From Bacteroidales bacterium (GTDB lineage Bacteria; Bacteroidota; Bacteroidia; Bacteroidales; UBA932), in assembly GCA_031551125.1 (NCBI GenBank), contig JAVBOB010000001.1:1-64000 (forward strand): a stretch of 64,000 nt of DNA, read 5' to 3'. Both the position numbers and the translations under genes were made by a program. How positions within the stretch are numbered: the first letter of the stretch is position 1; the number at the start of each line of letters is the position of its first letter. This document shows, one piece after another, positions 1-64,000 of the stretch. Below the pieces are notes generated by a model that had not been told where the DNA came from, searched no databases, and was given only the letters and a program-made list of their open reading frames with translations.

Positions 1-29
1 AATTACAGCACTAAGCGAATGCAAAACGA

Positions 30-135
30 TTAGGTGGCTACTGCGGTGGGGCTCCACCCCTTCCCATTCCGAACAGGGACGTTAAGCCCACCAGCGCCGA
101 TGGTACTGCGCAAGCGGGAGAGTAGGTCGCCGCCT
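30..135 (+). rRNA. rrf: 5S ribosomal RNA (3' end of an rRNA operon)
   Basis: The sequence ...GGTGGCTACTGCGGTGGGGCTCCACCCCTTCCCATTCCGAACAGGGACGTTAAGCCCACCAGCGCCGATGGTACTGCGCAAGCGGGAGAGTAGGTCGCCGCC has the canonical bacterial 5S core (CCGAAC...GTTAAGC...GATGGTACTG...GGGAGAGTAGG) and a Bacteroidetes-like length. Boundaries are +/- a few nt. Confidence 0.72.
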
Positions 136-140
136 CCTTC

Positions 141-178
141 ACGCCCCTCCGGTTCAACCCGGAGGGGCGTTTTGGTTT
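141..178 (+). terminator. Rho-independent terminator of the rRNA operon
   Basis: GC-rich perfect hairpin GCCCCTCCGG-ttcaac-CCGGAGGGGC followed by TTTTGGTTTT. Confidence 0.75.
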
Positions 179-296
179 TATAGCTTTAGGTGATGGCCGC
201 ATACAAAAAGAGGAGTAGCCGTCTCACTTTTGAGACAACTCTCTGTGGAATTACCATCCCGGTTGCATATTAAGCCGGATAGGGGGAACTCTTGAT

Positions 297-343
297 TAAA
301 ACGAGAGGGTAGATAACTATATCTACCCTCTCGTTTTATTTAG
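297..343. terminator. Bidirectional hairpin terminator downstream of the minus-strand CDS 438..1445
   Basis: Hairpin AAAACGAGAGGGTAGATA-actat-ATCTACCCTCTCGTTTT with T-runs on both strands. Confidence 0.5.
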
Positions 344-437
344 GATTAGACCTCGACAAAGGCTATTGGGCTTTAGTCCAACTACTCGCTAAGTGTTACA
401 GGGCTATTTCCCCAAGAAGTCTATTAGTTGGTTTTGT

Positions 438-1445
438 TTACATAAGGCTGATTTCAGCAACCGTAAGCCCGTTGTCGTTTTCCTCGTAGCGTACCATTAG
501 CGTTTTCTTTGATTTTAGCGGCGTAACAGGGTCTATGCTTCTAATGGTTGCCCTGTTCCATGTGGGGTCAGCCCGTTCTTTGCGGTAGTGCATGCTTACG
601 TCAAAGTTCAGCTCTTCTCCCGTTTCCCAGTACGGACACTTCTTCCAGCCGTTATCGCTTACGCTTTGGGGCGCTTTGCCTCCTACCTCTGGCGCTGGTA
701 TCAGGTCTTCACCGTTAATGGATATGGCGGGACGAATAAAGGCAAGGCAAACATCGGCACGGAACGATGAGTAGCGGTAAGTTCCGCTGCTATCCTCAGA
801 ATCGGTTTCGTGCTTAGTAACCTTGAACGATACAACTTTTTGCAAGCCATCTTCTGCCAAATATGCCGCCAGCGCTTCTTCTGCATGCTTCTCTGTAGGC
901 ACAGGTATGCTTATGGTAGCCTTATCGGAATGGCTTTTAATGATAAGGTTTCCGTTTACGGTGAACATGAGGTATTCTGATGGTTTTGGCTCTCCCGTCA
1001 CGGTAGCGTTAAGCGTTGCTTCCATTCCCGCCTCGCGGTACCAGTAGCCTCCCAGGGCTATCCAACCTTCGTTTGCTTTGTAGATGTAGGCCGCTCCTGT
1101 GAACGGAATTTCTGTTCCGCACTTCCAAATCTGGTACACGCGGCTACGGTCTATCTTTCCCTTAAGTGATTCTTCAGTCGGTATATCGGTAAAGCGCACC
1201 AAATCGACTATCGATTCTATTTTTGCGCTGTTCTCTGTCCACACCGCAGCATCTTTTGTAAGTCGTGCAACTCCTTCATAGCGTACCTCTACCACATCGC
1301 TGTCGGAGTGAGAAATGTTACCGGTTACGTTTATTGCTGCCAGCTCTGCAAAGCTTTTACTCTCACGTTCCACTTGGCGGAAAATAACTTGGCGGGTTGC
1401 ATCCAGTATATCTTTTGGACTTAGATTCTTAGTCATAGCATTCAC
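438..1445 (-). CDS. hypothetical protein (335 aa)
   Basis: Long ORF with no recognisable motifs. Its start overlaps the stop of the downstream gene by 4 nt (ATGA), which suggests operonic coupling with the island genes. Confidence 0.5.
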   Translation of the reverse strand: MNAMTKNLSPKDILDATRQVIFRQVERESKSFAELAAINVTGNISHSDSDVVEVRYEGVARLTKDAAVWTENSAKIESIVDLVRFTDIPTEESLKGKIDRSRVYQIWKCGTEIPFTGAAYIYKANEGWIALGGYWYREAGMEATLNATVTGEPKPSEYLMFTVNGNLIIKSHSDKATISIPVPTEKHAEEALAAYLAEDGLQKVVSFKVTKHETDSEDSSGTYRYSSFRADVCLAFIRPAISINGEDLIPAPEVGGKAPQSVSDNGWKKCPYWETGEELNFDVSMHYRKERADPTWNRATIRSIDPVTPLKSKKTLMVRYEENDNGLTVAEISLM

Positions 1446-2110
1446 TTTTTAAGTACGCTCTTACCTTCGCGCAGCAAATCTTTAAATTCGGACTCTTCAA
1501 TAATTCCTTCTTCTTCGGGGAAGCAAATGGGGTCGATAGCTTTAGCTACTGCATCGTAATCGGCCTCGTCAAGGTCAACATCAAATTCAAAATCTCTACT
1601 ATCGGCAATAATAAAGGCTTCGGGACGGCCGGCAAACTCCATACCGAAATAGGTGGTGCAAAGCATTACCTGTGCTTTTGTGTTGCCCAATACGGTCAGC
1701 ATTCCGCCGTTATCTCCGCGTGAGCCTACAATGCCATTGCCGGCAATCAGGTCGCCCAGTACAACCACTTCGGGGCAACCGGACATAAAGAGGTTGCGCA
1801 CATGCAAATTGCCTGTTACAAACAGAAACGAGCCGCTGCCCCATTCTGCCCAGTCAATATCCTCATCAACCGTCAAATTACCATCAACAATCAGGTTGAA
1901 GGGACACCAGTCCTGTTTGCTTACCACTAAGTTTTTAATGTGGCAATTGCCCTCAATGAGGCGGGTTGCCTGCTTGCCTGCAAAACGGGTGAACGGAAAG
2001 TTTACCTTGTCGGAAATGTTGTATTGGCTGTCCGCTTCGGCAGTATCAACGGCTTTTGCGTACTGCTCAATGTTTGCTTCGTCTAGTATTAAATTCTTGT
2101 CTGTTGTCAT
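1442..2110 (-). CDS. paralog 1 of a beta-solenoid-like repeat-domain family (222 aa), uncharacterised
   Basis: Shares the motif block NLIVDGNLTVD..DW...GSFLFVTGNLHVRNL..GC.EV.V.G.....NGI.G..GDNGG.LTV.GNTKA with ORFs 2137..2841, 8017..9348, 9484..10200 and 10965..14135. Acidic C-terminal tail. Confidence 0.6.
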   Translation of the reverse strand: MTTDKNLILDEANIEQYAKAVDTAEADSQYNISDKVNFPFTRFAGKQATRLIEGNCHIKNLVVSKQDWCPFNLIVDGNLTVDEDIDWAEWGSGSFLFVTGNLHVRNLFMSGCPEVVVLGDLIAGNGIVGSRGDNGGMLTVLGNTKAQVMLCTTYFGMEFAGRPEAFIIADSRDFEFDVDLDEADYDAVAKAIDPICFPEEEGIIEESEFKDLLREGKSVLKK

Positions 2111-2136
2111 AGTATTTAATTTTTAGTGTTGTTATT

Positions 2137-2841
2137 TTATTTTCTCAAAAATGGAGTACCCGCTTTAATAGCCTTGCATACTGCGCTCTCGTTTACACCA
2201 CCTTCTTTTGAAAGATATTTGAGAAGTAAAATTTCTTTGCAGTTGGGTGGTAAATCGACCTCTTCATCATCGTCATACTCGTCGTAGTTGGCTTGATAGT
2301 CGGCTTCATACTCATAGTCTCCTTCGCTGTCACAAATTACAATTGCTTCAGGTTGTGATGCAAAGTCGGTTTCGAAGTAAGTGGTTAAAATTACAGAATG
2401 TGCTTTAGTGGTACCACCTACAGTAAGGCGACCGCCATCTTCTCCTGAGTGACATAGTATGCAATTTTCTACCTCAACATTGCTATCTATGGTTACTTCG
2501 CAACAACCTTCCAGTATTATGTTTTGGGCTTTCAGATTGCCTTTTACCAGCACATAGCTATCGTTTAGTCCATTGCTCCAATCCATAATGCCATCAATAA
2601 TCAAATCGCCCAGAACAATAAGTTTGTATTGTGCAATATCTGACTTTTCACCGCCTTTCAACGCGCTTATATGCAAGTTGCCCTTGTATAAGCCTACGGG
2701 CGATATTTCCTCATCGTCGTCATAGCCAGCATGTAATTCCGGCGCACTGTATAGCTTCTCAGCATCATCTTGGCTTATTATTGTTAGTATTTCTCTGAAA
2801 TTACTTTCGTTCAGTTCCTGTAGGGTGGCTTTCTTTTTCAT
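2137..2841 (-). CDS. paralog 2 of the beta-solenoid-like domain family (234 aa)
   Basis: KLIVLGDLIIDG..DW....SYVLVKGNLKAQNIILEGCCEVTIDSNVEVENCIL..GEDGGRLTVGGTTKA; acidic D/E/Y-rich C-terminus. Confidence 0.6.
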   Translation of the reverse strand: MKKKATLQELNESNFREILTIISQDDAEKLYSAPELHAGYDDDEEISPVGLYKGNLHISALKGGEKSDIAQYKLIVLGDLIIDGIMDWSNGLNDSYVLVKGNLKAQNIILEGCCEVTIDSNVEVENCILCHSGEDGGRLTVGGTTKAHSVILTTYFETDFASQPEAIVICDSEGDYEYEADYQANYDEYDDDEEVDLPPNCKEILLLKYLSKEGGVNESAVCKAIKAGTPFLRK

Positions 2842-2980
2842 GGTGTTATTTTATTTATTTTGATAAATCTTTTTGTACATTTATTCCCTCACTAAGGGCA
2901 TTGTAAAGCGCGTCATTGTCAATTTTCCATTCGTTATCTTCGATTTCGACAATCTCTTTCGGCCCTATTATAACATAGCT

Positions 2981-3748
2981 TTAATCAAAGTTACCACGGC
3001 TTATTTCGTCGTCAGCGGTTTTGGCAATTTCTTCCAGCCGGGCAAACTCTTCTGCACATTTCTTCATCTCCTCCGATGTATTTGGCGCCTCTAGTAAAAT
3101 ACGGCTGATTTCGTTGGCTGCATGGCGCATTTTTATAAAGCCTTCAGCAATTTGTGATGTAGTCCAAGATCGCTTGCGGAATGAACAGCGGAACTTCCGA
3201 AACCGGAGGTTGTGAATATGCTGTTTGCATTCGGGCGTGTAGTCTTTTCCTTTGGGAGAAAGATTATGAAGCTGCATGGCTATGCGGTTGTAGTCTTCCT
3301 CCAAGTCGGAAATACAATAGGTAAGGTCGCTGAGTGGCGGATATTTCGCTATTTGTTCTGCCAAAACTTTTTCGTCCATTTGGGCATAGGGCGCACCCAT
3401 GATATCGAAAATCCGTTTGCGCTCGGCATACTGTAGCGGTTGGTACGAGCGGTAACGGTAGTCTATCGAAGATAGAAACCGGTGGAAAAGGTAATCCTCA
3501 ATGGTGGTGTATAACGCCCAATAAATGGCCTCTTCCGGATTATCGGTCGAGCGTAGCTCCAATATCTCCGGGCCCCCTCTGCTGTCCGGGTCACTCCTCA
3601 TCAGGCGGTATTTCCCATCTTTGATGATTAGGGTATCAAAATACATAATGGGCTCGCCTATATGCAACGCAGGTGCTCCGGTGGCAAATTCCGGAACTTT
3701 TTGTAGCAGCGCGGCGGCTATATCAATCAACTCTCTTATCGTTAGCAT
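2981..3748 (-). CDS. hypothetical protein (255 aa)
   Basis: ORF in the same-strand island; no recognised domain. Confidence 0.45.
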   Translation of the reverse strand: MLTIRELIDIAAALLQKVPEFATGAPALHIGEPIMYFDTLIIKDGKYRLMRSDPDSRGGPEILELRSTDNPEEAIYWALYTTIEDYLFHRFLSSIDYRYRSYQPLQYAERKRIFDIMGAPYAQMDEKVLAEQIAKYPPLSDLTYCISDLEEDYNRIAMQLHNLSPKGKDYTPECKQHIHNLRFRKFRCSFRKRSWTTSQIAEGFIKMRHAANEISRILLEAPNTSEEMKKCAEEFARLEEIAKTADDEISRGNFD

Positions 3749-3767
3749 GGTACATGGGGTAGGTGAA

Positions 3768-4994
3768 TTAATTTGCTTGAAGAGATTGCATAAATTTGTT
3801 CTTCAATGTTTCGCGAACTTCGGCTACCCGTTCTTTCATTTCTTCCGGAAAATCGTCGGGATTTACGGGGGTAAATGTTGGCGATGCATTAGACTCTTCA
3901 ACACGCTTTAGCTCCACCAACGCTTCATTTATTAAGCCCATGTTGGCAAGCCTAACAGCAATGTAGTACAAGCCCGAAGCATTATCGTCGTCAATCACGC
4001 CATCCATGTAGGCTGCTTTTATTTGCGGGTAGTACTCTTTATGCTCTTTAATGGCAGAAATGAAAACGCCTGCATTATTGCATAGCTGGTCGCAAAAGCG
4101 CTTTCTACGCGCATTGGGAAACAAACGAATGAGGGTTTCAAAAACGGGAAAAGCATCCAGCTCTTTATTCAAGCAGCTGACAATAATATTGCTGGTGTAT
4201 AGTACAAGGTAGTCTGCACCTGTGGTTGATAGCTTATTGCCACTCCTATACAGCTCTTCCAGCTTAGCAATGAAGGCAGGAACGTTGGTAGCTTTTTCAG
4301 CTGCTGAAAACAGCTCGTAAATATCGTCGTCAGTAATTTCTTTGCCTGACGGTTGGGCTACAGGCGCTTTTGCTTCTTGCTTTTTGGGCAGCTGAGCAGC
4401 TACGTTTGGAATAACATTGTCCAAATCCAGATATTCTGCAACGCGCTTTAGGAATAACGAACCGATATTGCAGGCTACGTACTCTTCAATGTCTCCACTT
4501 TCGTGAGATGCTAAACAGAGCATGGGTTCACCCTGTGTGTTTTTTGCTTGTGGGTGATATACCCACCAGTCGGAGTAATCGGTAAGCGGACATTGAATAT
4601 CGCCGGGGTTGGTGAATAGGCTTAGAAAATCGCTATCGCCATCTTCAAACATTTCGGGTTCTAGGCTGCCAAGGTCACCCAGCTCCAGCGCCCAACCACC
4701 ATCATCGGGAAAGGTGATGAACTCGTGCTTTGCCATTATTTTTTTGTATGATGCAGGCCAGCCGGAGAAATCACCGCTTGTTGCTTCACTACAGGCAAGC
4801 TCTTTATCGTCGCCAAAGTGTATGGCTAGCAATTCAGCTTCATCTGACAGCTCGACCGATTTTGCTTGTTTCATAATGGCCTCTAAAACAGGTAAAAATC
4901 CATCCGAATCGGCGAGGTAGGAGAAGTGTTCAACCAGCTCCTTGCTTAAGTCTTTTGCCGCTGAGAGCTGCTTATAGAGTTCCGTATTTGTCAT
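3768..4994 (-). CDS. hypothetical protein (408 aa), possibly with a SUKH/SMI1-KNR4-like region
   Basis: Segment WPASYKKIMAKHEFITFPDDGGW...DWWVYHP...GEPMLCLASHESGD weakly resembles SMI1/KNR4 (SUKH) immunity domains. The assignment is tentative. Confidence 0.45.
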   Translation of the reverse strand: MTNTELYKQLSAAKDLSKELVEHFSYLADSDGFLPVLEAIMKQAKSVELSDEAELLAIHFGDDKELACSEATSGDFSGWPASYKKIMAKHEFITFPDDGGWALELGDLGSLEPEMFEDGDSDFLSLFTNPGDIQCPLTDYSDWWVYHPQAKNTQGEPMLCLASHESGDIEEYVACNIGSLFLKRVAEYLDLDNVIPNVAAQLPKKQEAKAPVAQPSGKEITDDDIYELFSAAEKATNVPAFIAKLEELYRSGNKLSTTGADYLVLYTSNIIVSCLNKELDAFPVFETLIRLFPNARRKRFCDQLCNNAGVFISAIKEHKEYYPQIKAAYMDGVIDDDNASGLYYIAVRLANMGLINEALVELKRVEESNASPTFTPVNPDDFPEEMKERVAEVRETLKNKFMQSLQAN

Positions 4995-5063
4995 AATGGG
5001 TTAAGTTCTTATGTATGTGGCAAATTCTATCGTTGAAAGTTTCACTTGCAATGATGTGGCAGC

Positions 5064-6629
5064 TTACTTTCTCTTACTTTTTACTTGTTCTATTTTTTCT
5101 ATAACATTGTTGGGTAGCAGCGGAGTTAGGCGAGGAAAGAGGTTATCGAACTGAAAATCGTAGTAATCCGTATCGCCCTCTTTTTCGTAGTATTCCACAA
5201 AGCGTTTGTAGGCGCGTTGCTTAAGCTCATCGCTTGGGTTTCGTTCAAGCAGCGATACGAATAGGTTGTGTAGCCCGTCGGCAGCCAACAGCTGCGTATC
5301 GCACTTTTCGAGTAGGTAAATCAGCGCATCGGTGGTAAGCTTGGGAAGGTAGCTATCAATCAGCTGGTCTTGCACGGTGTCTGATTCGGAGCGGTGTCCG
5401 GCATCGTAGTATTCGCCTGCGCGTAAGAAGGCATCAACCAGCTTCAGCTGTGCTTCGGTATGCTTGCGATTAATCAGCTCTCCTGCCGCATCAAGAGCTA
5501 GCTGGTAGTTTGATTCCATTGTAGGGAAGGAGAATTCGAACAGGTGAACCAGCGTATCGAAGGTGAACATTTTTTTGAACAGGTAGAACATATTGTCCAG
5601 CAACTCCACGTCAGCGGGTTCTCCTTCACTGTCCGATTCAATTTCAAAAAAAGTAGAAATAACATTCTTGATTTTTTTTGAAGCCTCGTACAAGTCGTTA
5701 ACCAGCGCTTCTGCCTGCTCAATGGTTTGGGGCTCGCTCAGCTTATTGGCCATTGCTTCTTGTACCTCCGCTTCTTCGAGCGTACTACCGGATATGATGG
5801 CTTTAAACTTTGCTGAACTACGGTAAGTGTTGAAATCGGAATCGCGAAAATCGTAGTCGTGTTTGCCATTTTTTAAAGCAACAATAATGTACTTGTACAT
5901 CAGCTCTTCATTATCACCCTTAGTGGCAAAGTAGCAGGACATGTTGAAAGAAAGAGGCGCCCACTTAATATCTTCAATAGCCATGCCGTAGCTAACGGCT
6001 TGTTGGGTTACTTCAAAACGCCCACACGCCATAGATGCGGCTATAGCCTGTGTTAGCACACGTTCTTGTGTGCGCTTGTCGAGTACAAAGCCGGGGTACA
6101 CGGTAATTATATCGCTACACTCGTTGTAGCGTTTGTTGTTAACCATTTCGAGGTAGTAGTCGGCAAATTTGAAGTCAGGCGCGGGCTCAAACGTGGCAGC
6201 CTTAAGCTCTTCAATAGCCTCTTTCAGCAAACGTTCCGCTTTTTCTTTATCCTCCAACCAGTATGAACCGCGCATACCTATGGTGAGCTTATCAGCCAGC
6301 GTTCTTGCCTCGGTCAGCGCTTCTTTCTCTACGTAGGGCTTAAACCACTTATCGGTAACATTGCCCTGTACAGCGGTTGTAGCAAGCCAGTCAGAAAAAT
6401 CTCTTCCGCCGCTGTCAAACTCCTTAATGCGTTCGGCAGAAAATGTTTTCCAATCTTCCGAACGGATAATGTAGGCTGTCCACTCTACTAAATCATCGCT
6501 ACATGATATGTTGAGATGAGCCTTGAGCATCTTTTTTGTTTGCGCTTTCAGCTCGCTAAAGTTATCGTGATACTTGCGAAGCAGGTTTTTCGCTTCGGTA
6601 AACAGAATAGAGTCAATAGTTGCGGTCAT
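5064..6629 (-). CDS. hypothetical protein (521 aa)
   Basis: Long ORF; no recognised domain. Confidence 0.45.
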   Translation of the reverse strand: MTATIDSILFTEAKNLLRKYHDNFSELKAQTKKMLKAHLNISCSDDLVEWTAYIIRSEDWKTFSAERIKEFDSGGRDFSDWLATTAVQGNVTDKWFKPYVEKEALTEARTLADKLTIGMRGSYWLEDKEKAERLLKEAIEELKAATFEPAPDFKFADYYLEMVNNKRYNECSDIITVYPGFVLDKRTQERVLTQAIAASMACGRFEVTQQAVSYGMAIEDIKWAPLSFNMSCYFATKGDNEELMYKYIIVALKNGKHDYDFRDSDFNTYRSSAKFKAIISGSTLEEAEVQEAMANKLSEPQTIEQAEALVNDLYEASKKIKNVISTFFEIESDSEGEPADVELLDNMFYLFKKMFTFDTLVHLFEFSFPTMESNYQLALDAAGELINRKHTEAQLKLVDAFLRAGEYYDAGHRSESDTVQDQLIDSYLPKLTTDALIYLLEKCDTQLLAADGLHNLFVSLLERNPSDELKQRAYKRFVEYYEKEGDTDYYDFQFDNLFPRLTPLLPNNVIEKIEQVKSKRK

Positions 6630-6686
6630 ATTTGGTTGTTTATGGGTTTTGCTAATGTGTGTTTGCTATATTTTGATCTGTTTTTG

Positions 6687-6842
6687 GGCCCAATTAGGAG
6701 CCACATCTTTGTAGCATGTTTGTTTTATTAAGCATTCGCTCCGTTAGGAGCGACATCTTACGCTCGTTTAAGATGCTGCTCCTAACGGAGCAGAGTTTAC
6801 TATATCATTTTCTTTCTACAAAGATGTTGCTCCTATGGAGCA
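6687..6842. repeat. S-module: nested palindromic repeat built from GCTCC-N-TTAGGAGC / CATCTTTGTAG units
   Basis: Outer arms GGCCCAATTAGGAGCCACATCTTTGTAG ... CTACAAAGATGTTGCTCCTATGGAGC. Inner palindrome CTCCGTTAGGAGCGACATCTT ... AAGATGCTGCTCCTAACGGAG. The same module recurs at 10688..10834, 16273..16446 and 60994..61146. Confidence 0.8.
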
Positions 6843-6849
6843 AATTTGC

Positions 6850-6953
6850 CGTCATTGCGAGCGAAGCGACCCGAAGGGCAGCGTAGCTAACCAATCTGCT
6901 TCAATTTAGGAGATTGCTTCGTGATTCAAAAAGCGAATCACTCACGATGATGG
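6850..6953. repeat. H-module: GTCATTGCGAG...CTCGCAATGAC inverted-repeat hairpin element
   Basis: CGTCATTGCGAGCGAAGCGA...GATTGCTTCGTGATTCAAAAAGCGAATCACTCACGATGATGG; this copy has a degenerate right arm. Homologous copies at 9379..9478 (inverted), 10842..10957, 16173..16257, 56765..56854 and 59326..59410. Confidence 0.8.
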
Positions 6954-7009
6954 TTGTTTTGTAAATATTCACTAGTTAATCAGTAGGTGTACGTTTATAG
7001 CCAAGCAGC

Positions 7010-7999
7010 CTACAGCTCTGGTAGCGGAATGCTGTGCCATTCGTTATTTTCATAGCGGAAAAGTCCGGCTTTGCCTCCCATAAAGTAGAACTTGCCGTTT
7101 ACGTTATGAATACGGCGGTTTTGTGCTATACCTATAGGAGAGCCGATGTCAACAGCTGTATCTCCTTCCAGCAGTACGGCTTTGGCTCCGCTTACTACCG
7201 GTGCGGAAATTTCCAGATATATTTTATCGCCAATGGGTTGTACGTGCCAAATTTCTTCTGTGCGAAGATTTTTGATTTCAATGTTGGTAGTGTTTCCTTG
7301 TGCATCAATTTTTGTTAGCGATTCATCATCGAACAGGTACACGCTATTTTCATGTTCCATATATGCTATATGGTCGTAGCCCGCATCATGAAACTCTTCG
7401 TGCCCAAAGAATTTTTTCCAGCTGTTGCCATCTCCCTCAAAAATACCTTCGTCAGCCAGCAGCAGAATCTTTCCGTCACGAAATGCGATGTCGTTGGTAG
7501 AGCGTATATTGATGTTATTTTTGTATAGAAAATGTTCAGGGTCATGGCTATGCTCTTCAACAGCTTTAAGCAGGTTAGGGCGAACATCTTGCCAGCAACC
7601 GTTATCATACATGTATAGCTGGTGACCAAGTCCGGACAGGTAAGCCTTGTTTTGGTAGGTGAAAGCGGCAGATAGGTAGCCGAGTTTTCCGGGGCCTGTT
7701 CCGGCCGTTTCAATGGCTATTTTCTTTGGCTTTGCTCCGGGCGTTATGATTTGAGTATTTCCCCGTTGAGCGGCAAGTGCAACCGTAGGCTTCCCTTGTG
7801 CATCAAGGAATGCAGTAGATAGCCACATGCCGGTAGCGGCCGGATATACGTCTACAATTTTATCGTTGTTGAAATGAAGCAGGTGATACTTTCCGGCGCA
7901 GGTTGCCAGTACAAAAATATCATCGTTTACATAGCATAACGATTGTAGTATGGTTGCTTTCTTTTTTTCTTTGGGTGCTTCGTCTGATATTTTTTTCAT
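7010..7999 (-). CDS. hypothetical protein (329 aa)
   Basis: ORF in the island; the recurring G/aromatic pattern is beta-rich but I recognise no family. Confidence 0.45.
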   Translation of the reverse strand: MKKISDEAPKEKKKATILQSLCYVNDDIFVLATCAGKYHLLHFNNDKIVDVYPAATGMWLSTAFLDAQGKPTVALAAQRGNTQIITPGAKPKKIAIETAGTGPGKLGYLSAAFTYQNKAYLSGLGHQLYMYDNGCWQDVRPNLLKAVEEHSHDPEHFLYKNNINIRSTNDIAFRDGKILLLADEGIFEGDGNSWKKFFGHEEFHDAGYDHIAYMEHENSVYLFDDESLTKIDAQGNTTNIEIKNLRTEEIWHVQPIGDKIYLEISAPVVSGAKAVLLEGDTAVDIGSPIGIAQNRRIHNVNGKFYFMGGKAGLFRYENNEWHSIPLPEL

Positions 8000-8016
8000 G
8001 AGAGGTTTGTTTTTAT

Positions 8017-9348
8017 TTATAGGTTTTGCAAGTAATCAACTACGCTACTACGCTTCTTTTCTTTAGCAAGATCAAGCGCGTTTTGCCCTTTATCATTTTT
8101 TATACAGGGATCTGCTCCGGCAGCAATCAGCATTTGCACAACTTCTAGGTGTCCTTTTTCTGCCGCCCACTGTATGGCGGTTCCGCCATCGTGGGTTTGC
8201 TCGTTCAACGGACACCCTTTAGCTATAAGCACCTCTACCACGCGGATAAGCCCTGCTTCTGAAGTCATTTGAACAGCCGATTGTTTGTACTTATCTTTTG
8301 CCATTATATCGGCTCCGGCTTCAATCAGCATTAACGATTCCTCTCCTCTGCCCGAGTAGGCGGCCATTATCAACGGAGTAAACTCGTTGTTGTCGGGCGT
8401 GTTGAGGTTAGCGCCTGCTTTAATCAGGGCTTTCAGCGCTTTCTTTTTTCCTAGCCACGCGGCCATAAACAAAGGGGTGCATAACAGCTTATCTCGAACT
8501 TCCATGTCGGCTCCCTTCTCTACCAAAACCGTTATCACATCGGCTTCGTCTCCTTCGGCGGCAAAGTGTAATACGCTTTTCTTTTTTTCGGTGCATACGT
8601 TAACATCGGCTCCGGCAAGGGCAAGTTCGCGCACCAGCTTAAAATTGCCGTTGTCTGCGGCCTTCAGAATATCGCCTTTTACTTGTCCGGTTCTAAAAAT
8701 ATTCCCATTAGCTTTCAACACTTCCGACAATTTATCATAGCTAAGGTTACCACTGTCCTTCAAAACATCGGATGACAGAAGAATGGAGAGTTCTTCAGGT
8801 TTATGGTTAACAGGGAAGTTTACATCGTAGTCATAAGCTACCACCAACGCTTTGGGATGCTGCTTGAAGTTCATGTGAAAGTACAGCTGGTTAATGATAA
8901 TTTTTGCGCTGACTTCACCATCAATTACCAGCTCGCCACCATCATCGCCGTTTGTACCGCAAATGCAATTCTCGATTTCTACATTACCACGCACGTATAT
9001 GTTGGGAGAGCCATGCATGATAAGGTTTTTGGCTTTCAGGTTTCCGGTAACAAAGAGGAACGAACCCAAATCTTCTTCGCGCCAATCAATAAGCCCGTCA
9101 ACCGTAAGATCGCCATCAACTACAAGGTTTGGAGTACAGAACTCGTCATTAAGCCCAATGCTGATACCCGATAGCTCTAGGCTACCCTTGTGAATGAAGG
9201 TTTTCTGTTCAAGGTCTTCATAGCAATCAATAAAGGGGTATCCAACCGATTTGGATATGTTGTATAGCTCTTCCGCTTTTTCAGGTTCTATAAGTTGGGC
9301 AAAGCTTCCACAGCTTTTTCCGGTTAGTATTTTTTCTGCCTTCTTCAT
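8017..9348 (-). CDS. paralog 3: beta-solenoid-like domain fused to C-terminal ankyrin repeats (443 aa)
   Basis: N-terminus carries NLVVDGDLTVDGLIDW...GSFLFVTGNLKAKNLIMHG..IYVRGNVEIENCICGTNGDDGGELVIDG. The C-terminal half has clear ANK repeats (LHFAAEGDEADVITVLVEKGADMEV..., TPLIMAAYSGRGEESLMLIEAGADIMAKD..., TAIQWAAEKGHLEVVQMLIAAGADP). Confidence 0.65.
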   Translation of the reverse strand: MKKAEKILTGKSCGSFAQLIEPEKAEELYNISKSVGYPFIDCYEDLEQKTFIHKGSLELSGISIGLNDEFCTPNLVVDGDLTVDGLIDWREEDLGSFLFVTGNLKAKNLIMHGSPNIYVRGNVEIENCICGTNGDDGGELVIDGEVSAKIIINQLYFHMNFKQHPKALVVAYDYDVNFPVNHKPEELSILLSSDVLKDSGNLSYDKLSEVLKANGNIFRTGQVKGDILKAADNGNFKLVRELALAGADVNVCTEKKKSVLHFAAEGDEADVITVLVEKGADMEVRDKLLCTPLFMAAWLGKKKALKALIKAGANLNTPDNNEFTPLIMAAYSGRGEESLMLIEAGADIMAKDKYKQSAVQMTSEAGLIRVVEVLIAKGCPLNEQTHDGGTAIQWAAEKGHLEVVQMLIAAGADPCIKNDKGQNALDLAKEKKRSSVVDYLQNL

Positions 9349-9378
9349 CTCTTAATATTTCTTTACTGTGAGTCTATA

Positions 9379-9478
9379 CGTCATTGCGAGCAATTCGCTT
9401 TCTGAATCGTGAAGCAACCTCTGGCTATCAAAGATTGGTTAGCTTCGCTGCCCTTCGGGTTGCTTCGGATGCAATGAT
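9379..9478. repeat. H-module copy, inverted orientation, partly degenerate
   Basis: CGTCATTGCGAGCAATTCGCTTTCTGAATCGTGAAGCAA...GATTGGTTAGCTTCGCTGCCCTTCGGGTTGCTTCGGATGCAATGATG aligns to the reverse complement of 6850..6953. Confidence 0.7.
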
Positions 9479-9483
9479 GTGGG

Positions 9484-10200
9484 CTAACTTCTGAAAATAG
9501 ATTTTCCTTCCCGTAGTGGTTCATACATGGCTTTACTGTCAACATAGTCGCAGTAGTCGTCCATTTCGTCCAGCTCCTCGGCCTCCTCTTCGCTCACAGG
9601 GTCAACCAGTATATCATGATTTATGAGATGGTAGAAAGCCCTATCGCTCATAAACTCAATATCGTTTTTCACCTTGTTGCTCTTGCCATTGTCAACACGA
9701 TATTCGTTGCCGTAAGCAAGCTTAAAGCTGATAGTCCCTTCTATTTTAAAGAAATGCTCTTCGGGATAAAAGAACCCGGCTGTAGCATTGCCTTTAATAA
9801 TGGCAAAACAATCGTTGTAGTGCCCAATAATTGCACCCTCCACGTCAACATTTCCCTTCACCTCAAGCGTGCCCCCTGTTATAAGATTTTTCGCTTTCAG
9901 ATTTCCTCCCACATAAATGTGGGTTGCCGGCTCATCATCGTAATGTTCCAGCAGGCCGTTAACCGTTAAGCTTCCTGTTACTATTAGGTTGCAAATTTCA
10001 TCACCTAATTCCAAATTGCCGTCGATAACCAAATCGCCAATGCAAACAACGGTATCGCATTCCATATCGTTGCTTTCAGCATAGTTCAGATGCCACTCCA
10101 TAAAATTTTCTTTAAGCTCCGAAGCGCTTAGTGTTTTATGGATTTCGTCCATGCTGATTTCGCCTTTTATCAGGCTGCGGGTATTTTTTAGTGTTGTCAT
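9484..10200 (-). CDS. paralog 4 of the beta-solenoid-like domain family (238 aa)
   Basis: IGDLVIDGNLELGD..NLIVTGSLTVNG...IYVGGNLKAKNLITGGTLEVKGNVDVEGAIIG; acidic C-terminus. Confidence 0.55.
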   Translation of the reverse strand: MTTLKNTRSLIKGEISMDEIHKTLSASELKENFMEWHLNYAESNDMECDTVVCIGDLVIDGNLELGDEICNLIVTGSLTVNGLLEHYDDEPATHIYVGGNLKAKNLITGGTLEVKGNVDVEGAIIGHYNDCFAIIKGNATAGFFYPEEHFFKIEGTISFKLAYGNEYRVDNGKSNKVKNDIEFMSDRAFYHLINHDILVDPVSEEEAEELDEMDDYCDYVDSKAMYEPLREGKSIFRS

Positions 10201-10247
10201 TTGTATGTTTTTTCGTGTAATTCTTGGTTCTTTTTAGGCAACGACGT

Positions 10248-10628
10248 TTAGTATTCGGGTACTTGAGCGGTAAACTCTACACCATCAACGGTGCATGATT
10301 TAGCGTAGAGCGACAGGCTACAGCTTGTTTGTTCTGACCCCGGATAGTAGCTGCCGTTTTCGTAAATTTGATTTGCCAGCTTTACTTCGCGAAATACCAC
10401 GCTACGTTGCTTACTTCCGCCGATTATAATGGTAACATCCGCCGATTGGTATTGCCCGGCGGCAAGACGCAGTATGGGTTGTGGTATTTGTTCGTACCAC
10501 GAAAAGTCTAAGGATATTTGACCATTCTCAGCATTTACGGGAAGCCTGTAGCTGTAAGAGTAAGTGTTGTATTTGTACACATCGGTTTTGCCTGTACTTG
10601 TTCGTAGGGTTAGTTCCAGCTCTATCAT
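10248..10628 (-). CDS. hypothetical small protein (126 aa)
   Basis: Compact ORF between two repeat-family genes; no motif recognised. Confidence 0.4.
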   Translation of the reverse strand: MIELELTLRTSTGKTDVYKYNTYSYSYRLPVNAENGQISLDFSWYEQIPQPILRLAAGQYQSADVTIIIGGSKQRSVVFREVKLANQIYENGSYYPGSEQTSCSLSLYAKSCTVDGVEFTAQVPEY

Positions 10629-10687
10629 AGTGTTATAAGTTATTATGGTTATTTTGTTATTCGTTGTTATTTGTTGAGGCTCCGTTA

Positions 10688-10834
10688 GTAGCCGAATCTT
10701 TGTAGTAGGTTTGCTCTGTCTGCTGTTCGTTCCGTTAGGAGCGACATCTTATCTTCTGTTTGAGATGCTGCTCCTAACGGAGCAGATTTGCTATACGCTT
10801 TTTCTTTCTACAAAGATGTTGCTCCGTAGGAGCA
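10688..10834. repeat. S-module copy
   Basis: GGCTCCGTTAGTAGCCGAATCTTTGTAG ... CCGTTAGGAGCGACATCTTATCTTCTGTTTGAGATGCTGCTCCTAACGGAGC ... CTACAAAGATGTTGCTCCGTAGGAGCA. Confidence 0.8.
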
Positions 10835-10841
10835 AATTTAC

Positions 10842-10957
10842 GGTCATTGCGAGCGAAGCGAAGCAATCCCTGCGCTATATATCGCGCTAGTTAATCCATG
10901 CATTTGACACACAGAGATTGCTTCGTGATTCAAAAAGCGAATCACTCGCAATGACGG
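10842..10957. repeat. H-module copy abutting the stop codon of CDS 10965..14135
   Basis: GGTCATTGCGAGCGAAGCGAAGCAATC...GATTGCTTCGTGATTCAAAAAGCGAATCACTCGCAATGACGG; a hairpin-forming, likely terminator-like element. Confidence 0.8.
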
Positions 10958-10964
10958 GCGGGCA

Positions 10965-13900
10965 TTATTTACCGCCTTTTGCCTGCCAGGCCAAGAAGTT
11001 TTTGTCTTTCTTTAGGTCTGCAAAATCGCCAAAGTCGGAATATTTTGACAGTACGAAGTCAACAATACGGTAAGCCTCATCGGTGCGACCCAGCTTAAGC
11101 AGAATGCGCACTTTCGTATCGTAAATGTAGTAGTGGCTGCTACCTTCAATACAATCTATACCGCGTTCAACGGCTTTTAGCGCTTCTTCCAGCTGTCCTG
11201 TTTCCATTAAGAACCATCCAAGCGAGTTTCCGGCTTCGCGGTTTACCTCTTTATGGAACTGTCCCTCATCGGTGAAGACCCAGATTAAGCCAACAGGCGG
11301 AACCAGCTCTAAGGCCTTGCGGTTGTATGCAATCAGCTGTTGCAGGGCAGCCTCGCGCTCTTTGCCGTCTATGTTGGCTATTAATCGGCCTAAGCAGTAC
11401 ACAAGCCCGTAGTAAGTGTATTGTAGGTTGTAGGTGGTGCAGGGCTTGCCCGATTCGAACAGCGTAACGGCTTCTTCGAACGTTTTCATGGCTTCTTGCT
11501 TTTTGCCGTTAACCATTTGTTCTGCGCCTTTCTTTACAATTTTATCTACCGCACCTTCCTTTTCCCTTTCCCTATCAATACTCTTGCACCTTCTAAGGTC
11601 GAACTTAACGCCTGTGGGGAAGGTTTCGAAAATGCGCTTAAGCGTAGCCTCATTCAGCTGGGCGTACTCTAGCTTTACCTCTTTGAGGTTTTTCAATGCA
11701 AAGAACGATTCGGGCAGCGTTTCCAATTCCGTAAAGCTGATGGTAAGCTTCTGTAGCTTGGGCATATTGGTAAAAGCGTTTTCGGGCAACCGCTTTAGGC
11801 ATTTTCGCTCTACAATGTGCTTACCCGCTTTTGAGCTGTACTCCTTTTCTTCGCCCCAGCGGCTTAGGTCTAGCTCTTCCAGCGAGGGGATATTCCATAT
11901 TTGCGGCAGTTCCAACAGCTCCAGCTTAGCATAAGGTCTTGAACCGCCGTCGAGGGTTAGCTTGCGCAGGTGTGTTAGCTTGGAAAGGTCGCAAACCTTT
12001 TCAACCAAACCAAGGCAGTCAATCTCAAGTTCCTCCAGCATTTGCAGCTTAAGAAAGCGGTCGCCAATTTCGGCCAGCGGTAAGCTTTCCAGCTTAAGCG
12101 TCTTCAGGTTTTTTAAATCGAATATTACGGTGGCCTTACCCGTTATTTTACAGATAGACAGCTTATCCAAGCTGTCCAGCTTAGCCATTGATTGCGGCAG
12201 GTCGCAGCATGTTTCCTGAAGATAAAGTTCCTTTAGCCCGCTCAGGTCACCGATTTCGTTGGGTAGCGATTTCAGGCTGTACAGGTATTTAAGGTTGAGT
12301 GATCGCAGCTCCTTCAGCTTACCAATCTCTGCAGGAAGAGTTTCCAGGCGGCACAGGTACTTAAGATTGAGCGAGCGTAGCTTCTGCAGCTTACCAATCT
12401 CTGCAGGCAAGGTTTCCAGTATGTTATGTTCCAAATCCAAATCTTCCAGCTCGCTCAGCTCTCCAATGCGAGGTGAAAGCACCTCGAGGTCGTTATTGCT
12501 AAGGTCTAGCACCTTTAGCTTAGTAAAGCGGAACAGCTGCTCGGGAAGTTTCTTTATGTGCCTTCCGGACAGGTCTAATCTTGTAATCTCATCAGCGTTT
12601 TTTAGCAGCTCGTTCAGCTCTTTTACCAGCGCTTCACTGGCAGGCATGGCATTTTTGCGCAAGATAGGCGCACCTTCCTGCATAGCTTTTCGAATAGCCC
12701 GGTAATCCATGCTTTCGCCATCGTCATCTATGAATTTTGGAAGCAGCGCTTTTAGGGCCTCATCACTATCAAAGTCAATGGCACAGTTCGTCTGGTAATC
12801 GTTGATAATCATTGCTTCCGGCTGCTTTGCAAACCACATACTGAAGTATAGTATGTTCACAATAAGCTTAGCTCTTGTATTTCCGCCTATGTTCAGCTCT
12901 CCTCCGTCATCGCCAAACATTCCCATAATGCCATTTTCAACCTCCACGTTGCCTCTTATCGATACGTTGGCACAGCCGCCCAGCAAAAGGTTTTTTGCCT
13001 TAACGTTTCCGGTAACCAGCAAAAAGCTGCCATCTAGGTCGGTAGCCCACTCAAGGTCGCCATCTACTATTAAATCACCATCAACAATAAGGTTGAATTC
13101 GCCACCATTTACCGAGCCAACGTGCAGGTTTCCCTTGTGCAGGCAGGTTTCTTGCTCATCTGCAAAATCAAGAAAGGGGAAGTTAATATCCTCGGATATT
13201 TTGTAGGTTTCCTCTGCCTCTTCCGCATTAACAAGCGCAATAATTTCTTTGTAGTTTTTATCAGTCAGGCTTTGAATGTTTGTAGTTTGAGAGCTTTTGT
13301 TGCTGCTCTTTGCTTCGGCAGCTGCTTTGGGTTTGGCTACTGTAGGCTCAGCGGTAGCAAGCCCGTTTTCTACATGGTAGTCCTTAATCAGTTCGGCCAG
13401 CTCGGTAACAACCGAGTAGAACGTCATATCGCCCTCGTGCCAGCCATCGTTCATGCCCAAATCCTGATAGTCGAAGTGGCGCACCTTCATTTCGCCTGTG
13501 GTATCGGCACTGCTAATAACGTAGAGGTAGAAACGTTCGCCTTCGGGGCTGGCGCAAAACAGCAAGCCGTCATTCATAATTTCTCCTTCCTCATCGTAAT
13601 CTTCAAACTCCTCGCGGTATTCGCTGGTTTGCTCTACCATTTCTTCCGGAGAAAGCAGGCTCGTATTATTTCCGCTGCCCTGTCCTAACAGCTCACCATC
13701 GAAGTAGAACATTCCGTAGCGGGTAACGAAATCGGTGTATGAAGCAGGTAGCTTCACCTTTAGCTTTTTTTCTGCCTTGGCTATTTCTTTTGCTGTAACA
13801 AGGTCTGAGAATTCAACCGATTCTTCAATACCGTTTGCCTCTAACCATTCATTCAGCTCATCTAACACCTGCTTTGCCTGTTCGGCCTGAGCTGTTGATG

Positions 13901-14135
13901 CAGAGGCTGTGGTTACAGCACCTTCCGTGGCAGCCTCAACGTAGCCTTTTTTTGTCTTTTCAGCAATCAGCTTATCGGCTTCTTTTTTGCAGGCAGCTTC
14001 ACTATCAAATGATTTGCTGCCGGTTTGCCCCGCTGCACCTACCTTACCATAGGTAGTTGTGAGTTCAGAGCCATTTACCTCAATAGTCCAAAACTTGTTC
14101 GACTTATCGTCCGTGTAGATGAATGTGCACTTCAT
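10965..14135 (-). CDS. paralog 5: giant multidomain protein WGR - SUKH (SMI1/KNR4-like) - beta-solenoid-like domain - leucine-rich repeats - TPR-like C-terminus (1056 aa)
   Basis: WGR: DDKSNKFWTIEVNGSELTTTYGKVGAAGQTGSKSF...KTKKGYVEA. SUKH: EIAKAEKKLKVKLPASYTDFVTRYGMFYFDG...GLLFCASPEGERFYLYV. Shared block: NLIVDGDLIVDGDLEW...GSFLLVTGNVKAKNLLLGGCANVSIRGNVEVENGIMGMFGDDGGELNIGGNTRAK. LRR: LDLSGRHIKKLPEQLFRFTKLKVLDLSNNDLEVL...LDLEHNILETLPAEIGKLQKLRSLNL. The tail is TPR-like and helical. Confidence 0.7.
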   Translation of the reverse strand: MKCTFIYTDDKSNKFWTIEVNGSELTTTYGKVGAAGQTGSKSFDSEAACKKEADKLIAEKTKKGYVEAATEGAVTTASASTAQAEQAKQVLDELNEWLEANGIEESVEFSDLVTAKEIAKAEKKLKVKLPASYTDFVTRYGMFYFDGELLGQGSGNNTSLLSPEEMVEQTSEYREEFEDYDEEGEIMNDGLLFCASPEGERFYLYVISSADTTGEMKVRHFDYQDLGMNDGWHEGDMTFYSVVTELAELIKDYHVENGLATAEPTVAKPKAAAEAKSSNKSSQTTNIQSLTDKNYKEIIALVNAEEAEETYKISEDINFPFLDFADEQETCLHKGNLHVGSVNGGEFNLIVDGDLIVDGDLEWATDLDGSFLLVTGNVKAKNLLLGGCANVSIRGNVEVENGIMGMFGDDGGELNIGGNTRAKLIVNILYFSMWFAKQPEAMIINDYQTNCAIDFDSDEALKALLPKFIDDDGESMDYRAIRKAMQEGAPILRKNAMPASEALVKELNELLKNADEITRLDLSGRHIKKLPEQLFRFTKLKVLDLSNNDLEVLSPRIGELSELEDLDLEHNILETLPAEIGKLQKLRSLNLKYLCRLETLPAEIGKLKELRSLNLKYLYSLKSLPNEIGDLSGLKELYLQETCCDLPQSMAKLDSLDKLSICKITGKATVIFDLKNLKTLKLESLPLAEIGDRFLKLQMLEELEIDCLGLVEKVCDLSKLTHLRKLTLDGGSRPYAKLELLELPQIWNIPSLEELDLSRWGEEKEYSSKAGKHIVERKCLKRLPENAFTNMPKLQKLTISFTELETLPESFFALKNLKEVKLEYAQLNEATLKRIFETFPTGVKFDLRRCKSIDREREKEGAVDKIVKKGAEQMVNGKKQEAMKTFEEAVTLFESGKPCTTYNLQYTYYGLVYCLGRLIANIDGKEREAALQQLIAYNRKALELVPPVGLIWVFTDEGQFHKEVNREAGNSLGWFLMETGQLEEALKAVERGIDCIEGSSHYYIYDTKVRILLKLGRTDEAYRIVDFVLSKYSDFGDFADLKKDKNFLAWQAKGGK

Positions 14136-14336
14136 GGGTTGTATAGTTTTGTTATTTAGCCGCTTAGCGGTGAATTTTGGTTTGTTGTTGCTTTGTTGGG
14201 CAAATGTATGGTTTAGGGAATGTATAACAGGTAAAAACTACGATTACATTTTGTATAGGTTTGCGTTAAAATGATGTATACAATTTGTATACATTGCTAC
14301 TTTTCGTTAATTTTGCAAACCCTCAAGCCATTAGTA

Positions 14337-16166
14337 ATGAATAAAATACTTTTGTCTATATCGTTTATTTTGATTGGATTTGCCGCTGGCGCCCAACAAA
14401 AATTGATAGACTCTCTTCAGCGTTACAGCTACCAGCCTGATATTAAGCCGGAAACATGTGTGAAAAGTTTGGCTGACTTAGGCTATTTAATGCGTTTTAC
14501 AGATAGGAAGCAAGCATTGCTTATTGGTAATGAGGCAATTAAAATTAGTTGGGGGGTTAAAGATAAGCAATACGCCTCTTACGCTTGGATGCGTATTTAT
14601 AATACCTACCGGGCTATAGATAGCGTGACAATGATACTAACATCTATTGATAGCGCGATGTACTACGCTAAGCAAAGCCAAAATCCGGTGGCTTTGGGAA
14701 ATGCTTATCGAATAGAGGGCAACTATGCATACGCCAAGAATAACGTTGAGAAGGCTGTGCTTGATTTGCTGAAGGCGTTGGATTATTTGAGAAACGAAAA
14801 GGGGCAAGATGAGCCTATTGGGCTGGTATGCTATATGTTATCAAGTATATTTGTAACGCAAAAAGATTTGACAGATGCAAAAAAATACATTGATGTATTG
14901 ATGGCTTATAGCAGCAAAGACAACTTTGACGCAATGAGCTATGCGAACTTTTCCTATAGCAGCTACTACTACTATCGATTTAGGCAAACGGATAATATGG
15001 CCGATTTGGATTCGGCAATATACTTTTCCGGAAAGACCTGTGATATTTTCCGCCAGCACGAGGATGTGCTGCAAGTTCGCTTTGCGGCAGGCAATGCTGC
15101 GCTAAATCTTGCCAGCTACCTGTGGGTTAAAAATCCTGATACACCTCAAGATACGATATTCAAGTACACCGGAATGGCAGTAGAATGGGCAAGCAAAATA
15201 AGAGATATGGCTGTGATTGCCAACGCTTATGGGCTAATGAGTGAGTACTTGTGCCAAGACGGGCAGCACCAAAAGGCTGAACGTACCTTGCTGATGTCTC
15301 TTAAAATGCTGGAGGATTTTGACGCTTTCCCTTCTGTAAAAATAAATATTGGAGCAGCGCTGTTACGATGGGCGGAACGATACGGGGGTAAGGACGATAT
15401 AATGAAATACCATAACCTTTACCTAAACCTCTACAAAGCCACTTATGATGCAAAGCAAGCCGCTACAATAAAGGAGTTAGACGCGAATTTCAACCAGGAG
15501 AAGAAAGAGCTTGAGATAAACGCTCTTCAAAAAAAAAATGAGTTCAACCGAAAAGTAATTATCGGGACACTCATATTTTGTCTGGTAGTTATGGTATTCG
15601 CTTTCCTGTTGTCCCGTTCTATAAAGAAGTCTAAAAAGCAGCACAAGCTGTTGCTAGCCTCACTGGCTAAGGAAGCCGAAGCGGAAAAAAAGCTGACAGA
15701 GGAAAGGTCTTTACGCTCGGAGTTAGAGCACCGGTTGACTTTGCAACAAAACGAACAGCTGCAGAAGGAAGTGCTGGCGGGGGCTGTGCAGCTGCAACAG
15801 AAAAACGAGCTGCTTGAAAATTTGCGAAAGGAAATTCAGAGTAGTGGACAGAAGCCCGATTTAGATAGAATTATCAAGGATAACTTGGATGGCGACGATT
15901 ACTTTGAGGACTTTAAATCGTTGGTAAAAGATATTCACCCCGATTTCTTTAAACGCTTACAAGCAAAAGCGAACAAACCGCTTACCGACTTGGATTTAAA
16001 GTACTGCGTATATATTTACATGAACATTTCATCAAAGCAAATGGCTTCTATGCTGCACGTGGAGTACAATACCATACGTATGAACAAAAGCCGTTTGAAG
16101 AAGAAGTTCAACCTGCCTGAAGCTGATAATCTGGAACATTTTATAAAGGGTATTGCGGCGGAGTAA
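14337..16166 (+). CDS. membrane-anchored TPR-repeat regulator with a C-terminal LuxR-type HTH
   Basis: Signal-like N-terminus MNKILLSISFILIGFAAGAQQ; a TPR-like region; one TM helix VIIGTLIFCLVVMVFAFLL; a coiled coil; and the HTH LTDLDLKYCVYIYMNISSKQMASMLHVEYNTIRMNKSRLKKKF. The track ORF starts at 14271 but I prefer the ATG at 14337. Confidence 0.6.
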   Translation: MNKILLSISFILIGFAAGAQQKLIDSLQRYSYQPDIKPETCVKSLADLGYLMRFTDRKQALLIGNEAIKISWGVKDKQYASYAWMRIYNTYRAIDSVTMILTSIDSAMYYAKQSQNPVALGNAYRIEGNYAYAKNNVEKAVLDLLKALDYLRNEKGQDEPIGLVCYMLSSIFVTQKDLTDAKKYIDVLMAYSSKDNFDAMSYANFSYSSYYYYRFRQTDNMADLDSAIYFSGKTCDIFRQHEDVLQVRFAAGNAALNLASYLWVKNPDTPQDTIFKYTGMAVEWASKIRDMAVIANAYGLMSEYLCQDGQHQKAERTLLMSLKMLEDFDAFPSVKINIGAALLRWAERYGGKDDIMKYHNLYLNLYKATYDAKQAATIKELDANFNQEKKELEINALQKKNEFNRKVIIGTLIFCLVVMVFAFLLSRSIKKSKKQHKLLLASLAKEAEAEKKLTEERSLRSELEHRLTLQQNEQLQKEVLAGAVQLQQKNELLENLRKEIQSSGQKPDLDRIIKDNLDGDDYFEDFKSLVKDIHPDFFKRLQAKANKPLTDLDLKYCVYIYMNISSKQMASMLHVEYNTIRMNKSRLKKKFNLPEADNLEHFIKGIAAE

Positions 16167-16172
16167 TAGCGC

Positions 16173-16257
16173 CGTCATTGCGAGGCGTTTTTTGCCGAAG
16201 CAATCTGCTTACTTTGAGCAGATTGCTTCGCTTTGCTCGCAATGACGATGTTGGGGG
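16173..16257. repeat. H-module copy directly after the LuxR-like gene stop
   Basis: CGTCATTGCGAGGCGTTTTTTGCCGAAGCAATCTGCTTACTTTGAGCAGATTGCTTCGCTTTGCTCGCAATGACG. Confidence 0.8.
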
Positions 16258-16272
16258 TAGGTTTGGTCTTAT

Positions 16273-16446
16273 GGCTCCGTTAGGAGCCCCATCTTTGTGG
16301 CTCACAATGCTTATCAGTATTTCATCGCTCTGTTAGGAGCGACATCTTAATTTGTTGCTGATTTTCATAAAGGAAGACGCCGCTCTGTTAGGAGCGGAAA
16401 CGATTTACTCATACTATTTCTACAACGATGTTGTTCCTACGGAACA
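16273..16446. repeat. S-module copy (more degenerate)
   Basis: GGCTCCGTTAGGAGCCCCATCTTTGTGG ... CTCTGTTAGGAGCGACATCTT ... CTCTGTTAGGAGCGGAAACG ... CTACAACGATGTTGTTCCTACGGAACA. Confidence 0.7.
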
Positions 16447-16460
16447 AGCCCGCTGCTCCA

Positions 16461-17405
16461 CTACATCATAAAGAACATGGCTACGCCAAGCACGCTGATA
16501 ATTGCGCCAGCTACCTCGCGCGCTGTGATTTTTTGCTTAAACATCCAAGCGGCAGGTATAATAATGATAACGGGAACAAGCGCCATAACGGTTGTGGCAA
16601 TGCCCGTTTCAACGTAACGCACGGCCATTAGCGATAGCGATACGCCCATAAACGGGCCGCAAAACGAACCTACAATAATGCTTCCCATAGCCTTTCGGTC
16701 TTTAAGCGAAGGACGTATGCGGTAGCCCTGCCGAGAGAAGTAGATAACCAGCGCAAAACCTACGATTCCTGCTATAATGCGAATTTGTGTTGCCGCAAAG
16801 GGTATGTAGTATTCACTTACATTCAGTGTAGATGGTATTGATGCTGCATACACTTCCATTCCCTTTTTGCTGAGTACAAGCCCTAAACCTTGCCCAACAG
16901 CTCCGCCTACTGCCAGCAAAACGCCGTATGTAGGTAGCTTTAGCTTCAGGAACGATTTCTTTTCTTCGGCTTCACCGCGCCCAAAAACGGCAAGTCCAAT
17001 ACCTGTCATGGTAACCAGCATGGCCAGCATACCCATGGGTTCAATACGTTCTCCCAAAATAATAAAACCGAAGAAGGTGGCTACCAACGGGGTTATTGTC
17101 ATGATTAGCTGAGAGAAGCGTGCTGTAATAACGAGATAAGAGTGGAACAGGCATAAGTCGCCCAGCACAAAACCAGCGGCTCCGGATAGCAACATCCACA
17201 TCCATGTTTCGGCGTTTGCCCCAACGGGTAGCATGTTTCCGCTGGTAATGTATAGCAGGCAGCCCAACATTAGTCCACCAATAATTAAGCGGAAGATGTT
17301 TACCATTAGTGAGCCTACCCGTTTGCCCGCATACTCGAATGCTAAGGCTGAGCCTGTCCAAAAGAAGGCAACGGCCAGAGAGATAATTCCGCCAAGGTGA
17401 GACAT
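16461..17405 (-). CDS. DMT-superfamily (EamA-like) transporter
   Basis: 314 aa and about 10 TM helices, with the typical duplicated EamA-domain hydrophobic pattern. Confidence 0.7.
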   Translation of the reverse strand: MSHLGGIISLAVAFFWTGSALAFEYAGKRVGSLMVNIFRLIIGGLMLGCLLYITSGNMLPVGANAETWMWMLLSGAAGFVLGDLCLFHSYLVITARFSQLIMTITPLVATFFGFIILGERIEPMGMLAMLVTMTGIGLAVFGRGEAEEKKSFLKLKLPTYGVLLAVGGAVGQGLGLVLSKKGMEVYAASIPSTLNVSEYYIPFAATQIRIIAGIVGFALVIYFSRQGYRIRPSLKDRKAMGSIIVGSFCGPFMGVSLSLMAVRYVETGIATTVMALVPVIIIIPAAWMFKQKITAREVAGAIISVLGVAMFFMM

Positions 17406-17563
17406 TTGGTTTAGGTTAAGGGTTGGTTTTTGCTGCGCAAATGTAGCGGATTTTGCAGCACTTGGTATTTCATAAAAGACTTTTCTCGCAATAACAAAAC
17501 CGTGCCTTATATTTTTTATCTTTACCCTTTAAATCATCTCCTTTTCATTCAATCAAAATCACC

Positions 17564-20098
17564 ATGAGAAAAATATTTTTCTTTATTCTTTTGCTTTCCT
17601 GCACATTTACGTTATGGGCAAAGCCCGATACCCTTCAGGTTAAGCAGTGGTCTGTAGCCGAGCCGGTACTAATACAAAAACCGATAATTACAGACACGGT
17701 AAATATTTTTGGCGGTAAGCCGGATAATAAGTTTTTGCTGAAAACACCCGTTTCCGAAGCTGCTTTTAAGCGCAATCAAACCACAGTAGGGGTTGATACC
17801 GCCGGATTTGTAAGTATATCGTCTGTTAAACGAGGAGCAAATACCATTTGCCTGTTTTCATTTGATATTGCTGCACAACGTTACTCAAAGGCAAAGCTGG
17901 TGCTAACCGGGCCTCATGCGCTTGAGGTATATGTGGATGGTAAAAAGGTAGCCGAAAAGCAAACGGTGCAAAAGTCTTTAAAGGAGGCGAAAACTGCCGA
18001 AGCCAGCCTAACGCTTATGCCGCAAACCTACAGCGTTGCCGTTAAGTATTTACTCCCTGCCGAAGATACGCTAGCTCCTATGTTGAAGGCTGTTGTTATA
18101 GCGGAAAAAGGCGCGGAACGTATAGCGTTTGGGACTCAGGCATCTAAAGGCCCTATGACCTTGGAAGGTGTTATGACTGGAGAGCGCACCACGGCTACAA
18201 GTGTATCTCCTGATGGTAAGTATGTGCTTTCATACTCGTTGGTAGGTATGGGTAAAAATAAGCAGCGTTCGGTTTGCAAGGTGTTTGATTATGCCAGCGG
18301 AAAGTTGGTGATGAATACAGACAACAGGGTTAGCTGGATGCCTAAGGGAAGCAAGCTTTACTACACCGTAGAAACGGAAAAAGGAAAGACATTAGTAAGC
18401 CGTGATGTATCGACCATGCAAGAAACAGAGTTGGTTAGCGCGTTACCTGATGGTGCTTTTCGTTGGAGCCCCGATGAGAGCTACCTGATTTTCTCAGCTA
18501 TTGATAAGTCGCCTGAAAATAAAACCGGAATAAACCATATCATTACTCCTGAGGATAGGATTAAGGGATGGAGAGACCGCAGCTTCTTGTATCGTTATGA
18601 TTTAAATACAGGAGTTATGCAGCCGCTTACCTTTGGGTATCGTGGTACGGCATTATCGGCTATCAGCCCCGATAGTAAGTCGATTATTTTTTCTTCATCG
18701 AAAGATGACTATACCGAACGTCCCTTCTCACTCAGCTCATTCTACATGCTGAACTTGGAAACGATGAGGGTTGATACGCTTTGGCAGGATATTAAGTTTG
18801 GTAGCGTGGCGTGCTTTTCGCCTGATGGCAAACAGCTGTTGCTGACCGGAGGTCCTGAAGCATTCAACGGTATAGGTAAAGACCCTAAGGTGGCGGGAAT
18901 TCCTAACAACTACGATGTGCAAGCATTTATCTATGATATTGCATCTAAACAGATAAAAGCTATCACGTTGAACTTTAACCCTTCAATTAAATCGGCTGTT
19001 TGGAATAAGGCTGATAACAACATTTACTTTACAACAGATGATGAAGACCGTGTAAGCTGCTACCGTTATGTAACAACGAAGGGTACGTTTGAGAAGTTGC
19101 CGCTTCCGGTTGATCAGGTTCAAAATTTTAGCATGGTTAATGATAACTTGGCTACAGCTTTTGTAGGACAAAGCATAATACATGTATCGCAGCTGTTTAA
19201 GTTCGATGCAAAGAGCGGAAAGTCAACAGTACTCTACGCTCCTGCAAACGAGTGGATGGATAAGTTAAGCCTAAGTACGGTGGAAGATTGGAGTTTCAAC
19301 AGCGTTGATGGAACGGCTATCAAAGGGTATTTCTTTAAACCGTATAACTTTGATCCGGCAAAAAAATATCCGCTTATTGTTTACTACTATGGTGGTACAA
19401 CGCCCGTTGGTCGTGCGTTTGAAGGTCGCTACCCCTTCCATATATATGCTTCCATGGGCTATGTGGTGTACGTACTACAACCCAGCGGAACCATTGGTTT
19501 TGGGCAACAGTTTTCTGCGCGGCACGTAAACGCATGGGGACAAAAAACGGCCGATGATATTATTGACGGAGTGAAGAAATTCTGTGATGCTCACAGCTAT
19601 GTTGACAGAACGAAGATTGGCTGTCTTGGCGCTTCATACGGCGGGTTTATGACAATGTACCTGCAAACACGTACGGATATTTTTGCAGCAGCAGTATCGC
19701 ATGCGGGGATTAGCGATGTTACCAGCTACTGGGGTGAAGGATACTGGGGCTACAGCTATAACTCGGTGGCTGCTGCCGATTCTTACCCGTGGAGCAATAA
19801 AGATTTATTTGTAGGGCAAAGTCCGCTTTTCTCAGCCGATAAGATTAAAACACCGATACTTTTGCTGCATGGTGCTGCCGATACCAACGTTCCTACCGGA
19901 GAAAGTATTCAGATGTTTAATGCGCTAAAGCTATTAGGCAAGCAGGTCGAATTGGTTACGTTTGACGGGCAAGACCACTTTATTATTGACGCTGATAAGC
20001 GCATACACTGGCAAAACAGCATTTTTGCATGGTTTGCGCGTTACCTGCAGGGCGATGATACTTGGTGGTATGACCTGTATCCCAAAAAGAACCTGTAA
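17564..20098 (+). CDS. S9-family serine peptidase (prolyl oligopeptidase/DPP-like) with an N-terminal beta-propeller region
   Basis: Signal peptide; catalytic nucleophile motif GCLGASYGGFM; downstream LLLHGAADTNVP and GQDHF (Asp/His) segments typical of S9 alpha/beta hydrolases. Confidence 0.8.
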   Translation: MRKIFFFILLLSCTFTLWAKPDTLQVKQWSVAEPVLIQKPIITDTVNIFGGKPDNKFLLKTPVSEAAFKRNQTTVGVDTAGFVSISSVKRGANTICLFSFDIAAQRYSKAKLVLTGPHALEVYVDGKKVAEKQTVQKSLKEAKTAEASLTLMPQTYSVAVKYLLPAEDTLAPMLKAVVIAEKGAERIAFGTQASKGPMTLEGVMTGERTTATSVSPDGKYVLSYSLVGMGKNKQRSVCKVFDYASGKLVMNTDNRVSWMPKGSKLYYTVETEKGKTLVSRDVSTMQETELVSALPDGAFRWSPDESYLIFSAIDKSPENKTGINHIITPEDRIKGWRDRSFLYRYDLNTGVMQPLTFGYRGTALSAISPDSKSIIFSSSKDDYTERPFSLSSFYMLNLETMRVDTLWQDIKFGSVACFSPDGKQLLLTGGPEAFNGIGKDPKVAGIPNNYDVQAFIYDIASKQIKAITLNFNPSIKSAVWNKADNNIYFTTDDEDRVSCYRYVTTKGTFEKLPLPVDQVQNFSMVNDNLATAFVGQSIIHVSQLFKFDAKSGKSTVLYAPANEWMDKLSLSTVEDWSFNSVDGTAIKGYFFKPYNFDPAKKYPLIVYYYGGTTPVGRAFEGRYPFHIYASMGYVVYVLQPSGTIGFGQQFSARHVNAWGQKTADDIIDGVKKFCDAHSYVDRTKIGCLGASYGGFMTMYLQTRTDIFAAAVSHAGISDVTSYWGEGYWGYSYNSVAAADSYPWSNKDLFVGQSPLFSADKIKTPILLLHGAADTNVPTGESIQMFNALKLLGKQVELVTFDGQDHFIIDADKRIHWQNSIFAWFARYLQGDDTWWYDLYPKKNL

Positions 20099-20194
20099 AT
20101 ACGCAGTATAATAGGCACTTGTCTATAGTTGTCAAATGCCGCATAATATTTATATATTTGTAGGATAAACAGTGGTTAACTTTAATTTTTAGAT

Positions 20195-20770
20195 ATGGAA
20201 ACTTGGTGGGTTTCGTTGGATATGTTCGAAAAAATAATGTGGTGTATTGCCATTCCTGCCAGCATTATTTTTGTCATTCAAATGGTGATGACATTCTTGG
20301 GAATGGATGCTGACGGTAGTATGGATGGCGATGTAAATATGGATGTTGGCAGCGATACGGAAATGCCCTTCCAGCTATTTACCTTCCGCAACCTGATAAA
20401 CTTCTTTCTCGGCTTCTCATGGACGGGTATATCGTTCTATAATGCTATCGAAAGCAAGTTCTGGCTAACGCTGCTTTCCGGTTTCATGGGCTTTTTGCTG
20501 GTTGCTATTGTAATGGCTATTTTTTATGCGCTCAGCCGCACACAGCAAAGTGGCAATATTGATATTCGGAGTGCGGTTGGTCTTACAGCAACGGTTTACT
20601 ATCCTATACCCGAGGCTTGCACGCGTGCCGGGAAAATACAGGTTAGCATTCAGGGTGCAGTGCGAGAGTACGATGCTATGACCAAAGGCGCAGCCATACC
20701 TACGGGTCGTTTGGTACGTATTTTAGGGGTTGTTGAAGGAAATATTTTAATGGTAGAAGAAGTGATATAA
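20195..20770 (+). CDS. NfeD-family membrane protein (flotillin-associated, OB-fold C-terminus)
   Basis: N-terminal TM helices; C-terminal OB-like segment GKIQVSIQGAVREYDAMTKGAAIPTGRLVRILGVVEGNILMVEEV; immediately upstream of a flotillin gene. A TAnnTTTG-like promoter motif (TATATTTG) lies at 20153..20160. Confidence 0.65.
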   Translation: METWWVSLDMFEKIMWCIAIPASIIFVIQMVMTFLGMDADGSMDGDVNMDVGSDTEMPFQLFTFRNLINFFLGFSWTGISFYNAIESKFWLTLLSGFMGFLLVAIVMAIFYALSRTQQSGNIDIRSAVGLTATVYYPIPEACTRAGKIQVSIQGAVREYDAMTKGAAIPTGRLVRILGVVEGNILMVEEVI

Positions 20771-20882
20771 AGAAGGATAAAAGAACATAGATAAAAAGAC
20801 AACAGAAACGTTGGTCTTTGTTCTTATAGTCTTTCATCCTTGTTCTACCGGCATTGATTAATAACTAAAACAATACATAAAA

Positions 20883-22319
20883 ATGAACGAAGTAAGTTTA
20901 ATTGTAGTATTTGCGGTAGTGATATTTGTGAGCTTTGCCGCTATCCTGTCGCGCTATAAGCGTTGTCCATCCGACCGTATATTGGTGGTGTACGGTAAAA
21001 CCGGAAAGAATAAGGACGGCGGAGCAAACTCTGCAAAATGTATTCATGGAGGAGCCGCTTTTATTTGGCCTGTATTTCAGAGCTACTCATTCCTTGATTT
21101 GACACCTATTCCCATAGAGTGTAACCTTACCAATGCGTTGAGTAAGCAAAACATTCGTGTTGACGTGCCTTGTCGTTTTACGGTAGGTATATCAACAGAT
21201 ATGGAAAATATGACCAACGCGGCAGAGCGTTTGCTGGGACTATCGTTGGAGAATATCCAAGACCTTGCAAAAGATATTCTTTTCGGTCAGCTTCGTTTGG
21301 TTATTGCCACAATGGATATTGAGGAAATTAACTCTGACCGTGATAAATTTCTTATCAACGTAAGTCAGAACGTGGAATTGGAGCTTCGTAAAATCGGGTT
21401 AAAGCTCATCAACGTAAACGTTACCGATATTCGTGACGAGTCAGGTTATATTGAAGCGTTGGGTAAGGAAGCCGCCGCAAAAGCTATCAACGAGGCAAAG
21501 AAGAGCGTTGCCGAGCAAAACCGCTTTGGTGAAATTGGTAAGGCTGAAGCCGATAGGGATAAGGACATTCGTATTGCCGAAACGCAACGAGATACCCGCG
21601 TTCGTACTGCCGATGCTAATGCAACTGCCGTACAGGGTGAAAACGTTGCTAAGGTAGCCATCGCAAACTCAGATGCCGAACGCCGTGAACGTGAGGCTGA
21701 AGCCGGCCGCCGTGCTATTGCTGCCGAAAAGGTACAAAGTGCTAAGGCATTAGAAGAAGCATACGCTGCCGAGCGTGCTGCCGAACTGGTACGTGCCGAA
21801 CGTGAGCGTGCGGCGCAGAAGGCAAACATTGTGGTACCTGCCGAAATTGATAAGGAAAAGGTAATTATTGAGGCTGAAGCAGAGGCTGAAACTTTCCGTC
21901 GTAAGGCTAGGGGAGAGGCTGATGCCATATTTGCTAAAATGGAAGCACAGGCAAAGGGTATCAACGAAATTCTTACCAAACAGGCCGACGGTTTCGGTAA
22001 GATTGTAGAAGCCGCTAATAACGATGCTCAGAAAGCCGTATTGCTAATGATTTCTGATAAGCTGCCCGAATTGGTTAAAACGCAGGTTGAGGCCATTAAG
22101 AACCTTAAGATTGATAAGATTACCGTTTGGGACGGACAAAATAGCGCAAACGGTAAAACATCTACCGCTAATTTTGTTTCCGGTTTAATGCAGTCGGTTC
22201 CACCGTTAAACGATTTGTTTAACATGGCAGGTATGCAGCTACCCAGCTACCTTGGTGGTGAGAAGAAAGAAGCTACCGATGTTGAGGATGTTAAGGTAGT
22301 GGAAGACGATAAGAAGTAG
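20883..22319 (+). CDS. flotillin / SPFH (band 7) domain protein
   Basis: N-terminal TM; SPFH region; long Ala/Glu/Arg-rich coiled-coil region typical of flotillin. Confidence 0.8.
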   Translation: MNEVSLIVVFAVVIFVSFAAILSRYKRCPSDRILVVYGKTGKNKDGGANSAKCIHGGAAFIWPVFQSYSFLDLTPIPIECNLTNALSKQNIRVDVPCRFTVGISTDMENMTNAAERLLGLSLENIQDLAKDILFGQLRLVIATMDIEEINSDRDKFLINVSQNVELELRKIGLKLINVNVTDIRDESGYIEALGKEAAAKAINEAKKSVAEQNRFGEIGKAEADRDKDIRIAETQRDTRVRTADANATAVQGENVAKVAIANSDAERREREAEAGRRAIAAEKVQSAKALEEAYAAERAAELVRAERERAAQKANIVVPAEIDKEKVIIEAEAEAETFRRKARGEADAIFAKMEAQAKGINEILTKQADGFGKIVEAANNDAQKAVLLMISDKLPELVKTQVEAIKNLKIDKITVWDGQNSANGKTSTANFVSGLMQSVPPLNDLFNMAGMQLPSYLGGEKKEATDVEDVKVVEDDKK

Positions 22320-22349
22320 CAATGAATAAATATCTCACATAGCTATAAA

Positions 22350-22389
22350 GTGAACAGCCAATCTGAATAAGATTGGCTGTTCACTTTTG
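22350..22389. terminator. Bidirectional terminator between convergent genes
   Basis: GTGAACAGCCAATC-tgaataa-GATTGGCTGTTCAC followed by TTTTG. Confidence 0.7.
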
Positions 22390-22486
22390 CAGCAGTTCAA
22401 AAACGATACCTAACAGGTTTTCAAGATCTGTTAAGGCTAAAGTTATCTTATAAAAACAGCAAAATAGGTCTGTATTAAGCGATATT

Positions 22487-23737
22487 TTACCTATTTACCG
22501 TAAATTCTACCAGCTCAATGCGGTTGGTGGATGTACGGATAATACGAATGGTAAATCCGTCGAACGTTAGGATTTGCTTTGGCTTAGGCAGCTCCTCGTT
22601 TCTGTAAATAATGTAACCGGCAAGCGTTTCGTAGTCATCAGATTCAGGAATGTCGAAATGGTATTTTTCATTCAGGTAATCAACCTCGAGCCGTGCAGAG
22701 AAAATGTAGGTTTCGCCAGATATTCTACGCTCAACCAACATGTCAGAATCGTGCTCGTCGTCAATATCGCCTATAATTTCCTCCATAATATCCTCAATAG
22801 TCAGCAAGCCGGATGTCCCGCCAAACTCATCAACCACAACAGCAATAGATTTATGCTCTTTGATGAATAGGGTTTGTAGCTTTTGCGCAGGCATATTTTC
22901 CGGAACAAAACCTATCGGACGTATTAGCTCACGAATATTTTTTTCTTTCTGAAAAAGGTCTTTCGTATGTATGTACCCAAGAATATTATCAATAGAATCG
23001 TTATACACCAAGATACGGGATAAGCCTGAACTGACAAAATGTTCAATAAGCTCAACCTTATCACTATCAACATCAATCGCATTTATTTCTGTTCTAGGAA
23101 TCATACATTCCTTTACACGAACTTCTCCAAACTCAAGCGCATTGCGAAACAGCTCCATTTCCTGCTTATGGTCTTCGGCCTCATCGGTTTCGTTTTCAGC
23201 TAAATCATCAGCCATTCGAAGCAAATCATGTTTTTCAAAAGGAGAAGTTGTGCCGTTTTTGCCCTTTATTCTTGTGTTGGTTAACCGGCTCAACGGCCAC
23301 GTGATAGGGTAAAGTAGTATGTAAAATATGGCGAATGGGAACGACAGTATTCGTAAGTACTTATTGGGGTTTGTGCGAGTTATGGCTTTAGGAATAACAT
23401 CTGCCGTAAAGAGTAAGATGAGTGCAATCAGAATACTTTCAGCTACCAGTATAATGGCAATGGAATCGGTAAGCTTAGACAGTAAGGAGTGAAAAAGTTG
23501 AGCTACAAGCAGGCTGTATGTAACCAGCGTGATAATACTTCCTGTTAAAGTAGTCGCAATTAGCTGCCCCGGATGCTTGGTAAGCAATGTTATAATTTTT
23601 GAATGAAGCCCGTGTTGTTGCTTATCTATCTCAAGACGCAGCTTATTGGAGGCAATAAATGCCATTTCCATTCCTGAGAATAATGCGTACAGCAGCAGTG
23701 TACCAATGGCAATGCAAGCAACTTGTATGGTATCCAT
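22487..23737 (-). CDS. CNNM/CorC-HlyC family protein (DUF21 TM + CBS pair + CorC_HlyC); GldE/TlyC-like
   Basis: N-terminal 4-TM DUF21-like region, a CBS pair region, and a C-terminal CorC/HlyC transporter-associated domain. Naming it gldE is not justified from sequence alone. Confidence 0.65.
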   Translation of the reverse strand: MDTIQVACIAIGTLLLYALFSGMEMAFIASNKLRLEIDKQQHGLHSKIITLLTKHPGQLIATTLTGSIITLVTYSLLVAQLFHSLLSKLTDSIAIILVAESILIALILLFTADVIPKAITRTNPNKYLRILSFPFAIFYILLYPITWPLSRLTNTRIKGKNGTTSPFEKHDLLRMADDLAENETDEAEDHKQEMELFRNALEFGEVRVKECMIPRTEINAIDVDSDKVELIEHFVSSGLSRILVYNDSIDNILGYIHTKDLFQKEKNIRELIRPIGFVPENMPAQKLQTLFIKEHKSIAVVVDEFGGTSGLLTIEDIMEEIIGDIDDEHDSDMLVERRISGETYIFSARLEVDYLNEKYHFDIPESDDYETLAGYIIYRNEELPKPKQILTFDGFTIRIIRTSTNRIELVEFTVNR

Positions 23738-23739
23738 CT

Positions 23740-24342
23740 CTATGGTATGCTATCTTTTTTACCAAACTTATCTGACTTGTAAAACAGCTCGCTGTTGCGT
23801 ATTTCGTAAAATTCATAGTTTCTAAACCTGTCGTCGGAGCGCATACCACCTTGGGGGTTTAGTGTCATATCCGGAGTGATAATTCTTACCGGGCGATGGG
23901 TATATAACTCTTTCTTTTCAATGTCCCAAAAAATGGTATCGGTAAGCAGCCACTGGTTTTTTATCAGATTGTGTACTATAACGCTGTCTGTTGCCATCCA
24001 TATCTCAGTGGGTTTTTGGTGTTGAATGGCATATTTTGCAAATATGGTAGTTTCGAGCAATGTTGAGTCGTTGTATGTTTCAATGTACCCTCCGCGAGGA
24101 AACTCGTTGTAGGGGCGCTCTTGATTGGTAGTAAAACTTCGTACTTGTGCTGTTCTGATTATGTAACGTACTTTATTGTTAGAAGAGTAGGTCATTGTCA
24201 GGCCATTTACGCTTTGGTCAGGAACATCTGTTCCAATGCCTACGTTATGGGGCACATCTTCCTTACAGGAAAAAAGCATAGTAGCGCTTACCAGAAGCGC
24301 TACTATACATTTGCCATATTGTGTGATTTGCCTAAAGTTCAC
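23740..24342 (-). CDS. lipoprotein, possibly LptC-like (OstA-N fold)
   Basis: Lipobox-like LLVSATMLFSC; beta-rich pattern reminiscent of LptC. Tentative. Confidence 0.35.
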   Translation of the reverse strand: MNFRQITQYGKCIVALLVSATMLFSCKEDVPHNVGIGTDVPDQSVNGLTMTYSSNNKVRYIIRTAQVRSFTTNQERPYNEFPRGGYIETYNDSTLLETTIFAKYAIQHQKPTEIWMATDSVIVHNLIKNQWLLTDTIFWDIEKKELYTHRPVRIITPDMTLNPQGGMRSDDRFRNYEFYEIRNSELFYKSDKFGKKDSIP

Positions 24343-24347
24343 CTCTT

Positions 24348-25703
24348 TTATCTACGACCTCTTATGGTTGTACGTTCGTTAATGATACCGCAGTTTACAG
24401 TATATCCGTCACCTTCTTTCAACCCATTCATAAAGATATCTTCTTTAGTAGGAAAGTATGCGCTGTACTGGTTGATTGACTTATTAACCTCATCGGTCAA
24501 AGACGGATCTTGTTGTTTTGCTCTGCTCAGCACATCAACAACTACCCAAAATACAGCCTTGCTATCTATTTCTCCACAATTTTTTGCTCCGGTAACAGCA
24601 TATTTTGCGTAAACGGTACCAATAATAACGGTTGCGCTACCGTTGTTGGGGTTATGGCTAGCAGCTTGTTTTGCATAGCTGAGCGCTTGCGTTGAGTTGT
24701 TCAGCTGGTTAAGGTACAGTGTAGCTAGCTGTGTTTCAAGCGTTGACTTTTCAATAGGGTCTGTTGCAAAGCCAATAGCATGTTTCATGTATTCGGCAGC
24801 CTTTGCATATTCTTCCTTCAGGATAAACAGGCTGGCTAGCGCCATCGCTGTTTCGGCAGTAGGTTGAGCAGCGTACAAAGCCTCGGCAGCATCGCTGAAC
24901 AGAGGTGTATCTACGCATTTACGTGCTTGCAGCGTATGAACAATCTTACCAAGCAGGTCAATGTCTTTCGGATTAGCTTGGAATTTAGGCGTAAAGAATG
25001 CTACTAAATTGTCGCAAGAGGCAAGCTCTTCAATGGTAATAAACATCCCTTCAATGTTAGCTCTTGCGTCTTCCAACTCTTTATTGCCCGGAGTTTTCTT
25101 TATTAACCCCTCTACTAAACCAAAATATTTTTCGTAAGCAGCCATTACATCATCGGCGCTTTTTACTTTCTTTTCATACATCAGCTTAACTTGTTGAAAA
25201 GCCTGTACAGTCATGCTGGCATCAAAATCGGCATCATCTTTCTTTAAGTTGATGTAGTTATCGATTTCTTTCAAAATCTGCTCATTTCGTTCCGGTGTGA
25301 ACTCAATTAATTTCAATGCTTTCCGGTATGCAACCTGGTCAGAGGACATTACGTTCTTACCCGTAGAGAAGTTTTCGCCCCAAAGATCGTAGCACATCAT
25401 CAACGTATCAACGTATTTCGCTTTAGCTTCTGGAGTTTTTGCAATATTAATTTGATTGATTATGGCTTCAGAACCATAAACATATAGGTTATATGACAGA
25501 GCGGGACATATCTTTACCAGCTCACGCCAGTAGGTCATACACTCATTCAGTTCTCCGCTTGAATATGCTGTTCTTATGAAGCTGTAGTACTTCTTACACT
25601 CATCCGGATTACTTCCATACTTTGGATCTTGAGCAGATGCATTAGTCACAGCCATCAACGCAAGGCTAGCTGCCACTAAGATCGGTTTAAAATACGTTTT
25701 CAT
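24348..25703 (-). CDS. secreted TPR-like repeat protein (451 aa)
   Basis: Signal peptide MKTYFKPILVAASLALMAVTNASAQ; helical repeat composition. Confidence 0.5.
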   Translation of the reverse strand: MKTYFKPILVAASLALMAVTNASAQDPKYGSNPDECKKYYSFIRTAYSSGELNECMTYWRELVKICPALSYNLYVYGSEAIINQINIAKTPEAKAKYVDTLMMCYDLWGENFSTGKNVMSSDQVAYRKALKLIEFTPERNEQILKEIDNYINLKKDDADFDASMTVQAFQQVKLMYEKKVKSADDVMAAYEKYFGLVEGLIKKTPGNKELEDARANIEGMFITIEELASCDNLVAFFTPKFQANPKDIDLLGKIVHTLQARKCVDTPLFSDAAEALYAAQPTAETAMALASLFILKEEYAKAAEYMKHAIGFATDPIEKSTLETQLATLYLNQLNNSTQALSYAKQAASHNPNNGSATVIIGTVYAKYAVTGAKNCGEIDSKAVFWVVVDVLSRAKQQDPSLTDEVNKSINQYSAYFPTKEDIFMNGLKEGDGYTVNCGIINERTTIRGRR

Positions 25704-25726
25704 TGTCTTGGTTTTTATAAGGTTCT

Positions 25727-27040
25727 TTAATCATACTTCCATTTCAGAAACCACTCTTCAAAAATACTGGCACTAATTGTAAATCCTACGTAGTTTTCTT
25801 TTACAAGCCCATTGTTTGTTGTTCCTCGTTGTCCAATTGCTATAGCGGCATTAAATCTAGTTCCCCATCTTCCGGAATATAATCTCTTTACTGGAATACC
25901 TACTCCAAAAGTTATGCCATAATCTTTAATCCGTTCTCCGTTGCATATCATGTAGCTGTTGGTAAAGTATGCTCCGGCGCGATAATTCCAGCGTTTCCAC
26001 TTATGTTTTATTTCAAAAATGTTGGGAACAAAATCAACCCCGATTTTAACAGTTTGATTTACATCGGCCTTGAAGCTGAGCTGCCCCGGTGAGCTGTCTA
26101 TATTAAAATCACTCCAATCCTGATATATGTAATCAGCACCAATAGTCAGCTTATTAGTTTTAGTGATAGTAAAGCCAACACCAATTTCCATAGGAGCAAA
26201 AATATTTCTCATACTTTGGCTTCCAAATGAAACTGTATCGGTTGCTATTGAAGTGCTAACCCCTGTAAATATGTCTTGGCTGGGCGCAAAGTCGGTTTGG
26301 GGGCGGAATGTTCCACCAATTACCAGTCCGAGATTATCTTTTAGCTTACTGCGGTATTGAGCACCTACTGAGTAACCCACTTTTCCAACCCGCATGGTAT
26401 TGCTGCCCTGAACACCGGAGTAGTATGGGTTGGAGTTGAATACTACGTTGTAAAATCGGTCTATTGAGCCAAAGTAGTAAAGCAGGTTTGCTCCAACCGA
26501 GAAGTTTTTATTCAGCTGCAACCCGCTGCCTACAAACACTTGGTTTAAACCACCTTCGCCCTTGAACTGGTACGAAACATCACCCACTTGATAAATAATG
26601 TTGGGGTCTGTTTCCTTATACATAATGTCATATCCCACATCGCTATATGGGGTTATTCCGGCACTAATACCAAGACCTTTTGCTGCACGAAAGCTTATGG
26701 CTATGTGGTCAAGGTTGAAGTTATTGGCGCTGGTTTTAGCAGTGCTGGTTTTGGCGTAGGTATTTTTTTGGCGTACACCAAAATCAAATAAGAACGACAA
26801 ATTACCCAACGTACTTAGCGAAGATGGATTATAGTAGTTAATAGAAAATGGATCGGCAACACCAATGGTGATACCACCCATTCCCTTATTAGCGCCAAAA
26901 CCCGGTTGGTAAAGGTCGCCGATACCGTATAGGGTGTATGGCGAGTAGGTGTTTATTGAGTTATCATTCTGTCCTGCGGCATTAAGCACACAAAGTAGAA
27001 GTATGGGAATAAGTATAGCTGATCTAAACTTTTGTAGCAT
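25727..27040 (-). CDS. putative outer-membrane beta-barrel protein (437 aa)
   Basis: Signal peptide; alternating aromatic/Gly-rich amphipathic beta-strand pattern; the C-terminus overlaps the coaX start by about 17 nt. Confidence 0.45.
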   Translation of the reverse strand: MLQKFRSAILIPILLLCVLNAAGQNDNSINTYSPYTLYGIGDLYQPGFGANKGMGGITIGVADPFSINYYNPSSLSTLGNLSFLFDFGVRQKNTYAKTSTAKTSANNFNLDHIAISFRAAKGLGISAGITPYSDVGYDIMYKETDPNIIYQVGDVSYQFKGEGGLNQVFVGSGLQLNKNFSVGANLLYYFGSIDRFYNVVFNSNPYYSGVQGSNTMRVGKVGYSVGAQYRSKLKDNLGLVIGGTFRPQTDFAPSQDIFTGVSTSIATDTVSFGSQSMRNIFAPMEIGVGFTITKTNKLTIGADYIYQDWSDFNIDSSPGQLSFKADVNQTVKIGVDFVPNIFEIKHKWKRWNYRAGAYFTNSYMICNGERIKDYGITFGVGIPVKRLYSGRWGTRFNAAIAIGQRGTTNNGLVKENYVGFTISASIFEEWFLKWKYD

Positions 27041-27755
27041 TATATTCTAGTATTGTATGGAGGCCTGTCATCGCTAAATTGCGAATTACAAAGATGGGGT
27101 ATTTTATGGTTCTAGCAAAAAATTTTGCATCACCTCCTGTGAAAATTACGGTTCCTTCGGCATTCCTGCTTAGAAAATCGCTAATGTAGCCGGATATTTC
27201 ATAGCGAATGCCATTCTGAACCCCGGCCTGTATTGCCTCGGAAGTGCTGCGTCCCATGAACGGAGCGTTCTCCTGCGGCTGTTCCAGCGGGAGCTTGTGC
27301 GTTAATTCATGTAATGCTCTAAACCTTAGGTTTAAACCGGGTGAAATATTTCCACCGAGAAACTCTTTTTGGGGAGTAACGTAGTCAACCGTTATAGCCG
27401 TACCCATATCCACTATTAACAACTCTTTATCAGGAAAAAGGGCATTTGCGCCAACGGCAGTAGCTAGGCGGTCTGGGCCTATGGTATTGGGTGTTTTGTA
27501 TTGTACATTTATCGGAATATCAGCATGTTGATCTAGAAGAAGTGTTGGCACTCGCCGGTTGAGGTAGCTGATAATCTTATCATCAGCTTTGCGAACAGAT
27601 GATACTATTGCCCGCTTTATATTGGGAAAATGACGAAAAATGTCGTCCAGCTGTTCAATGGTAAGCTCTTTTGAGGAGGTAGTGAGCACTTCTTCCCCAT
27701 CTTTTGTAACGAAGGCTTTTACCATCGTATTGCCTATGTCAACTATTAAGTTCAT
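27024..27755 (-). CDS. coaX: type III pantothenate kinase
   Basis: MNLIVDIGNTMVKAF... with ...DMGTAITVDYV... matches the CoaX acetate/sugar kinase fold motifs. I place the start at the internal ATG (27755) rather than the ORF-track 27794. Confidence 0.75.
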   Translation of the reverse strand: MNLIVDIGNTMVKAFVTKDGEEVLTTSSKELTIEQLDDIFRHFPNIKRAIVSSVRKADDKIISYLNRRVPTLLLDQHADIPINVQYKTPNTIGPDRLATAVGANALFPDKELLIVDMGTAITVDYVTPQKEFLGGNISPGLNLRFRALHELTHKLPLEQPQENAPFMGRSTSEAIQAGVQNGIRYEISGYISDFLSRNAEGTVIFTGGDAKFFARTIKYPIFVIRNLAMTGLHTILEYNATKV

Positions 27756-27857
27756 TTTACAAAGGTAAAAATCGTTAATGTGCAGCACTCTCAACGTGTG
27801 TTAAGAAATCTTATTTTTGGGGAACAAAATACCCATTTCTTAAACCCCTTTACTACA

Positions 27858-30800
27858 TTATGCTTTTCCTCGTTCAACCTCTTGCTTAATTCCATCGAAA
27901 ATAGTGATGGCCTGACTCACAGAGCTAATATTAACCACTGTAAGTGATAGCTTTCCGTTGCTCTCTTTTACCCTAAATAGGCGAGACCGAGACTGTATGT
28001 ACTGTAAAACTTGGGCAAATAAGCTGGTGCGGTAGTATGGTGATAGCTGGTTAGAAATGAAGTAAGCCACCAATACTCCGTTTTTCATTATAATACGTTC
28101 AAATCCAAGCGAAGTGGCGCGTTGACGCAGGCGAACAATATTGAACAGCTCTTCGGCGGCAGGAGGGGGTGTCCCAAATCGGTCAACCAGCTTATTTTGG
28201 AAACGTTGCAGCTCAATATCGCTATCCATTCCATCCAGCTCCTTGTAAAGCCTTATTTTTTCGGCGGTACTGCCAATATACTCATCGGGAAATAGCGCTT
28301 CAAAGTCGGTTTCAATGTAGCAATCCGATACAAAAGAGGCTTTGCTATCCGGTAACATAGGCTGTACCTCCTTCCCTTCTTCCATTGTTTCCAGCAAGGC
28401 TTCTTCATGCAGCTCCTGTAGCGCTTCGTTTAAAATACGCTGGTAGGTTTCAAAGCCAATGTCGGAAATAAACCCGCTTTGCTCGCCGCCAAGTAAGTTC
28501 CCGGCTCCGCGTATGTCCAAATCCTGCATGGCAATGTTGAATCCGCTACCCAAGTCGGAAAATTCTTCGATGGCTTTCAACCTGCGACGTGCCTCATCGG
28601 TCAGCGCAACAGGAGGAGGCGCTAGAAGGTAACAGAATGCTTTGCGGCTAGACCGTCCCACACGACCGCGTAGCTGGTGTAAGTCACTCAGCCCAAAATT
28701 TTGGGCTGCATTAATAATAATGGTGTTGGCGTTTGGAATGTCTAGCCCCGACTCAACTATGGTAGTAGATATAAGTACATCAAAGTCTCCGGCCATAAAG
28801 TCCAGCATAACTTCTTCCAGCTGCTTGGGCTCCATTTGCCCGTGTCCGATGCCTGTTTTTACACCGGGACAGATACGGCGTATAATATCCTCTACCTCTT
28901 TTATATCATGTATCCGGTTATGTATGAAGAATACCTGCCCACCCCTGTTTACTTCATAGGTAATGGCTTCGCGTATAATATTTTCATTAAAGGTATGCAG
29001 CTCCGTAACAATAGGGTGGCGGTTGGGTGGCGGAGTATTAATGATAGACAAATCACGCGCACCCAGTAGCGAGAACTGCAACGTTCGAGGAATAGGTGTT
29101 GCGGTTAGCGTTAGCGTATCAACGTTTAGCCTTAGCTGGCGCAGCTTCTCTTTTGCTCCCACACCAAACTTTTGCTCCTCGTCAACTATCAGCAAGCCAA
29201 GGTCTTTAAACTTTACATCTTTACTTAATACGCGGTGCGTACCAATAAGAATGGTTACTTTCCCTTCCTCAACATCATGCAGAATGGTTTTTATTTCCTT
29301 TGCCGATTTGAGACGGCTGATAAACTCTACCCGTACCGGAAACTCTTTTAAGCGGTCGCCAAACGTTTTGTAGTGCTGGAGCGATAAAATGGTGGTAGGC
29401 ACTAAAACCGCAACCTGTTTATTATCACATGCGGCTTTAAACGCGGCACGTATGGCTACCTCGGTTTTGCCAAAGCCAACATCGCCGCACACCAGCCTGT
29501 CCATAGGGTTGGGCGATTCCATATCTTCCTTTACCGCTATGGTAGCCTTCTCTTGGTCGGGCGTATCTTCGTATATAAACGAAGCCTCCAGCTCGTGCTG
29601 TAAAAAAGTATCGGGAGTAAACGCAAAACCTTCGGTAACCTTGCGCTTGGCGTAAAGGGCAATCAGCTCGCGAGCAATATCCTTTACTTTCTTCTTGGTG
29701 GTTTGCTTCAGCTTTTGCCAAGCGCCTGTACCTAACTTATAAATCTTAGGCGGTTCGCCGTCCTTACTCTTATAGCGTGATATACGGTGCAGCCCCTGAA
29801 TGTTTACAAACAGCACATCATTATCACGGTAGGTAAGCTTAATGGCCTCCTGTACCGTACCGTTGACGGTTGTTTTCACCAACCCCCCGAACACGCCAAC
29901 GCCATGGTCAATGTGTACCACGTAGTCGCCGGTTTGCAGGCTGTTTAGCTCCTGTAGGGTAAGCGCCTCACTTTTATCTAGGTTTCCACGCAGCTTAACG
30001 CGCTGGTAGCGTTGAAATATTTGATGGTCGGTATAGAAGCAACGCTTAATAGCGTTATCAATAAAGCCCTCGTGAAGCGTAAGGTTGTTGTACTCTACCT
30101 GCACATCGCCTGATGCAATGGAGCTGAATATTTGCCGAAGTCGCTCTTGCTGTTGCGTGGTATCCGCTAGAATGACGGTAGTGTAACCTTTGACTTGATT
30201 TTCGCGAATATTGGCCGCCAGCAAGTCGAAGTTTTTGTTGAACGACGGTTGCGGCGCGGTATGAAACTCTATCGTTCTTGCAGGCGTTACGCTCGTATCT
30301 GTTGAGAGTAGAACGGTAGAGAACCGTTTACACAATCCTTCAACATCAGCTTTATCAACTAAGCGGGTTACGCTTTCTTTATCCTGAACGCTTTCAATAG
30401 CTTTACCAACCAGCTGGCAGAACAGGCTGTAATCATCAAACCAGAGCTTGGCCTTCGTTCCTATAAAATCAAAGAACGAGCTGCTGCTTTCGTTTCGGTT
30501 TAAGTCGGCTATAATTTCAACGCTGTCCAGCCGCTCGACGGATAGCTGTGTGCCAATATCAAATGTGCGTATAGAGTCTATTTCATTCCCTAAAAAGTCG
30601 ATACGATAGGGCTTGTTGGTGGAGAACGAGAATATATCTACAATGCTGCCTCGCACAGAGTATTGTCCGGGTTCGTAAACAAAGTCGGTACGTTCAAAGC
30701 CGTACTCCATCATCACCTCACGAACAAAGTCGATGCTCAGCTTCTCACCCTTTTTCAGCTTAAGCGTGTTGCTGTTCAGCGTTTCTTTCGATACCACTTT

Positions 30801-31277
30801 CTCCGCCAGCGCATCGGGATAGCTTACAATAGCCGTAAAATCTTTACTGTGCGCCTGTTTCTCGAGTAGCCCCAACGCTCCTGTACGTTGTACAATTCCT
30901 GACGGGTCTTGCTGTTCGTACTGTATGCTCCTTTTATAGGATGAGGGAAAGAAGACAACCCTATCTGATCCGGTGAGGTTGTAAAGGTCGTCATAGAAGT
31001 AAGCGGCCTCGTCCTTATCGTTGAGGATAAAGATGTGTAGCCCGCCCATGCGCTCAAGGCATGCGGCGGCCAACAGGCTTCGTGATGAGCCCGAAAGCCC
31101 CTTGGCTAGTATGCACAATCGTCCCGCGGAAGAGAGTTCGGCAAGTAGCTGCTTACACCCATCCTGGGAGGCAAACTGTTCGGTTATTGTCTTCACAAAC
31201 AGAGATAAAAAATGAGGCGTAAAGGTAGTAAATAAAGTGAATGGGGGGGTGGTGAATTGGGGGTGGGCTATTCTCAT
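27858..31277 (-). CDS. mfd: transcription-repair coupling factor Mfd
   Basis: About 1100-aa superfamily-2 helicase with DEEQKFGV (DExH) and TATPIPRTL / QLRGRVGR motifs and the TRCF domain architecture. The N-terminal ~35 codons of the track ORF may be over-extension. Confidence 0.85.
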   Translation of the reverse strand: MRIAHPQFTTPPFTLFTTFTPHFLSLFVKTITEQFASQDGCKQLLAELSSAGRLCILAKGLSGSSRSLLAAACLERMGGLHIFILNDKDEAAYFYDDLYNLTGSDRVVFFPSSYKRSIQYEQQDPSGIVQRTGALGLLEKQAHSKDFTAIVSYPDALAEKVVSKETLNSNTLKLKKGEKLSIDFVREVMMEYGFERTDFVYEPGQYSVRGSIVDIFSFSTNKPYRIDFLGNEIDSIRTFDIGTQLSVERLDSVEIIADLNRNESSSSFFDFIGTKAKLWFDDYSLFCQLVGKAIESVQDKESVTRLVDKADVEGLCKRFSTVLLSTDTSVTPARTIEFHTAPQPSFNKNFDLLAANIRENQVKGYTTVILADTTQQQERLRQIFSSIASGDVQVEYNNLTLHEGFIDNAIKRCFYTDHQIFQRYQRVKLRGNLDKSEALTLQELNSLQTGDYVVHIDHGVGVFGGLVKTTVNGTVQEAIKLTYRDNDVLFVNIQGLHRISRYKSKDGEPPKIYKLGTGAWQKLKQTTKKKVKDIARELIALYAKRKVTEGFAFTPDTFLQHELEASFIYEDTPDQEKATIAVKEDMESPNPMDRLVCGDVGFGKTEVAIRAAFKAACDNKQVAVLVPTTILSLQHYKTFGDRLKEFPVRVEFISRLKSAKEIKTILHDVEEGKVTILIGTHRVLSKDVKFKDLGLLIVDEEQKFGVGAKEKLRQLRLNVDTLTLTATPIPRTLQFSLLGARDLSIINTPPPNRHPIVTELHTFNENIIREAITYEVNRGGQVFFIHNRIHDIKEVEDIIRRICPGVKTGIGHGQMEPKQLEEVMLDFMAGDFDVLISTTIVESGLDIPNANTIIINAAQNFGLSDLHQLRGRVGRSSRKAFCYLLAPPPVALTDEARRRLKAIEEFSDLGSGFNIAMQDLDIRGAGNLLGGEQSGFISDIGFETYQRILNEALQELHEEALLETMEEGKEVQPMLPDSKASFVSDCYIETDFEALFPDEYIGSTAEKIRLYKELDGMDSDIELQRFQNKLVDRFGTPPPAAEELFNIVRLRQRATSLGFERIIMKNGVLVAYFISNQLSPYYRTSLFAQVLQYIQSRSRLFRVKESNGKLSLTVVNISSVSQAITIFDGIKQEVERGKA

Positions 31278-31463
31278 GAGGGATACGGTTTAGAGAGGTA
31301 TGAGATTATTGGGCAAGTGATAAATTTAAGCAATAAAGTTGTAAATAATTAATTTTTTAAATGAATATATTTGACATATTAGAAATAATTATGATATAGC
31401 TATATTTACAAATTACGTTGTAAAAGTCGCTACTTGCAAATAATTTTGATTATCAGCAAATTA

Positions 31464-32636
31464 ATGAAAAATAGAATTTTTCCCATCGAAATCACCGAAT
31501 TTTCTGTTGAAGCCCTACTTCGCAAGTACAGCAAGAGAAGTTATGTGATTTATATCGTTGTATTGCTTTTTGTACTATTTGCATTTGCTGCATTATTCTT
31601 TATCACAGTAGATGTGAGTGTGAGAGCAAGCGGCATACTAAAAACACCCGGAGAGCGGATCGCTGTGACTGCTCCCGCATCAGGTCGTATTTATCAGTTA
31701 AGAATAACAGAAAACGATGTGGTTAGTAAGGGTGATACGTTATTTGTGGTTTCACAGGATGTATGGAAAGAGCAAGCAAAAAATTACCAAGTTCGTAAAG
31801 ACGAATTAGTAAACTTGCTTTCTGACTTAAACCAGCTAACAGCATCGAATAAAAGAAAGCAAATAGCGTTCAAAACGGATTATTACCAGCAAAGCTTTGC
31901 GCTATATTCCGGTCGCCAAGCTAGTGCTCAAAGTCGCTTAGAAGTTGTTGAGAAAAATTATACCCGTCATAAACTTTTGCTTAAGGATAAGGTGATTGCT
32001 CAGGCTACGTTTGAACCCGTTGAGGGGGAATATAATGAAGCCAAATCCGCAATCTCAACGTTGTACAATGAGCAAATGAACCAGTGGCAGAGCGACCAGC
32101 AACAATATCAGCTGGAGCTACAAAATTTGGAATCGCAAATTAACCAGCTGGATATACAGCAGCAACAACTAATTGTACTGGCTCCGGTGTCGGGAAGCAT
32201 TCAGCAGCTGGCCGGTGTAAGGCAAGGAAACTATGTAACAGAAGGGCAGCAGCTGGTTGAAATTTCTCCCGACAGTACGTTGCAAGTAGAGTGTTACGTT
32301 AGCCCCAAAGATATTGGACTTATCCGTACAGGACAAGTTGTTCGCATACAGGCGGATGCATATAACTATAACGAATGGGGAATGTTGGACGGTTGTGTGA
32401 CGGGTATTTCACATGATATTACCATTCAGAATTCTCAGCAACAGCCTTTTTTCAAGGTATTTTGTCGATTGGAGAAAACGCATCTTACGCTGAAGAATGG
32501 TTTTACGGGGCAGCTGAAAAAAGGAATGACTGCCAATATTCGCTTTGTAGTTACTCGTCGTACACTATTCCAAATGCTATATGACAAGACCGATGATTGG
32601 TTAAATCCCAACAGCCCGAAGGAAATATCAAATTAG
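31464..32636 (+). CDS. HlyD-family membrane-fusion/secretion adaptor protein
   Basis: Single N-terminal TM YVIYIVVLLFVLFAFAALFFITV, a long coiled-coil and a C-terminal beta domain. It is immediately upstream of the C39-ABC exporter. Confidence 0.75.
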   Translation: MKNRIFPIEITEFSVEALLRKYSKRSYVIYIVVLLFVLFAFAALFFITVDVSVRASGILKTPGERIAVTAPASGRIYQLRITENDVVSKGDTLFVVSQDVWKEQAKNYQVRKDELVNLLSDLNQLTASNKRKQIAFKTDYYQQSFALYSGRQASAQSRLEVVEKNYTRHKLLLKDKVIAQATFEPVEGEYNEAKSAISTLYNEQMNQWQSDQQQYQLELQNLESQINQLDIQQQQLIVLAPVSGSIQQLAGVRQGNYVTEGQQLVEISPDSTLQVECYVSPKDIGLIRTGQVVRIQADAYNYNEWGMLDGCVTGISHDITIQNSQQQPFFKVFCRLEKTHLTLKNGFTGQLKKGMTANIRFVVTRRTLFQMLYDKTDDWLNPNSPKEISN

Positions 32637-32659
32637 TCACCCTAAATTTCTCAACTTAT

Positions 32660-34825
32660 ATGAAAGTAAAGCAGCATGATATTACCGATTGCGGTGCAGC
32701 GTGTTTGGCATCTATAGCGGGACATTACGGTTTGAAAATGCCTATAGCTCGTATCCGCCAAATTGCATCTACCGACCAAAAAGGGACTAATATATTGGGG
32801 CTTATTGAAGCCGCCCAGCAGTTAGGCTTTGCGGCAAAGGGGGTAAAGACGTCGATTGTTAATGGAGAAAAGGATACTACGCCTCTTGAGAAAATTCCAA
32901 AACCGGCAATAGCGCATGTTGTGGTTAAAGATGTGCTGCACCACTTTGTCGTTATTTACAAAGCCGATGGAAAACAGGTAACAGTTATGGATCCGGCCGA
33001 CGGAAAAATGCATTGTTACAGCTACGACACGTTTTGCCACATGTGGACGGGAATGCTAATCTTGCTGGTTCCGCAGGACGATTTTAAAACAGGGAATGAA
33101 AAAGTCAGCATATCCAAGCGATTTTGGTACTTACTTCGTCCGCATGGAGGGGAGTTGGTACAAGCCATCTTCGGAGCCATTGTTTTTACGGTTTTAGGCT
33201 TGGCAACTTCTGTTTTTGTACAGAAAATAGTAGATAACGTTATTCCTGAAGGCAACGGGAGGTTGCTGAACTTGCTCAGCGTGGTGATGATTGTTATTTT
33301 ATTTCTATCCGTATTCATCAGCTACTTTAAAACGTTGTTTGTTATTCGTATCGGTCAGAAAATTGATGCACGCTTGATATTGGGCTACTACAAACACCTG
33401 CTGCGTTTGCCCCAAAGTTTTTTTGATAACATGCGTACAGGAGAAATTATTTCACGTATCAACGATGCGGTGAAGATCCGTGTATTTATTAACGATACAA
33501 TGATTAACCTGCTGGTGTCGTTGTTTATGCTGGTATTTGCTTTTGTGCTGATGTTTACGTACTACTGGAAGTTGGCGTTAATTTTACTCGCTATTATACC
33601 GCTTTACGCGATGATATATGTTTTGTTTAACTATGCCAACCGCCGTACTCAGCGTAAGCTGATGGAGCATTCTGCTGATTTGGAAGCACAGCTGGTAGAG
33701 TCAATCAATACGGCAGGTACGATTAAGCGCTTTGGTATGGAGAGTTTTGCCGGAATGAAAACCGAAACCCGTTTTGTGCGATTGCTAACAACTATTTATA
33801 CTTCCGGAAAAACTGCCTTGTGGGCAAGTTCAGCTACAGATTTTATTTCGCGCTTATTCGTGATTATTCTACTTTGGTGTGGCACCTATTTTGTGTTGCG
33901 CAACCAAATTACTCCCGGAGAGCTGCTTTCGTTTTACGCGTTGATAGGCTATTTTACCGGACCTATCGCTAGTCTCATTGGAATGAACCGCAGCTTACAG
34001 GATGCAAGAATTGCGGCAGACCGCCTATTTGAAATAATGGATTTGGAACGTGAGGATGAGCAAAAGAAAATACCGTTTAGCAAAGAACAAGTTGGCGACA
34101 TTGTATTTGAAAACGTAAGTTTTCGTTACGGAAGCCGCACTACCGTTTTTCAAAATCTGAACTTACAGCTTTCTAAAGGAAAAATAAGTGCGGTAGTAGG
34201 AGAAAGCGGTTCGGGAAAAACCACCTTGCTTTCAATTCTTCAAAACCTATACCCCTTACAGGGCGGGAGTGTTACTATAGGCGGCGTGGATGTTCGGCAT
34301 ATTGACAGTAGCAGCTTACGCCAGCTGGTGAGTGTTGTTCCGCAGCAGATTGATTTGTTTGAGGGTTCGTTGATTGATAATATTGCGCTGGGCGATTTCT
34401 CCGTTGATTACCAACAGGTATTATCTATTTGTGGAGCCATTGGCCTGTTACCTTTTATTCAATCCTTACCCCAAGGTTTTCATACCAACATTGGCGAGAA
34501 CGGAGTGAAGCTGTCCGGCGGACAGCGCCAGCGTATTGCTATTGCGCGGGCGCTGTACCGTAAGCCCGAAATACTGATTTTAGATGAAGCTACTTCGGCA
34601 TTAGATTCCGAGTCGGAGCAAAATATTAAAGCATCAATAGACCAACTGCGGAGCGAGGGAAAAACCATTATTGTAATTGCTCACCGCTTGGGAACCGTAA
34701 CGGGAGCCGATTGTATTTACATGCTCCACCAAGGCAGCTTGGAGGCCAAAGGTACACATGAGGAGCTGCTGGCAGGCAACGAGCGCTATGCCAGGTATTG
34801 GAAAGCGCAAACACAACTAGCTTAA
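32660..34825 (+). CDS. peptidase C39 domain-containing ABC transporter (bacteriocin/peptide exporter)
   Basis: N-terminal C39 motif QHDITDCGAACLASIAGHYG; 6-TM domain; Walker A GESGSGKTTL; signature LSGGQRQRIAIARAL; Walker B ILILDEATSALD. Confidence 0.9.
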   Translation: MKVKQHDITDCGAACLASIAGHYGLKMPIARIRQIASTDQKGTNILGLIEAAQQLGFAAKGVKTSIVNGEKDTTPLEKIPKPAIAHVVVKDVLHHFVVIYKADGKQVTVMDPADGKMHCYSYDTFCHMWTGMLILLVPQDDFKTGNEKVSISKRFWYLLRPHGGELVQAIFGAIVFTVLGLATSVFVQKIVDNVIPEGNGRLLNLLSVVMIVILFLSVFISYFKTLFVIRIGQKIDARLILGYYKHLLRLPQSFFDNMRTGEIISRINDAVKIRVFINDTMINLLVSLFMLVFAFVLMFTYYWKLALILLAIIPLYAMIYVLFNYANRRTQRKLMEHSADLEAQLVESINTAGTIKRFGMESFAGMKTETRFVRLLTTIYTSGKTALWASSATDFISRLFVIILLWCGTYFVLRNQITPGELLSFYALIGYFTGPIASLIGMNRSLQDARIAADRLFEIMDLEREDEQKKIPFSKEQVGDIVFENVSFRYGSRTTVFQNLNLQLSKGKISAVVGESGSGKTTLLSILQNLYPLQGGSVTIGGVDVRHIDSSSLRQLVSVVPQQIDLFEGSLIDNIALGDFSVDYQQVLSICGAIGLLPFIQSLPQGFHTNIGENGVKLSGGQRQRIAIARALYRKPEILILDEATSALDSESEQNIKASIDQLRSEGKTIIVIAHRLGTVTGADCIYMLHQGSLEAKGTHEELLAGNERYARYWKAQTQLA

Positions 34826-34850
34826 TCGGGAACTTATCATATACATTACC

Positions 34851-35168
34851 ATGAAATCATTAGTAACCTTAGCCAAGCTAAGAATTTTAGAGAAGCTGAT
34901 TCATTCCGAGAGTACCGGTACTTCCGAACAGCTGGCGCAGCGGCTGCATATAAGCCGCAGTAAGCTGTTTGAACTGATTGATGAGCTGAAGCTGAAGGGT
35001 GTTCCCATTTCTTACTCTAAAAAGAAAAAGAGCTTTGTGTTTGACCGCCCGCTGGAGTTGTTACTGAAAGCCGAAGTAACCTTTTTGGACAACGAAGAGG
35101 TGATTGACATTAGCGGAGGACAAGCATTACAAAATATGCTTTGCAGCATAAATTTGTGTAGTGCTTAG
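34851..35168 (+). CDS. small putative HTH DNA-binding protein (105 aa)
   Basis: LRILEKLIHSESTGTSEQLAQRLHISRSKLFELIDELK resembles a winged-HTH; it sits between the exporter and the leader-peptide genes. Confidence 0.4.
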   Translation: MKSLVTLAKLRILEKLIHSESTGTSEQLAQRLHISRSKLFELIDELKLKGVPISYSKKKKSFVFDRPLELLLKAEVTFLDNEEVIDISGGQALQNMLCSINLCSA

Positions 35169-35315
35169 TAGCGTTCTTTTTTGTGGACTAACTCCGAATA
35201 GTTTTGTACCTGTCTTTGCAAAGAACAGGCTAATCCTGCGGCATGTAAAAGTGAGCAGGTATGTTTAATTCAAAAACTTACAATGATGAGGAGCTTAGAT
35301 TTAAATGCTCATGGA

Positions 35316-35474
35316 ATGACTGAACTGAATGAGCAGGAAATAAAGGATGCTAATGGTGGAGGTTGGTTTTGGCCAGCTGTGCTATTTCAGGTAGCGATGG
35401 AACTTTTCGATGGGTCTTTTTTTAGTGATATTGAAAAAGGAAGAAAAGAGGCAAGAGAGGTTCTCGGAAAATAA
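35316..35474 (+). CDS. double-glycine leader peptide precursor 1 (bacteriocin-like)
   Basis: Leader MTELNEQEIKDANGG|G, then core WFWPAVLFQVAMELFDGSFFSDIEKGRKEAREVLGK. An alternative upstream ATG lies at 35283. Confidence 0.65.
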   Translation: MTELNEQEIKDANGGGWFWPAVLFQVAMELFDGSFFSDIEKGRKEAREVLGK

Positions 35475-35503
35475 AATGATATTAATCCTTAAATAATTAT
35501 AGT

Positions 35504-35695
35504 ATGCAACTTGAAAAATATGGTGTTATTGAATTAACACAACAAGAACAATTATTGGAAAATGGAGGCGGTCCGATAGGTCGTATAGTTGGTTGGTTTT
35601 TGGGCTTCCTTGAAGTGGTGGGCGAAGTTCATCAAGAGGTGTCGAAATCTCCAGAAGCAGCAGCTGTTTATCAGGCTTGGAATGATTTTAGATAG
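35504..35695 (+). CDS. double-glycine leader peptide precursor 2 (bacteriocin-like)
   Basis: MQLEKYGVIELTQQEQLLENGG|G, then core PIGRIVGWFLGFLEVVGEVHQEVSKSPEAAAVYQAWNDFR. It is followed by the hairpin ACTGCATTTG...CAAATGCAGT (35713..35753). Confidence 0.65.
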   Translation: MQLEKYGVIELTQQEQLLENGGGPIGRIVGWFLGFLEVVGEVHQEVSKSPEAAAVYQAWNDFR

Positions 35696-35773
35696 TTGTA
35701 TAAATACTGCATTTGTGTAAATTGAGTAAATTTGCGCAAATGCAGTTTATCCCATTTATGTAAATAACTTTTT

Positions 35774-36115
35774 ATGCTTAAAAGTCTATCCTCTCGAATA
35801 TACTTTGGCTTATTCGTTATTTTTTTTTCCATTTTTCTTTTGGTCAATTATTGTGGTCATTGGCAAGTTAGTTCAGTTATTTCTTGTTTTTACCCCATTA
35901 ATCTTTGTTTTTTATTATGGTCGATAAATGATTGTTCAAGAAGGGCAAAGGTATATATTACTATTGCTGTTTTGTTGCTAGGATTACTGCTTTGGACTAA
36001 TACGAAAGTTGCTGGTTACCCATTGATCATTCCATTTATTTCTGCGTTTATTGCATTGGCGATAAGTTATATTGTTGATAGGAGGTGTAGAGGTAGGTGT
36101 AATTCTAAAAATTAG
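35774..36115 (+). CDS. small membrane protein (113 aa), N-terminus resembling the neighbouring CPBP genes
   Basis: LKSLSSRIYFGLFVIFFSIFLL parallels LHRLKTKYLFTIGVFFPILLGL of the CPBP gene 36122..36619; there are no protease motifs. Either an immunity-like peptide or a gene fragment. Confidence 0.4.
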   Translation: MLKSLSSRIYFGLFVIFFSIFLLVNYCGHWQVSSVISCFYPINLCFLLWSINDCSRRAKVYITIAVLLLGLLLWTNTKVAGYPLIIPFISAFIALAISYIVDRRCRGRCNSKN

Positions 36116-36121
36116 TATTTT

Positions 36122-36619
36122 GTGTTTCGAGTTTTACAGTTGTTGCATAGGCTTAAGACCAAGTACCTATTTACAATAGGTGTATTTTTCCCTATACTTT
36201 TGGGGCTTATGGTGGTTTTTATTGCTCAACTTTTTCCTGATATTTATAACGATGAAGAGGATGTTACGCAAAAAATCTTACAGAATCCTCTTAATTTATT
36301 AAGTGCATTGATATTGGCTCCCGCTATTGAAACGTTAATTCAGTATGTGCCGGTAAAAATATCAGACTATTACTTATCAAGGAGGTGTAAATTTGCGAAC
36401 TTTATAGCAATTGTTCTATCTGCAATTGTGTTTGCATCTTTGCATAACCAACATTTTATTTTTCTTATACCGCTATTTTTTGCGGGCTTAACGTGGGCTA
36501 CTTTATGTTTGGTTTTTATTCAACAAAAAATTAATCCATATTTGTCTATTGCATTGATGCATTTTGGCTATAATTTGATTATTCTATCGCTTGATATTGC
36601 GATATATGGATATGCATAG
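36122..36619 (+). CDS. CPBP-family (Abi/CAAX protease-like) membrane protein; putative bacteriocin self-immunity
   Basis: Motifs APAIETLIQY (EExxxR-like), FASLHNQH (FxxxH) and HFGYNLI (HxxxN). Confidence 0.6.
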   Translation: MFRVLQLLHRLKTKYLFTIGVFFPILLGLMVVFIAQLFPDIYNDEEDVTQKILQNPLNLLSALILAPAIETLIQYVPVKISDYYLSRRCKFANFIAIVLSAIVFASLHNQHFIFLIPLFFAGLTWATLCLVFIQQKINPYLSIALMHFGYNLIILSLDIAIYGYA

Positions 36620-36630
36620 CCATTACATGA

Positions 36631-36843
36631 AATGAAGCGCTTTGGAAATATTGCTATAGTTGGATTGTCTTATTTGGTATGCTTCTGTATAGTGCGTTGT
36701 ATGTAGGCTACGCATTTATAGGGGGAGTTCTTCTTGCGTTGACATTTTTAGGTTGTTTTAAAAAGAGGGGATATACTTATGCATATTTTTTAGTTTGCAT
36801 TGTTCATAGTTTGTTTAATATAAGTGTTCACTACCTCTCGTAA
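36631..36843 (+). pseudogene. C-terminal remnant of a CPBP-family gene
   Basis: Stop-to-stop frame translates ...YVGYAFIGGVLLALTFLGCFKKRGYTYAYFLVCIVHSLFNISVHYLS* and carries the HxxxN-type motif. It is too short to be intact, and no upstream part lies in frame. Confidence 0.45.
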
Positions 36844-36871
36844 ATTGATTATATGATTTGATCTTGATTCT

Positions 36872-37340
36872 ATGCAAGCGCTGGTTAATACATTAAAACA
36901 GCGGTCATCGCTGTTTATATTTTTGCTGGTATTCGGTATCAAACTTTTGTTGTGTGTTGTTTGGCATTTTTGCTTTAGGCACGCAGGGGGGAACGGATAT
37001 GTCGGAGTTCTCACCTATTGCAGAGTTTATACTTGTTGTTGTTATTGCTCCTCTTGTTGAAACATTTTTAGTGCAATACCTACCCATAGCAATACTTATT
37101 AAGTACACTAAAGCGCCTTCGCTTCTTATAATTATTATATCGGCTGCTTGTTTTTCCCTGTTGCACACCTATAGTTTAGCGTATGTAACCTATACATTTC
37201 TATCAGGATTGATGCTTGCATTTGCATTTGTGGTTTTCTATATTAAGAAAAATAGTTTTTTATTTGCATTCCTTATGGTATGTTTAGTTCATGCGGTATT
37301 TAATGCCGGATTATTTTCGCTTAAGTATTGTAGTCAATAA
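36872..37340 (+). pseudogene. frameshifted CPBP-family gene (two overlapping ORFs in different frames)
   Basis: ORF 36872..37060 encodes an N-terminus MQALVNTLKQRSSLFIFLLVFGIKLL homologous to the N-terminus of 36122..36619. ORF 36954..37340, in another frame, carries APLVETFLVQYLP, FSLLHTYS and HAVFNAGL (the three CPBP motifs). Confidence 0.5.
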
Positions 37341-38234
37341 CTTCGAAGTTTTTATGTTTTGTAATTATGGAACAGGATTTAAAAAAAATGAACAAGCGGA
37401 TTGAGGCTAATCCTCTCCGTTTGATATTTGTTGCGTTGGTATTGGTATATGCTTTGGGTGAAGTTGCCCATGGTTTTGGAGAAGCGATAGCTGAAGTTAT
37501 TAAGCCTTGAGCAGTTGTAATGGCTATAAATGTAAATTGATAAAAATATGAATATGGAAGAGTTGGAACGAAAATATAATAGGCTGAAGCGGGAAAACCG
37601 GATATTGATTTTGTTTATTGTAATTTGTATAGGTATTATGCTCTATAACCATTATGCATAGCTGTTGTACCAAAACAGCATATTTTGGGATTCTTCTTTT
37701 TGTGAAAACGAGAAACAGGTGGTTGCAAAGAACGCTACAAGCTGGGTTGCCGTCATTGTTATTGTGTTACTTTTGGTATTCGCAAAAGCAATTTTTGACG
37801 TAGGTTTTTCCAATGAAAAGGTTAAGCGTGAGTGTTTGCGAGAGGGAAATTTCTGCATAAAGCAACCTATCCCGAGCAAGCGGCGGGGTTGCATTCCGCC
37901 GAAGGATAGGCTAGCCCATGAAAAACCGTATAGCGTAAGCCCGTCTTGATTTTTTGGTTCTTTTGCCCACAACGTATTTATTTGGTAGTGTTCGCGAGGG
38001 CTTCGCCGTTGCATCAAGGCAAAAGAATGAAGGAATAAAACCACAAGTTAAAGAAGTATAGGTAGTAAGAATTTCAAATGATTTCCAATTATCTATCAGT
38101 AAATCAAATATTTAAAAATGTGAATTCCGCTAAAATTTCACTTGCGTTCAAAATAACCCGTTTGCCATTTCAGATTCAAAAAAAAGTTTTACCTTTGCCG
38201 TTCATTTAAAACAAACTAAAATTTTTGCTTTCAC

Positions 38235-38507
38235 ATGGAGTATCTTTCATTAGAAAAGAAGCAAGAAATTTTCAAGGAGTACGGAAAGTCTAATACTGAT
38301 ACCGGCTCTCCCGAGAGTCAGGTAGCGCTATTTTCATACCGTATCAACCACCTTACTGAACACCTTAAAATGCACAAAAAGGACTACGGTACCGAACGTG
38401 CGTTGCTAAGGCTGGTAGGTAAGCGCCGCAGGTTACTGGATTACCTGAAGCATGTTGATATTGAACGGTATAGGGCGATAGTAAAGGCTCTGAACCTTAG
38501 AAAATAA
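38235..38507 (+). CDS. rpsO: 30S ribosomal protein S15
   Basis: The 90-aa sequence [69 protein letters not shown] is a canonical S15. Confidence 0.95.
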
Positions 38508-38512
38508 AGCGA

Positions 38513-38552
38513 CAAGAGAGGCAATTGATAAATTGCCTCTCTTGCTATTATT
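38513..38552 (+). terminator. rpsO terminator/attenuator hairpin
   Basis: CAAGAGAGGCAATT-gata-AATTGCCTCTCTTG followed by a CTATTATT tract. Confidence 0.6.
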
Positions 38553-38568
38553 AGTACTGAAAGAAAAT

Positions 38569-38634
38569 AGATATGCGATGTGCGTATTGAGTATTGCGAA
38601 AACTTACAAATCTCATATCGCTATACGCATATCG
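38569..38634 (+). promoter_or_regulatory. palindromic leader element upstream of pnp (imperfect hairpin TAGATATGCGATGTGCGTATTGAG / CTCATATCGCTATACGCATATCG)
   Basis: A long imperfect inverted repeat sits in the rpsO-pnp spacer, where enterobacteria have the RNase III-processed pnp autoregulatory hairpin. The same motif recurs in the rpsB-tsf spacer (49986..50190). Confidence 0.45.
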
Positions 38635-38668
38635 TAATACAAGTAAGAGGACACAAAACGAAGATGAT

Positions 38669-40885
38669 ATGAATATTGTAAAGAAAACAATTGAACTTAA
38701 CGACGGTCGCGTAATTGAGATTGAAACCGGAAAGTTGGCAAAGCAGGCCGACGGTGCGGTAGTTGTTAAGATGGGCGACACCATGTTGCTCGCCGCTGTT
38801 ACCGCTGCAACAGAGGCAAAGGCCGATGTAGATTTTATGCCTTTGCAGGTAGAGTACAAAGAGAAGTACGCTGCCGCAGGCCGCTATCCGGGAGGATTTT
38901 TGAAACGTGAGGCACGTCCCAGCGACTCTGAGATTCTAGTTTCGCGCTTGATTGACCGCGCGCTACGCCCGCTATTCCCTGATGATTTTCATGCAGAGGT
39001 GTTTGTTACTGTTAACCTCATTTCTGCTGATAAAGATATTATGCCCGATGCGTTGGCCGGACTTGCAGCATCTGCAGCCTTGGCCGTATCCGATATTCCG
39101 TTTAACGGACCCATTTCGGAAGTACGTGTTGCACGTGTTAACGGTGAGTTTGTGGTTAACCCCAACTTCTCACAAATGCCTGATGCCGATATCGACATTA
39201 TGGTTGCCGCAACCTACGATAACATTCTGATGGTTGAGGGTGAAATGAAGGAAGTTTCGGAAGCCGAAATGCTCGAAGCTATTAAGCTAGCTCATAATGA
39301 GATTAAGAAGCACTGCAAGGCGCAGATGGAGCTAACCGAAGCGGTAGGTAAAGCGCAAAAGCGCACGTACTGCCATGAGGACAACGATGAGGAGCTACGT
39401 AAGGCTATACACGCATACTGCTACGATAAGTGCTATGCTATAGCAAAAAGCGGAGCCGGCAAGCATGAGCGTTCTGATGCCTTTGCTGCTTTGAAGGATG
39501 AGTTTTTACAAACGCTTACCGACGAAGACCGCGCTGCTAAAAAGCCGTTGGTTGCCCGCTACTACCACGATGTGGAAAAAGAGGCTATGCGCAACATGAT
39601 TCTTAACGATGGTGTGCGTCTTGACGGTCGTGGAACAAAAGATATTCGCCCTATTTGGTGTGAAGTTGGTTACCTGCCTGCAGCACACGGTTCGGCTATC
39701 TTTACACGTGGTGAAACGCAGTCGCTTACTACGGTTACGTTAGGTACCAAGCTAGACGAAAAATCAATTGACGAAGTGCTGGTACAGGGCTCGCATCAGT
39801 TTGTACTGCACTATAACTTCCCTCCTTTCTCAACGGGCGAAGCAAAAGCTTCACGCGGAACAAGCCGTCGTGAAATAGGACACGGTAACCTTGCTTTCCG
39901 TGCGTTAAAGCCTGTTGTTCCCGTTGGAGAGCAAAACCCCTATGCAGTACGCGTAGTATCGGATATTTTGGAAAGTAACGGTTCATCATCAATGGCTACG
40001 GTTTGCGCCGGAACGCTTGCGTTGATGGATGCCGGTATTCAAATCAAGAAACCCGTATCAGGTATTGCAATGGGTTTGATTACCGATTCAAAGAGCAAGA
40101 AGTTCGCTGTACTTTCTGATATCTTAGGTGATGAAGACCACTTGGGCGATATGGACTTTAAAGTAACCGGAACGAAAGACGGTATTACCGCAACCCAAAT
40201 GGATATTAAGGTTGACGGGCTTCCTTACGAAGTGTTGGAACAAGCGTTGGAGCAAGCAAAGCAAGGTCGTTTACACATACTCGGCAAGATGCTTGAAACG
40301 CTAAACACTCCTAACCCTGAGCTGAAACCTCATGTTCCACGCATTGAGCAAATCGTTATCCCCGCTGAAAATATTGGTGCGGTAATAGGCCCGGGTGGAA
40401 AGGTTATTCAGGAAATACAAAAAACTACCGGAACAACGATTACTATTACTGAAAAGGATAACAAGGGTTTTGTTGATGTATTTGGTGATAGCAAAGACGC
40501 TATTGATGCGGCAATGGGACGTATTAAGATTATCGTGTTCGGTCCTGAAGTTGGTATTGTTTACCACGGAAAGGTTCGCTCAATACAGCCTTACGGTGCC
40601 TTTATAGAAATTGTACCCGGTAAGGATGGATTACTTCACATATCAGAATATGATTGGGCTCGCATTGATACGCTTGAAGGTATTCTGAAAGAAGGTGATG
40701 AGATTGATGTGAAGCTGTTGGAGGTTGATGAAAGAACCGGAAAGCTTCGCTTATCACGCAGAGCGTTACTTCCCAAGCCCGAAGGTTTTGTGGAACCTGA
40801 GCGCCCACCGCGTCCTCCGCGTAGCGATGATGATAAGAGAGACGACCGTCGTCGTGATGACCGTCGTGGAAAACCACGTCGCTAA
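38669..40885 (+). CDS. pnp: polyribonucleotide nucleotidyltransferase (PNPase)
   Basis: Two RNase PH-like domains, a KH domain ([20 protein letters not shown]) and an S1 domain ([15 protein letters not shown]), plus a basic RD-rich tail. The start is at [14 protein letters not shown]. Confidence 0.95.
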
Positions 40886-40965
40886 TCACTAGTAACAAAT
40901 ATAGTAAATCGGGGTTGGCGTTGTGCTAACTCCGATTTTGTTTTGTAGCCTAAAAGAAAGGAATA

Positions 40966-41026
40966 ACACAGAGAGCACAAAGAAGACACAGAGAACCACA
41001 GAGAAAGACTCTGTGCTCTCTGTGAA
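40966..41026. repeat. CACAGAGA-type short tandem repeat forming a long hairpin between convergent pnp and metH
   Basis: ACACAGAGAGCACAaagaagACACAGAGAAcCACAGAGAAagaCTCTGTGCTCTCTGTGA. The arms CACAGAGAGCACA / TGTGCTCTCTGTG pair. Confidence 0.6.
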
Positions 41027-41089
41027 ATGATGTGCTAAAATAAAAACTGTGCTAATCTGCGCTTGTCTGTGTTTTCTGCGTGCCAAGAG

Positions 41090-44000
41090 CTAGCTTATTC
41101 CCACATGTGCCAGCAGCTTCTCTGCTTCACTCATGCTAATACCTTTTCTGTGGGCATAGTCTGCAATTTGGTCGGAGGCAATGTTGCCAACGCTAAAGTA
41201 GTGTGCATGCGGACTGGCAAAGTATAGTCCGCAAACCGATGCAGCAGGCGACATAGCGTAACTTTCCGTAAGCTGAATACCTAAGCTTTGCTCAGCATTA
41301 AGTAGGCTGAATAGCGTTTGCTTCTCGCTATGCTCAGGGCATACAGGAAATCCTATTGCCGGACGAATACCTTTTACTCCCTCAGGGAACTGCCACAGCT
41401 CTAAACGTACTTTTTCATTCAACAGCTCTGCAAAGGCTTCTGCCAAGCGGTCGGCAAGCGTTTTGGTAAGAAGGCTTCTATACTCGTCGTTTTGTGCGTT
41501 GAAACGTTCTACTACCTCATCAACGCCTATGCCTGCTGTAGTAGCAAATAGTCCGATATAATCTTGTCTGCCCGATGTTGCAGGTGCTATATAATCGGCC
41601 AAACAACGATTTTCACCGTTCTCCGGTTTACGCTCCTGATTGCGCAGCATGTGTAAAACAGCAAGTTCTTTATCCCGCTTCTCATCAGTGTAAGCTATAA
41701 TGTCCTCGTTGTGTGAAGAGGCGGGAAGAATAGCAATCGCTCCGTTAACCGTTAACGATTTTTCCTTTGCAAAAGTCTTTAATAGCGCATGCGCATCGTT
41801 GAACAGACTTTGAGCCTCACTACCCATTTGCGTATGCTGTAAAATATCGGGATACCTTCCGTTAAGCCTCCAGGTGTGGAAAAAGGCTGTCCAATTTATA
41901 TATGGCGTAAGTTCCTCAATGGGGAAGGATAGGAGTTGCTGTATTCCAATATTTTTAGGCTTTGCAATAGGTTCTGTTGCCCAATCAATGGTAAGTTTAT
42001 TTTTTCTTGCTTCTTCCAACGACAATAGCATTCGTTCTTCCTGTTGCTTTTCGTAGTTCTTCTTCAGCTGAGCATACTCTTCATTCAGCTTGCGGAGATA
42101 ATCCTCACGTAAATTTTCGTTTAGTAAACTTTTGGCAATTGAAGCCACCTGTGAAGCATCCCTCACATGTACAACACCTCCGCTATACTTGGGTTGAATG
42201 GCAATGGCCGTATGTAGCGCTCCGGTAGCCGCACCGCCTACTACCAGCGGAATGCGAAGTCCGTTCTTTTCCAGCTCTTCGGCAACATGCGCCATCTCAT
42301 CCAGTGATGGAGTGATAAGCCCACTGAGACCAATAAGGTCAACCTTTTCAGCAATGGCTGTATCGATAATCTTTTGAGCGGAAACCATTACGCCAAGATC
42401 GATAATTTGGTAGCCGTTGCAGCTGAGTACCACGCTTACAATGTTTTTACCAATATCGTGGACATCGCCTTTTACTGTTGCCAGTAAAATTTTTGCTACC
42501 GTTTTACTTTGCTTGTTAGCTTCTCTCTCTTGTTGTATCAACGGTTCAAGAACAGAAACGGCACGCTTCATTACTCGCGCGCTTTTTACCACTTGAGGAA
42601 GAAACATTTTTCCTTCACCAAAAAGTGTTCCAACCTCATTCATTCCATCCATTAACGGACCTTCAATAATACCGATGGGAGAGGAGTAGGACGACAGCAG
42701 CTCCGTTACATCTTGCTCTACGTAGTCGGCAATACCTTTTACCATAGCGTAGCGTATGCGGTCGGCAGGTGCTTGCTTTCGCCAGCTCTCTTCGCGTTTT
42801 TCGTCGCCTTCCGTTTTCGTTTCCTTATTCTCAGCAGCGTAGGCTATCAGCTTATCGGCGGCATCGCTACTACGATTCAGCACTACATCTTCTACCAGCT
42901 TCAGTAAAGTTGGTTCAATATCACTATATACAGATAGCTGACCCGGATTGACTATTCCCATATCCATGCCTGCTTTTATAGCATGGTACAGAAACACGGA
43001 GTGCATAGCGCGGCGAACCGTTTCGTTTCCACGATAGGAGAAGGACAAGTTACTCACACCTCCGCTGATTTTAGCGTACGGCAGGTTTTGTTTTATCCAC
43101 TCACAGGCACAAATAAAAGCAACAGCATACTCGTTATGCTCTTCCATACCCGTTGATATGGCAAGAATATTGGGGTCTATAATGATATCTTGCGGGGGGA
43201 AGTTCGCCTTATCAACAAGTAAATGGTACGAACGTCCGGCTACTTCCACTTTACGCTCGTAGGTATCTGCCTGTCCTTGCTCATCAAATAGCATTACAAC
43301 AACGGCAGCGCCAAACTTGCGAATATATTGTGCTTTTGCTAAAAAAGCCTCCTCACCTTCTTTCAGGCTTATAGAGTTTACTATGGACTTACCTTGCGTA
43401 CACTTTAGGCCTGCTTGAATAACCTCCCATTTAGAGGAGTCTATCATTACGGGTAGTGCAGCAACATCAGGTTCCGAAGCCATCATTTGCAGGAAGGTTG
43501 CCATGGCAACAGGCGCGTCAATCAGCGCCTCGTCCATACACACGTCTATAAGTTGAGCCCCGTCTTGTACCTGTTCACGGGCAACAGATAGCGCCTCTTC
43601 GTACTTTTGTTCTTTTATAAGACGGGCAAACTTTTTTGAGCCTGCCACATTAGTACGTTCGCCAACGTTTACAAAGTTACTTTGCGGTGTAATTTTTACT
43701 ACGTTGAGCCCGCAGCAAGTGGTAATGGGTTCTAACGCCGGGATTTTTCTTGGCGGATATTTTGCCGCTACCTCTGCAATGCGGGCAATATGGTCGGGTG
43801 TTGTACCGCAACATCCGCCAACAATATTCAGCTGTCCGGCTTTAAGCATTTGCCCTACGTAGGCAGCTGTAATTTCGGGCGACTCGGTGTAGTGTCCCAT
43901 TTGGTCGGGATAACCGGCATTGGGGTATGCGCAAATGCGGAAGCGAGAGTAGCTTGACAGCTCGGCAATGTGCATTGCCATTTGCTTTGCACCAAGACCA

Positions 44001-44722
44001 CAGTTCAGCCCTATGCTCAGTAAATCGATATGCTCTAATGAGGTGTAGAAGGCCTCAAGCGTTTGTCCTGATAGCGTACGTCCGCTGATATCACTTAACG
44101 TTCCCGATACCATTACGGGAACTTTTCGCCCACCTTTTTCTATAAAATCCTGAATGGCTACAAGAGCGGCTTTCACGTTGAGCGTATCAAATGATGTTTC
44201 TATAAGTAGTATATCTACGCCGCCGTCAACAAGTCCGCGCACCTGTTCCGTATAAGCATTGTACAGCTCATCAAACGTAATGTTTCGGTATGCCGGATTA
44301 TTGATATCCGGCGAAACAGATAGCGATTTTGATGTTGGACCGATAGAACCTGCTACGAATCTTGGTTTACCGGGAGTGCTATACCTATCAACCAGCTTGC
44401 GTACCAGCTTGGCGGCTTCAACGTTCAGCTCGTAAGCAATATCAGCCAGCCCATATTCAGCCAGCGACACGGCATTTGCATTGAGCGTATTGGTCTCAAT
44501 AATATCGGCTCCGGCTTTTAGGTAAGCCTCGTGTAAAGTGCGTATAATATCAGGACGGCTTAATACCAGTAGGTCGTTGTTGCCTTTAAGGTCGGTTGGA
44601 TGGTTGCGAAACCTTTCTCCGCGATAATCTTCTTCGCCGAGCTTATAGGGTTGTATCATAGTGCCCATACCGCCATCGAGTATCAGAATACGTTCGGCTA
44701 GGGTTTGTTCTAGAATATTCAC
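41090..44722 (-). CDS. metH: cobalamin-dependent methionine synthase
   Basis: 1210 aa with Hcy-binding, pterin-binding, B12-binding ([10 protein letters not shown]; [10 protein letters not shown]) and AdoMet-activation domains in canonical order. Confidence 0.92.
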
Positions 44723-44811
44723 TTGCGTATGATTTATGTATTAAAGTCTTTTCTTTGAGCACAAAGATAAGTCGGATAGCGTTATTCGTTACCTGTTTAG
44801 ATTTTATTATA

Positions 44812-44843
44812 AAAGAAAAAGAGCCACCATAAGGTAGCTCTCA
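44812..44843 (-). terminator. hairpin terminator after tRNA-Pro(CGG)
   Basis: AGAGCTACCttatGGTGGCTCT followed by TTTTTC on the minus strand. Confidence 0.45.
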
Positions 44844-44850
44844 GGCTTAG

Positions 44851-44924
44851 TCGGGGTGAAAGGACTCGAACCTTCGGCCTCCACGTCCCGAACGTGGCGC
44901 GCTAGCCAACTGCGCTACACCCCG
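44851..44924 (-). tRNA. tRNA-Pro (anticodon CGG)
   Basis: Reverse complement CGGGGTGTAGCGCAGTTGGCTAGCGCGCCACGTTCGGGACGTGGAGGCCGAAGGTTCGAGTCCTTTCACCCCGA folds as a cloverleaf: the 7-bp acceptor pairs, anticodon loop TTCGGGA, T-loop GGTTCGAGTCC, discriminator A, no encoded CCA. Confidence 0.85.
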
Positions 44925-45059
44925 ATTTTGGGCAACAAAGGTAAAAATAAATTAGATGACTGCAAAAACTTAAAGGCGCAGGCTTAATCTTGCATTCTGC
45001 TTTCGGGGAAGACCTGTTTTTACTACATTTGGATTTCTAAACCTAAATTACCAATTACC

Positions 45060-45539
45060 ATGAACCTACGTATTGAGCTGCAAAAAGATGAGACGCATTA
45101 TGGCGCTATGGCGCAGATAATGTGCAATACCGACCCTTGGATTACGCTTAAGCGCGACCAAGCGGCCTGCCTATCCTCCCTACGAGGTGATGGGAAAGAG
45201 GTGTACACTCTGTTTTTGGATGGTGAGGTAGTAGGTGTGGTTGTGCTGCAAGTACTGGGTTCATTTCGCATTTACCTACAATCTATCTGTATAGCCGAGA
45301 AGACTCGTGGAAAAGGCGTAGGCAGTGAGGTGATGGACTATCTGGAGAAGCGAATTTTTGCCGAATCTCCCAACTTCTTCCTTTGCGTATCCGACTTTAA
45401 TGAAGGTGCTCAGAAGCTATACTACGGTAGAGGCTTTGAGCTGGTTGGGAAAATTAAAGATTTTGTAATTGAAGGTCGCTCGGAGCTGCTGCTTCGTAAA
45501 ACCGTTGGTTCGTTCACCTCATTTAAACCTAACCTATAG
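45060..45539 (+). CDS. GNAT-family N-acetyltransferase
   Basis: 159 aa; motif A-like segment ICIAEKTRGKGVGSEVMDYLE (R/Q-x-x-G-x-G/A) and a beta-alpha-beta core. Confidence 0.6.
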   Translation: MNLRIELQKDETHYGAMAQIMCNTDPWITLKRDQAACLSSLRGDGKEVYTLFLDGEVVGVVVLQVLGSFRIYLQSICIAEKTRGKGVGSEVMDYLEKRIFAESPNFFLCVSDFNEGAQKLYYGRGFELVGKIKDFVIEGRSELLLRKTVGSFTSFKPNL

Positions 45540-45545
45540 TCAGCC

Positions 45546-46994
45546 ATGCACTCTTACACTATGCTTATAGCATTTGTAGCCTACCTACTCTTGCTATTCA
45601 TTATCTCGTGGATTAGCTCTCGTCGTGCTGATAACAGCTCGTTTTTCTCAGGAAATAAAAAATCGCCGTGGCCTGTGGTTGCCTATGGTATGCTGGGTGC
45701 TTCCATCTCCGGCGTTACCTTTATTTCTGTTCCGGGCAATGTGGTAAACCAGTCGTTCTACTACATGCCGTTGGTGTTTGGCTTTTTACTCGGTTACGTG
45801 GTCATAGCAACCATTCTGCTTCCCTTATACTACAAAATGAGCTTAGTATCGATATACGGATACCTGGAAAAGCGACTCGGTATGCACTCATACCGAACAG
45901 GAGCCGTTTTCTTTCTCATATCCAGATTGCTGGGTGCTACCGTGCGTATCTTTTTGGTGGTGCTGGTGCTGTTCAACCTTATTCCTCAGAGCGCCAACAT
46001 TCCGTTTATAGTGGTTGCGGCGGTGTTTATGCTGCTCATCTTTTTATATACGTATAGGGGTGGTGTTAAGACAATAATTTGGACAGATGTTTTGCAAACT
46101 ACCTTTACCTTGCTGGCGGTAATACTTACCGTTGTCGCTATTTGTTTGCAAATGGGCTGGTCGTTCTCCGATATGGCTAAAGCTGTTACGGAGAGCAAGT
46201 ATTCCAAGATGTTGAACTTTAGCTGGGGCGATAGCACCAACGTTGTAAAGCAGGTGCTAAGCGGTATGTTTATCACCATATCGGCAGTAGGGCTAGACCA
46301 AGGTATGATGCAGAAAAACATCAGCTGTAGCAACCTTAAGAACGCGCAGAAAAATATGTTTTCTACCAGCATCATTTTGGTTATTGCCAACTTTTTGTTT
46401 GTGCTATTGGGTGCAATACTGGTGTTGTACATGCAAAGTAAGGGCATTAGCGTTACCGATAGCGATAACATTTTCGGAACCATTGCGAGTGAATATCTCG
46501 GCACAACGGTAGCTGTTTTCTTTGTTATCGGGCTAATATCGTCCTCGTTTCCCAGCGCGGCAGGCGCGCTAACGGCGCTTACCACCTCGTTTTGTATAGA
46601 CTTTCTGCGCTTTGATAAGCGAGAAGATATGTCGGATAAAAAGAAAACAATCACAAGGCGTATAGTGCATTTCTTGTATTGCCTGGTGTTTATCGCTCTT
46701 ATCATGGTATTCTTCTTCTCAAAGAATGAGGCGGTGATAGACCTTGTGTATAAGCTGGCGGCATACACCTATGGCCCCTTGCTGGGTTTATTCTTCTTTG
46801 GCATACTTACAAAGCGGGAGGTAAAGGATAGGTATATTCCCTACGTTGCAGCCATATCGCCTGTTCTATGCTGGGTGCTGAACTATTTATCTACCACTTA
46901 TCTGAGTTTCGGGTTTGGATTCACCATACTTGTAGTGAACGGACTGCTTACGTTTATTGGAATGTACTTGTTTAGCCATGCGAAAAATCGTTAG
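45546..46994 (+). CDS. sodium:solute symporter (SSS) family transporter
   Basis: 482 aa, about 13 TM helices, SSS-like N-terminal pattern (FFSGNKKSPWPVVAYGMLGASISGVTFISVPG). Confidence 0.65.
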   Translation: MHSYTMLIAFVAYLLLLFIISWISSRRADNSSFFSGNKKSPWPVVAYGMLGASISGVTFISVPGNVVNQSFYYMPLVFGFLLGYVVIATILLPLYYKMSLVSIYGYLEKRLGMHSYRTGAVFFLISRLLGATVRIFLVVLVLFNLIPQSANIPFIVVAAVFMLLIFLYTYRGGVKTIIWTDVLQTTFTLLAVILTVVAICLQMGWSFSDMAKAVTESKYSKMLNFSWGDSTNVVKQVLSGMFITISAVGLDQGMMQKNISCSNLKNAQKNMFSTSIILVIANFLFVLLGAILVLYMQSKGISVTDSDNIFGTIASEYLGTTVAVFFVIGLISSSFPSAAGALTALTTSFCIDFLRFDKREDMSDKKKTITRRIVHFLYCLVFIALIMVFFFSKNEAVIDLVYKLAAYTYGPLLGLFFFGILTKREVKDRYIPYVAAISPVLCWVLNYLSTTYLSFGFGFTILVVNGLLTFIGMYLFSHAKNR

Positions 46995-48126
46995 TCATAC
47001 TATACTACTGTTGCTTGTCGTAGCATTGTTTCCGGTAGCTGTTGCGGCTCAGGTTGATTTAGCGCGACTATCTCGGGTTGATAGCCTAGTTAACAAGGCT
47101 ATTGCTGATAAGGCTATACCCGGTGCGGTACTTGCGGTTGTGCATAAAGACAGCTTGGTATATCTCAAGGCGTACGGAAACAAATCGGTCTATCCTACGG
47201 TAGAGCCAATGACAACCGAAACGGTGTTCGACCTTGCTTCGGTAACCAAACCGTTTACTGCCATTGCTATTATGCAGCTGGTAGAGCAAGGAAAAATCAG
47301 GCTTGACGATGCCGCTTCACGCTACCTTCCATACGTACCAAAGGATATAAAAGTTATTCATTTACTTACTCACACCTCAGGCATTGCCGATTATTCGAAT
47401 TTAGCCAAGCTACTCAAAGCAAGCGGCAAGCAAAACCGAAAGGCGTTGGAGGAATACATTGTGCAAAAATCAGGTAGGAGTAAGGTCGGTACGGTATTTG
47501 AGTACAGCTGCCTGAACTATGTGCTACTACAGTATATTGTTGAAAAGGTATTGGGCAAAAGTTTGCGGGTATATGAACAGGAGCATATTTTTAAGCCGCT
47601 GGGAATGGCGAAAACCGACTTTAACCCTGAGGGGGAGCTGCTGAAGCTATGCGCACCAACAGAGAGGATGTTGGATGGTAGCGTACTTTGCGGCGTAGTG
47701 CATGATTCGTTGGCGAGAGATTGTAACAACGGAATATCGGGAAATGCAGGGTTGTTTTCTAATGCCGAAGATTTGGTTAAGCTGTCGAAAGCTTTAATGA
47801 ATGGTGGTGAGCTGAATGGAAAGCGAATACTTGGAACGCGCGCATGCGAGCTAATGCGAACAGTTCCTGTTGGATTTGAGAAGTTCGGACGTTCGCTGGG
47901 TTGGGATAGCTACTCAACCTACGCATCAGACCGCGGTGACCTTTTTGGTAAACCGAAAACTTTTGGGCATACCGGTTACACAGGGCCTAACCTATTTATT
48001 GACCCTGTTTCTCAAACGGCGGTTATTTTCTTAGCGCACAGGGTGCACCCTGATAATGTGGGGAGCTTGGTGTCGTTTAGGGCTAAGCTGGCAAATATTG
48101 TTGCAGGAGCAATAGTTGGGAGATAA
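46978..48126 (+). CDS. serine hydrolase of the beta-lactamase/PBP-like (class C) family
   Basis: Signal peptide; S-x-x-K motif FDLASVTKPF; YxN-like and HTG (KTG-equivalent) elements. The start is chosen at the ATG at 46978, overlapping the upstream gene end. Confidence 0.7.
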   Translation: MRKIVSHTILLLLVVALFPVAVAAQVDLARLSRVDSLVNKAIADKAIPGAVLAVVHKDSLVYLKAYGNKSVYPTVEPMTTETVFDLASVTKPFTAIAIMQLVEQGKIRLDDAASRYLPYVPKDIKVIHLLTHTSGIADYSNLAKLLKASGKQNRKALEEYIVQKSGRSKVGTVFEYSCLNYVLLQYIVEKVLGKSLRVYEQEHIFKPLGMAKTDFNPEGELLKLCAPTERMLDGSVLCGVVHDSLARDCNNGISGNAGLFSNAEDLVKLSKALMNGGELNGKRILGTRACELMRTVPVGFEKFGRSLGWDSYSTYASDRGDLFGKPKTFGHTGYTGPNLFIDPVSQTAVIFLAHRVHPDNVGSLVSFRAKLANIVAGAIVGR

Positions 48127-48207
48127 AAGTAAATCATGCGGTTTTTCCGGAAAAAAGTTTACCTTTGCATCCTCAAAGAATGATTATTCAGGTAATCGTC
48201 TTTGTAT

Positions 48208-48281
48208 CGGGGTGTGGCGCAGTTGGCTAGCGCACCTGCTTTGGGAGCAGGGGGTCCTCCGTTCGAGTCGGAGTACCCCGA
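48208..48281 (+). tRNA. tRNA-Pro (anticodon UGG)
   Basis: CGGGGTGTGGCGCAGTTGGCTAGCGCACCTGCTTTGGGAGCAGGGGGTCCTCCGTTCGAGTCGGAGTACCCCGA; anticodon loop TTTGGGA; acceptor stem pairs with one G-U. Confidence 0.85.
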
Positions 48282-48285
48282 CAAA

Positions 48286-48328
48286 ACAAAAAGCGTTCAA
48301 GAAATTTTTCTTGAACGCTTTTTGTTTT
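48286..48328. terminator. bidirectional terminator after tRNA-Pro(UGG) and the convergent minus-strand gene
   Basis: AAAAAGCGTTCAAGAAA-TTTTTCTTGAACGCTTTTTGTTTT. Confidence 0.75.
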
Positions 48329-48342
48329 ACTTACGGTAGGTT

Positions 48343-48897
48343 TTACTTTACCGCAAATGTTGCCATTGCATCAAGTGCAGGAGCGTGTAATTGTTCCATA
48401 GGTACAGTTGTTCCGTCGGGCATAAACGCAACAGCTTGTCCGTTTTTAAGAATTTTCATCAGCTCACGCTTGCCTTTACTTCCCTCAAGAGACCATGTTT
48501 GCTTCTCATCATTAAATACCAAAGCACATTTCTCCCCTTTACTGGGCCCTTCGAGCTGTTCAATGTCAAAGCGGTTGTGAGTGGCCTTAATTTGGTATTT
48601 TATGCCATCCTTTTCCGCAATTTGAATTTCTTCTTGTCCGGGTAGCATGGCAATAGGGTTACTACCTGACCAAAATTCAACAGCGTTGAGAACAATTCCG
48701 TCAACCAAAAGGGTTACTTCGTAAACGGGTACAATGATGAACAGGAAGAATACGAGCTCATTGACAAACTTGCTGCCAATGTTGCTGTTCCAATCGTAAA
48801 GGTTGTTGGTAAGCTTAAAGCTGCCAATACATGAAACTTGCATGGTGCTTACACCTAAAACGGCTCCAACGGCTAAAGAGAGTAAAATTTTTTTCAT
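48343..48897 (-). CDS. hypothetical lipoprotein (184 aa)
   Basis: Signal/lipobox-like MKKILLSLAVGAVLGVSTMQVSC; no catalytic motif. Confidence 0.5.
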   Translation of the reverse strand: MKKILLSLAVGAVLGVSTMQVSCIGSFKLTNNLYDWNSNIGSKFVNELVFFLFIIVPVYEVTLLVDGIVLNAVEFWSGSNPIAMLPGQEEIQIAEKDGIKYQIKATHNRFDIEQLEGPSKGEKCALVFNDEKQTWSLEGSKGKRELMKILKNGQAVAFMPDGTTVPMEQLHAPALDAMATFAVK

Positions 48898-49058
48898 AAT
48901 CTTAGTTGATTTACGATTAATGATAAGATAAATGTATGAATAATATTACTGAGCTGTAAGGCTTACTAGTCAATTAATCAGCATCATGAATATTCTGTGT
49001 ATTTATTCCACATAGTAGAATGAAAAACGTAAATAGAACAGAGTATATTGTATATATA

Positions 49059-49101
49059 ACAAAAACCGTTCCAACGAAACAGCTGAAACGGTTTTTTTTG
49101 T
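49059..49101 (-). terminator. tsf terminator hairpin
   Basis: AAAACCGTT-ccaacgaaacagctg-AACGGTTTT with T-runs on both strands. Confidence 0.6.
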
Positions 49102-49117
49102 TTTGATGAACTTGGGC

Positions 49118-49945
49118 TTAGTCTGTAAGCGAGAAGCGTAGGAATCCTACCACCTTTACTTCAGGGTCAACGCTCTTAAGGTAGTCGGTAACGCTTTGCT
49201 TTTGTTCTTTAATGAAGGCTTGCTCCATAAGCGTGCTTTCTTTGAAGAACTTGTTAAGCTTACCCTGAGCAATTTTTTCAATCATCTCTTCGGGTTTACC
49301 ATCTAAGCGAGCTTGTTCGCGGCCAACCTGTAATTCTGTTTCAATTGCCGATTGAGGGCAATCTTCTTTTGTAACTGATACAGGGTTCATAGCGGCAACC
49401 TGCATAGCAATGTCCTTAGCCGCATCAGCAGCAATGGGCTTGCTGAACGCAACCAGTGTTGCCAGCTTGTTATTCATGTGGATGTAAGGCATAATGTAGG
49501 GAGCCTCTAGCTTGCCAAAGTAGCATATTTGGTGACGCTCTCCGGTTTTTCCGGTTTCCTGCGTAATGATTTCCTCAACGCTGCTGCCCGATACCTTAAT
49601 ACCTTTCAACGCTTCGCTATCAGCCGGAAGTACGTCTAACGCTGCGTTGGCAATATGTTGTGATATGCCGCGGAATCCTTCTGTTTTAGCCACAAAGTCG
49701 GTTTCGCAACCAATGGCAACAAGAATACCCTTTTTATTGTCGGACGCAACAAGTGCTATAACGGATCCTTCAGTGGTGTCACGGTCTGCACGCTTAGCGG
49801 CAACCAGCTTACCTTTTTCACGAATAATTTCTTGCGCTCTTGCAAAATCGCCGTTTGCTTCAACAAGTGCATTTTTGCAGTCCATCATACCGGCGCCGGT
49901 CATTTGGCGTAGCTTTGCTACATCTGCAGCTTTTATTTCTGCCAT
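49118..49945 (-). CDS. tsf: elongation factor Ts
   Basis: MAEIKAADVAKLRQMTGAGMMDCKNALVEANGDFARAQEIIREKG is the canonical EF-Ts N-terminal UBA-like domain; the rest follows the EF-Ts dimerisation domain. Confidence 0.95.
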   Translation of the reverse strand: MAEIKAADVAKLRQMTGAGMMDCKNALVEANGDFARAQEIIREKGKLVAAKRADRDTTEGSVIALVASDNKKGILVAIGCETDFVAKTEGFRGISQHIANAALDVLPADSEALKGIKVSGSSVEEIITQETGKTGERHQICYFGKLEAPYIMPYIHMNNKLATLVAFSKPIAADAAKDIAMQVAAMNPVSVTKEDCPQSAIETELQVGREQARLDGKPEEMIEKIAQGKLNKFFKESTLMEQAFIKEQKQSVTDYLKSVDPEVKVVGFLRFSLTD

Positions 49946-49985
49946 AGTATTTTGTCTTTAGTTGTTTTTTATTTTTATGGGATAT

Positions 49986-50190
49986 TAGATATGCGATTTG
50001 CGTATTGTGAGAACGTTAAGAGTGAAGCGTTATGTGTTAAGCGAAAAAGATAATGCAACGCTCATTTTTGTTTTCCGCATCAACCAAATCTAGTATCTCA
50101 AATCACCATACGCATATCCGTCTTTTTAAACGAAATGCGATATACGTAGCTCGATAGTAATCGCTATACGTATATCGCAAATCTATCGTT
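49986..50190. promoter_or_regulatory. structured rpsB-tsf intergenic spacer containing the same palindromic motif family as the pnp leader
   Basis: TAGATATGCGATTTGCGTATTGTGAG ... CCATACGCATATCCG ... GCGATATACGTA-gctcgatagtaatcgc-TACGTATATCGC (a perfect 12-bp inverted repeat). Confidence 0.45.
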
Positions 50191-50195
50191 TTGTA

Positions 50196-51005
50196 CTATT
50201 CCTGAGCGGCTTCTTCTTTACCGCCTTCTTTCTTTGGAGCTGATTTTCTTGCACGGAGCTTTTTGGGAGCATCGCTATCACCGTCTTGTCCGGCGGGAGC
50301 ATCCTTTTCTTTCTCCATCTTGCGTTCCTCAAGTCCTTCCTGAATAGCGCTGCACATTAGGTCAAGTATAAGAGATATTGACTTTGCAGCATCGTCGTTA
50401 GCCGGAATCACCATGTCAATAGGAGTTGGATCACAGCAGGTATCAACCATTGCGATTACCGGAATGCTAAGACGTTTAGCTTCTTTAACGGCGTTGGCTT
50501 CTTTTTGGATATCAACCACAAAAAGAGCAGCCGGAAGGCGAGAAAGATCGGAGATTGAACCAAGGTTCTTCTCCAGCTTTGCACGCTGACGTGATATTTG
50601 AAGCTTTTCACGCTTAGAAAGGTTCTGGAACGTACCATCTTGGTTCATCTTATCGATGGTGTTCATCTTCTTAACAGACTTACGAATAGTAGGAAAGTTG
50701 GTGAGCATACCGCCCGGCCAACGTTCGGTAACGTAAGGCATGTTGATGTTCTTTACTTTGTCGGCAACAATTTCTTTTGCTTGCTTTTTGGTAGCAACAA
50801 AAAGAATCTTGCGACCGGAACGAGCAATCTGCTTAGCAAAGCTGGCTGCGTCGTCTATTTTTACCGCAGTCTTGTGCAGGTCAATGATGTGAATCCCGTT
50901 TTTCTCCATGAAGATGTAGGGAGCCATCTTAGGATTCCACTTCCGCTTAAGGTGGCCGAAGTGAACGCCTGCATCAAGTAGTTCTTGGAAATTTGTTCTT
51001 GACAT
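50196..51005 (-). CDS. rpsB: 30S ribosomal protein S2
   Basis: MSRTNFQELLDAGVHFGHLKRKWNPKMAPYIF... is canonical S2; acidic/lysine-rich C-terminal tail. Confidence 0.95.
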   Translation of the reverse strand: MSRTNFQELLDAGVHFGHLKRKWNPKMAPYIFMEKNGIHIIDLHKTAVKIDDAASFAKQIARSGRKILFVATKKQAKEIVADKVKNINMPYVTERWPGGMLTNFPTIRKSVKKMNTIDKMNQDGTFQNLSKREKLQISRQRAKLEKNLGSISDLSRLPAALFVVDIQKEANAVKEAKRLSIPVIAMVDTCCDPTPIDMVIPANDDAAKSISLILDLMCSAIQEGLEERKMEKEKDAPAGQDGDSDAPKKLRARKSAPKKEGGKEEAAQE

Positions 51006-51167
51006 GATGTCGTTTTTTCAATTTAAACTTTAGTTGTTTCTCTTTACATTAGCAACTCACGTAGTAGCCTTGCTAGTCGGAGTCGCTTTCCGCAGCCGGA
51101 CAATTGTACGGTAGAGCTTAACCGGCCATCCGTATAATTTGCATCCTGGCTGTGCAAAAAAGCAGGT

Positions 51168-51557
51168 TTAGCGTTTGCTGAACTGGAACCGCTTGCGAGC
51201 GCCGGGTTGACCGGGTTTCTTACGCTCAACTTCACGCGGATCGCGAGTCAGTAGCCCATTGTGCTTAAGTGTAGAGCGGTTTGCTTCCACATCAACCTTA
51301 CAAAGGGCGCGAGCAATGGCTAGGCGAAGTGCTTCTGCCTGACCTGTGATTCCGCCTCCGTCAAGGTTTACCTTGATGTCAAACTTTTCATTGTTGCCGG
51401 TTAACACCAACGGTTGGGTTACCACATACTGTAAAAGTTTTGAGGGGAAGTACTCTTCCAAGTTACGGTTGTTGATGGTAATGTTACCTTTACCTACGCT
51501 CAAGTAAATGCGCGCTACGGCTGCTTTTCTTCTTCCAAGTGCGTTAATTACTTCCAT
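51168..51557 (-). CDS. rpsI: 30S ribosomal protein S9
   Basis: [12 protein letters not shown]...[19 protein letters not shown]...[25 protein letters not shown]. Confidence 0.95.
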
Positions 51558-51562
51558 GCGAT

Positions 51563-52015
51563 TTAAATTTCGGTTACGTTAATTTGCTTGGGCTTTTGTG
51601 CCTCATGCGGGTGCTCGCTTCCTACATATACATGAAGGTTGCGGAATAGCTCGCGACCTAGCCTGTTCTTAGGCAACATGCCGCGTACAGCTTCTTCTAC
51701 TACAGCGAACGGTTTACGTTTCAGCAGCTCGCCAGGAGTTGCAAAACGTTGTCCGCCGGGATATCCGGTGTGACGAACGTACACTTTGTCCGTCAGTTTA
51801 CTACCCGTCAAACGTATCTTCTCGGCGTTAATGATAATTACATTATCACCGCAGTCAACGTGTGGGGTGTAGTTGGTCTTGTGCTTACCGCGAAGTAGCA
51901 GGGCTACGCGCGCAGAAAGGCGACCCAAAACCACATTTGTCGCATCAATTATAACCCACTCCTTTGTAGCAGTGGCTTGGTTGACCGACACTGTTTTGTA
52001 GCTTAATGTGTCCAC
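51563..52015 (-). CDS. rplM: 50S ribosomal protein L13
   Basis: [54 protein letters not shown] is canonical L13. Confidence 0.95.
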
Positions 52016-52429
52016 TTACGTTTTGATTGTTAGATTAATACCTGTAAAAATGATCCAATCCCATTTAGGGGTTGCAAAGGTAAGCTATTTTTTCCAATTA
52101 CCTACTGTTTTCAAGCTATATCCTCATATAATTATTGCTATATCGCCAATACGTTTGCGGTTTAGAGCCAATTTTCCGCCATTGAAAGCATGTTCTATAG
52201 CAAGTGTTTAAATTCTATTTATTTGATAATGAGTGGATGTTTATTTAAAATAGCAATTTTTTCGGACAAAATGTAATGTAAACTATACAAAATGTAATTT
52301 TATTTATACATTTGCAGCGGAAAAATAATGGATTAACGGATTAAAGAGCAAAGGCTAAAAGATAGTAGATGTCAAGAGTCTTTCTGTCTTTCTGTCTTTG
52401 TTCTTTCATCTAAATTAAAACAAGTAGAA

Positions 52430-52879
52430 ATGAAATTTGCATTTTTGCCCCACTACTTTAAAAAGATAGGCCTGGCGTGCTTTTTCGGCTCCCTTATTTT
52501 TGTTGTTGTAACAAGCATTATTGTTACGCTGCAAGCGTTAAAGTCTATTCCGCCCGATGAAATGGTTAACTCTTTTCGGATGGGGATGGAGCTGGGAGAA
52601 GAGTTTGTCAGCTCAAACTACTGGGTAATTCAAATCGGAGGCATCCTTATTCTCCTTTCTATGGCATTCTACATGCTTGCCAAAGAAAAGGTAGATGACG
52701 AGTATATGGATGTTATGCGCTGGGAGTCGTTGCGACTTTCCGTACTGGTTAGCATTGCTGTTACCATACTATGCATACTCTTTCATGTTATGCTAACGGC
52801 AAAAAGCATTCTGTTCATTCAGTTTATCACCTACCTGATTGCGTTTAAGGTGAAAAAGTCGAATGATTTGCCCAATTAA
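52430..52879 (+). CDS. small multi-TM membrane protein (DUF2975-like partner of an XRE regulator)
   Basis: 149 aa, 4 predicted TM helices, immediately followed by a Cro/C1-type HTH gene (a common two-gene module). Confidence 0.45.
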   Translation: MKFAFLPHYFKKIGLACFFGSLIFVVVTSIIVTLQALKSIPPDEMVNSFRMGMELGEEFVSSNYWVIQIGGILILLSMAFYMLAKEKVDDEYMDVMRWESLRLSVLVSIAVTILCILFHVMLTAKSILFIQFITYLIAFKVKKSNDLPN

Positions 52880-52888
52880 GCTACTAAG

Positions 52889-53119
52889 ATGATGAAGAAT
52901 TTAATAAAGGTAGAACGAGCAAGGTACAACCTGTCACAGCAGGAGCTGGCCGATAAGCTGGGAGTTACTCGGCAGTCTGTACACGCTATTGAAACCGGAA
53001 AGTTTATACCGTCAACCGTGTTGGCGCTTAAGCTGGCGCAGCTGTTCAGCTTAAAGGTCGAAGATATTTTCATACTCGAAGAGTCAGATATTCAACAAAA
53101 CACAACAAAAACACGCTAA
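52889..53119 (+). CDS. XRE-family (Cro/C1-type) HTH transcriptional regulator
   Basis: LSQQELADKLGVTRQSVHAIETGKFIPSTVLALKLAQLFSLKVEDIF is a canonical HTH_XRE. Confidence 0.8.
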   Translation: MMKNLIKVERARYNLSQQELADKLGVTRQSVHAIETGKFIPSTVLALKLAQLFSLKVEDIFILEESDIQQNTTKTR

Positions 53120-53123
53120 ATTT

Positions 53124-54437
53124 ATGAAGAAGTTTTTCACTCTCTTATCGCTGGTTCTGGCAACAGGGCTTGTAGCTAAAGGGCAAATAAAGTACAAGGA
53201 GTACGATTTGCCTAACGGATTGCATGTAATTCTATATGAAGATCATGCAACGCCTAATGTAATGGTATCACTTATGTACCATGTTGGTGCAAAAAATGAA
53301 GACCCTGGCAAAACGGGTTTTGCACACCTTTTCGAACACCTTATGTTCGAAGGTTCTGAAAACATTGCACGCGGAGATTATTTTAAAATTGTACAGTCAA
53401 ACGGTGGCGAGCTAAACGCTAATACTACTCAAGATCGTACCTACTACTACGAAGAGATGCCTTCTAACCAGCTGGAGCTGGCGTTATGGATGGAGTCAGA
53501 GCGTATGTATCATGCCAAAATTGATTCTATTGGTGTTGCCACTCAAAAAGGTGTGGTAATTGAAGAAAAAAAACAAACGCAAGATAGCCGTCCTTACGGG
53601 TCGTGGATGTATGAAATCGGTAAGCGTGCGTTCACCGTTCATCCTTACCGGTGGCAAACCATCGGCTCGCCCGACCATATTCGCAACTCTACCTTTGACG
53701 ATGTATATAGCTTCTATAAAACGTACTATGTTCCTAATAACGCTGTACTGGTTGTTGCAGGAGATTTTCAGGAAAAGCAGGCTAAAGAATGGATTGAAAA
53801 ATACTATGCAGGTATTCCTAAAGGTACAAAGCCCATCCATCGTCCTACGGTTGTAGAGCCAGCGCAGAAGGCCGAAATTCGTGATGTGATATACGATAAG
53901 GTGCAGATGCCTGCGGTATTTATGGGATACCATACCCCGGCCATTGGGACAAAGGATTTCTATGCGCTGGATATTTTAAAAAGTATTCTGTCCGGAGGAG
54001 CCAGCTCTCGCCTAAAAACTAACATTACCGATAAAGGATTGGCGCTGGAAACGCTTATGTTCATTAATCCACAAGAGCAACCCGGACTAACCTACTTTAT
54101 TGGTATTCCGAATGCAGGAGGAACTCCCGAAGACATGGAGAATGCAATTAATGCGGAGTTAGAAAAAGTAAGAACCGAGCTGGTAGCTGAAGATGAATTC
54201 CAAATGGCTATGGCGGCTAAAGAATTTCAGCTGGCTTCCGGCATGGTGCGTCTTTCGGATATATCAGAAGAACTTGCCAACAACTATACTTATTTTAAAG
54301 ATACCGAACGGATTAACCGTGAGCTTAGCTTCTATGGTGAAATAACTCGCGAAGATTTGAGAGATGTGGCTAAGAAGTATTTGTCAAAAGACAACAGAGT
54401 GGTATTGTACTATTTGCCCGAATCACAAAAGAAGTAA
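53124..54437 (+). CDS. M16-family zinc peptidase (pitrilysin/insulinase-like), active subunit
   Basis: Signal peptide; inverted zincin motif GFAHLFEHLMFEG (HxxEH) with a downstream E. Confidence 0.85.
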   Translation: MKKFFTLLSLVLATGLVAKGQIKYKEYDLPNGLHVILYEDHATPNVMVSLMYHVGAKNEDPGKTGFAHLFEHLMFEGSENIARGDYFKIVQSNGGELNANTTQDRTYYYEEMPSNQLELALWMESERMYHAKIDSIGVATQKGVVIEEKKQTQDSRPYGSWMYEIGKRAFTVHPYRWQTIGSPDHIRNSTFDDVYSFYKTYYVPNNAVLVVAGDFQEKQAKEWIEKYYAGIPKGTKPIHRPTVVEPAQKAEIRDVIYDKVQMPAVFMGYHTPAIGTKDFYALDILKSILSGGASSRLKTNITDKGLALETLMFINPQEQPGLTYFIGIPNAGGTPEDMENAINAELEKVRTELVAEDEFQMAMAAKEFQLASGMVRLSDISEELANNYTYFKDTERINRELSFYGEITREDLRDVAKKYLSKDNRVVLYYLPESQKK

Positions 54438-54523
54438 TCTGCCAGTAAATAGAAAATGAAAAGTAAAGACATATTCAATAGCTGACGGTCTTTACCTACA
54501 ACGAAAAATAAAAATACAGACCA

Positions 54524-56611
54524 ATGAAAAAAATAGCCAATATACTAGCCACACTACTACTTTTTGTGGCTATGGCAAACGCTCAACAGCTAGATCGTAG
54601 CGTTCGCCCTTCTCCTGCACCTGCAAAAGAAATAAATATTAAGGATGCAAAAACATTTACGTTGTCTAACGGGTTAAAGGTATTTGTGGTTGAGGATAAG
54701 CGTGCTCCCATTGTTTACTACTCGCTTATGCTTGATGTTAAACCTGCTCTTGAAAGAGATAAGGTTGGTATGAAAGCAATGTTCAGCACGGTGATAGGAA
54801 CTGCTACAACAACTCGCAGCAAGGAGCAAATCAATAAGGAAATAGATTTAATCGGAGCATCTGCATCTGTTGATGCATCTGGCGGTAGCATAAGCTTCTT
54901 AAAGAAATACGAGACTAAAGCGCTGGAGCTAATGTCAGATCTTTTGCTTAATCCGGTATTTACACAAAGCGAATTTGATTTGAATATAGGTAAGGCAAAA
55001 AGCGAACTTTCAATGGTTGGAGACGATGCCAGTAGCGTTAACAAGCGGGTATCGGCAGCGCTTACTTATGGAAAAGAATTTCCTTCAGGAGAGGTTAGAA
55101 CTGCTGAAACGCTGGATAATATTAAGGTAGATGATTTACAAAGCTACTATAATACTTACTTTGCGCCTAATGTTGCTCGCTTGGTAATTGTAGGCGACAT
55201 TACAGAGGCCGAAGCAAAGGCAAACGTAGAAAAGTATTTTGGCAAGTGGCAAAAGAAAAACGTTCCTGTTGCCAGCTACACCATCCCTCAAGCACCTCAG
55301 GGAGCTCAGGTGGCAATGGTTGATAAGCCCGGTGCTGTTCAATCAGCAATTGACGTATCGTATCCGCTTAACTTTAAGATTGGAGCTTCTGATGAAATGG
55401 CTGCTTCTGTTATGAGCTATATACTTGGTGGCGGAAGTGCAGGACGCTTGTTCCAGAACTTGCGCGAACAACACAGCTATACTTATGGTGTATATAATAC
55501 GCTTTCATCAGGTGAGTTGGTTGGACGTTATAGCCTGACAGCCGGTCGTGGAAGTGCTGCTTCTGTCAAAAGTGCTGTCACCGATAGCGCCGTTTACCAA
55601 ATACTGGCAGAGATGAAGAGAATGATAAATACTCCGATTAGCGAGCAAGAGCTGAAGAATGCAAAGGCTTTTATAGCCGGAGGCTTCAGTCGCGGCCTTG
55701 AATCTCCCTCAACCATTGCCGCTTTTGCTGTGTCTATTGATAAGTATAAGCTGCCAAAGGATTACTACAAGACCTACCTGAAGCGGTTGAATGCCATTAC
55801 TGTTGCTGATGTACAAGCTGCAGCAAAGAAATATATCAGGCCTGAAAACGCTTGGATAGTGGTGACGGGAGATAAATCTCTTGCAGAAGGGTTAAAGCAA
55901 TTCGCCTCTAACAAAACCGTTCAGTTCTACGATATAAACGCTAACCCTATTGAGGCTCCTACCGCTAAAACCGCAAGTATCAGCGCTAACGAAGTAATCA
56001 GCAAGTATGTTGACGCTATTGGTGGTGTTGCAGCCATTGAAAAGATAAATGATTATAAGATTACGGCAGAGATAAGCGCAATGGGGCAGAAGCTAAATAT
56101 GACCCAGCTGTTCAAGAAGCCGAACTTTTCACTTACCAGCTTGGCTATGGGTGGTATGGTTGTTCAGAAAATGGCATTTAACGGGACAGCGCTAAAGGTA
56201 TCGGGTATGCAAGGTAACAAGGAGTTGACCGAGGGTGCCGAGTTTGATGAAATAAAGGATGGATCATCGGCTTGTCCAGAAATGAACTATGCGAAAAATG
56301 GCTACCGGCTTGCTGTTAAAGGCATAGAAAAATTAGAAGGGAAAGATGTATATGTGCTGGATGTTACCAAGGGCGCAAGTACTTCTACCGAATATTATGA
56401 TGTAGCAAGCGGGTTGAAGCTAAAGAAAGTAGCTACCGCAATGGGGCCTCAGGGGCCAATACAGCAAGTTACAGAATATGGTGATTACAGAACCGTTGAT
56501 GGCGTTAAATTTCCGTATAGCGTAAAACAAGCGGCAGGAGGAATGACAATGCCGGCAACTATTACTGCTGTTGAAGTAAATAAAGGCATAGAAAGCTCAC
56601 AGTTTGAATAG
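54524..56611 (+). CDS. M16-family peptidase homolog (partner subunit, lacks an obvious HxxEH) with a C-terminal extension
   Basis: Signal peptide; M16 N/C-domain fold pattern; paired with the upstream M16 gene as is usual for PqqL-like pairs. Confidence 0.7.
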   Translation: MKKIANILATLLLFVAMANAQQLDRSVRPSPAPAKEINIKDAKTFTLSNGLKVFVVEDKRAPIVYYSLMLDVKPALERDKVGMKAMFSTVIGTATTTRSKEQINKEIDLIGASASVDASGGSISFLKKYETKALELMSDLLLNPVFTQSEFDLNIGKAKSELSMVGDDASSVNKRVSAALTYGKEFPSGEVRTAETLDNIKVDDLQSYYNTYFAPNVARLVIVGDITEAEAKANVEKYFGKWQKKNVPVASYTIPQAPQGAQVAMVDKPGAVQSAIDVSYPLNFKIGASDEMAASVMSYILGGGSAGRLFQNLREQHSYTYGVYNTLSSGELVGRYSLTAGRGSAASVKSAVTDSAVYQILAEMKRMINTPISEQELKNAKAFIAGGFSRGLESPSTIAAFAVSIDKYKLPKDYYKTYLKRLNAITVADVQAAAKKYIRPENAWIVVTGDKSLAEGLKQFASNKTVQFYDINANPIEAPTAKTASISANEVISKYVDAIGGVAAIEKINDYKITAEISAMGQKLNMTQLFKKPNFSLTSLAMGGMVVQKMAFNGTALKVSGMQGNKELTEGAEFDEIKDGSSACPEMNYAKNGYRLAVKGIEKLEGKDVYVLDVTKGASTSTEYYDVASGLKLKKVATAMGPQGPIQQVTEYGDYRTVDGVKFPYSVKQAAGGMTMPATITAVEVNKGIESSQFE

Positions 56612-56764
56612 TGCTAGTATCTATTGAAATGCATAGCCCTTTCTCAACAAAAGAGAAAGGGCTTTTTATTTTATACCAATTCTCATATCGCACTTGCTTA
56701 TACTAGACTTCTTCGATAAATGGCGGAAAGAGGTATAATGCGGAGTACGAAGCTAACAACTCCT

Positions 56765-56854
56765 CGTCATTGCGAACAATTCGTATTTTGAATTGTGAAG
56801 CAATCTACCCATTATTAGCAGATTGCTTCGGCAAAGTGCGCCTCAGCAATGACG
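56765..56854. repeat. H-module copy (solo)
   Basis: CGTCATTGCGAACAATTCGTATTTTGAATTGTGAAGCAATCTACCCATTATTAGCAGATTGCTTCGGCAAAGTGCGCCTCAGCAATGACG. Confidence 0.75.
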
Positions 56855-57043
56855 TACTATTGTTATTGCTATTTATCAAAGCGGTTTATTATATACCTTA
56901 ACTTAAGGTTGTTTTGCGTAAGAGGTGCAAATGTTAATTAATGCAATTGTGTAAATTCCGGTTAAACCCTGCCTTAAAATTGTTGTCTTAGAAGCAGAGA
57001 TCTCCAAAAAGCACATGTATATAAACTCAAAAACTCAATAGAT

Positions 57044-57685
57044 ATGAAAAAGGTAGCATTACTTATTATCTCTGTTTTATGCTTTGCCCCGTTTGTTCAA
57101 GCGCAACAACAACAAGAAAAGCAGGAAAAAGAAAGAAGAGTTCAGGTAAGAACAGCAAGACCCGACGTTGAAAGAAGGGTGGGCGAAATCCGCGAGCGTA
57201 TGGGCGGGATTCCTAACCTTACGCAAGAACAACGTGACCAAATGAAGACGCTTCGCGTTGAAATGATGAAAGAATCTAATACCGTTCGTAATCAAATAGC
57301 CGAAAAGCGTGCTCATCTGAAGAGTTTACAGGCTACTGATAACGCCGATATGAAGGCTATCAATAAAACAATTGACGAAATAGCATCGTTGCAAGCACAG
57401 CAAATGAAGGCTCAAGCCAACATGCAGGTAAAAACGCGTGCTTTACTTACTGATGAACAAAAAGTAATGTATGATGCACGTGGTAACAACATGCGCTTCA
57501 ACTTTAATACGAGTGGAAGAAAGTTCAACTTTGATGGTGATAACAAGCAATTCAAGGTAAGAGCGTTTAAGTTTGGTGATACCGATATGCCTAACAGCGA
57601 AGAGATAAATAAGATTGTTTCTGAACAGCTGGCAACTATGGATTTTGATTTCCCTTTTGATTTTGACTTTGATTTTGAAGAATAA
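57044..57685 (+). CDS. Spy/CpxP-family periplasmic protein (LTxxQ motifs)
   Basis: Signal peptide; LTQEQRDQMKTL and LTDEQKVMYDAR LTxxQ repeats; unusual C-terminal DFDFPFDFDFDFEE tail. Confidence 0.7.
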   Translation: MKKVALLIISVLCFAPFVQAQQQQEKQEKERRVQVRTARPDVERRVGEIRERMGGIPNLTQEQRDQMKTLRVEMMKESNTVRNQIAEKRAHLKSLQATDNADMKAINKTIDEIASLQAQQMKAQANMQVKTRALLTDEQKVMYDARGNNMRFNFNTSGRKFNFDGDNKQFKVRAFKFGDTDMPNSEEINKIVSEQLATMDFDFPFDFDFDFEE

Positions 57686-57719
57686 AGTTTTTAAATACTT
57701 GTTTGGTTTTTTAATGTGG

Positions 57720-57760
57720 GAAGCGGGACACAGCAATACTGTGTCCCGCTTTATTTTTGA
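57720..57760 (+). terminator. Rho-independent terminator of the Spy-like gene
   Basis: AAGCGGGACACAG-caatact-GTGTCCCGCTT followed by TATTTTTG. Confidence 0.8.
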
Positions 57761-57894
57761 ATATTCTTTTCCTTGCTTTAATAAGCCTCTTTTGGAAATA
57801 ATATAACAACCGGTTTGAAATAAAGACAGTCCCGAAGAGGGCTGAATATGCATAACCGTGGGTGAAACCCACGAAGAAAACCGTTCGGCTTAAC

Positions 57895-57944
57895 TGCACA
57901 GGGAGCACCGACTTTCTTCTAAGAAAGTCGGTGCTCCCTGTGCA
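57895..57944. repeat. perfect 50-bp palindrome (24-bp arms, 2-nt centre)
   Basis: TGCACAGGGAGCACCGACTTTCTTctAAGAAAGTCGGTGCTCCCTGTGCA, flanked by CTTAAC on both sides. It lies between convergent genes and has no T-tract. Confidence 0.9.
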
Positions 57945-58066
57945 ATCTTAACTTCAGTCCGACTGCCTCGCATTGCATCCGGAGTTATTGTTGTTCAACC
58001 CCAGAGGGGGTATCTATATTAGAAAGGAAATAAAAACATGTATTTTGGTATTTTTCCAAAGAGGTT

Positions 58067-59293
58067 TTACTCTTGTCCCACAATAAAACCGTTTGCAATG
58101 AACCCTCCATTATTACTTAGCTCCAGCGTGTAAGTTTCCTCGGTAATGTTCAGCTCGTCTATACTTATCAACTTAACGTTTATCAGCTTGCCTACATCAT
58201 AAACGGTAAACGTATCACCTGCCTCATACTTCACAACGGCTGATAGTCTGCCGTACTGTTTCGTTTTTTCCGGATTGTGTGATGCCCATCCTTTGTCGGT
58301 AAGGAAGGGATGGTCTGCAGTTGTGGTAATTTCTCGTCCGTTTTCCAGCTTCAGCCTCAGCAATCCACTATGCGTTACACAATGTACTTTTTCTACAGTA
58401 GCATAAGATAAGCTGCCATTATCGGGATTGTAGCTTACCACCTGCTGGCCAACCTTAATATCTTCAATGTTTGCGGTACTAATCTTATTACCTGTTTCGG
58501 TGAGTACCATGCTACCTTTTGCCAAACAGTGAACATCCATTCCGCCAAAATACAGCTCGGAAATCGCCGTATCATCATACTTATCGCCTTGGTAAACCTC
58601 CGTAATTACAAACTTTAGTATAGAGGCTTTACCATCTTTGCGACGCCCTATCGGACGTGGAAACTCAAAGGCTTGACAACCCATAAAATCCTCTAGCTGC
58701 AAAACCGCCAGCAACTCATCATTCTCGTACAAGTTAAATGTTTTTACACGCGAGTTGTTTTTCCATGCAGCTGGGTTCTTCTGGTAGCCGTTGTGAATGT
58801 AGCAAATGGTAGCACGTGCAGCACTGTTTCCAAACGTATATTTCAGGTACTCGCCTATACCGTAACCTGCCACACCTTCAACCCATGCCGTGCGCAAATC
58901 CCAATCACCGGACATGTCCGCACCATACTTGTTACTGCCATTTCGGGCTAACTCTGATGATACAGCCGTTTCGTAGCTTGCACCGCAGTACCAGCTACAA
59001 CCCATTGGCTCCATGTTCCACGGGGCTTGCATGCCTCCTTCATCACCGGCTATATCGGCATCATACGCCTTCTTCTGGTACTTACGGTATAGCTTCAGCT
59101 CATCCTTGGTAAATTTAAGCGTATCTTCCGGCTTATCGTAAGATCGGTATAGCAACGCCCATCCCCGTTCATCCTCAGCAGTCCACGCAACATACTTTTC
59201 AATCTGTATAGGCTTTAATACCGGAACATTGCCTTTCTGCGCCAACGCCTGTAGCGATAGCAACAGTACACCTGCAAGAAGTAGTTTTTTCAT
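58067..59293 (-). CDS. secreted protein with a C-terminal Hint (Hedgehog/intein-like, BIL-type) domain
   Basis: Signal peptide MKKLLLAGVLLLSLQALAQ. The C-terminal ~150 aa starts with C in VHCLAKGSMVLTETGNKISTANIEDIKVGQQVVSYN and continues ...ITTTADHPFLTDKGW (the TxxH block), ending with ...TYTLELSNNGGFIANGFIVGQE* (intein C-block-like ANG/F-I-V but with a Q-E terminus instead of HN). The track ORF N-terminus (to 59359) runs into the H-repeat, so I trimmed it to the signal-peptide ATG. Confidence 0.65.
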   Translation of the reverse strand: MKKLLLAGVLLLSLQALAQKGNVPVLKPIQIEKYVAWTAEDERGWALLYRSYDKPEDTLKFTKDELKLYRKYQKKAYDADIAGDEGGMQAPWNMEPMGCSWYCGASYETAVSSELARNGSNKYGADMSGDWDLRTAWVEGVAGYGIGEYLKYTFGNSAARATICYIHNGYQKNPAAWKNNSRVKTFNLYENDELLAVLQLEDFMGCQAFEFPRPIGRRKDGKASILKFVITEVYQGDKYDDTAISELYFGGMDVHCLAKGSMVLTETGNKISTANIEDIKVGQQVVSYNPDNGSLSYATVEKVHCVTHSGLLRLKLENGREITTTADHPFLTDKGWASHNPEKTKQYGRLSAVVKYEAGDTFTVYDVGKLINVKLISIDELNITEETYTLELSNNGGFIANGFIVGQE

Positions 59294-59325
59294 GGTATGA
59301 TGTTTATGTGATAAATCAAACGCAC

Positions 59326-59410
59326 CGTCATTGCGAGCGTAGCGAAGCAATCTACTCAATAAATGATGAGATTGCTTCGCGATTCAAAAAACGAATCGCT
59401 CGCAATGACG
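59326..59410. repeat. H-module copy (solo) between the Hint-protein gene start and the gltX stop
   Basis: GCACCGTCATTGCGAGCGTAGCGAAGCAATCTACTCAATAAATGATGAGATTGCTTCGCGATTCAAAAAACGAATCGCTCGCAATGACGGTGC (near-perfect extended inverted repeat). Confidence 0.85.
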
Positions 59411-59419
59411 GTGCGTTGC

Positions 59420-60955
59420 TTATACTTTCTCTGGCTTCAGCGATTCCACCGCCTTATCTATTCTTTCCAGCACCTCGTTTTTTCCTATCAGCGCAGCAAT
59501 CTCAAACATGCCGGGGCCTTTGCTTTCGCCCACCACACAAAGTCGGAAAGCATTCATCACCTGTCCCATATTTAAGTTGTTTGCCGTAATCCAATCGTGT
59601 ATCTTATGTTCTGCACGCTCCTTCTCAAAAGGTTGTACCGCTGCCAGCTGCTCGCGCAGCTTGCCCATCAGCTCAGGTGTTTCTTCCTTCCAGTATTTTT
59701 TTACCACCTTTTCATCGTAGGTTGTGGGTGCGGTAAAGAAGTAAGATGACAAATCCCAGAAATCGGCAACAAACGTGGCACGCTCCTTTATCAAACCGCA
59801 TACATCGGCTACGTAACGGCTGTCTTGCGCAACGCCTTTTTCTTTCAAAATAGGTTGGTATAGCTCGGCCAGCTCATCGTTAGCCCGTTGTTTCATGTAC
59901 TGCTGGTTAAACCACTTTGCCTTGTCGGGGTTAAAGCGTGCCCCCGATTTAATTACACGGTCTAGGCTGAATAGCTTTATCAGCTCGTCCATCGTGAACA
60001 ATTCCTGCTCCGTACCCGGGTTCCAACCCAACAAGGCCAACAGGTTTACAAATGCTTCCGGAAAGTACCCGTCCTCCTTATATCCGCGTGAAACATCGCC
60101 TTCAGGCGATACCCAGCGCATGGGGAATACGGGGAAACCCAAACGGTCGCCATCGCGCTTGCTTAGCTTACCCTTACCATCGGGCTTTAGTAGTAGCGAC
60201 AGGTGAGCAAACAACGGCATCTCGTTCTCCCACCCAAAAGCACGGTATAGCAACACGTGCAGAGGAAGCGAGGGCAGCCATTCTTCGCCCCGAATAACGT
60301 GGGTAATCTCCATCAAATGGTCGTCAACAATGTTAGCCAGGTGATAGGTAGGCAGCATATCTACTGATTTAAACAACACTTTATCATCCAGCGTATTGGT
60401 GTTTACCACTACGTTATCGCGAATAATATCGTTAATCGATACGATTTCGTTAGCCGGAATTTTAAAGCGTACTACCCAATTCCCTTTTTCCAAACGTTGC
60501 TTCACCTCATCATTGCTCATGTTGAGTGAAGTTGCCATTTGCTCACGAATGGTGTAGTTGTAGATAAACGTTTCGCCTTTCTTTTCACAATCAGTACGCA
60601 GCTTATCTAACTCCTCCGATGTATCGAAGGCATAGTAAGCATGTCCCGATGAAATAAGCTGCTCGGCATACTTTAGGTAAATGTCCTTGCGCTCGCTTTG
60701 GCGGTAAGGCGCATGAGGGCCTCCAACGCCAACCCCCTCATCGAAGGTAATGCCGCACCAACGCAGCGATTCTATGATGTACTCTTCTGCTCCGGGTACA
60801 AAGCGGGCAGAGTCGGTATCTTCAATACGCAAAATAAAATCGCCGCCAAGCTGTTTGGCGAACAGGTAGTTGAACAAGGCTGTGCGCACACCGCCCATGT
60901 GTAAAGGCCCCGTGGGGCTTGGCGCAAAACGAACGCGTACTTTTTTTGATGACAT
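59420..60955 (-). CDS. gltX: glutamate--tRNA ligase
   Basis: [26 protein letters not shown] (HIGH class I motif) and KLSKRDG (KMSKS). Confidence 0.95.
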
Positions 60956-60993
60956 AAACCGTATGTATGAGTATAATTTGTTTTACTTCTTAA

Positions 60994-61146
60994 GGCTCCA
61001 TTAGGAGCCAAATCTTTGTAGTACATTGTTCTTTAATTTTTCACTCGCTCCGCTAGGAGCGACATCTTTTAACTTTAAGATGCTGCTCCTAACGGAGCAG
61101 AAACTAATACACAATTCTTCTACAAAGATGTTGCTCCTACGGAGCA
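60994..61146. repeat. S-module copy (solo) upstream of gltX
   Basis: GGCTCCATTAGGAGCCAAATCTTTGTAG ... CTCCGCTAGGAGCGACATCTTTTAACTTTAAGATGCTGCTCCTAACGGAGC ... CTACAAAGATGTTGCTCCTACGGAGCA. Confidence 0.85.
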
Positions 61147-61165
61147 ATACTACTTTCAATGATAA

Positions 61166-61612
61166 CTACTCTACCACTTCCCGTTTAAAGCGAACGCGTA
61201 AAACACCCTCGTTATAGTCAGCGGAGATAATTTTAAACGTCCCTATTTCTGAGGTGTTTTGTACATGCGTACCAATACAGGGGCAGGCATCGTAGCTGCC
61301 AATGCGTATAATACGGAGCGTTTCACCTGCCGATTCGGGAAGACGGGAAAGGTTAAACAGTTTCTCGGCTTCGCCACGTGGCATTTGCTCTTCTGTTACA
61401 TCTAAATTCTGAGCAATTATTTCGTTCACGGCAAGTTCTACTTGTTGCAATTCTGCCTCGCTCAGCGCACGGTCAAAGCGGTAATCGCACTTCGACTTCT
61501 TCTTTTCTACATGGCTGCTGAATGCGCGACCACAACCAAACATGAGGTTCATGGTTTGGTTAAGAATATGTTCGGCCGAGTGCATCGGGGCATTGTAGTC
61601 TTTCTCTCCCAT
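61166..61612 (-). CDS. AlaX-S-like tRNA editing domain protein (alanyl/threonyl-tRNA synthetase second additional domain)
   Basis: Zinc-binding motifs HSAEH ... CPCIGTH, characteristic of the AlaX/ThrRS editing domain; 148 aa. Confidence 0.7.
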   Translation of the reverse strand: MGEKDYNAPMHSAEHILNQTMNLMFGCGRAFSSHVEKKKSKCDYRFDRALSEAELQQVELAVNEIIAQNLDVTEEQMPRGEAEKLFNLSRLPESAGETLRIIRIGSYDACPCIGTHVQNTSEIGTFKIISADYNEGVLRVRFKREVVE

Positions 61613-61792
61613 CGCTTAAAATTTGGGGCAAATGTACGAGAAATGAGGGGGATGTGCAAAAGGATGAAGAATAAGCCCCACCCCGTCCCTCCCCAAAGGG
61701 AAGAGGGCTTGTACCATTAAGGGGCTATATTGTTGCGTGTATCGTCAAAGCCTGTTCTCCTCTCCTTTGGAGAGGGGCTAGGGGAGAGGCCT

Positions 61793-62758
61793 TTATCTTT
61801 TCAATGCCTCATAAAAGCTCTCGCCAACCACTACACGAATACATTGAGGAATAAGCTCGAAGGTAAAAGGGGAGTAGCCCATTGCTTCACCATCAATTTC
61901 AATGGGGCTTTCGGGAGTTGACTCAACTGTAACTTGCTTGCCTTGCCATGCGGTGATGTTGGCAATGCGGTATATTTTACCGTTATACAGCTTACGGAAG
62001 TTGTACAGTACGGAGGCTTTTGTCTTTTTCCGGATTATGGTAACGTCAAACAAACCATCGTCGAATACGGCGTTGGGCATTTGCATCATACCGCCGCCGT
62101 TGTATTTACCAATACCCACGGTTGCGCTAAATACGTCGTTATCCACTACCGTTTTTCCGTCAATAGTTACCTTAAAATGTTTGGAACGGTATTTCAGCAA
62201 TGCTTTCAGCGTACTTACAATGTATAGCCACTTTCCCTTGCGACCTTCTTCTTTCAGCTTATTAAACTTGCGGTTTACCATCGCGTCAAAGCCCAGCCCG
62301 GCTACGTTTGCCATATACCGCTTATGGGTAACCATTGTTTCCTGATAGCTCACCAAACCTACATCTTGCAGTACGGTGTTGGACAAAACAATAGCCTTAA
62401 CAGCTTCAGGATAAGTTTTCGGTATTCCGAACATTCTTATCCAGTCGTTGCCTGTTCCCACAGCCACAACAGCAAGCGTAATATCGGTGGTAGGAACCTT
62501 TTTTTGAATAAAAATACCGTTTACAATCTCGTTAATCGTACCGTCACCGCCAATGGCAACAATTTTTCGGTAGCCGTCGTTTATTGCTTTTACGGTTAGC
62601 TCTACGGCATGGTGCTTTTTCTCGGTAAACACGCAGCTAAAATCAATCCCGCTACGGTTTAGCTGGTTCGATATCAGCGGCCAGTCCGTCAACCCTTTTC
62701 CTACACCGGCTTTAGGGTTAACGATTACCATCCATGCGTTTTTTGTATTCGAGTCCAC
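61793..62758 (-). CDS. diacylglycerol-kinase-catalytic-domain lipid kinase (YegS/DagK family)
   Basis: VIVNPKAGVGKG ... IVAIGGDGTINEIVNG ... GLGFDAMV motifs. Confidence 0.8.
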   Translation of the reverse strand: MDSNTKNAWMVIVNPKAGVGKGLTDWPLISNQLNRSGIDFSCVFTEKKHHAVELTVKAINDGYRKIVAIGGDGTINEIVNGIFIQKKVPTTDITLAVVAVGTGNDWIRMFGIPKTYPEAVKAIVLSNTVLQDVGLVSYQETMVTHKRYMANVAGLGFDAMVNRKFNKLKEEGRKGKWLYIVSTLKALLKYRSKHFKVTIDGKTVVDNDVFSATVGIGKYNGGGMMQMPNAVFDDGLFDVTIIRKKTKASVLYNFRKLYNGKIYRIANITAWQGKQVTVESTPESPIEIDGEAMGYSPFTFELIPQCIRVVVGESFYEALKR

Positions 62759-62927
62759 CGTTCAGCAGCTATAATTAAAGTAACAACCGGCTATATGAGT
62801 TAAGAAGCATATCTTTGCATTGCAATTCAACCTGCATATTTCAAAAACAAATGTACGAAAAGCATTTGTATGATGGTGCAGCTTGCTGGTTATAAAGATA
62901 CAGAGAATGTAAAGAACAGCTTAAGTA

Positions 62928-63986
62928 ATGAATACAGAAACTATTTTATCAATTCTATCCACCGTTATCCATCCCGAATATGAGCAAAGTGTAGTACCGC
63001 TCGGTATGGTTGAGAACGTTAAGGTAGAAGGGCAGCATATCAGCTTTCGCCTGACGTTTAAGCGGGCGAACGATCCGTTTGCTTCGTCGGTAAAGAAAGC
63101 CTGCGAACAGGCCATTTTGCAGCGGTTTCCCAATGCTTCGGTAAGCGTTATGCAGCTGGTGAGAGAGGTAGAGCCGAAGAAAACGCAGAAAAAGATCGAA
63201 GCGGAAGCTTCTGGTCTTAAGAAAGTAAAACATATAGTGGCTATTGCTTCCGGAAAGGGGGGAGTGGGCAAATCAACGGTATCGGTGAATTTAGCAATTA
63301 CCCTTGCGCAGCAAGGCTATAAGGTAGGGCTGGTGGATGCTGATATTTACGGTCCCTCTATACCCAAGATGCTAAACCTCGAAGATGCTAAACCTATGAT
63401 GGTAGAAGTGGATGGGGAGGAGCTGATAGAGCCCGTTGTTAGCTACGGTGTAAAAGCGCTTTCTATAGGTTTCTTTGTTAAGCCGGAAGATCCGCTTATT
63501 TGGCGTGGCCCAATGTCTATAAGTGCGCTACGCCAGCTAACCAAACAAGGCGATTGGGGAGAGCTGGATATTATGCTGATAGACCTACCTCCGGGTACCG
63601 GAGATATCCACCTGTCTATGGTTAGTGAGTTGAAGCTAAGCGGAGCGGTAATTGTAAGTACCCCGCAAGATGTTGCCCTTGCCGATGCAATTAAGGGAAT
63701 CAACATGTTTGCACAGGAGAAAATCAACGTTCCGGTATTGGGGCTTGTAGAAAATATGGCGTGGTTTACGCCGGAAGAGCTGCCCAACAACCGCTACTAC
63801 TTATTTGGCAAGGAGGGTTGTAAGCGGCTTGCTGAGAAAATGAGCCTGCCGTTTTTAGGACAAGTACCCATTGTGCAAAGCATACGCGAAGGGGGAGATG
63901 AGGGAAAACCCGCAGTACTCAACAACGCTATTACCGCAGAGGCTTTTTCAGCTATTGCGCAGGGAGTGTTGGCACAGCTAAAATAA
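62928..63986 (+). CDS. Mrp/NBP35-family Fe-S cluster carrier ATPase (ApbC-like) with an N-terminal MIP18/DUF59 domain
   Basis: P-loop IASGKGGVGKSTVSVNLA; CxxC-containing ...; ParA/MinD fold. Confidence 0.85.
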   Translation: MNTETILSILSTVIHPEYEQSVVPLGMVENVKVEGQHISFRLTFKRANDPFASSVKKACEQAILQRFPNASVSVMQLVREVEPKKTQKKIEAEASGLKKVKHIVAIASGKGGVGKSTVSVNLAITLAQQGYKVGLVDADIYGPSIPKMLNLEDAKPMMVEVDGEELIEPVVSYGVKALSIGFFVKPEDPLIWRGPMSISALRQLTKQGDWGELDIMLIDLPPGTGDIHLSMVSELKLSGAVIVSTPQDVALADAIKGINMFAQEKINVPVLGLVENMAWFTPEELPNNRYYLFGKEGCKRLAEKMSLPFLGQVPIVQSIREGGDEGKPAVLNNAITAEAFSAIAQGVLAQLK

Positions 63987-64000
63987 TATCCTTGTACCAT

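Follow-up and report, generated by a model that had tools for sequence, protein, structure and literature searches.

Tandem double-glycine peptide genes in a Bacteroidales exporter cassette probably encode exported bacteriocin-type peptides

Introduction

In class IIb bacteriocins of Firmicutes, such as plantaricin EF/JK and lactococcin G, two dissimilar peptides with double-glycine (GG) leaders are encoded by adjacent genes in one operon. They are processed and exported by a C39-ABC transporter with an accessory protein. The mature peptides are cationic and contain GxxxG-type motifs, and membrane proteins of the CAAX/Abi family are encoded beside them. To our knowledge, two-peptide bacteriocins are so far a Gram-positive concept.

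Class II microcins, exemplified by MccV with CvaAB and TolC, are unmodified GG-leader peptides of less than 10 kDa. A peptidase-containing ABC exporter (PCAT) and a membrane-fusion protein are linked to the peptide, a membrane immunity protein is encoded adjacent to it, and the outer-membrane channel is encoded elsewhere (PMC12219008, PMC10352776). In Bacteroidales, the bacteroidetocins (proposed class IIf) are small unmodified GG-leader peptides with a C39 exporter in the locus (Coyne et al. 2019, PMC6671954). Their leaders contain 15-16 residues and the peptides contain at least two Cys, four in bacteroidetocins A and B. Their loci also encode a thiol oxidoreductase and a 5-TM protein, and have no identified immunity gene (PMC6671954). 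A published microcin pipeline missed the bacteroidetocins, for which its authors blame divergent GG signal sequences (PMC12219008).

A further group of GG peptides is linked to PCAT and HlyD genes in Bacteroidota. These share the leader consensus MKxLxLxxYGVxELxxxEMxxxxGG and have cores of about 37 residues, with a hydrophobic or aromatic N-terminus and a polar, acidic C-terminus. The cores are mostly Cys-free and their net charge is zero or negative. We found no experimental characterization of these peptides in the literature searched.

Here we describe a cassette of this last kind, located in a window of 64,000 nucleotides (the whole stretch of Bacteroidales DNA that was analyzed). It has the same type of leaders and cores, and its exporter belongs to the same family (58-70% identity). 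Its cores have no significant similarity to those of the relatives; pep1 weakly resembles one subgroup, and pep2 is an orphan. Like class IIb loci, it contains two different adjacent GG-leader genes, a C39-ABC transporter with an accessory protein, GxxxG-type motifs and neighboring CAAX/Abi-family membrane proteins. Unlike them, its host, assigned to Bacteroidales from the closest exporters, is Gram-negative, which calls for an outer-membrane step, its mature peptides are anionic, and it has two or three CPBP genes; synergy of the pair is hypothetical. The match to the lactococcin G-alpha family was 15.1 bits, against a cut-off of 37, and indicates no sequence similarity. The architecture is that of a class II microcin locus. 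However, the leaders are longer (22-26 residues) with a consensus specific to Bacteroidota, CPBP proteins take the place of small dedicated immunity proteins as immunity candidates, and no NCBIfam microcin family was matched. The locus falls outside the bacteroidetocins, with its longer leaders, no Cys, no oxidoreductase, and HlyD, HTH and CPBP genes. We estimate a probability of roughly 0.75 that pep1 and pep2 are exported bacteriocin-type peptides with CPBP immunity.

Results

Organization of the cassette

All genes of the cassette lie on the + strand, in the order HlyD adaptor, C39 ABC exporter, small HTH protein, pep1, pep2, hairpin, and two CPBP/Rce1-like genes with a remnant of a third. 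The order HlyD, exporter, HTH-GG protein, peptides, CPBP is common to related Bacteroidota loci (identified below by L numbers). The cassette is flanked by mfd (27858-31277) on one side and rpsO of rpsO-pnp (38235-38507) on the other. It forms an AT-rich segment, with 33% GC compared to 47-50% in the flanks. A 15-nt direct repeat pair at 31312 and 38520 was considered as island-flanking repeats and rejected; it coincides in part with the terminator hairpin of rpsO and probably arose by chance.

No modification enzyme (rSAM, LanB/C/M, YcaO and similar) is encoded between mfd and rpsO, which sets the locus apart from RiPP loci, where such an enzyme accompanies the precursor. The locus encodes neither an outer-membrane channel nor a histidine kinase or response regulator. 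Inside the AT-rich segment, the ORF list includes two tiny membrane ORFs with a single helix each (40-47 aa at 37367/37388-37510 and 37 aa at 37548-37661, + strand). They are called as genes in Logan assemblies and match no NCBIfam family. Whether they belong to the cassette is uncertain.

Two genes with double-glycine leaders

The pep1 pre-peptide (35283-35474, + strand) contains 63 residues. Residues 1-26 form the leader, MMRSLDLNAHGMTELNEQEIKDANGG (nt 35283-35360), and the 37-residue core, GWFWPAVLFQVAMELFDGSFFSDIEKGRKEAREVLGK (nt 35361-35471), has a net charge of -1 and a predicted mass of 4289.18 Da. The family register suggests that the true start is the second ATG, at 35286. The pep2 pre-peptide (35504-35695, + strand) also contains 63 residues, with a leader of residues 1-22, MQLEKYGVIELTQQEQLLENGG (nt 35504-35569), and a 41-residue core, GPIGRIVGWFLGFLEVVGEVHQEVSKSPEAAAVYQAWNDFR (nt 35570-35692), with a net charge of -2 and a predicted mass of 4557.32 Da. 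A spacer of 29 nt separates the two genes, which share a strand, and neither an immunity gene nor a terminator lies between them. A first-pass annotation had placed two ORFs here, and both were recovered at exactly these positions on the + strand with identical translations. It had also described such short genes as routinely missed by annotation. This is wrong here, as the protein collection contains both, drawn from NCBI and Logan.

The leaders were analyzed with an HMM constructed solely from small ORFs that neighbor homologous exporters of other genomes; the peptides of the window were left out. The scores were 21.1 bits for pep1 and 20.0 bits for pep2, and in 2,000 shuffles of each peptide no score came up to the real one (maxima 8.8 for pep1 and 6.4 for pep2). 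Of the 1,411 stop-to-stop frames that span 25 codons or more in the window, pep1 and pep2 were the sole matches (E about 4e-5); the next-best frame had an E of 5.3. These results bear out the double-glycine leaders that the first-pass annotation had proposed. The register of the pep1 leader is near-identical to MRTLDLNAYGVYEMNDVEMRDADGG from Prevotellaceae MAG loci, and G25 and G26 are invariant across the 66-sequence leader alignment. In 80 related loci, the leader is found in 110 small ORFs on the exporter's strand and in 1 on the opposite strand (148 and 3 at a relaxed cut-off). PCAT substrates are marked by a leader of about 15-30 residues that ends in GG, GA or GS and matches a leader profile, and by a competent C39 exporter encoded nearby; both marks are found for pep1 and pep2. 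Judged by these sequence comparisons, they appear to be genuine double-glycine-leader pre-peptides.

The two leaders are different sub-variants. That of pep1, with A(-4), I(-7), E(-8), L(-12) and M(-15), fits the rule of hydrophobic residues at -4, -7, -12 and -15 and an acidic residue at about -8. In the pep2 leader, these positions hold E(-4), Q(-7), E(-8), L(-12) and V(-15), L occupies -5 and -6, and two of the four expected hydrophobic positions (-4 and -7) are non-canonical. Both peptides contain GGG at the cleavage site. Because of the GGG and the Glu and Gln at -4 and -7, the mature N-terminus of pep2 appears ambiguous, either GPIG... or PIG..., the latter with a predicted core mass of 4500.30 Da for a cut after the third G. 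The two peptides had been called dissimilar, and a phmmer comparison agrees, giving a non-significant E of 0.27.

Non-coding elements around the peptide genes

Between the HTH gene and pep1 (35169-35282), TAGTTTTG at 35199-35206 (+ strand), 77 nt upstream of pep1, matches the Bacteroidetes -7 motif TAnnTTTG. The window contains 79 such motifs where 66 are expected, which is no enrichment, and the site is for this reason treated only as a candidate promoter. Sigma-70-type sites in the window are at chance level (11 found, 10.8 expected). The same region contains the palindrome CCTGTCTTTGCAAAGAACAGG at 35209-35229. No RNA structure was detected in the pep1 5' region (z = -0.47).

A strong stem-loop is located 11 nt past the pep2 stop codon (35706-35746, + strand). 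It has 18-nt arms that are 89% complementary and a 5-nt loop. The RNA fold of 35690-35775 has an energy of -27.2 kcal/mol (z = -6.6), and none of 200 shuffles was as stable. Rfam gave one sub-threshold chance match for it and nothing else. The hairpin is a candidate terminator, attenuator or mRNA stabilizer.

The exporter and its adaptor

The adaptor gene (31434-32636, + strand) encodes a 400-residue HlyD-family membrane-fusion protein, with matches to Pfam HlyD_3 (2.2e-20) and HlyD_D23 (1.3e-14) and to NCBIfam type_I_hlyD (4.6e-46, under the curated cut-off). An HlyD gene precedes the exporter in related loci too. The exporter gene (32660-34825, + strand) encodes a 721-residue PCAT; the gene could also start at a TTG at 32597, in which case it overlaps that of HlyD. 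The protein contains Peptidase_C39 (2e-31), ABC_membrane (1.2e-53) and ABC_tran (1.4e-29) Pfam domains. Its match to NCBIfam TIGR01193 (bacteriocin_ABC) has an E of 4e-155 and 518.2 bits, slightly under the cut-off of 523.85. The N-terminal domain aligns with that of PCAT1 (4RY2; E 1.9e-40), and the Cys in TDCGAACL, the His in HFVVIY and the Asp in DP are conserved. The exporter is predicted to be catalytically intact. Its gene ends about 458-460 nt upstream of pep1.

A small HTH protein carries a leader-like extension

The gene between the exporter and pep1 (34851-35168, + strand) encodes a 105-residue winged-HTH protein (Pfam HTH_11, 7.5e-6). Residues 3-64 form the wHTH in the AF2 model, with pLDDT above 90, and the nearest folds are the DNA-binding domains of BirA, NiaR and DtxR. 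In the model, the protein is disordered from about residue 80 to the C-terminus, which reads ...VTFLDNEEVIDISGG/QALQNMLCSINLCSA. A GG is located in this region at residues 89-90 (nt 35115-35120, + strand), followed by a 15-residue tail (nt 35121-35165). The extension shares the pattern of the peptide leaders, with V(-15), L(-12), E(-8), V(-7) and I(-4) and then the GG. The tail after it is short, variable and rich in Phe and Tyr.

The HTH-GG family comprises at least 715 protein clusters, for which the sources give no useful names. GG or AG is found at the aligned site in 116 of the 130 top family representatives that extend that far. The genes adjoin GG-peptide genes on the upstream side, and the order exporter, HTH, GG peptides is conserved. 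We found no description of a fusion between a regulator and a leader in the literature searched. The HTH protein itself may be a ligand or a substrate of the C39 peptidase, a possibility suggested by its sequence that we consider speculative.

Candidate immunity genes

Downstream of the hairpin, CPBP-1 (36122-36619, + strand) encodes a 165-residue CPBP/Rce1-like membrane protein (Pfam Rce1-like, 6e-4; 20.5 bits against PF02517, slightly under the cut-off of 22.4). It is a paralogue of CPBP-2 (E 2e-8), and its length fits the CPBPs of L002 and L003 (163-174 residues), which pass the Pfam cut-off. Homologues of CPBP-1 are found directly after GG peptides in L003, L073, L042 and L033. An ORF at 35774-36115 (113 residues), in the frame of CPBP-1 and one stop codon away, was considered as its N-terminus. 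It was rejected because the 165-residue protein is already full length compared to its homologues, and because the ORF has no homologue and is absent from the protein collection.

The C-terminal remnant of a third CPBP gene (36679-36843, + strand) spans 54 codons and carries the HxxxN motif. It is 50% identical to the C-terminus of an L002 CPBP (E 9e-12) and matches CPBP-2 with a phmmer E of 1e-10. CPBP-2 itself (36872-37340, + strand) is apparently frameshifted, with the ATG at 36872 in one frame and the rest in the ORF 36954-37340. It scores 2.9e-8 and 34.3 bits against Pfam Rce1-like (PF02517), over the cut-off of 22.4. After conceptual frame repair, its residues 1-147 align end to end with residues 1-154 of the 164-residue L002 CPBP (E 9e-25). 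The sequence is identical in three assemblies. The apparent frameshift may mean that part of the cassette has decayed.

Short CPBP/Rce1-like genes come immediately after GG peptides in this cassette and also in L002 (twice), L003, L008, L009, L086 and L087. Abi/CAAX proteins have been linked to self-immunity against bacteriocins (Kjos et al. 2010, cited in PMC8692603). CPBP-2, as a PF02517 protein adjoining bacteriocin-type genes, is a predicted immunity protein of this kind.

Properties and homology of the cores

Neither core contains Cys. This, together with the lack of modification enzymes in the locus, agrees with the earlier assignment to the unmodified, disulfide-free class II type. The cores had been described as amphipathic as well, which holds for the C-terminal halves; the N-terminal halves are plainly hydrophobic. 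A low-confidence AF2 model of pep1 consists of a leader helix, a break at the GG and a helix-hinge-helix core. The pep2 core contains two tandem GxxxG motifs, GRIVG and GWFLG. That of pep1 has small-xxx-small motifs only, GSFFS (GxxxS) and GRKEA (GxxxA). Both cores had further been expected to be membrane-active. Their negative net charge departs from that of classical class II bacteriocins, which are cationic, but is usual in this Bacteroidota family, being found in 66 of 106 cores.

Searches of 5.8 billion proteins with pep1 or pep2 gave back that peptide alone. This is partly due to the genome being unsampled, as the window's housekeeping proteins are likewise singletons at 90% identity. 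In a set of 120 sequences, the pep1 core weakly resembles WFWP...DWxNFKAG peptides (E 0.0017). The fit to a DWxNFKAG profile is marginal (p about 0.009 for pep1 and about 0.002 for pep2), and this family was picked post hoc. No significant homologue of the pep2 core was found in database, family-core or partner-type comparisons. Assignment of pep2 to the 'N[IL]F.Y..G' partner type was rejected (-0.6 bits; 898 of 2,000 shuffles equal), as were, for lack of significance, the '[SC][LF]AYDIG' partner type (p about 0.045) and resemblance to the L089 partner (p about 0.11). Neither core fits the '...GYNDAT' subfamily significantly. Against TIGR03949 (lactobin A/cerein 7B class IIb), pep1 scored 11.9 bits (E 0.15), below the cut-off of 21.5, and pep2 gave no match. 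Both cores are new sequences of what is probably a known type of bacterial weapon, with properties typical of the family. Among their relatives, some are named 'lactobin A/cerein 7B family class IIb bacteriocin', 'bacteriocin' or 'natural product precursor' by the sources, which favors a bacteriocin role.

One two-peptide unit or two separate peptides

Several observations favor joint action of pep1 and pep2. The genes are closely spaced with no immunity gene between them, and the strong hairpin is found after pep2 only. Peptides of the WFWP...DWxNFKAG type, the only ones whose cores detectably resemble that of pep1, have a dissimilar GG peptide 17-35 nt downstream in 4/4 loci examined. The partner is of the conserved [SC][LF]AYDIG type in three of the four. 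A CPBP gene lies further downstream in L086 and L087 and a small TM protein gene in L089; L092 is a 986-nt contig that ends after the partner gene. The closest homologue of the HTH protein (L083) also precedes two dissimilar GG peptides. The GxxxG motifs of pep2 and the GxxxS/GxxxA motifs of pep1 are further points in favor. On the other side, pep2 is not significantly similar to any conserved partner type, and both cores are negatively charged, unlike characterized class IIb peptides. The fuller statement, in which exported bacteriocins with CPBP immunity form one two-peptide unit, is tentative, leaning slightly toward doubtful.

Alternatively, pep1 and pep2 could be single-peptide bacteriocins that act independently of each other (class IId-like or class II microcin-like), share the exporter, have a CPBP each and became tandem by cassette accretion. 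The nearest locus, L002, is composed of HTH, one peptide and CPBP modules, in line with this explanation. Singletons are also the commonest arrangement in related loci, of which 25 have one peptide and 20 have two. The 97 adjacency clusters of GG peptides consist of 53 singles, 38 pairs, 5 triples and 1 quadruple. The excess of singles over pairs agrees with independent peptides, but the over-representation of pairs relative to triples does not. The unrelated peptides with leaders of different sub-variants, and the poor fit of pep2 to partner types, are likewise in line with separate toxins. Two-peptide loci typically have a single immunity gene; the two CPBP genes and remnant found here suit two separate toxin/immunity pairs equally well. 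However, the consistent partner beside pep1-like peptides, the lack of a terminator or immunity gene between pep1 and pep2, and L003, where two peptides are followed by one CPBP, argue against independence. We consider this explanation unlikely, though still a serious competitor to joint action.

Discussion

In the reading that we prefer, exported bacteriocin-type peptides with CPBP immunity, the 22-26-residue leaders of pep1 and pep2 would dock on the C39 peptidase domain of the upstream exporter. The exporter would cut after the Gly-Gly, and the cores would leave the cell by way of the ABC exporter, the HlyD adaptor and an outer-membrane channel whose gene lies elsewhere. Once released, they may act as a bacteriocin on related Bacteroidales, most likely jointly as halves of a two-peptide unit. 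The hydrophobic N-terminal helix of each core is expected to enter the target membrane or a membrane protein, with the polar C-terminal helix behind it. The downstream CPBP/Rce1-like membrane proteins would shield the producer, and the small upstream HTH protein would control the cassette.

The peptides could instead be exported to serve as pheromone-like signals, or could fill some other non-toxic role outside the cell or in the envelope, with the HTH protein in a sensing circuit. GG-leader peptides of such transporters include quorum-sensing pheromones besides bacteriocins (PMC7018657, PMC7595303). The regulator gene is immediately upstream of the peptides, and anionic cores are unusual for pore-forming peptides. 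On the other hand, a signal is difficult to reconcile with a locus devoid of a histidine kinase or response regulator, and with the close linkage of CPBP immunity-type genes across many loci. The cores are also hypervariable between loci, as expected of arms-race toxins and not of receptor-matched signals. The cores contain 37-41 residues and a long hydrophobic stretch, which also speaks against a signal; the GG pheromones that we know of are shorter. A signaling role is improbable.

Least probable of all is the view that the cassette was acquired horizontally and, despite intact ORFs, has decayed or fallen silent and lost its function or expression, as suggested by the frame repair needed to align CPBP-2 in full length, the CPBP remnant, the low GC content and the deviations of the pep2 leader at -4 and -7, because the peptide, HTH, HlyD and exporter ORFs are all intact with catalytic residues conserved, CPBP-1 is full length compared to its homologues, and truncated CPBP-2 retains all three conserved motifs.

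The locus is compact and complete, with adaptor, exporter, regulator, two peptides and immunity candidates, which makes it simple to clone and assay. If the HTH protein is a ligand or substrate of the C39 peptidase, expression of the cassette would depend directly on the exporter's state. By one route, the exporter would cut the regulator and send its tail out as a signal. By another, the regulator would be sequestered by the idle exporter, much as in MalK-MalT or PtsG-Mlc. The GG processing motif of the HTH protein, if functional, would be a new way to couple gene regulation to an ABC exporter.

The two sequence-orphan cores add to a large and almost entirely uncharacterized set of bacteriocin-like peptides with GG leaders in Bacteroidota. 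Many of these belong to conserved pairs of dissimilar peptides that precede a CPBP gene, which suggests that two-peptide bacteriocins may be widespread in the phylum.

The peptide genes carry family leaders

Two open reading frames of 63 codons each are present on the + strand, 29 nt apart. The first, pep1 (35283-35474), encodes the leader MMRSLDLNAHGMTELNEQEIKDANGG and the core GWFWPAVLFQVAMELFDGSFFSDIEKGRKEAREVLGK, and the second, pep2 (35504-35695), encodes the leader MQLEKYGVIELTQQEQLLENGG and the core GPIGRIVGWFLGFLEVVGEVHQEVSKSPEAAAVYQAWNDFR. The translations are exactly those of the first-pass annotation, which had classed both as double-glycine (GG) leader peptides. A Pfam scan gave no match for either. 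Among NCBIfam families, pep1 has sub-threshold leader matches to lactococcin G-alpha (15.1 bits, cut-off 37) and TIGR03949 (11.9 bits, cut-off 21.5).

For comparison, 80 loci with relatives of the adjacent exporter were fetched and small ORFs were gathered from each; the window's own Logan contig brought the set to 81. A conserved leader, with the consensus MKTLNLENYGVQELSSSEMKEINGG, is present in many of the small ORFs encoded on the same strand as the exporter. The leader profile has 111 matches in 57 of the 81 loci, 110 of them on the exporter's strand. When the profile was rebuilt without the window's own peptides, pep1 and pep2 scored 21.1 and 20.0 bits, values reached by none of 2,000 shuffles (maxima 8.8 and 6.4, respectively), in agreement with the GG-leader assignment. 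They are the only matches among 1,411 stop-to-stop frames in the window, the next best having an E of 5.3. The profile register places the start of pep1 at the second ATG, 35286. The canonical leader positions are occupied by M(-15), L(-12), E(-8), I(-7) and A(-4) in pep1; pep2 has Q(-7) and E(-4), with L at -5 and -6. GGG is found at the leader/core junction of both, and the mature N-terminus of pep2 is therefore ambiguous by one residue.

The exporter locus

The genes for a HlyD-family adaptor (31434-32636), a C39-peptidase ABC exporter (32660-34825), a 105-aa HTH_11 protein (34851-35168), the two peptides and CPBP/Rce1-like membrane proteins form one co-directional block on the + strand, flanked by coaX-mfd (- strand) on one side and rpsO-pnp (+ strand) on the other. 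The exporter contains Pfam C39 (2e-31), ABC_membrane (1.2e-53) and ABC_tran (1.4e-29) domains, and scores 518 bits against the bacteriocin cleavage/export family, slightly below the curated cut-off of 523.85. Its peptidase domain matches that of PCAT1 (4RY2) with an E of 1.9e-40, and the catalytic Cys (TDCGAACL), His (HFVVIY) and Asp (DP) are kept. From these residues, the exporter with its adaptor is predicted to be catalytically competent. Neither a modification enzyme nor an outer-membrane channel gene was found in the block. The earlier placement of the peptides in an unmodified, class II-type category was right, since the locus has no modification genes.

The flanking housekeeping genes mfd and pnp have a GC content of 47-50% and the transporter genes 41-44%. 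In 35,000-37,600 it drops to about 33%, so this segment, with the peptide and CPBP genes, resembles a cassette that is foreign or evolving fast. At the end of this AT-rich cassette are two tiny single-helix membrane ORFs on the + strand, 37367-37510 (40-47 aa) and 37548-37661 (37 aa). Both are called as genes in Logan assemblies; they have no family match and no GG leader. Logan assemblies from SRR23967709 and SRR23967707 match the window at 100% identity.

CPBP genes and cassette turnover

In the nearest loci, from Bacteroidales and Prevotellaceae MAGs with exporters 60-70% identical, the genes are ordered HlyD, exporter, small HTH protein, a single GG peptide or two, and then a hydrophobic protein of 163-228 aa. 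This last protein is Rce1-like in four of them: L002 (both modules), L003, L008 and L009. In at least 14 loci, a homologue of the window's CPBP proteins comes directly after GG peptides. Bacteriocin self-immunity has been linked to Abi/CAAX proteins (Kjos et al. 2010, as cited in PMC8692603).

In the window, CPBP-1 is located at 36122-36619 (+). The 54-codon ORF 36679-36843 has an HxxxN motif and shares 50% identity with the final part of the CPBP protein of L002; judged by this similarity, it is a C-terminal remnant of a third CPBP gene, and is evidence of cassette turnover. CPBP-2 (36872-37340, +) appears frameshifted: its N-terminal 35 codons, from the ATG at 36872, are in a frame other than that of ORF 36954-37340. 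The change of frame falls within about 36,900-36,985, where T and G homopolymers occur, and the sequence is identical in three assemblies. Conceptual frame repair gives an end-to-end alignment of CPBP-2 with the 164-aa protein of L002 (E 9e-25). Between pep2 and CPBP-1, a hydrophobic ORF of 113 codons (35774-36115) lies in the CPBP-1 frame, one stop away. The related loci contain no homologue of this ORF, and the protein collection lacks it; it is unlikely to be a gene, with a small chance that it encodes an extra membrane protein.

Separately, a string of GG-peptide genes in locus L086 contains two N-terminally truncated copies of the GG-bearing HTH gene and an IS1595-family transposase (6167-6391, 8520-9251 and 9620-9838). 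This layout is consistent with shuffling of HTH-peptide-immunity cassettes.

Candidate regulatory elements

A stem-loop begins 11 nt past the pep2 stop (arms 35706-35723 and 35729-35746). The 86-nt segment around it, 35690-35775, folds at -27.2 kcal/mol (z = -6.6), and about 375 nt of AT-rich sequence separate the hairpin from the first CPBP gene. The hairpin may act as a terminator or attenuator and so set peptide expression apart from immunity expression. Upstream of pep1, TAGTTTTG (35199-35206) matches the Bacteroidetes -7 motif, which is not enriched across the window. Directly downstream of this box, the imperfect palindrome CCTGTCTTTGCAAAGAACAGG (35209-35229) is a candidate operator for the HTH protein; its region has no significant RNA structure (z -0.47).

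The cores are new sequences of a known kind

The pep1 core has 37 aa, a net charge of -1 and a monoisotopic mass of 4289.18 Da. Residues 1-16 are hydrophobic, and the C-terminal half is charged and amphipathic (muH up to 0.63). The pep2 core has 41 aa, a net charge of -2 and a monoisotopic mass of 4557.32 Da; residues 1-17 are hydrophobic with GRIVG and GWFLG, and the C-terminal half is polar. AF2 modelled pep1, at low confidence (mean pLDDT 62), as a leader helix followed by a break at GG and then a helix-hinge-helix core. The 106 cores of related loci have a median length of 37 and a median charge of -1 (66 negative, 24 neutral, 16 positive), and 64 are Cys-free. The properties of both cores are thus typical of the Bacteroidota GG-peptide family. 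The membrane activity ascribed to them earlier was overstated.

A search of 5.8 billion proteins with each peptide recovered only the peptide itself. This orphan status is partly that of an unsampled lineage, because at the 90% identity level RpsO (38235-38507), MetH (41090-44722) and Mfd (27858-31277) of the same genome are likewise singletons in a collection of 15 billion proteins. The species-representative collection has no entry for this genome, and the nearest exporter relatives are from uncultured Bacteroidales and Prevotellaceae MAGs. The first-pass annotation had assumed that annotation routinely misses such genes. Both peptides are already in the protein collection with NCBI and Logan as sources, so the genes had been called.

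A profile search built on 66 family members found 299 further proteins. Some already bear source names such as 'lactobin A/cerein 7B family class IIb bacteriocin', 'bacteriocin' or 'natural product precursor', indicating that the kind is already recognized. A recent survey lists thousands of class II candidates in Bacteroidota (PMC12648112), and microcin-like peptides are abundant in Bacteroidaceae (PMC12219008). Unlike pep1 and pep2, the characterized bacteroidetocins have 15-16-aa leaders, at least two Cys, and loci with a thiol oxidoreductase and a 5-TM protein but no immunity gene (PMC6671954). We conclude that pep1 and pep2 are unmodified GG-leader bacteriocin-type peptides; the category assigned at first was right, and the novelty of unannotated genes was overstated.

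An HTH protein with a GG motif

The HTH protein ends in ...VTFLDNEEVIDISGG / QALQNMLCSINLCSA, split after a GG at nt 35115-35120. Relative to this GG it has V(-15), L(-12), E(-8), V(-7) and I(-4), the same positions as in the peptide leaders. In the AF2 model, residues 3-64 form a confident winged HTH and the C-terminus is disordered. By fold, the protein is nearest to the DNA-binding domains of BirA, NiaR and DtxR. The family comprises 715 clusters in a full HMMER search (E <=1e-3), nearly all of 90-130 aa. Among the top 150 aligned, 130 reach the G89-G90 site, with GG in 100 and AG in 16, followed by variable, Phe- and Tyr-rich tails of 10-35 aa. A peptide-only leader profile scored at least 8 bits on 12 of 149 HTH C-termini, all 12 ending on GG, and on none of the shuffled and reversed controls.

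The protein also occurs in loci L002-L081, L083, L084 and L086. In 24 of 32 cases from related loci, the HTH gene starts -31 to +198 nt from the exporter's end, and most such genes are followed by a GG peptide gene within about 190 nt. Where the exporter is elsewhere, the HTH gene is still upstream of GG peptides. The leader-like motif, the tails and the gene position suggest that the exporter, through its peptidase domain, may act on the HTH protein as a substrate or sequester it as a ligand. No description of such a regulator-plus-leader fusion was found in the literature searched or in family libraries.

One two-peptide unit or two toxins

Core similarity was detectable in a single case and is weak: pep1 resembles peptides of the type WFWP...E..(S/T)DW(D/K)NFKAG (E 0.0017 among 120 sequences; profile p ~0.009). 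Four loci with such peptides, L086, L087, L089 and L092, were looked up, and all four have a second, dissimilar GG peptide 17-35 nt downstream. In three, this partner is of a conserved [SC][LF]AYDIG type. A CPBP gene is found further downstream in L087 (176 aa) and, past several more small ORFs, in L086 (161 aa). L089 has a small TM protein downstream of the pair, and the L092 contig ends past the partner gene. Two dissimilar GG peptides likewise follow the HTH protein of L083, which at 56% identity is the closest to the window's own. At a relaxed leader cut-off, with 148 matches on the exporter's strand and 3 on the other, adjacent peptides form 53 singles, 38 pairs, 5 triples and 1 quadruple. 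These counts point to pairs as a favoured unit, with singles also common.

We favour pep1 and pep2 as one two-peptide unit, tentatively and with a probability of roughly 45%, over two independent toxins. Three observations count against the two-peptide reading: pep2 matches none of the conserved partner types, the window has two CPBP genes and a remnant, and the two leaders are different sub-variants. That the two are independent toxins is the less probable reading, though a substantial one.

Proposed mechanism and significance

Intact ORFs with family leaders, an exporter with its adaptor, linked CPBP genes and zero modification genes are seen directly. By analogy with the established behaviour of PCAT systems (Havarstein et al. 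1995; PCAT1 structures), the leader helix would dock on the exporter's C39 domain, which would cut after GG. The core would then leave by way of the exporter, the HlyD adaptor and an outer-membrane channel encoded elsewhere; CvaAB/TolC is a precedent (summary in PMC10352776). From the family context, the mature cores would be toxic to related bacteria, and the CPBP proteins would protect the producer.

The paired-peptide evidence and the GG-bearing regulator somewhat raise the interest of the locus. Dissimilar, conserved GG-peptide pairs recur in unrelated Bacteroidota loci. One type, WFWP...DWxNFKAG with [SC][LF]AYDIG, is found in L086 (5001-5390), L087 (853-1255) and L092 (174-566); another, [FW]W..IVGA... 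with N[IL]F.Y..G..., is found in L023 (334-759), L025 (6027-6387) and L083 (6460-6855). Such comparisons suggest that two-peptide bacteriocin units may be widespread in Bacteroidota.

Follow-up and report, generated by a model that had tools for sequence, protein, structure and literature searches.

What is a Hint domain doing at the very end of an exported bacterial protein, with nothing encoded behind it? The question is raised by one gene in a stretch of 64,000 nucleotides from a Bacteroidales bacterium (GTDB lineage UBA932; GenBank assembly GCA_031551125.1, contig JAVBOB010000001.1, positions 1 to 64,000, forward strand). This whole stretch is called the window below.

The answer favoured here, with a probability of roughly 60%, is that the gene encodes an exported glycan-binding precursor with a self-cleaving C-terminal Hint appendage, which would be removed without leaving a trace. 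The case is built from sequence comparison. The reading frame is intact and has these parts, where the conservation figures refer to 169 Hint-bearing homologues:

58067-59293, minus strand: intact open reading frame of 408 aa, from ATG at 59293 to TAA at 58067-58069
59240..59293, minus strand: Sec/SPI signal peptide as read from the sequence, residues 1-18, MKKLLLAGVLLLSLQALA, followed by Q19
59021..59239, minus strand: variable, mostly helical region, residues 19-91 (AlphaFold helices 39-53 and 63-81)
58529..59020, minus strand: NADase-type / F5/8-type-C (CBM32-like) domain, residues 92-255, ending in ..FGGMDVH (the N-domain)
58985..58999, minus strand: Cys99-Ser-Trp-Tyr-Cys103 (GCSWYCG), which forms a co-varying triad with His255
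58526..58531, minus strand: predicted scissile junction between His255 and Cys256 (cac tgt); Cys256 in 169/169, and the place where Hint-less homologues end
58070..58528, minus strand: Hint (BIL-type) domain, residues 256-408
58370..58372, minus strand: His308, a family-specific invariant (169/169)
58310..58321, minus strand: block B TxxH, Thr325-Ala-Asp-His328; Thr in 167/169 (99%), His in 169/169
58070..58075, minus strand: Gln407 at the intein terminal Asn position (variable) and Glu408 at +1 (Glu in 97%)
58067..58069, minus strand: TAA stop, immediately 3' of the Glu408 codon

A longer start, TTG at 59359, was rejected: it extends into a palindromic intergenic repeat, and the homologues all begin with MKK and a hydrophobic stretch. 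Upstream lies gltX (59420-60955), on the minus strand like the Hint gene. On the other side a Spy/CpxP-like LTXXQ gene (57044-57685, plus strand) is convergent with it. There is no coding sequence 3' of the stop: some 380 bp hold hairpins only, and then the convergent gene follows. The GC content is ordinary. A sigma-70 promoter scan upstream, of a kind that does not cover Bacteroidota promoters, gave no match. In tblastn searches of the window, queries for the N-terminal region, N-domain and Hint domain returned the gene itself only; neither a paralogue nor a split partner turned up.

The front of the protein is the easier part to name. The signal peptide would be cut between ALA and Q, and an alignment of the family shows this Gln19 conserved to at least 90%. 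Gln at +1 is the Bacteroidetes 'Q-rule' of signal peptidase I substrates (PMC5837995). A signal peptide with such a Gln argues for export of the precursor. The window protein has no lipobox Cys and, among the NCBIfam profiles, no match to a T9SS C-terminal domain; it is probably located in the periplasm or envelope. Residues 19-91 match nothing in Pfam or NCBIfam, and their alignment columns are variable.

The N-domain matches PF25302 (E=1.2e-38, 133.1 bits, cut-off 27) and NF047619 (E=1.8e-35, 121.9 bits, cut-off 38), and it is similar to the CBM32/discoidin beta-sandwich fold. The initial annotation, which was made from the letters of the DNA, had described a signal peptide and a discoidin-like, possibly carbohydrate-binding N-terminal part, and these matches agree with it. 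Domains of this type also occur joined to YkuD L,D-transpeptidase domains, in the two proteins P0180 and P0201, and this is a hint that the ligand may be peptidoglycan or some other glycan of the envelope. The functional part of the precursor is probably this discoidin-like domain, acting as a carbohydrate binder.

The C-terminal part had been called a Hint domain from three motifs, and all three are found in the reading frame: CLAKGSMVLTETG with Cys256, TTTADHPF with Thr325 and His328, and the terminal ..GGFIANGFIVGQE directly before the stop. The assignment to Hint is well beyond chance. Two profiles score above their cut-offs, Pfam Intein_splicing PF14890 (39.8 bits, cut-off 35.8) and NCBIfam TIGR01445 intein_Nterm (37.6 bits, cut-off 24.5). 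Among PDB sequences the domain matches the BIL (bacterial intein-like) domain 2lwy at 2e-5 and a DnaB mini-intein at 1e-4, and the TxxH and FxAN blocks line up. Both the domain search and the motif alignment that the initial annotation had named as checks thus came out in favour of Hint. The domain has the horseshoe-like Hint fold, and its position-1 nucleophile and block B TxxH line up with those of known Hints.

Which kind of Hint it is can be read from a profile of the family. With this profile, BIL2 from the BUBL locus of Tetrahymena (6y75/6tmm) scores E=2e-19 and the BIL of C. thermocellum (2lwy) 3e-13, while true inteins come in at about 1e-6 and Hedgehog at about 1e-4. Since BIL2 and 2lwy score above inteins and Hedgehog, the domain is placed as a relative of the BILs and not as a true intein. 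By sequence relationship it goes with the A-type BILs, better than with any intein, but the conserved His-Asn end of that type is absent. These profile scores make it a BIL relative whose A-type ending, His-Asn, has been lost. Among weaker, short relatives of the Hint an ending of the A-type BIL kind, ..LVHNK, is retained. The Hint profile search that bears on this returned only matches under 300 aa, and is therefore not a fair census of other architectures.

Other Hint profiles stay below threshold. PT-HINT (PF07591) reaches 20.7 bits of the required 27.7, and Pfam Hint (PF01079) 13.9 of 29.7. Pfam Hint_2 (PF13403), which we take to represent B-type BILs, matches weakly in 12 of 24 members, the window protein not being one of them. 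At the level of motifs the domain fits the B-type pattern, with intein N-terminal motifs present and the C-terminal motif absent, which would go with cleavage at the N-terminal side only.

A stand-alone exported Hint of the same subtype also exists: P0263 consists of a signal peptide, the residues QSH and a Hint domain.

Conservation of individual residues was computed over the 169 Hint-bearing homologues, whose mean Hint identity is 36%. At the N-terminal end of the domain hardly anything varies. Cys256 is present in 100%, the TxxH residues are as listed above, and Pro329 is conserved in 99%. The TADH of the window protein aligns with TANH in the DnaB intein, TFDH in 2lwy and TVNH in BIL2.

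The C-terminal end is another matter. Position 389, where block F has its Asp, is Thr in 93%. Position 406, that of the penultimate His, is Gly in 85%. Position 407, that of the terminal Asn, is Q in 33%, V in 28%, T in 19% and I in 11%, and position 408 is Glu in 164 of the 169. After Glu408 come 0-24 non-conserved residues. The register follows from setting FIANGFIVGQE of the window protein against FVANDIIVHN, followed by S, in DnaB and FFANGVLAHN in BIL2: Gly406-Gln407 stand where H-N should be, and Glu408 stands at +1. The initial annotation had the terminal Q-E replacing H-N, which is one position off.

The intein C-terminal splicing model TIGR01443 is matched by no member examined, the window protein included. 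There is neither a C-extein starting with Cys, Ser or Thr nor a terminal His-Asn, as a class 1 intein would have, and the stop directly after Glu408 bears out the earlier description as a BIL- or Hog-type arrangement rather than an intein within a host. Taken over the 169 sequences, this means strong constraint on the apparatus for the N-S acyl shift and loss of the one for Asn cyclisation and trans-esterification. The earlier suggestion was 'cleavage-only, or inactive'. Cleavage-only fits a domain with invariant Cys1 and TxxH, a variable residue in place of the Asn and no nucleophile at +1. Inactivity is unlikely given the invariant catalytic residues.

The invariant His308 was tried as the equivalent of the Hedgehog general base D46, and rejected since hhalign sets D46 opposite the variable Cys305. 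In the HMM alignment it lies two positions from H48 of BIL2, which is a Zn ligand (PMC8616854). It is possible that His308 has shifted onto the place of this ligand.

A Hint domain could also be retained without cutting anything, as a structural or binding module like the Hint-related AXH module. The degenerate C-terminal splicing motif is consistent with this, and AXH itself (PF08517) gives a sub-threshold match of 24.7 bits against a cut-off of 33, with 23 of 24 members matching. The stand-alone P0263 gives a hint that the domain may do something in its own right. Yet Cys1 and the Thr and His of TxxH are held invariant in 169 sequences despite the low mean identity of the domain, and the Hint-less proteins described next, which end at the scissile bond, are hard to explain without cutting. 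That the domain never cuts strikes us as very doubtful.

Residues 92-255, the N-domain on its own, were searched exhaustively by phmmer among 1.84 billion cluster representatives, with 4690 matches. The best 150 of these 4690 comprise 64 proteins with a Hint, 82 without and 4 with other arrangements. Of the Hint-less proteins, 79 out of 82 have zero residues beyond the equivalent of His255, and simply end in ...FDGxDVH-COOH.

The stop codons were read in the DNA of two Hint-less genes. One (L082) has GAT GTC CAT TAA, then 29 bp and an unrelated gene. The other (L084) reads GAC GTT CAC TGA; behind it lie sequence that is not Hint and a gene for a tRNA. These are ordinary stops, TAA in the one and TGA in the other, which rules out selenocysteine at a recoded TGA, or read-through at Cys1.

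The Hint-less proteins therefore end at the codon where the others have Cys1. From this the mature protein can be expected to end at His255, and the precursor to be cut there. Short of an experiment, these termini are the strongest support for the predicted autoprocessing.

The nearest N-domain relative of the window protein, P0122 with 64% identity, is Hint-less, and in a neighbour-joining tree of the N-domain (251 tips, 160 columns) Hint-bearing and Hint-less forms are interleaved. Fitch parsimony requires at least 40 changes between them; with shuffled states the mean is 67 and the lowest value 59. The absolute number of changes is inflated by noise in the tree.

The -1 residue has a story of its own. 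When Cys99 and Cys103 are both present, His255 is present 231 times and absent 0 times; when they are not both present, it is present 5 times and absent 13 times (Fisher p=5e-18, not corrected for phylogeny). If the Cys pair is replaced, by D, N, E, T or S, then His255 is replaced as well, by L, Y, N or F. The only highly conserved columns that separate the two groups are 99, 103 and 255, plus Gly104 of the motif.

Cys99, Cys103 and His255 co-vary as one site, which makes the -1 His part of the N-domain. The idea that the Hint specifically requires this His was ruled out: it goes with the two cysteines, and is retained in Hint-less proteins. In discoidin-type sandwiches both chain ends lie side by side, so the triad is best read as a single site that joins the ends of the domain. 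[quoted passage not shown] In the precursor it would directly adjoin Cys256. Neither this triad nor the homologues that end at the -1 His had been mentioned in the initial annotation.

The following course of events is proposed. The precursor would be exported by Sec and lose its signal peptide. After folding, an N-to-S acyl shift at His255-Cys256, promoted by Thr325 and His328, would turn the peptide bond into a thioester; this step is suggested by the invariance of these residues together with established Hint chemistry. The thioester would then be resolved without ligation, as a C-extein nucleophile and a conserved terminal Asn are absent, and most likely by hydrolysis.

Going by its register with inteins and BILs, Glu408 at the +1 nucleophile site would be the best candidate for a general base that activates the water. 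In splicing, the +1 residue must be able to reach the -1 carbonyl. By this logic the carboxylate of Glu408 would be well placed, and hydrolysis would be preferred. What is released would be the glycan-binding domain, with His255 as its free end, the same product as a Hint-less gene makes directly.

What the organism gains from this is a separate matter. The Hint may be beneficial, through timed maturation or its thioester chemistry, or it may be an intein-like passenger. A passenger sitting just before a stop codon, in a host that needs the free end, would have to keep its catalytic residues and could be lost only by exact deletion. That is also the pattern observed.

A thioester need not end in hydrolysis. 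It could instead serve for transfer, where the Hint activates His255 and the acyl group goes to an amine or hydroxyl of peptidoglycan, lipid, LPS or protein, so that the domain is covalently anchored and the Hint-less homologues are the soluble, unanchored versions. Conserved catalytic residues are equally expected if the thioester is used in this way, and there are precedents in Hedgehog cholesteroylation and in the ubiquitin-like conjugation of BUBL; BIL2 transfers its N-extein to lysine amines (PMC8616854).

Transfer is nevertheless unlikely in our estimation. No adduct-recognition region is found 3' of the Hint, where the tails are only the short, non-conserved ones, and the equivalents of Hedgehog D46 and C143 are not conserved either. 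The neighbourhoods show no conserved partner gene. Forms without a Hint, whose C-terminus is a plain carboxyl, are no rarer than the others and lie scattered among them in the tree, which means that the modification would be dispensable and would have been lost repeatedly.

A more specific version is a bacterial Hint that behaves like Hedgehog or BUBL. The His255 thioester would react with a nucleophile of the envelope, for example the amine of a peptidoglycan stem peptide, phosphatidylethanolamine or a hydroxyl on a glycan. This would form a tether that needs no enzyme and no ATP, with Cys99/Cys103/His255, and perhaps Cys256, as a possible metal or redox gate. We hold this version to be quite improbable.

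The predicted self-cleaving precursor is not peculiar to the window. The full-length protein has 574 relatives at E<=1e-3, and the best 120 of these 574 are 316-468 aa long, most of them around 400, with the same two domains. NCBI names them 'Hint domain-containing protein', 'NADase-type glycan-binding domain-containing protein', 'intein' or 'polymorphic toxin-type HINT...', and leaves some unnamed. At least 412 loci encode the family in a scan of one genome per species. Organisms were read for the 80 best-matching loci, and these are mostly Bacteroidota, including Dysgonomonas, Porphyromonas, Marinifilum, Aquimarina, Marivirga, Flammeovirga, Tenacibaculum and Chitinophaga.

Mean identity is 54% for the N-domain versus 36% for the Hint, which evolves faster. 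The similarities of the two domains correlate with r=0.67, and they are therefore mostly inherited together.

The surroundings of these 80 loci, about 13 kb or less each, were combined with 14 kb of the window into 81 stretches, and their open reading frames were clustered. Each of the 81 holds one copy of the family. A conserved operon partner was looked for and discarded, as the largest cluster of non-family reading frames occurs at only 9 of the 81 loci. None of these neighbourhoods contains a toxin domain or an immunity gene, and no neighbour is conserved among them. A PT-HINT arrangement, with the Hint before a C-terminal toxin and an immunity gene adjacent, is thus not seen here, and the Hint does not lie in a hypervariable region of a non-conserved secreted protein, but in a conserved architecture of about 400 aa.

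The initial annotation had linked the gene to polymorphic secreted proteins, and had proposed to survey the neighbourhood of its homologues. The survey came back empty in the sense just described, and the link is not supported: this is a conserved family, found in the genomes of at least 412 species, with a single copy per stretch and a sub-threshold PT-HINT score. A polymorphic toxin cassette is disfavoured because each locus has a single copy, the neighbours do not recur and a paralogue in the window is absent.

The same data bear on the idea that the protein is a remnant. It would then derive from a polymorphic toxin (PT-HINT) whose downstream toxin is gone, or from an intein, true or split, without its former C-extein. 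Some of its homologues are indeed named 'polymorphic toxin-type HINT domain-containing protein' or 'intein' by NCBI, and the LVHNK ends of the weaker short relatives resemble A-type BILs. A remnant is hard to square with close homologues that are all about 400 aa long, share one architecture and end 0-24 residues past Glu408. To this come the lack of a toxin domain, immunity gene or conserved neighbourhood, the PT-HINT score of 20.7 bits against 27.7, the missing Asn, +1 nucleophile and homing endonuclease, and a window that holds no separate C-terminal partner. Its probability is next to negligible.

If cleavage of the precursor at His255 is confirmed, nature would turn out to use a Hint widely as nothing but a C-terminal module that removes itself without trace. 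Intein tags engineered with an Asn mutation, which serve for protein purification and to make thioesters, would then have a natural counterpart. Replacing the +1 nucleophile by a conserved Glu would offer a simple model of how splicing machinery becomes a hydrolase. The Hint has been lost repeatedly and with codon precision, and these losses give an unusually clear evolutionary record of both the cut site and the mature protein. They also raise the question whether terminal Hints are useful, or are passengers kept active because the host domain needs its C-terminus free. Finally, there is a large subfamily of putative envelope glycan-binding domains, recognisable by GCSWYCG...FDGxDVH, with a probable Cys2-His site at the end of the chain.

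Parts of this have been on record. The domain content is already known to NCBI annotation as Hint or NADase-type glycan-binding. A literature search found no paper on this family, and none that pairs 'Hint domain' with 'discoidin'.

On the N-domain side, the relatives are the translocation domain of the S. pyogenes NAD+ glycohydrolase (PF25302; PDB 7ji1), of the same Pfam and NCBIfam family, and CBM32 modules, with which the N-domain shares its beta-sandwich. The streptococcal domain sits N-terminal to a toxin, whereas the one in the window precedes a Hint. In 7ji1, the chain ends ..TFG+1, without a counterpart of the terminal ..DVH His; the alignment begins past GCSWYCG, so that this motif is not covered.

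Hedgehog and Hog proteins are more distant, with a weak similarity of E ~1e-4. Their active-site residues are D46 (Asp/His) and C143 (PMC12054796). In the window family the equivalents, Cys305 and position 407, are variable. The sterol- or adduct-recognition region is absent from the window protein, the -1 residue is His and not Gly, and the host is bacterial. These hallmarks of a Hog- or Hedgehog-type domain are missing.

Compared to class 1 mini-inteins (Ssp and Npu DnaB), the window Hint lacks the C-extein, the terminal Asn, the penultimate His and the +1 Cys, Ser or Thr, and it has Thr389 for the block F Asp.

The A-type BILs are the closest. Both BIL2 of the Tetrahymena BUBL1 locus (6y75/6tmm) and 2lwy of C. 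thermocellum end in His-Asn, and perform C-terminal cleavage or splicing. The window Hint has a Gly, a variable residue and a near-invariant Glu instead, and then stops. The Zn ligand H125 of BIL2 corresponds to Thr389 here. BILs sit in hypervariable, non-conserved proteins (PMC7765530). The window Hint ends a conserved protein, with one copy per examined stretch.

New with respect to the described Hint classes is then a BIL-type Hint at the end of a conserved exported protein, which keeps the residues for N-terminal cleavage only and has a near-invariant Glu at +1. Also new is that it has natural Hint-less counterparts that stop at the scissile bond. In IMPACT-type vectors, engineered intein tags with Asn changed to Ala are used to make C-terminal thioesters, and these are what the window Hint resembles.

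The window protein's Hint domain carries a three-residue insertion, Lys-Ile-Ser, at residues 270-272 (window 58478-58486), in the first Hint hairpin. In the alignment, this insertion is missing in 167-168 of the 169 Hint-bearing homologues.

Hint domains are also found as proteins in their own right. The homologue P0263 (171 aa, positions 4001-4516 of locus L085) consists of a signal peptide, then Gln-Ser-His, and then a Hint domain ending in ..ANGILTGVEEL. This domain is of the same subtype as the one in the window, but here it is stand-alone and exported, and no gene for the N-domain (the NADase-type discoidin domain that precedes the window Hint) was found near it in L085. P0267 and P0277 are likewise Hint-only, with C-terminal ends ..AIE and ..VTE. 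Either such proteins have lost the N-domain, or the Hint domain has a role of its own. All matches of the Hint-profile search in the word-indexed protein set are shorter than about 300 aa, and its census of Hint architectures is therefore incomplete.

The surroundings of the Hint gene in the window hold the following features:

53124-56611, plus strand: a pair of exported proteins side by side, 437 aa and 695 aa long
57044-57685, plus strand: Spy/CpxP-like LTXXQ / Metal_resist protein with a signal peptide and a C-terminal FDFPFDFDFDFEE tail, convergent neighbour of the Hint gene
57720-57752: hairpin
57895-57944: inverted repeat TGCACAGGGAGCACCGACTTTCTT / AGAAGAAAGTCGGTGCTCCCTGTGCA, almost perfect and about 50 bp long
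59327-59409: element of about 80 bp, flanked by two inverted copies of the 13-mer GTCATTGCGAGCG
6851, 9380, 10843, 10943 and 16234: further copies of GTCATTGCGAGCG

The two adjacent exported proteins form one homologous family, cluster 12 of the neighbourhood clustering, and judged by eye were taken for putative M16-type peptidases. In the same clustering, the Spy/CpxP-like gene is not conserved as a neighbour of the Hint family.

The inverted repeat and the hairpin lie downstream of the Hint gene, in the convergent intergenic region. The terminator scan called the hairpin as a terminator of the plus-strand gene; the inverted repeat went uncalled because it is without a T-run.

On the other side, the element of about 80 bp lies after the gltX stop and ahead of the Hint gene's start, and looks like a REP/MITE-like palindromic repeat. 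At no more than one mismatch, its 13-mer occurs seven times in the window, versus 0.06 copies expected by chance. The element also accounts for a spurious longer TTG ORF of the Hint gene (MSRLLRYARNDG..).

The N-domain, too, occurs in other architectures. P0152 has BspA-type leucine-rich repeats fused to an N-domain with the ..DVH end. P0180 (863 aa) and P0201 (706 aa) begin their shared arrangement with the catalytic domain of a YkuD L,D-transpeptidase and continue with NADase-type discoidin domains, 3-4 of them in tandem; these fusions link the domain type to peptidoglycan-acting enzymes.
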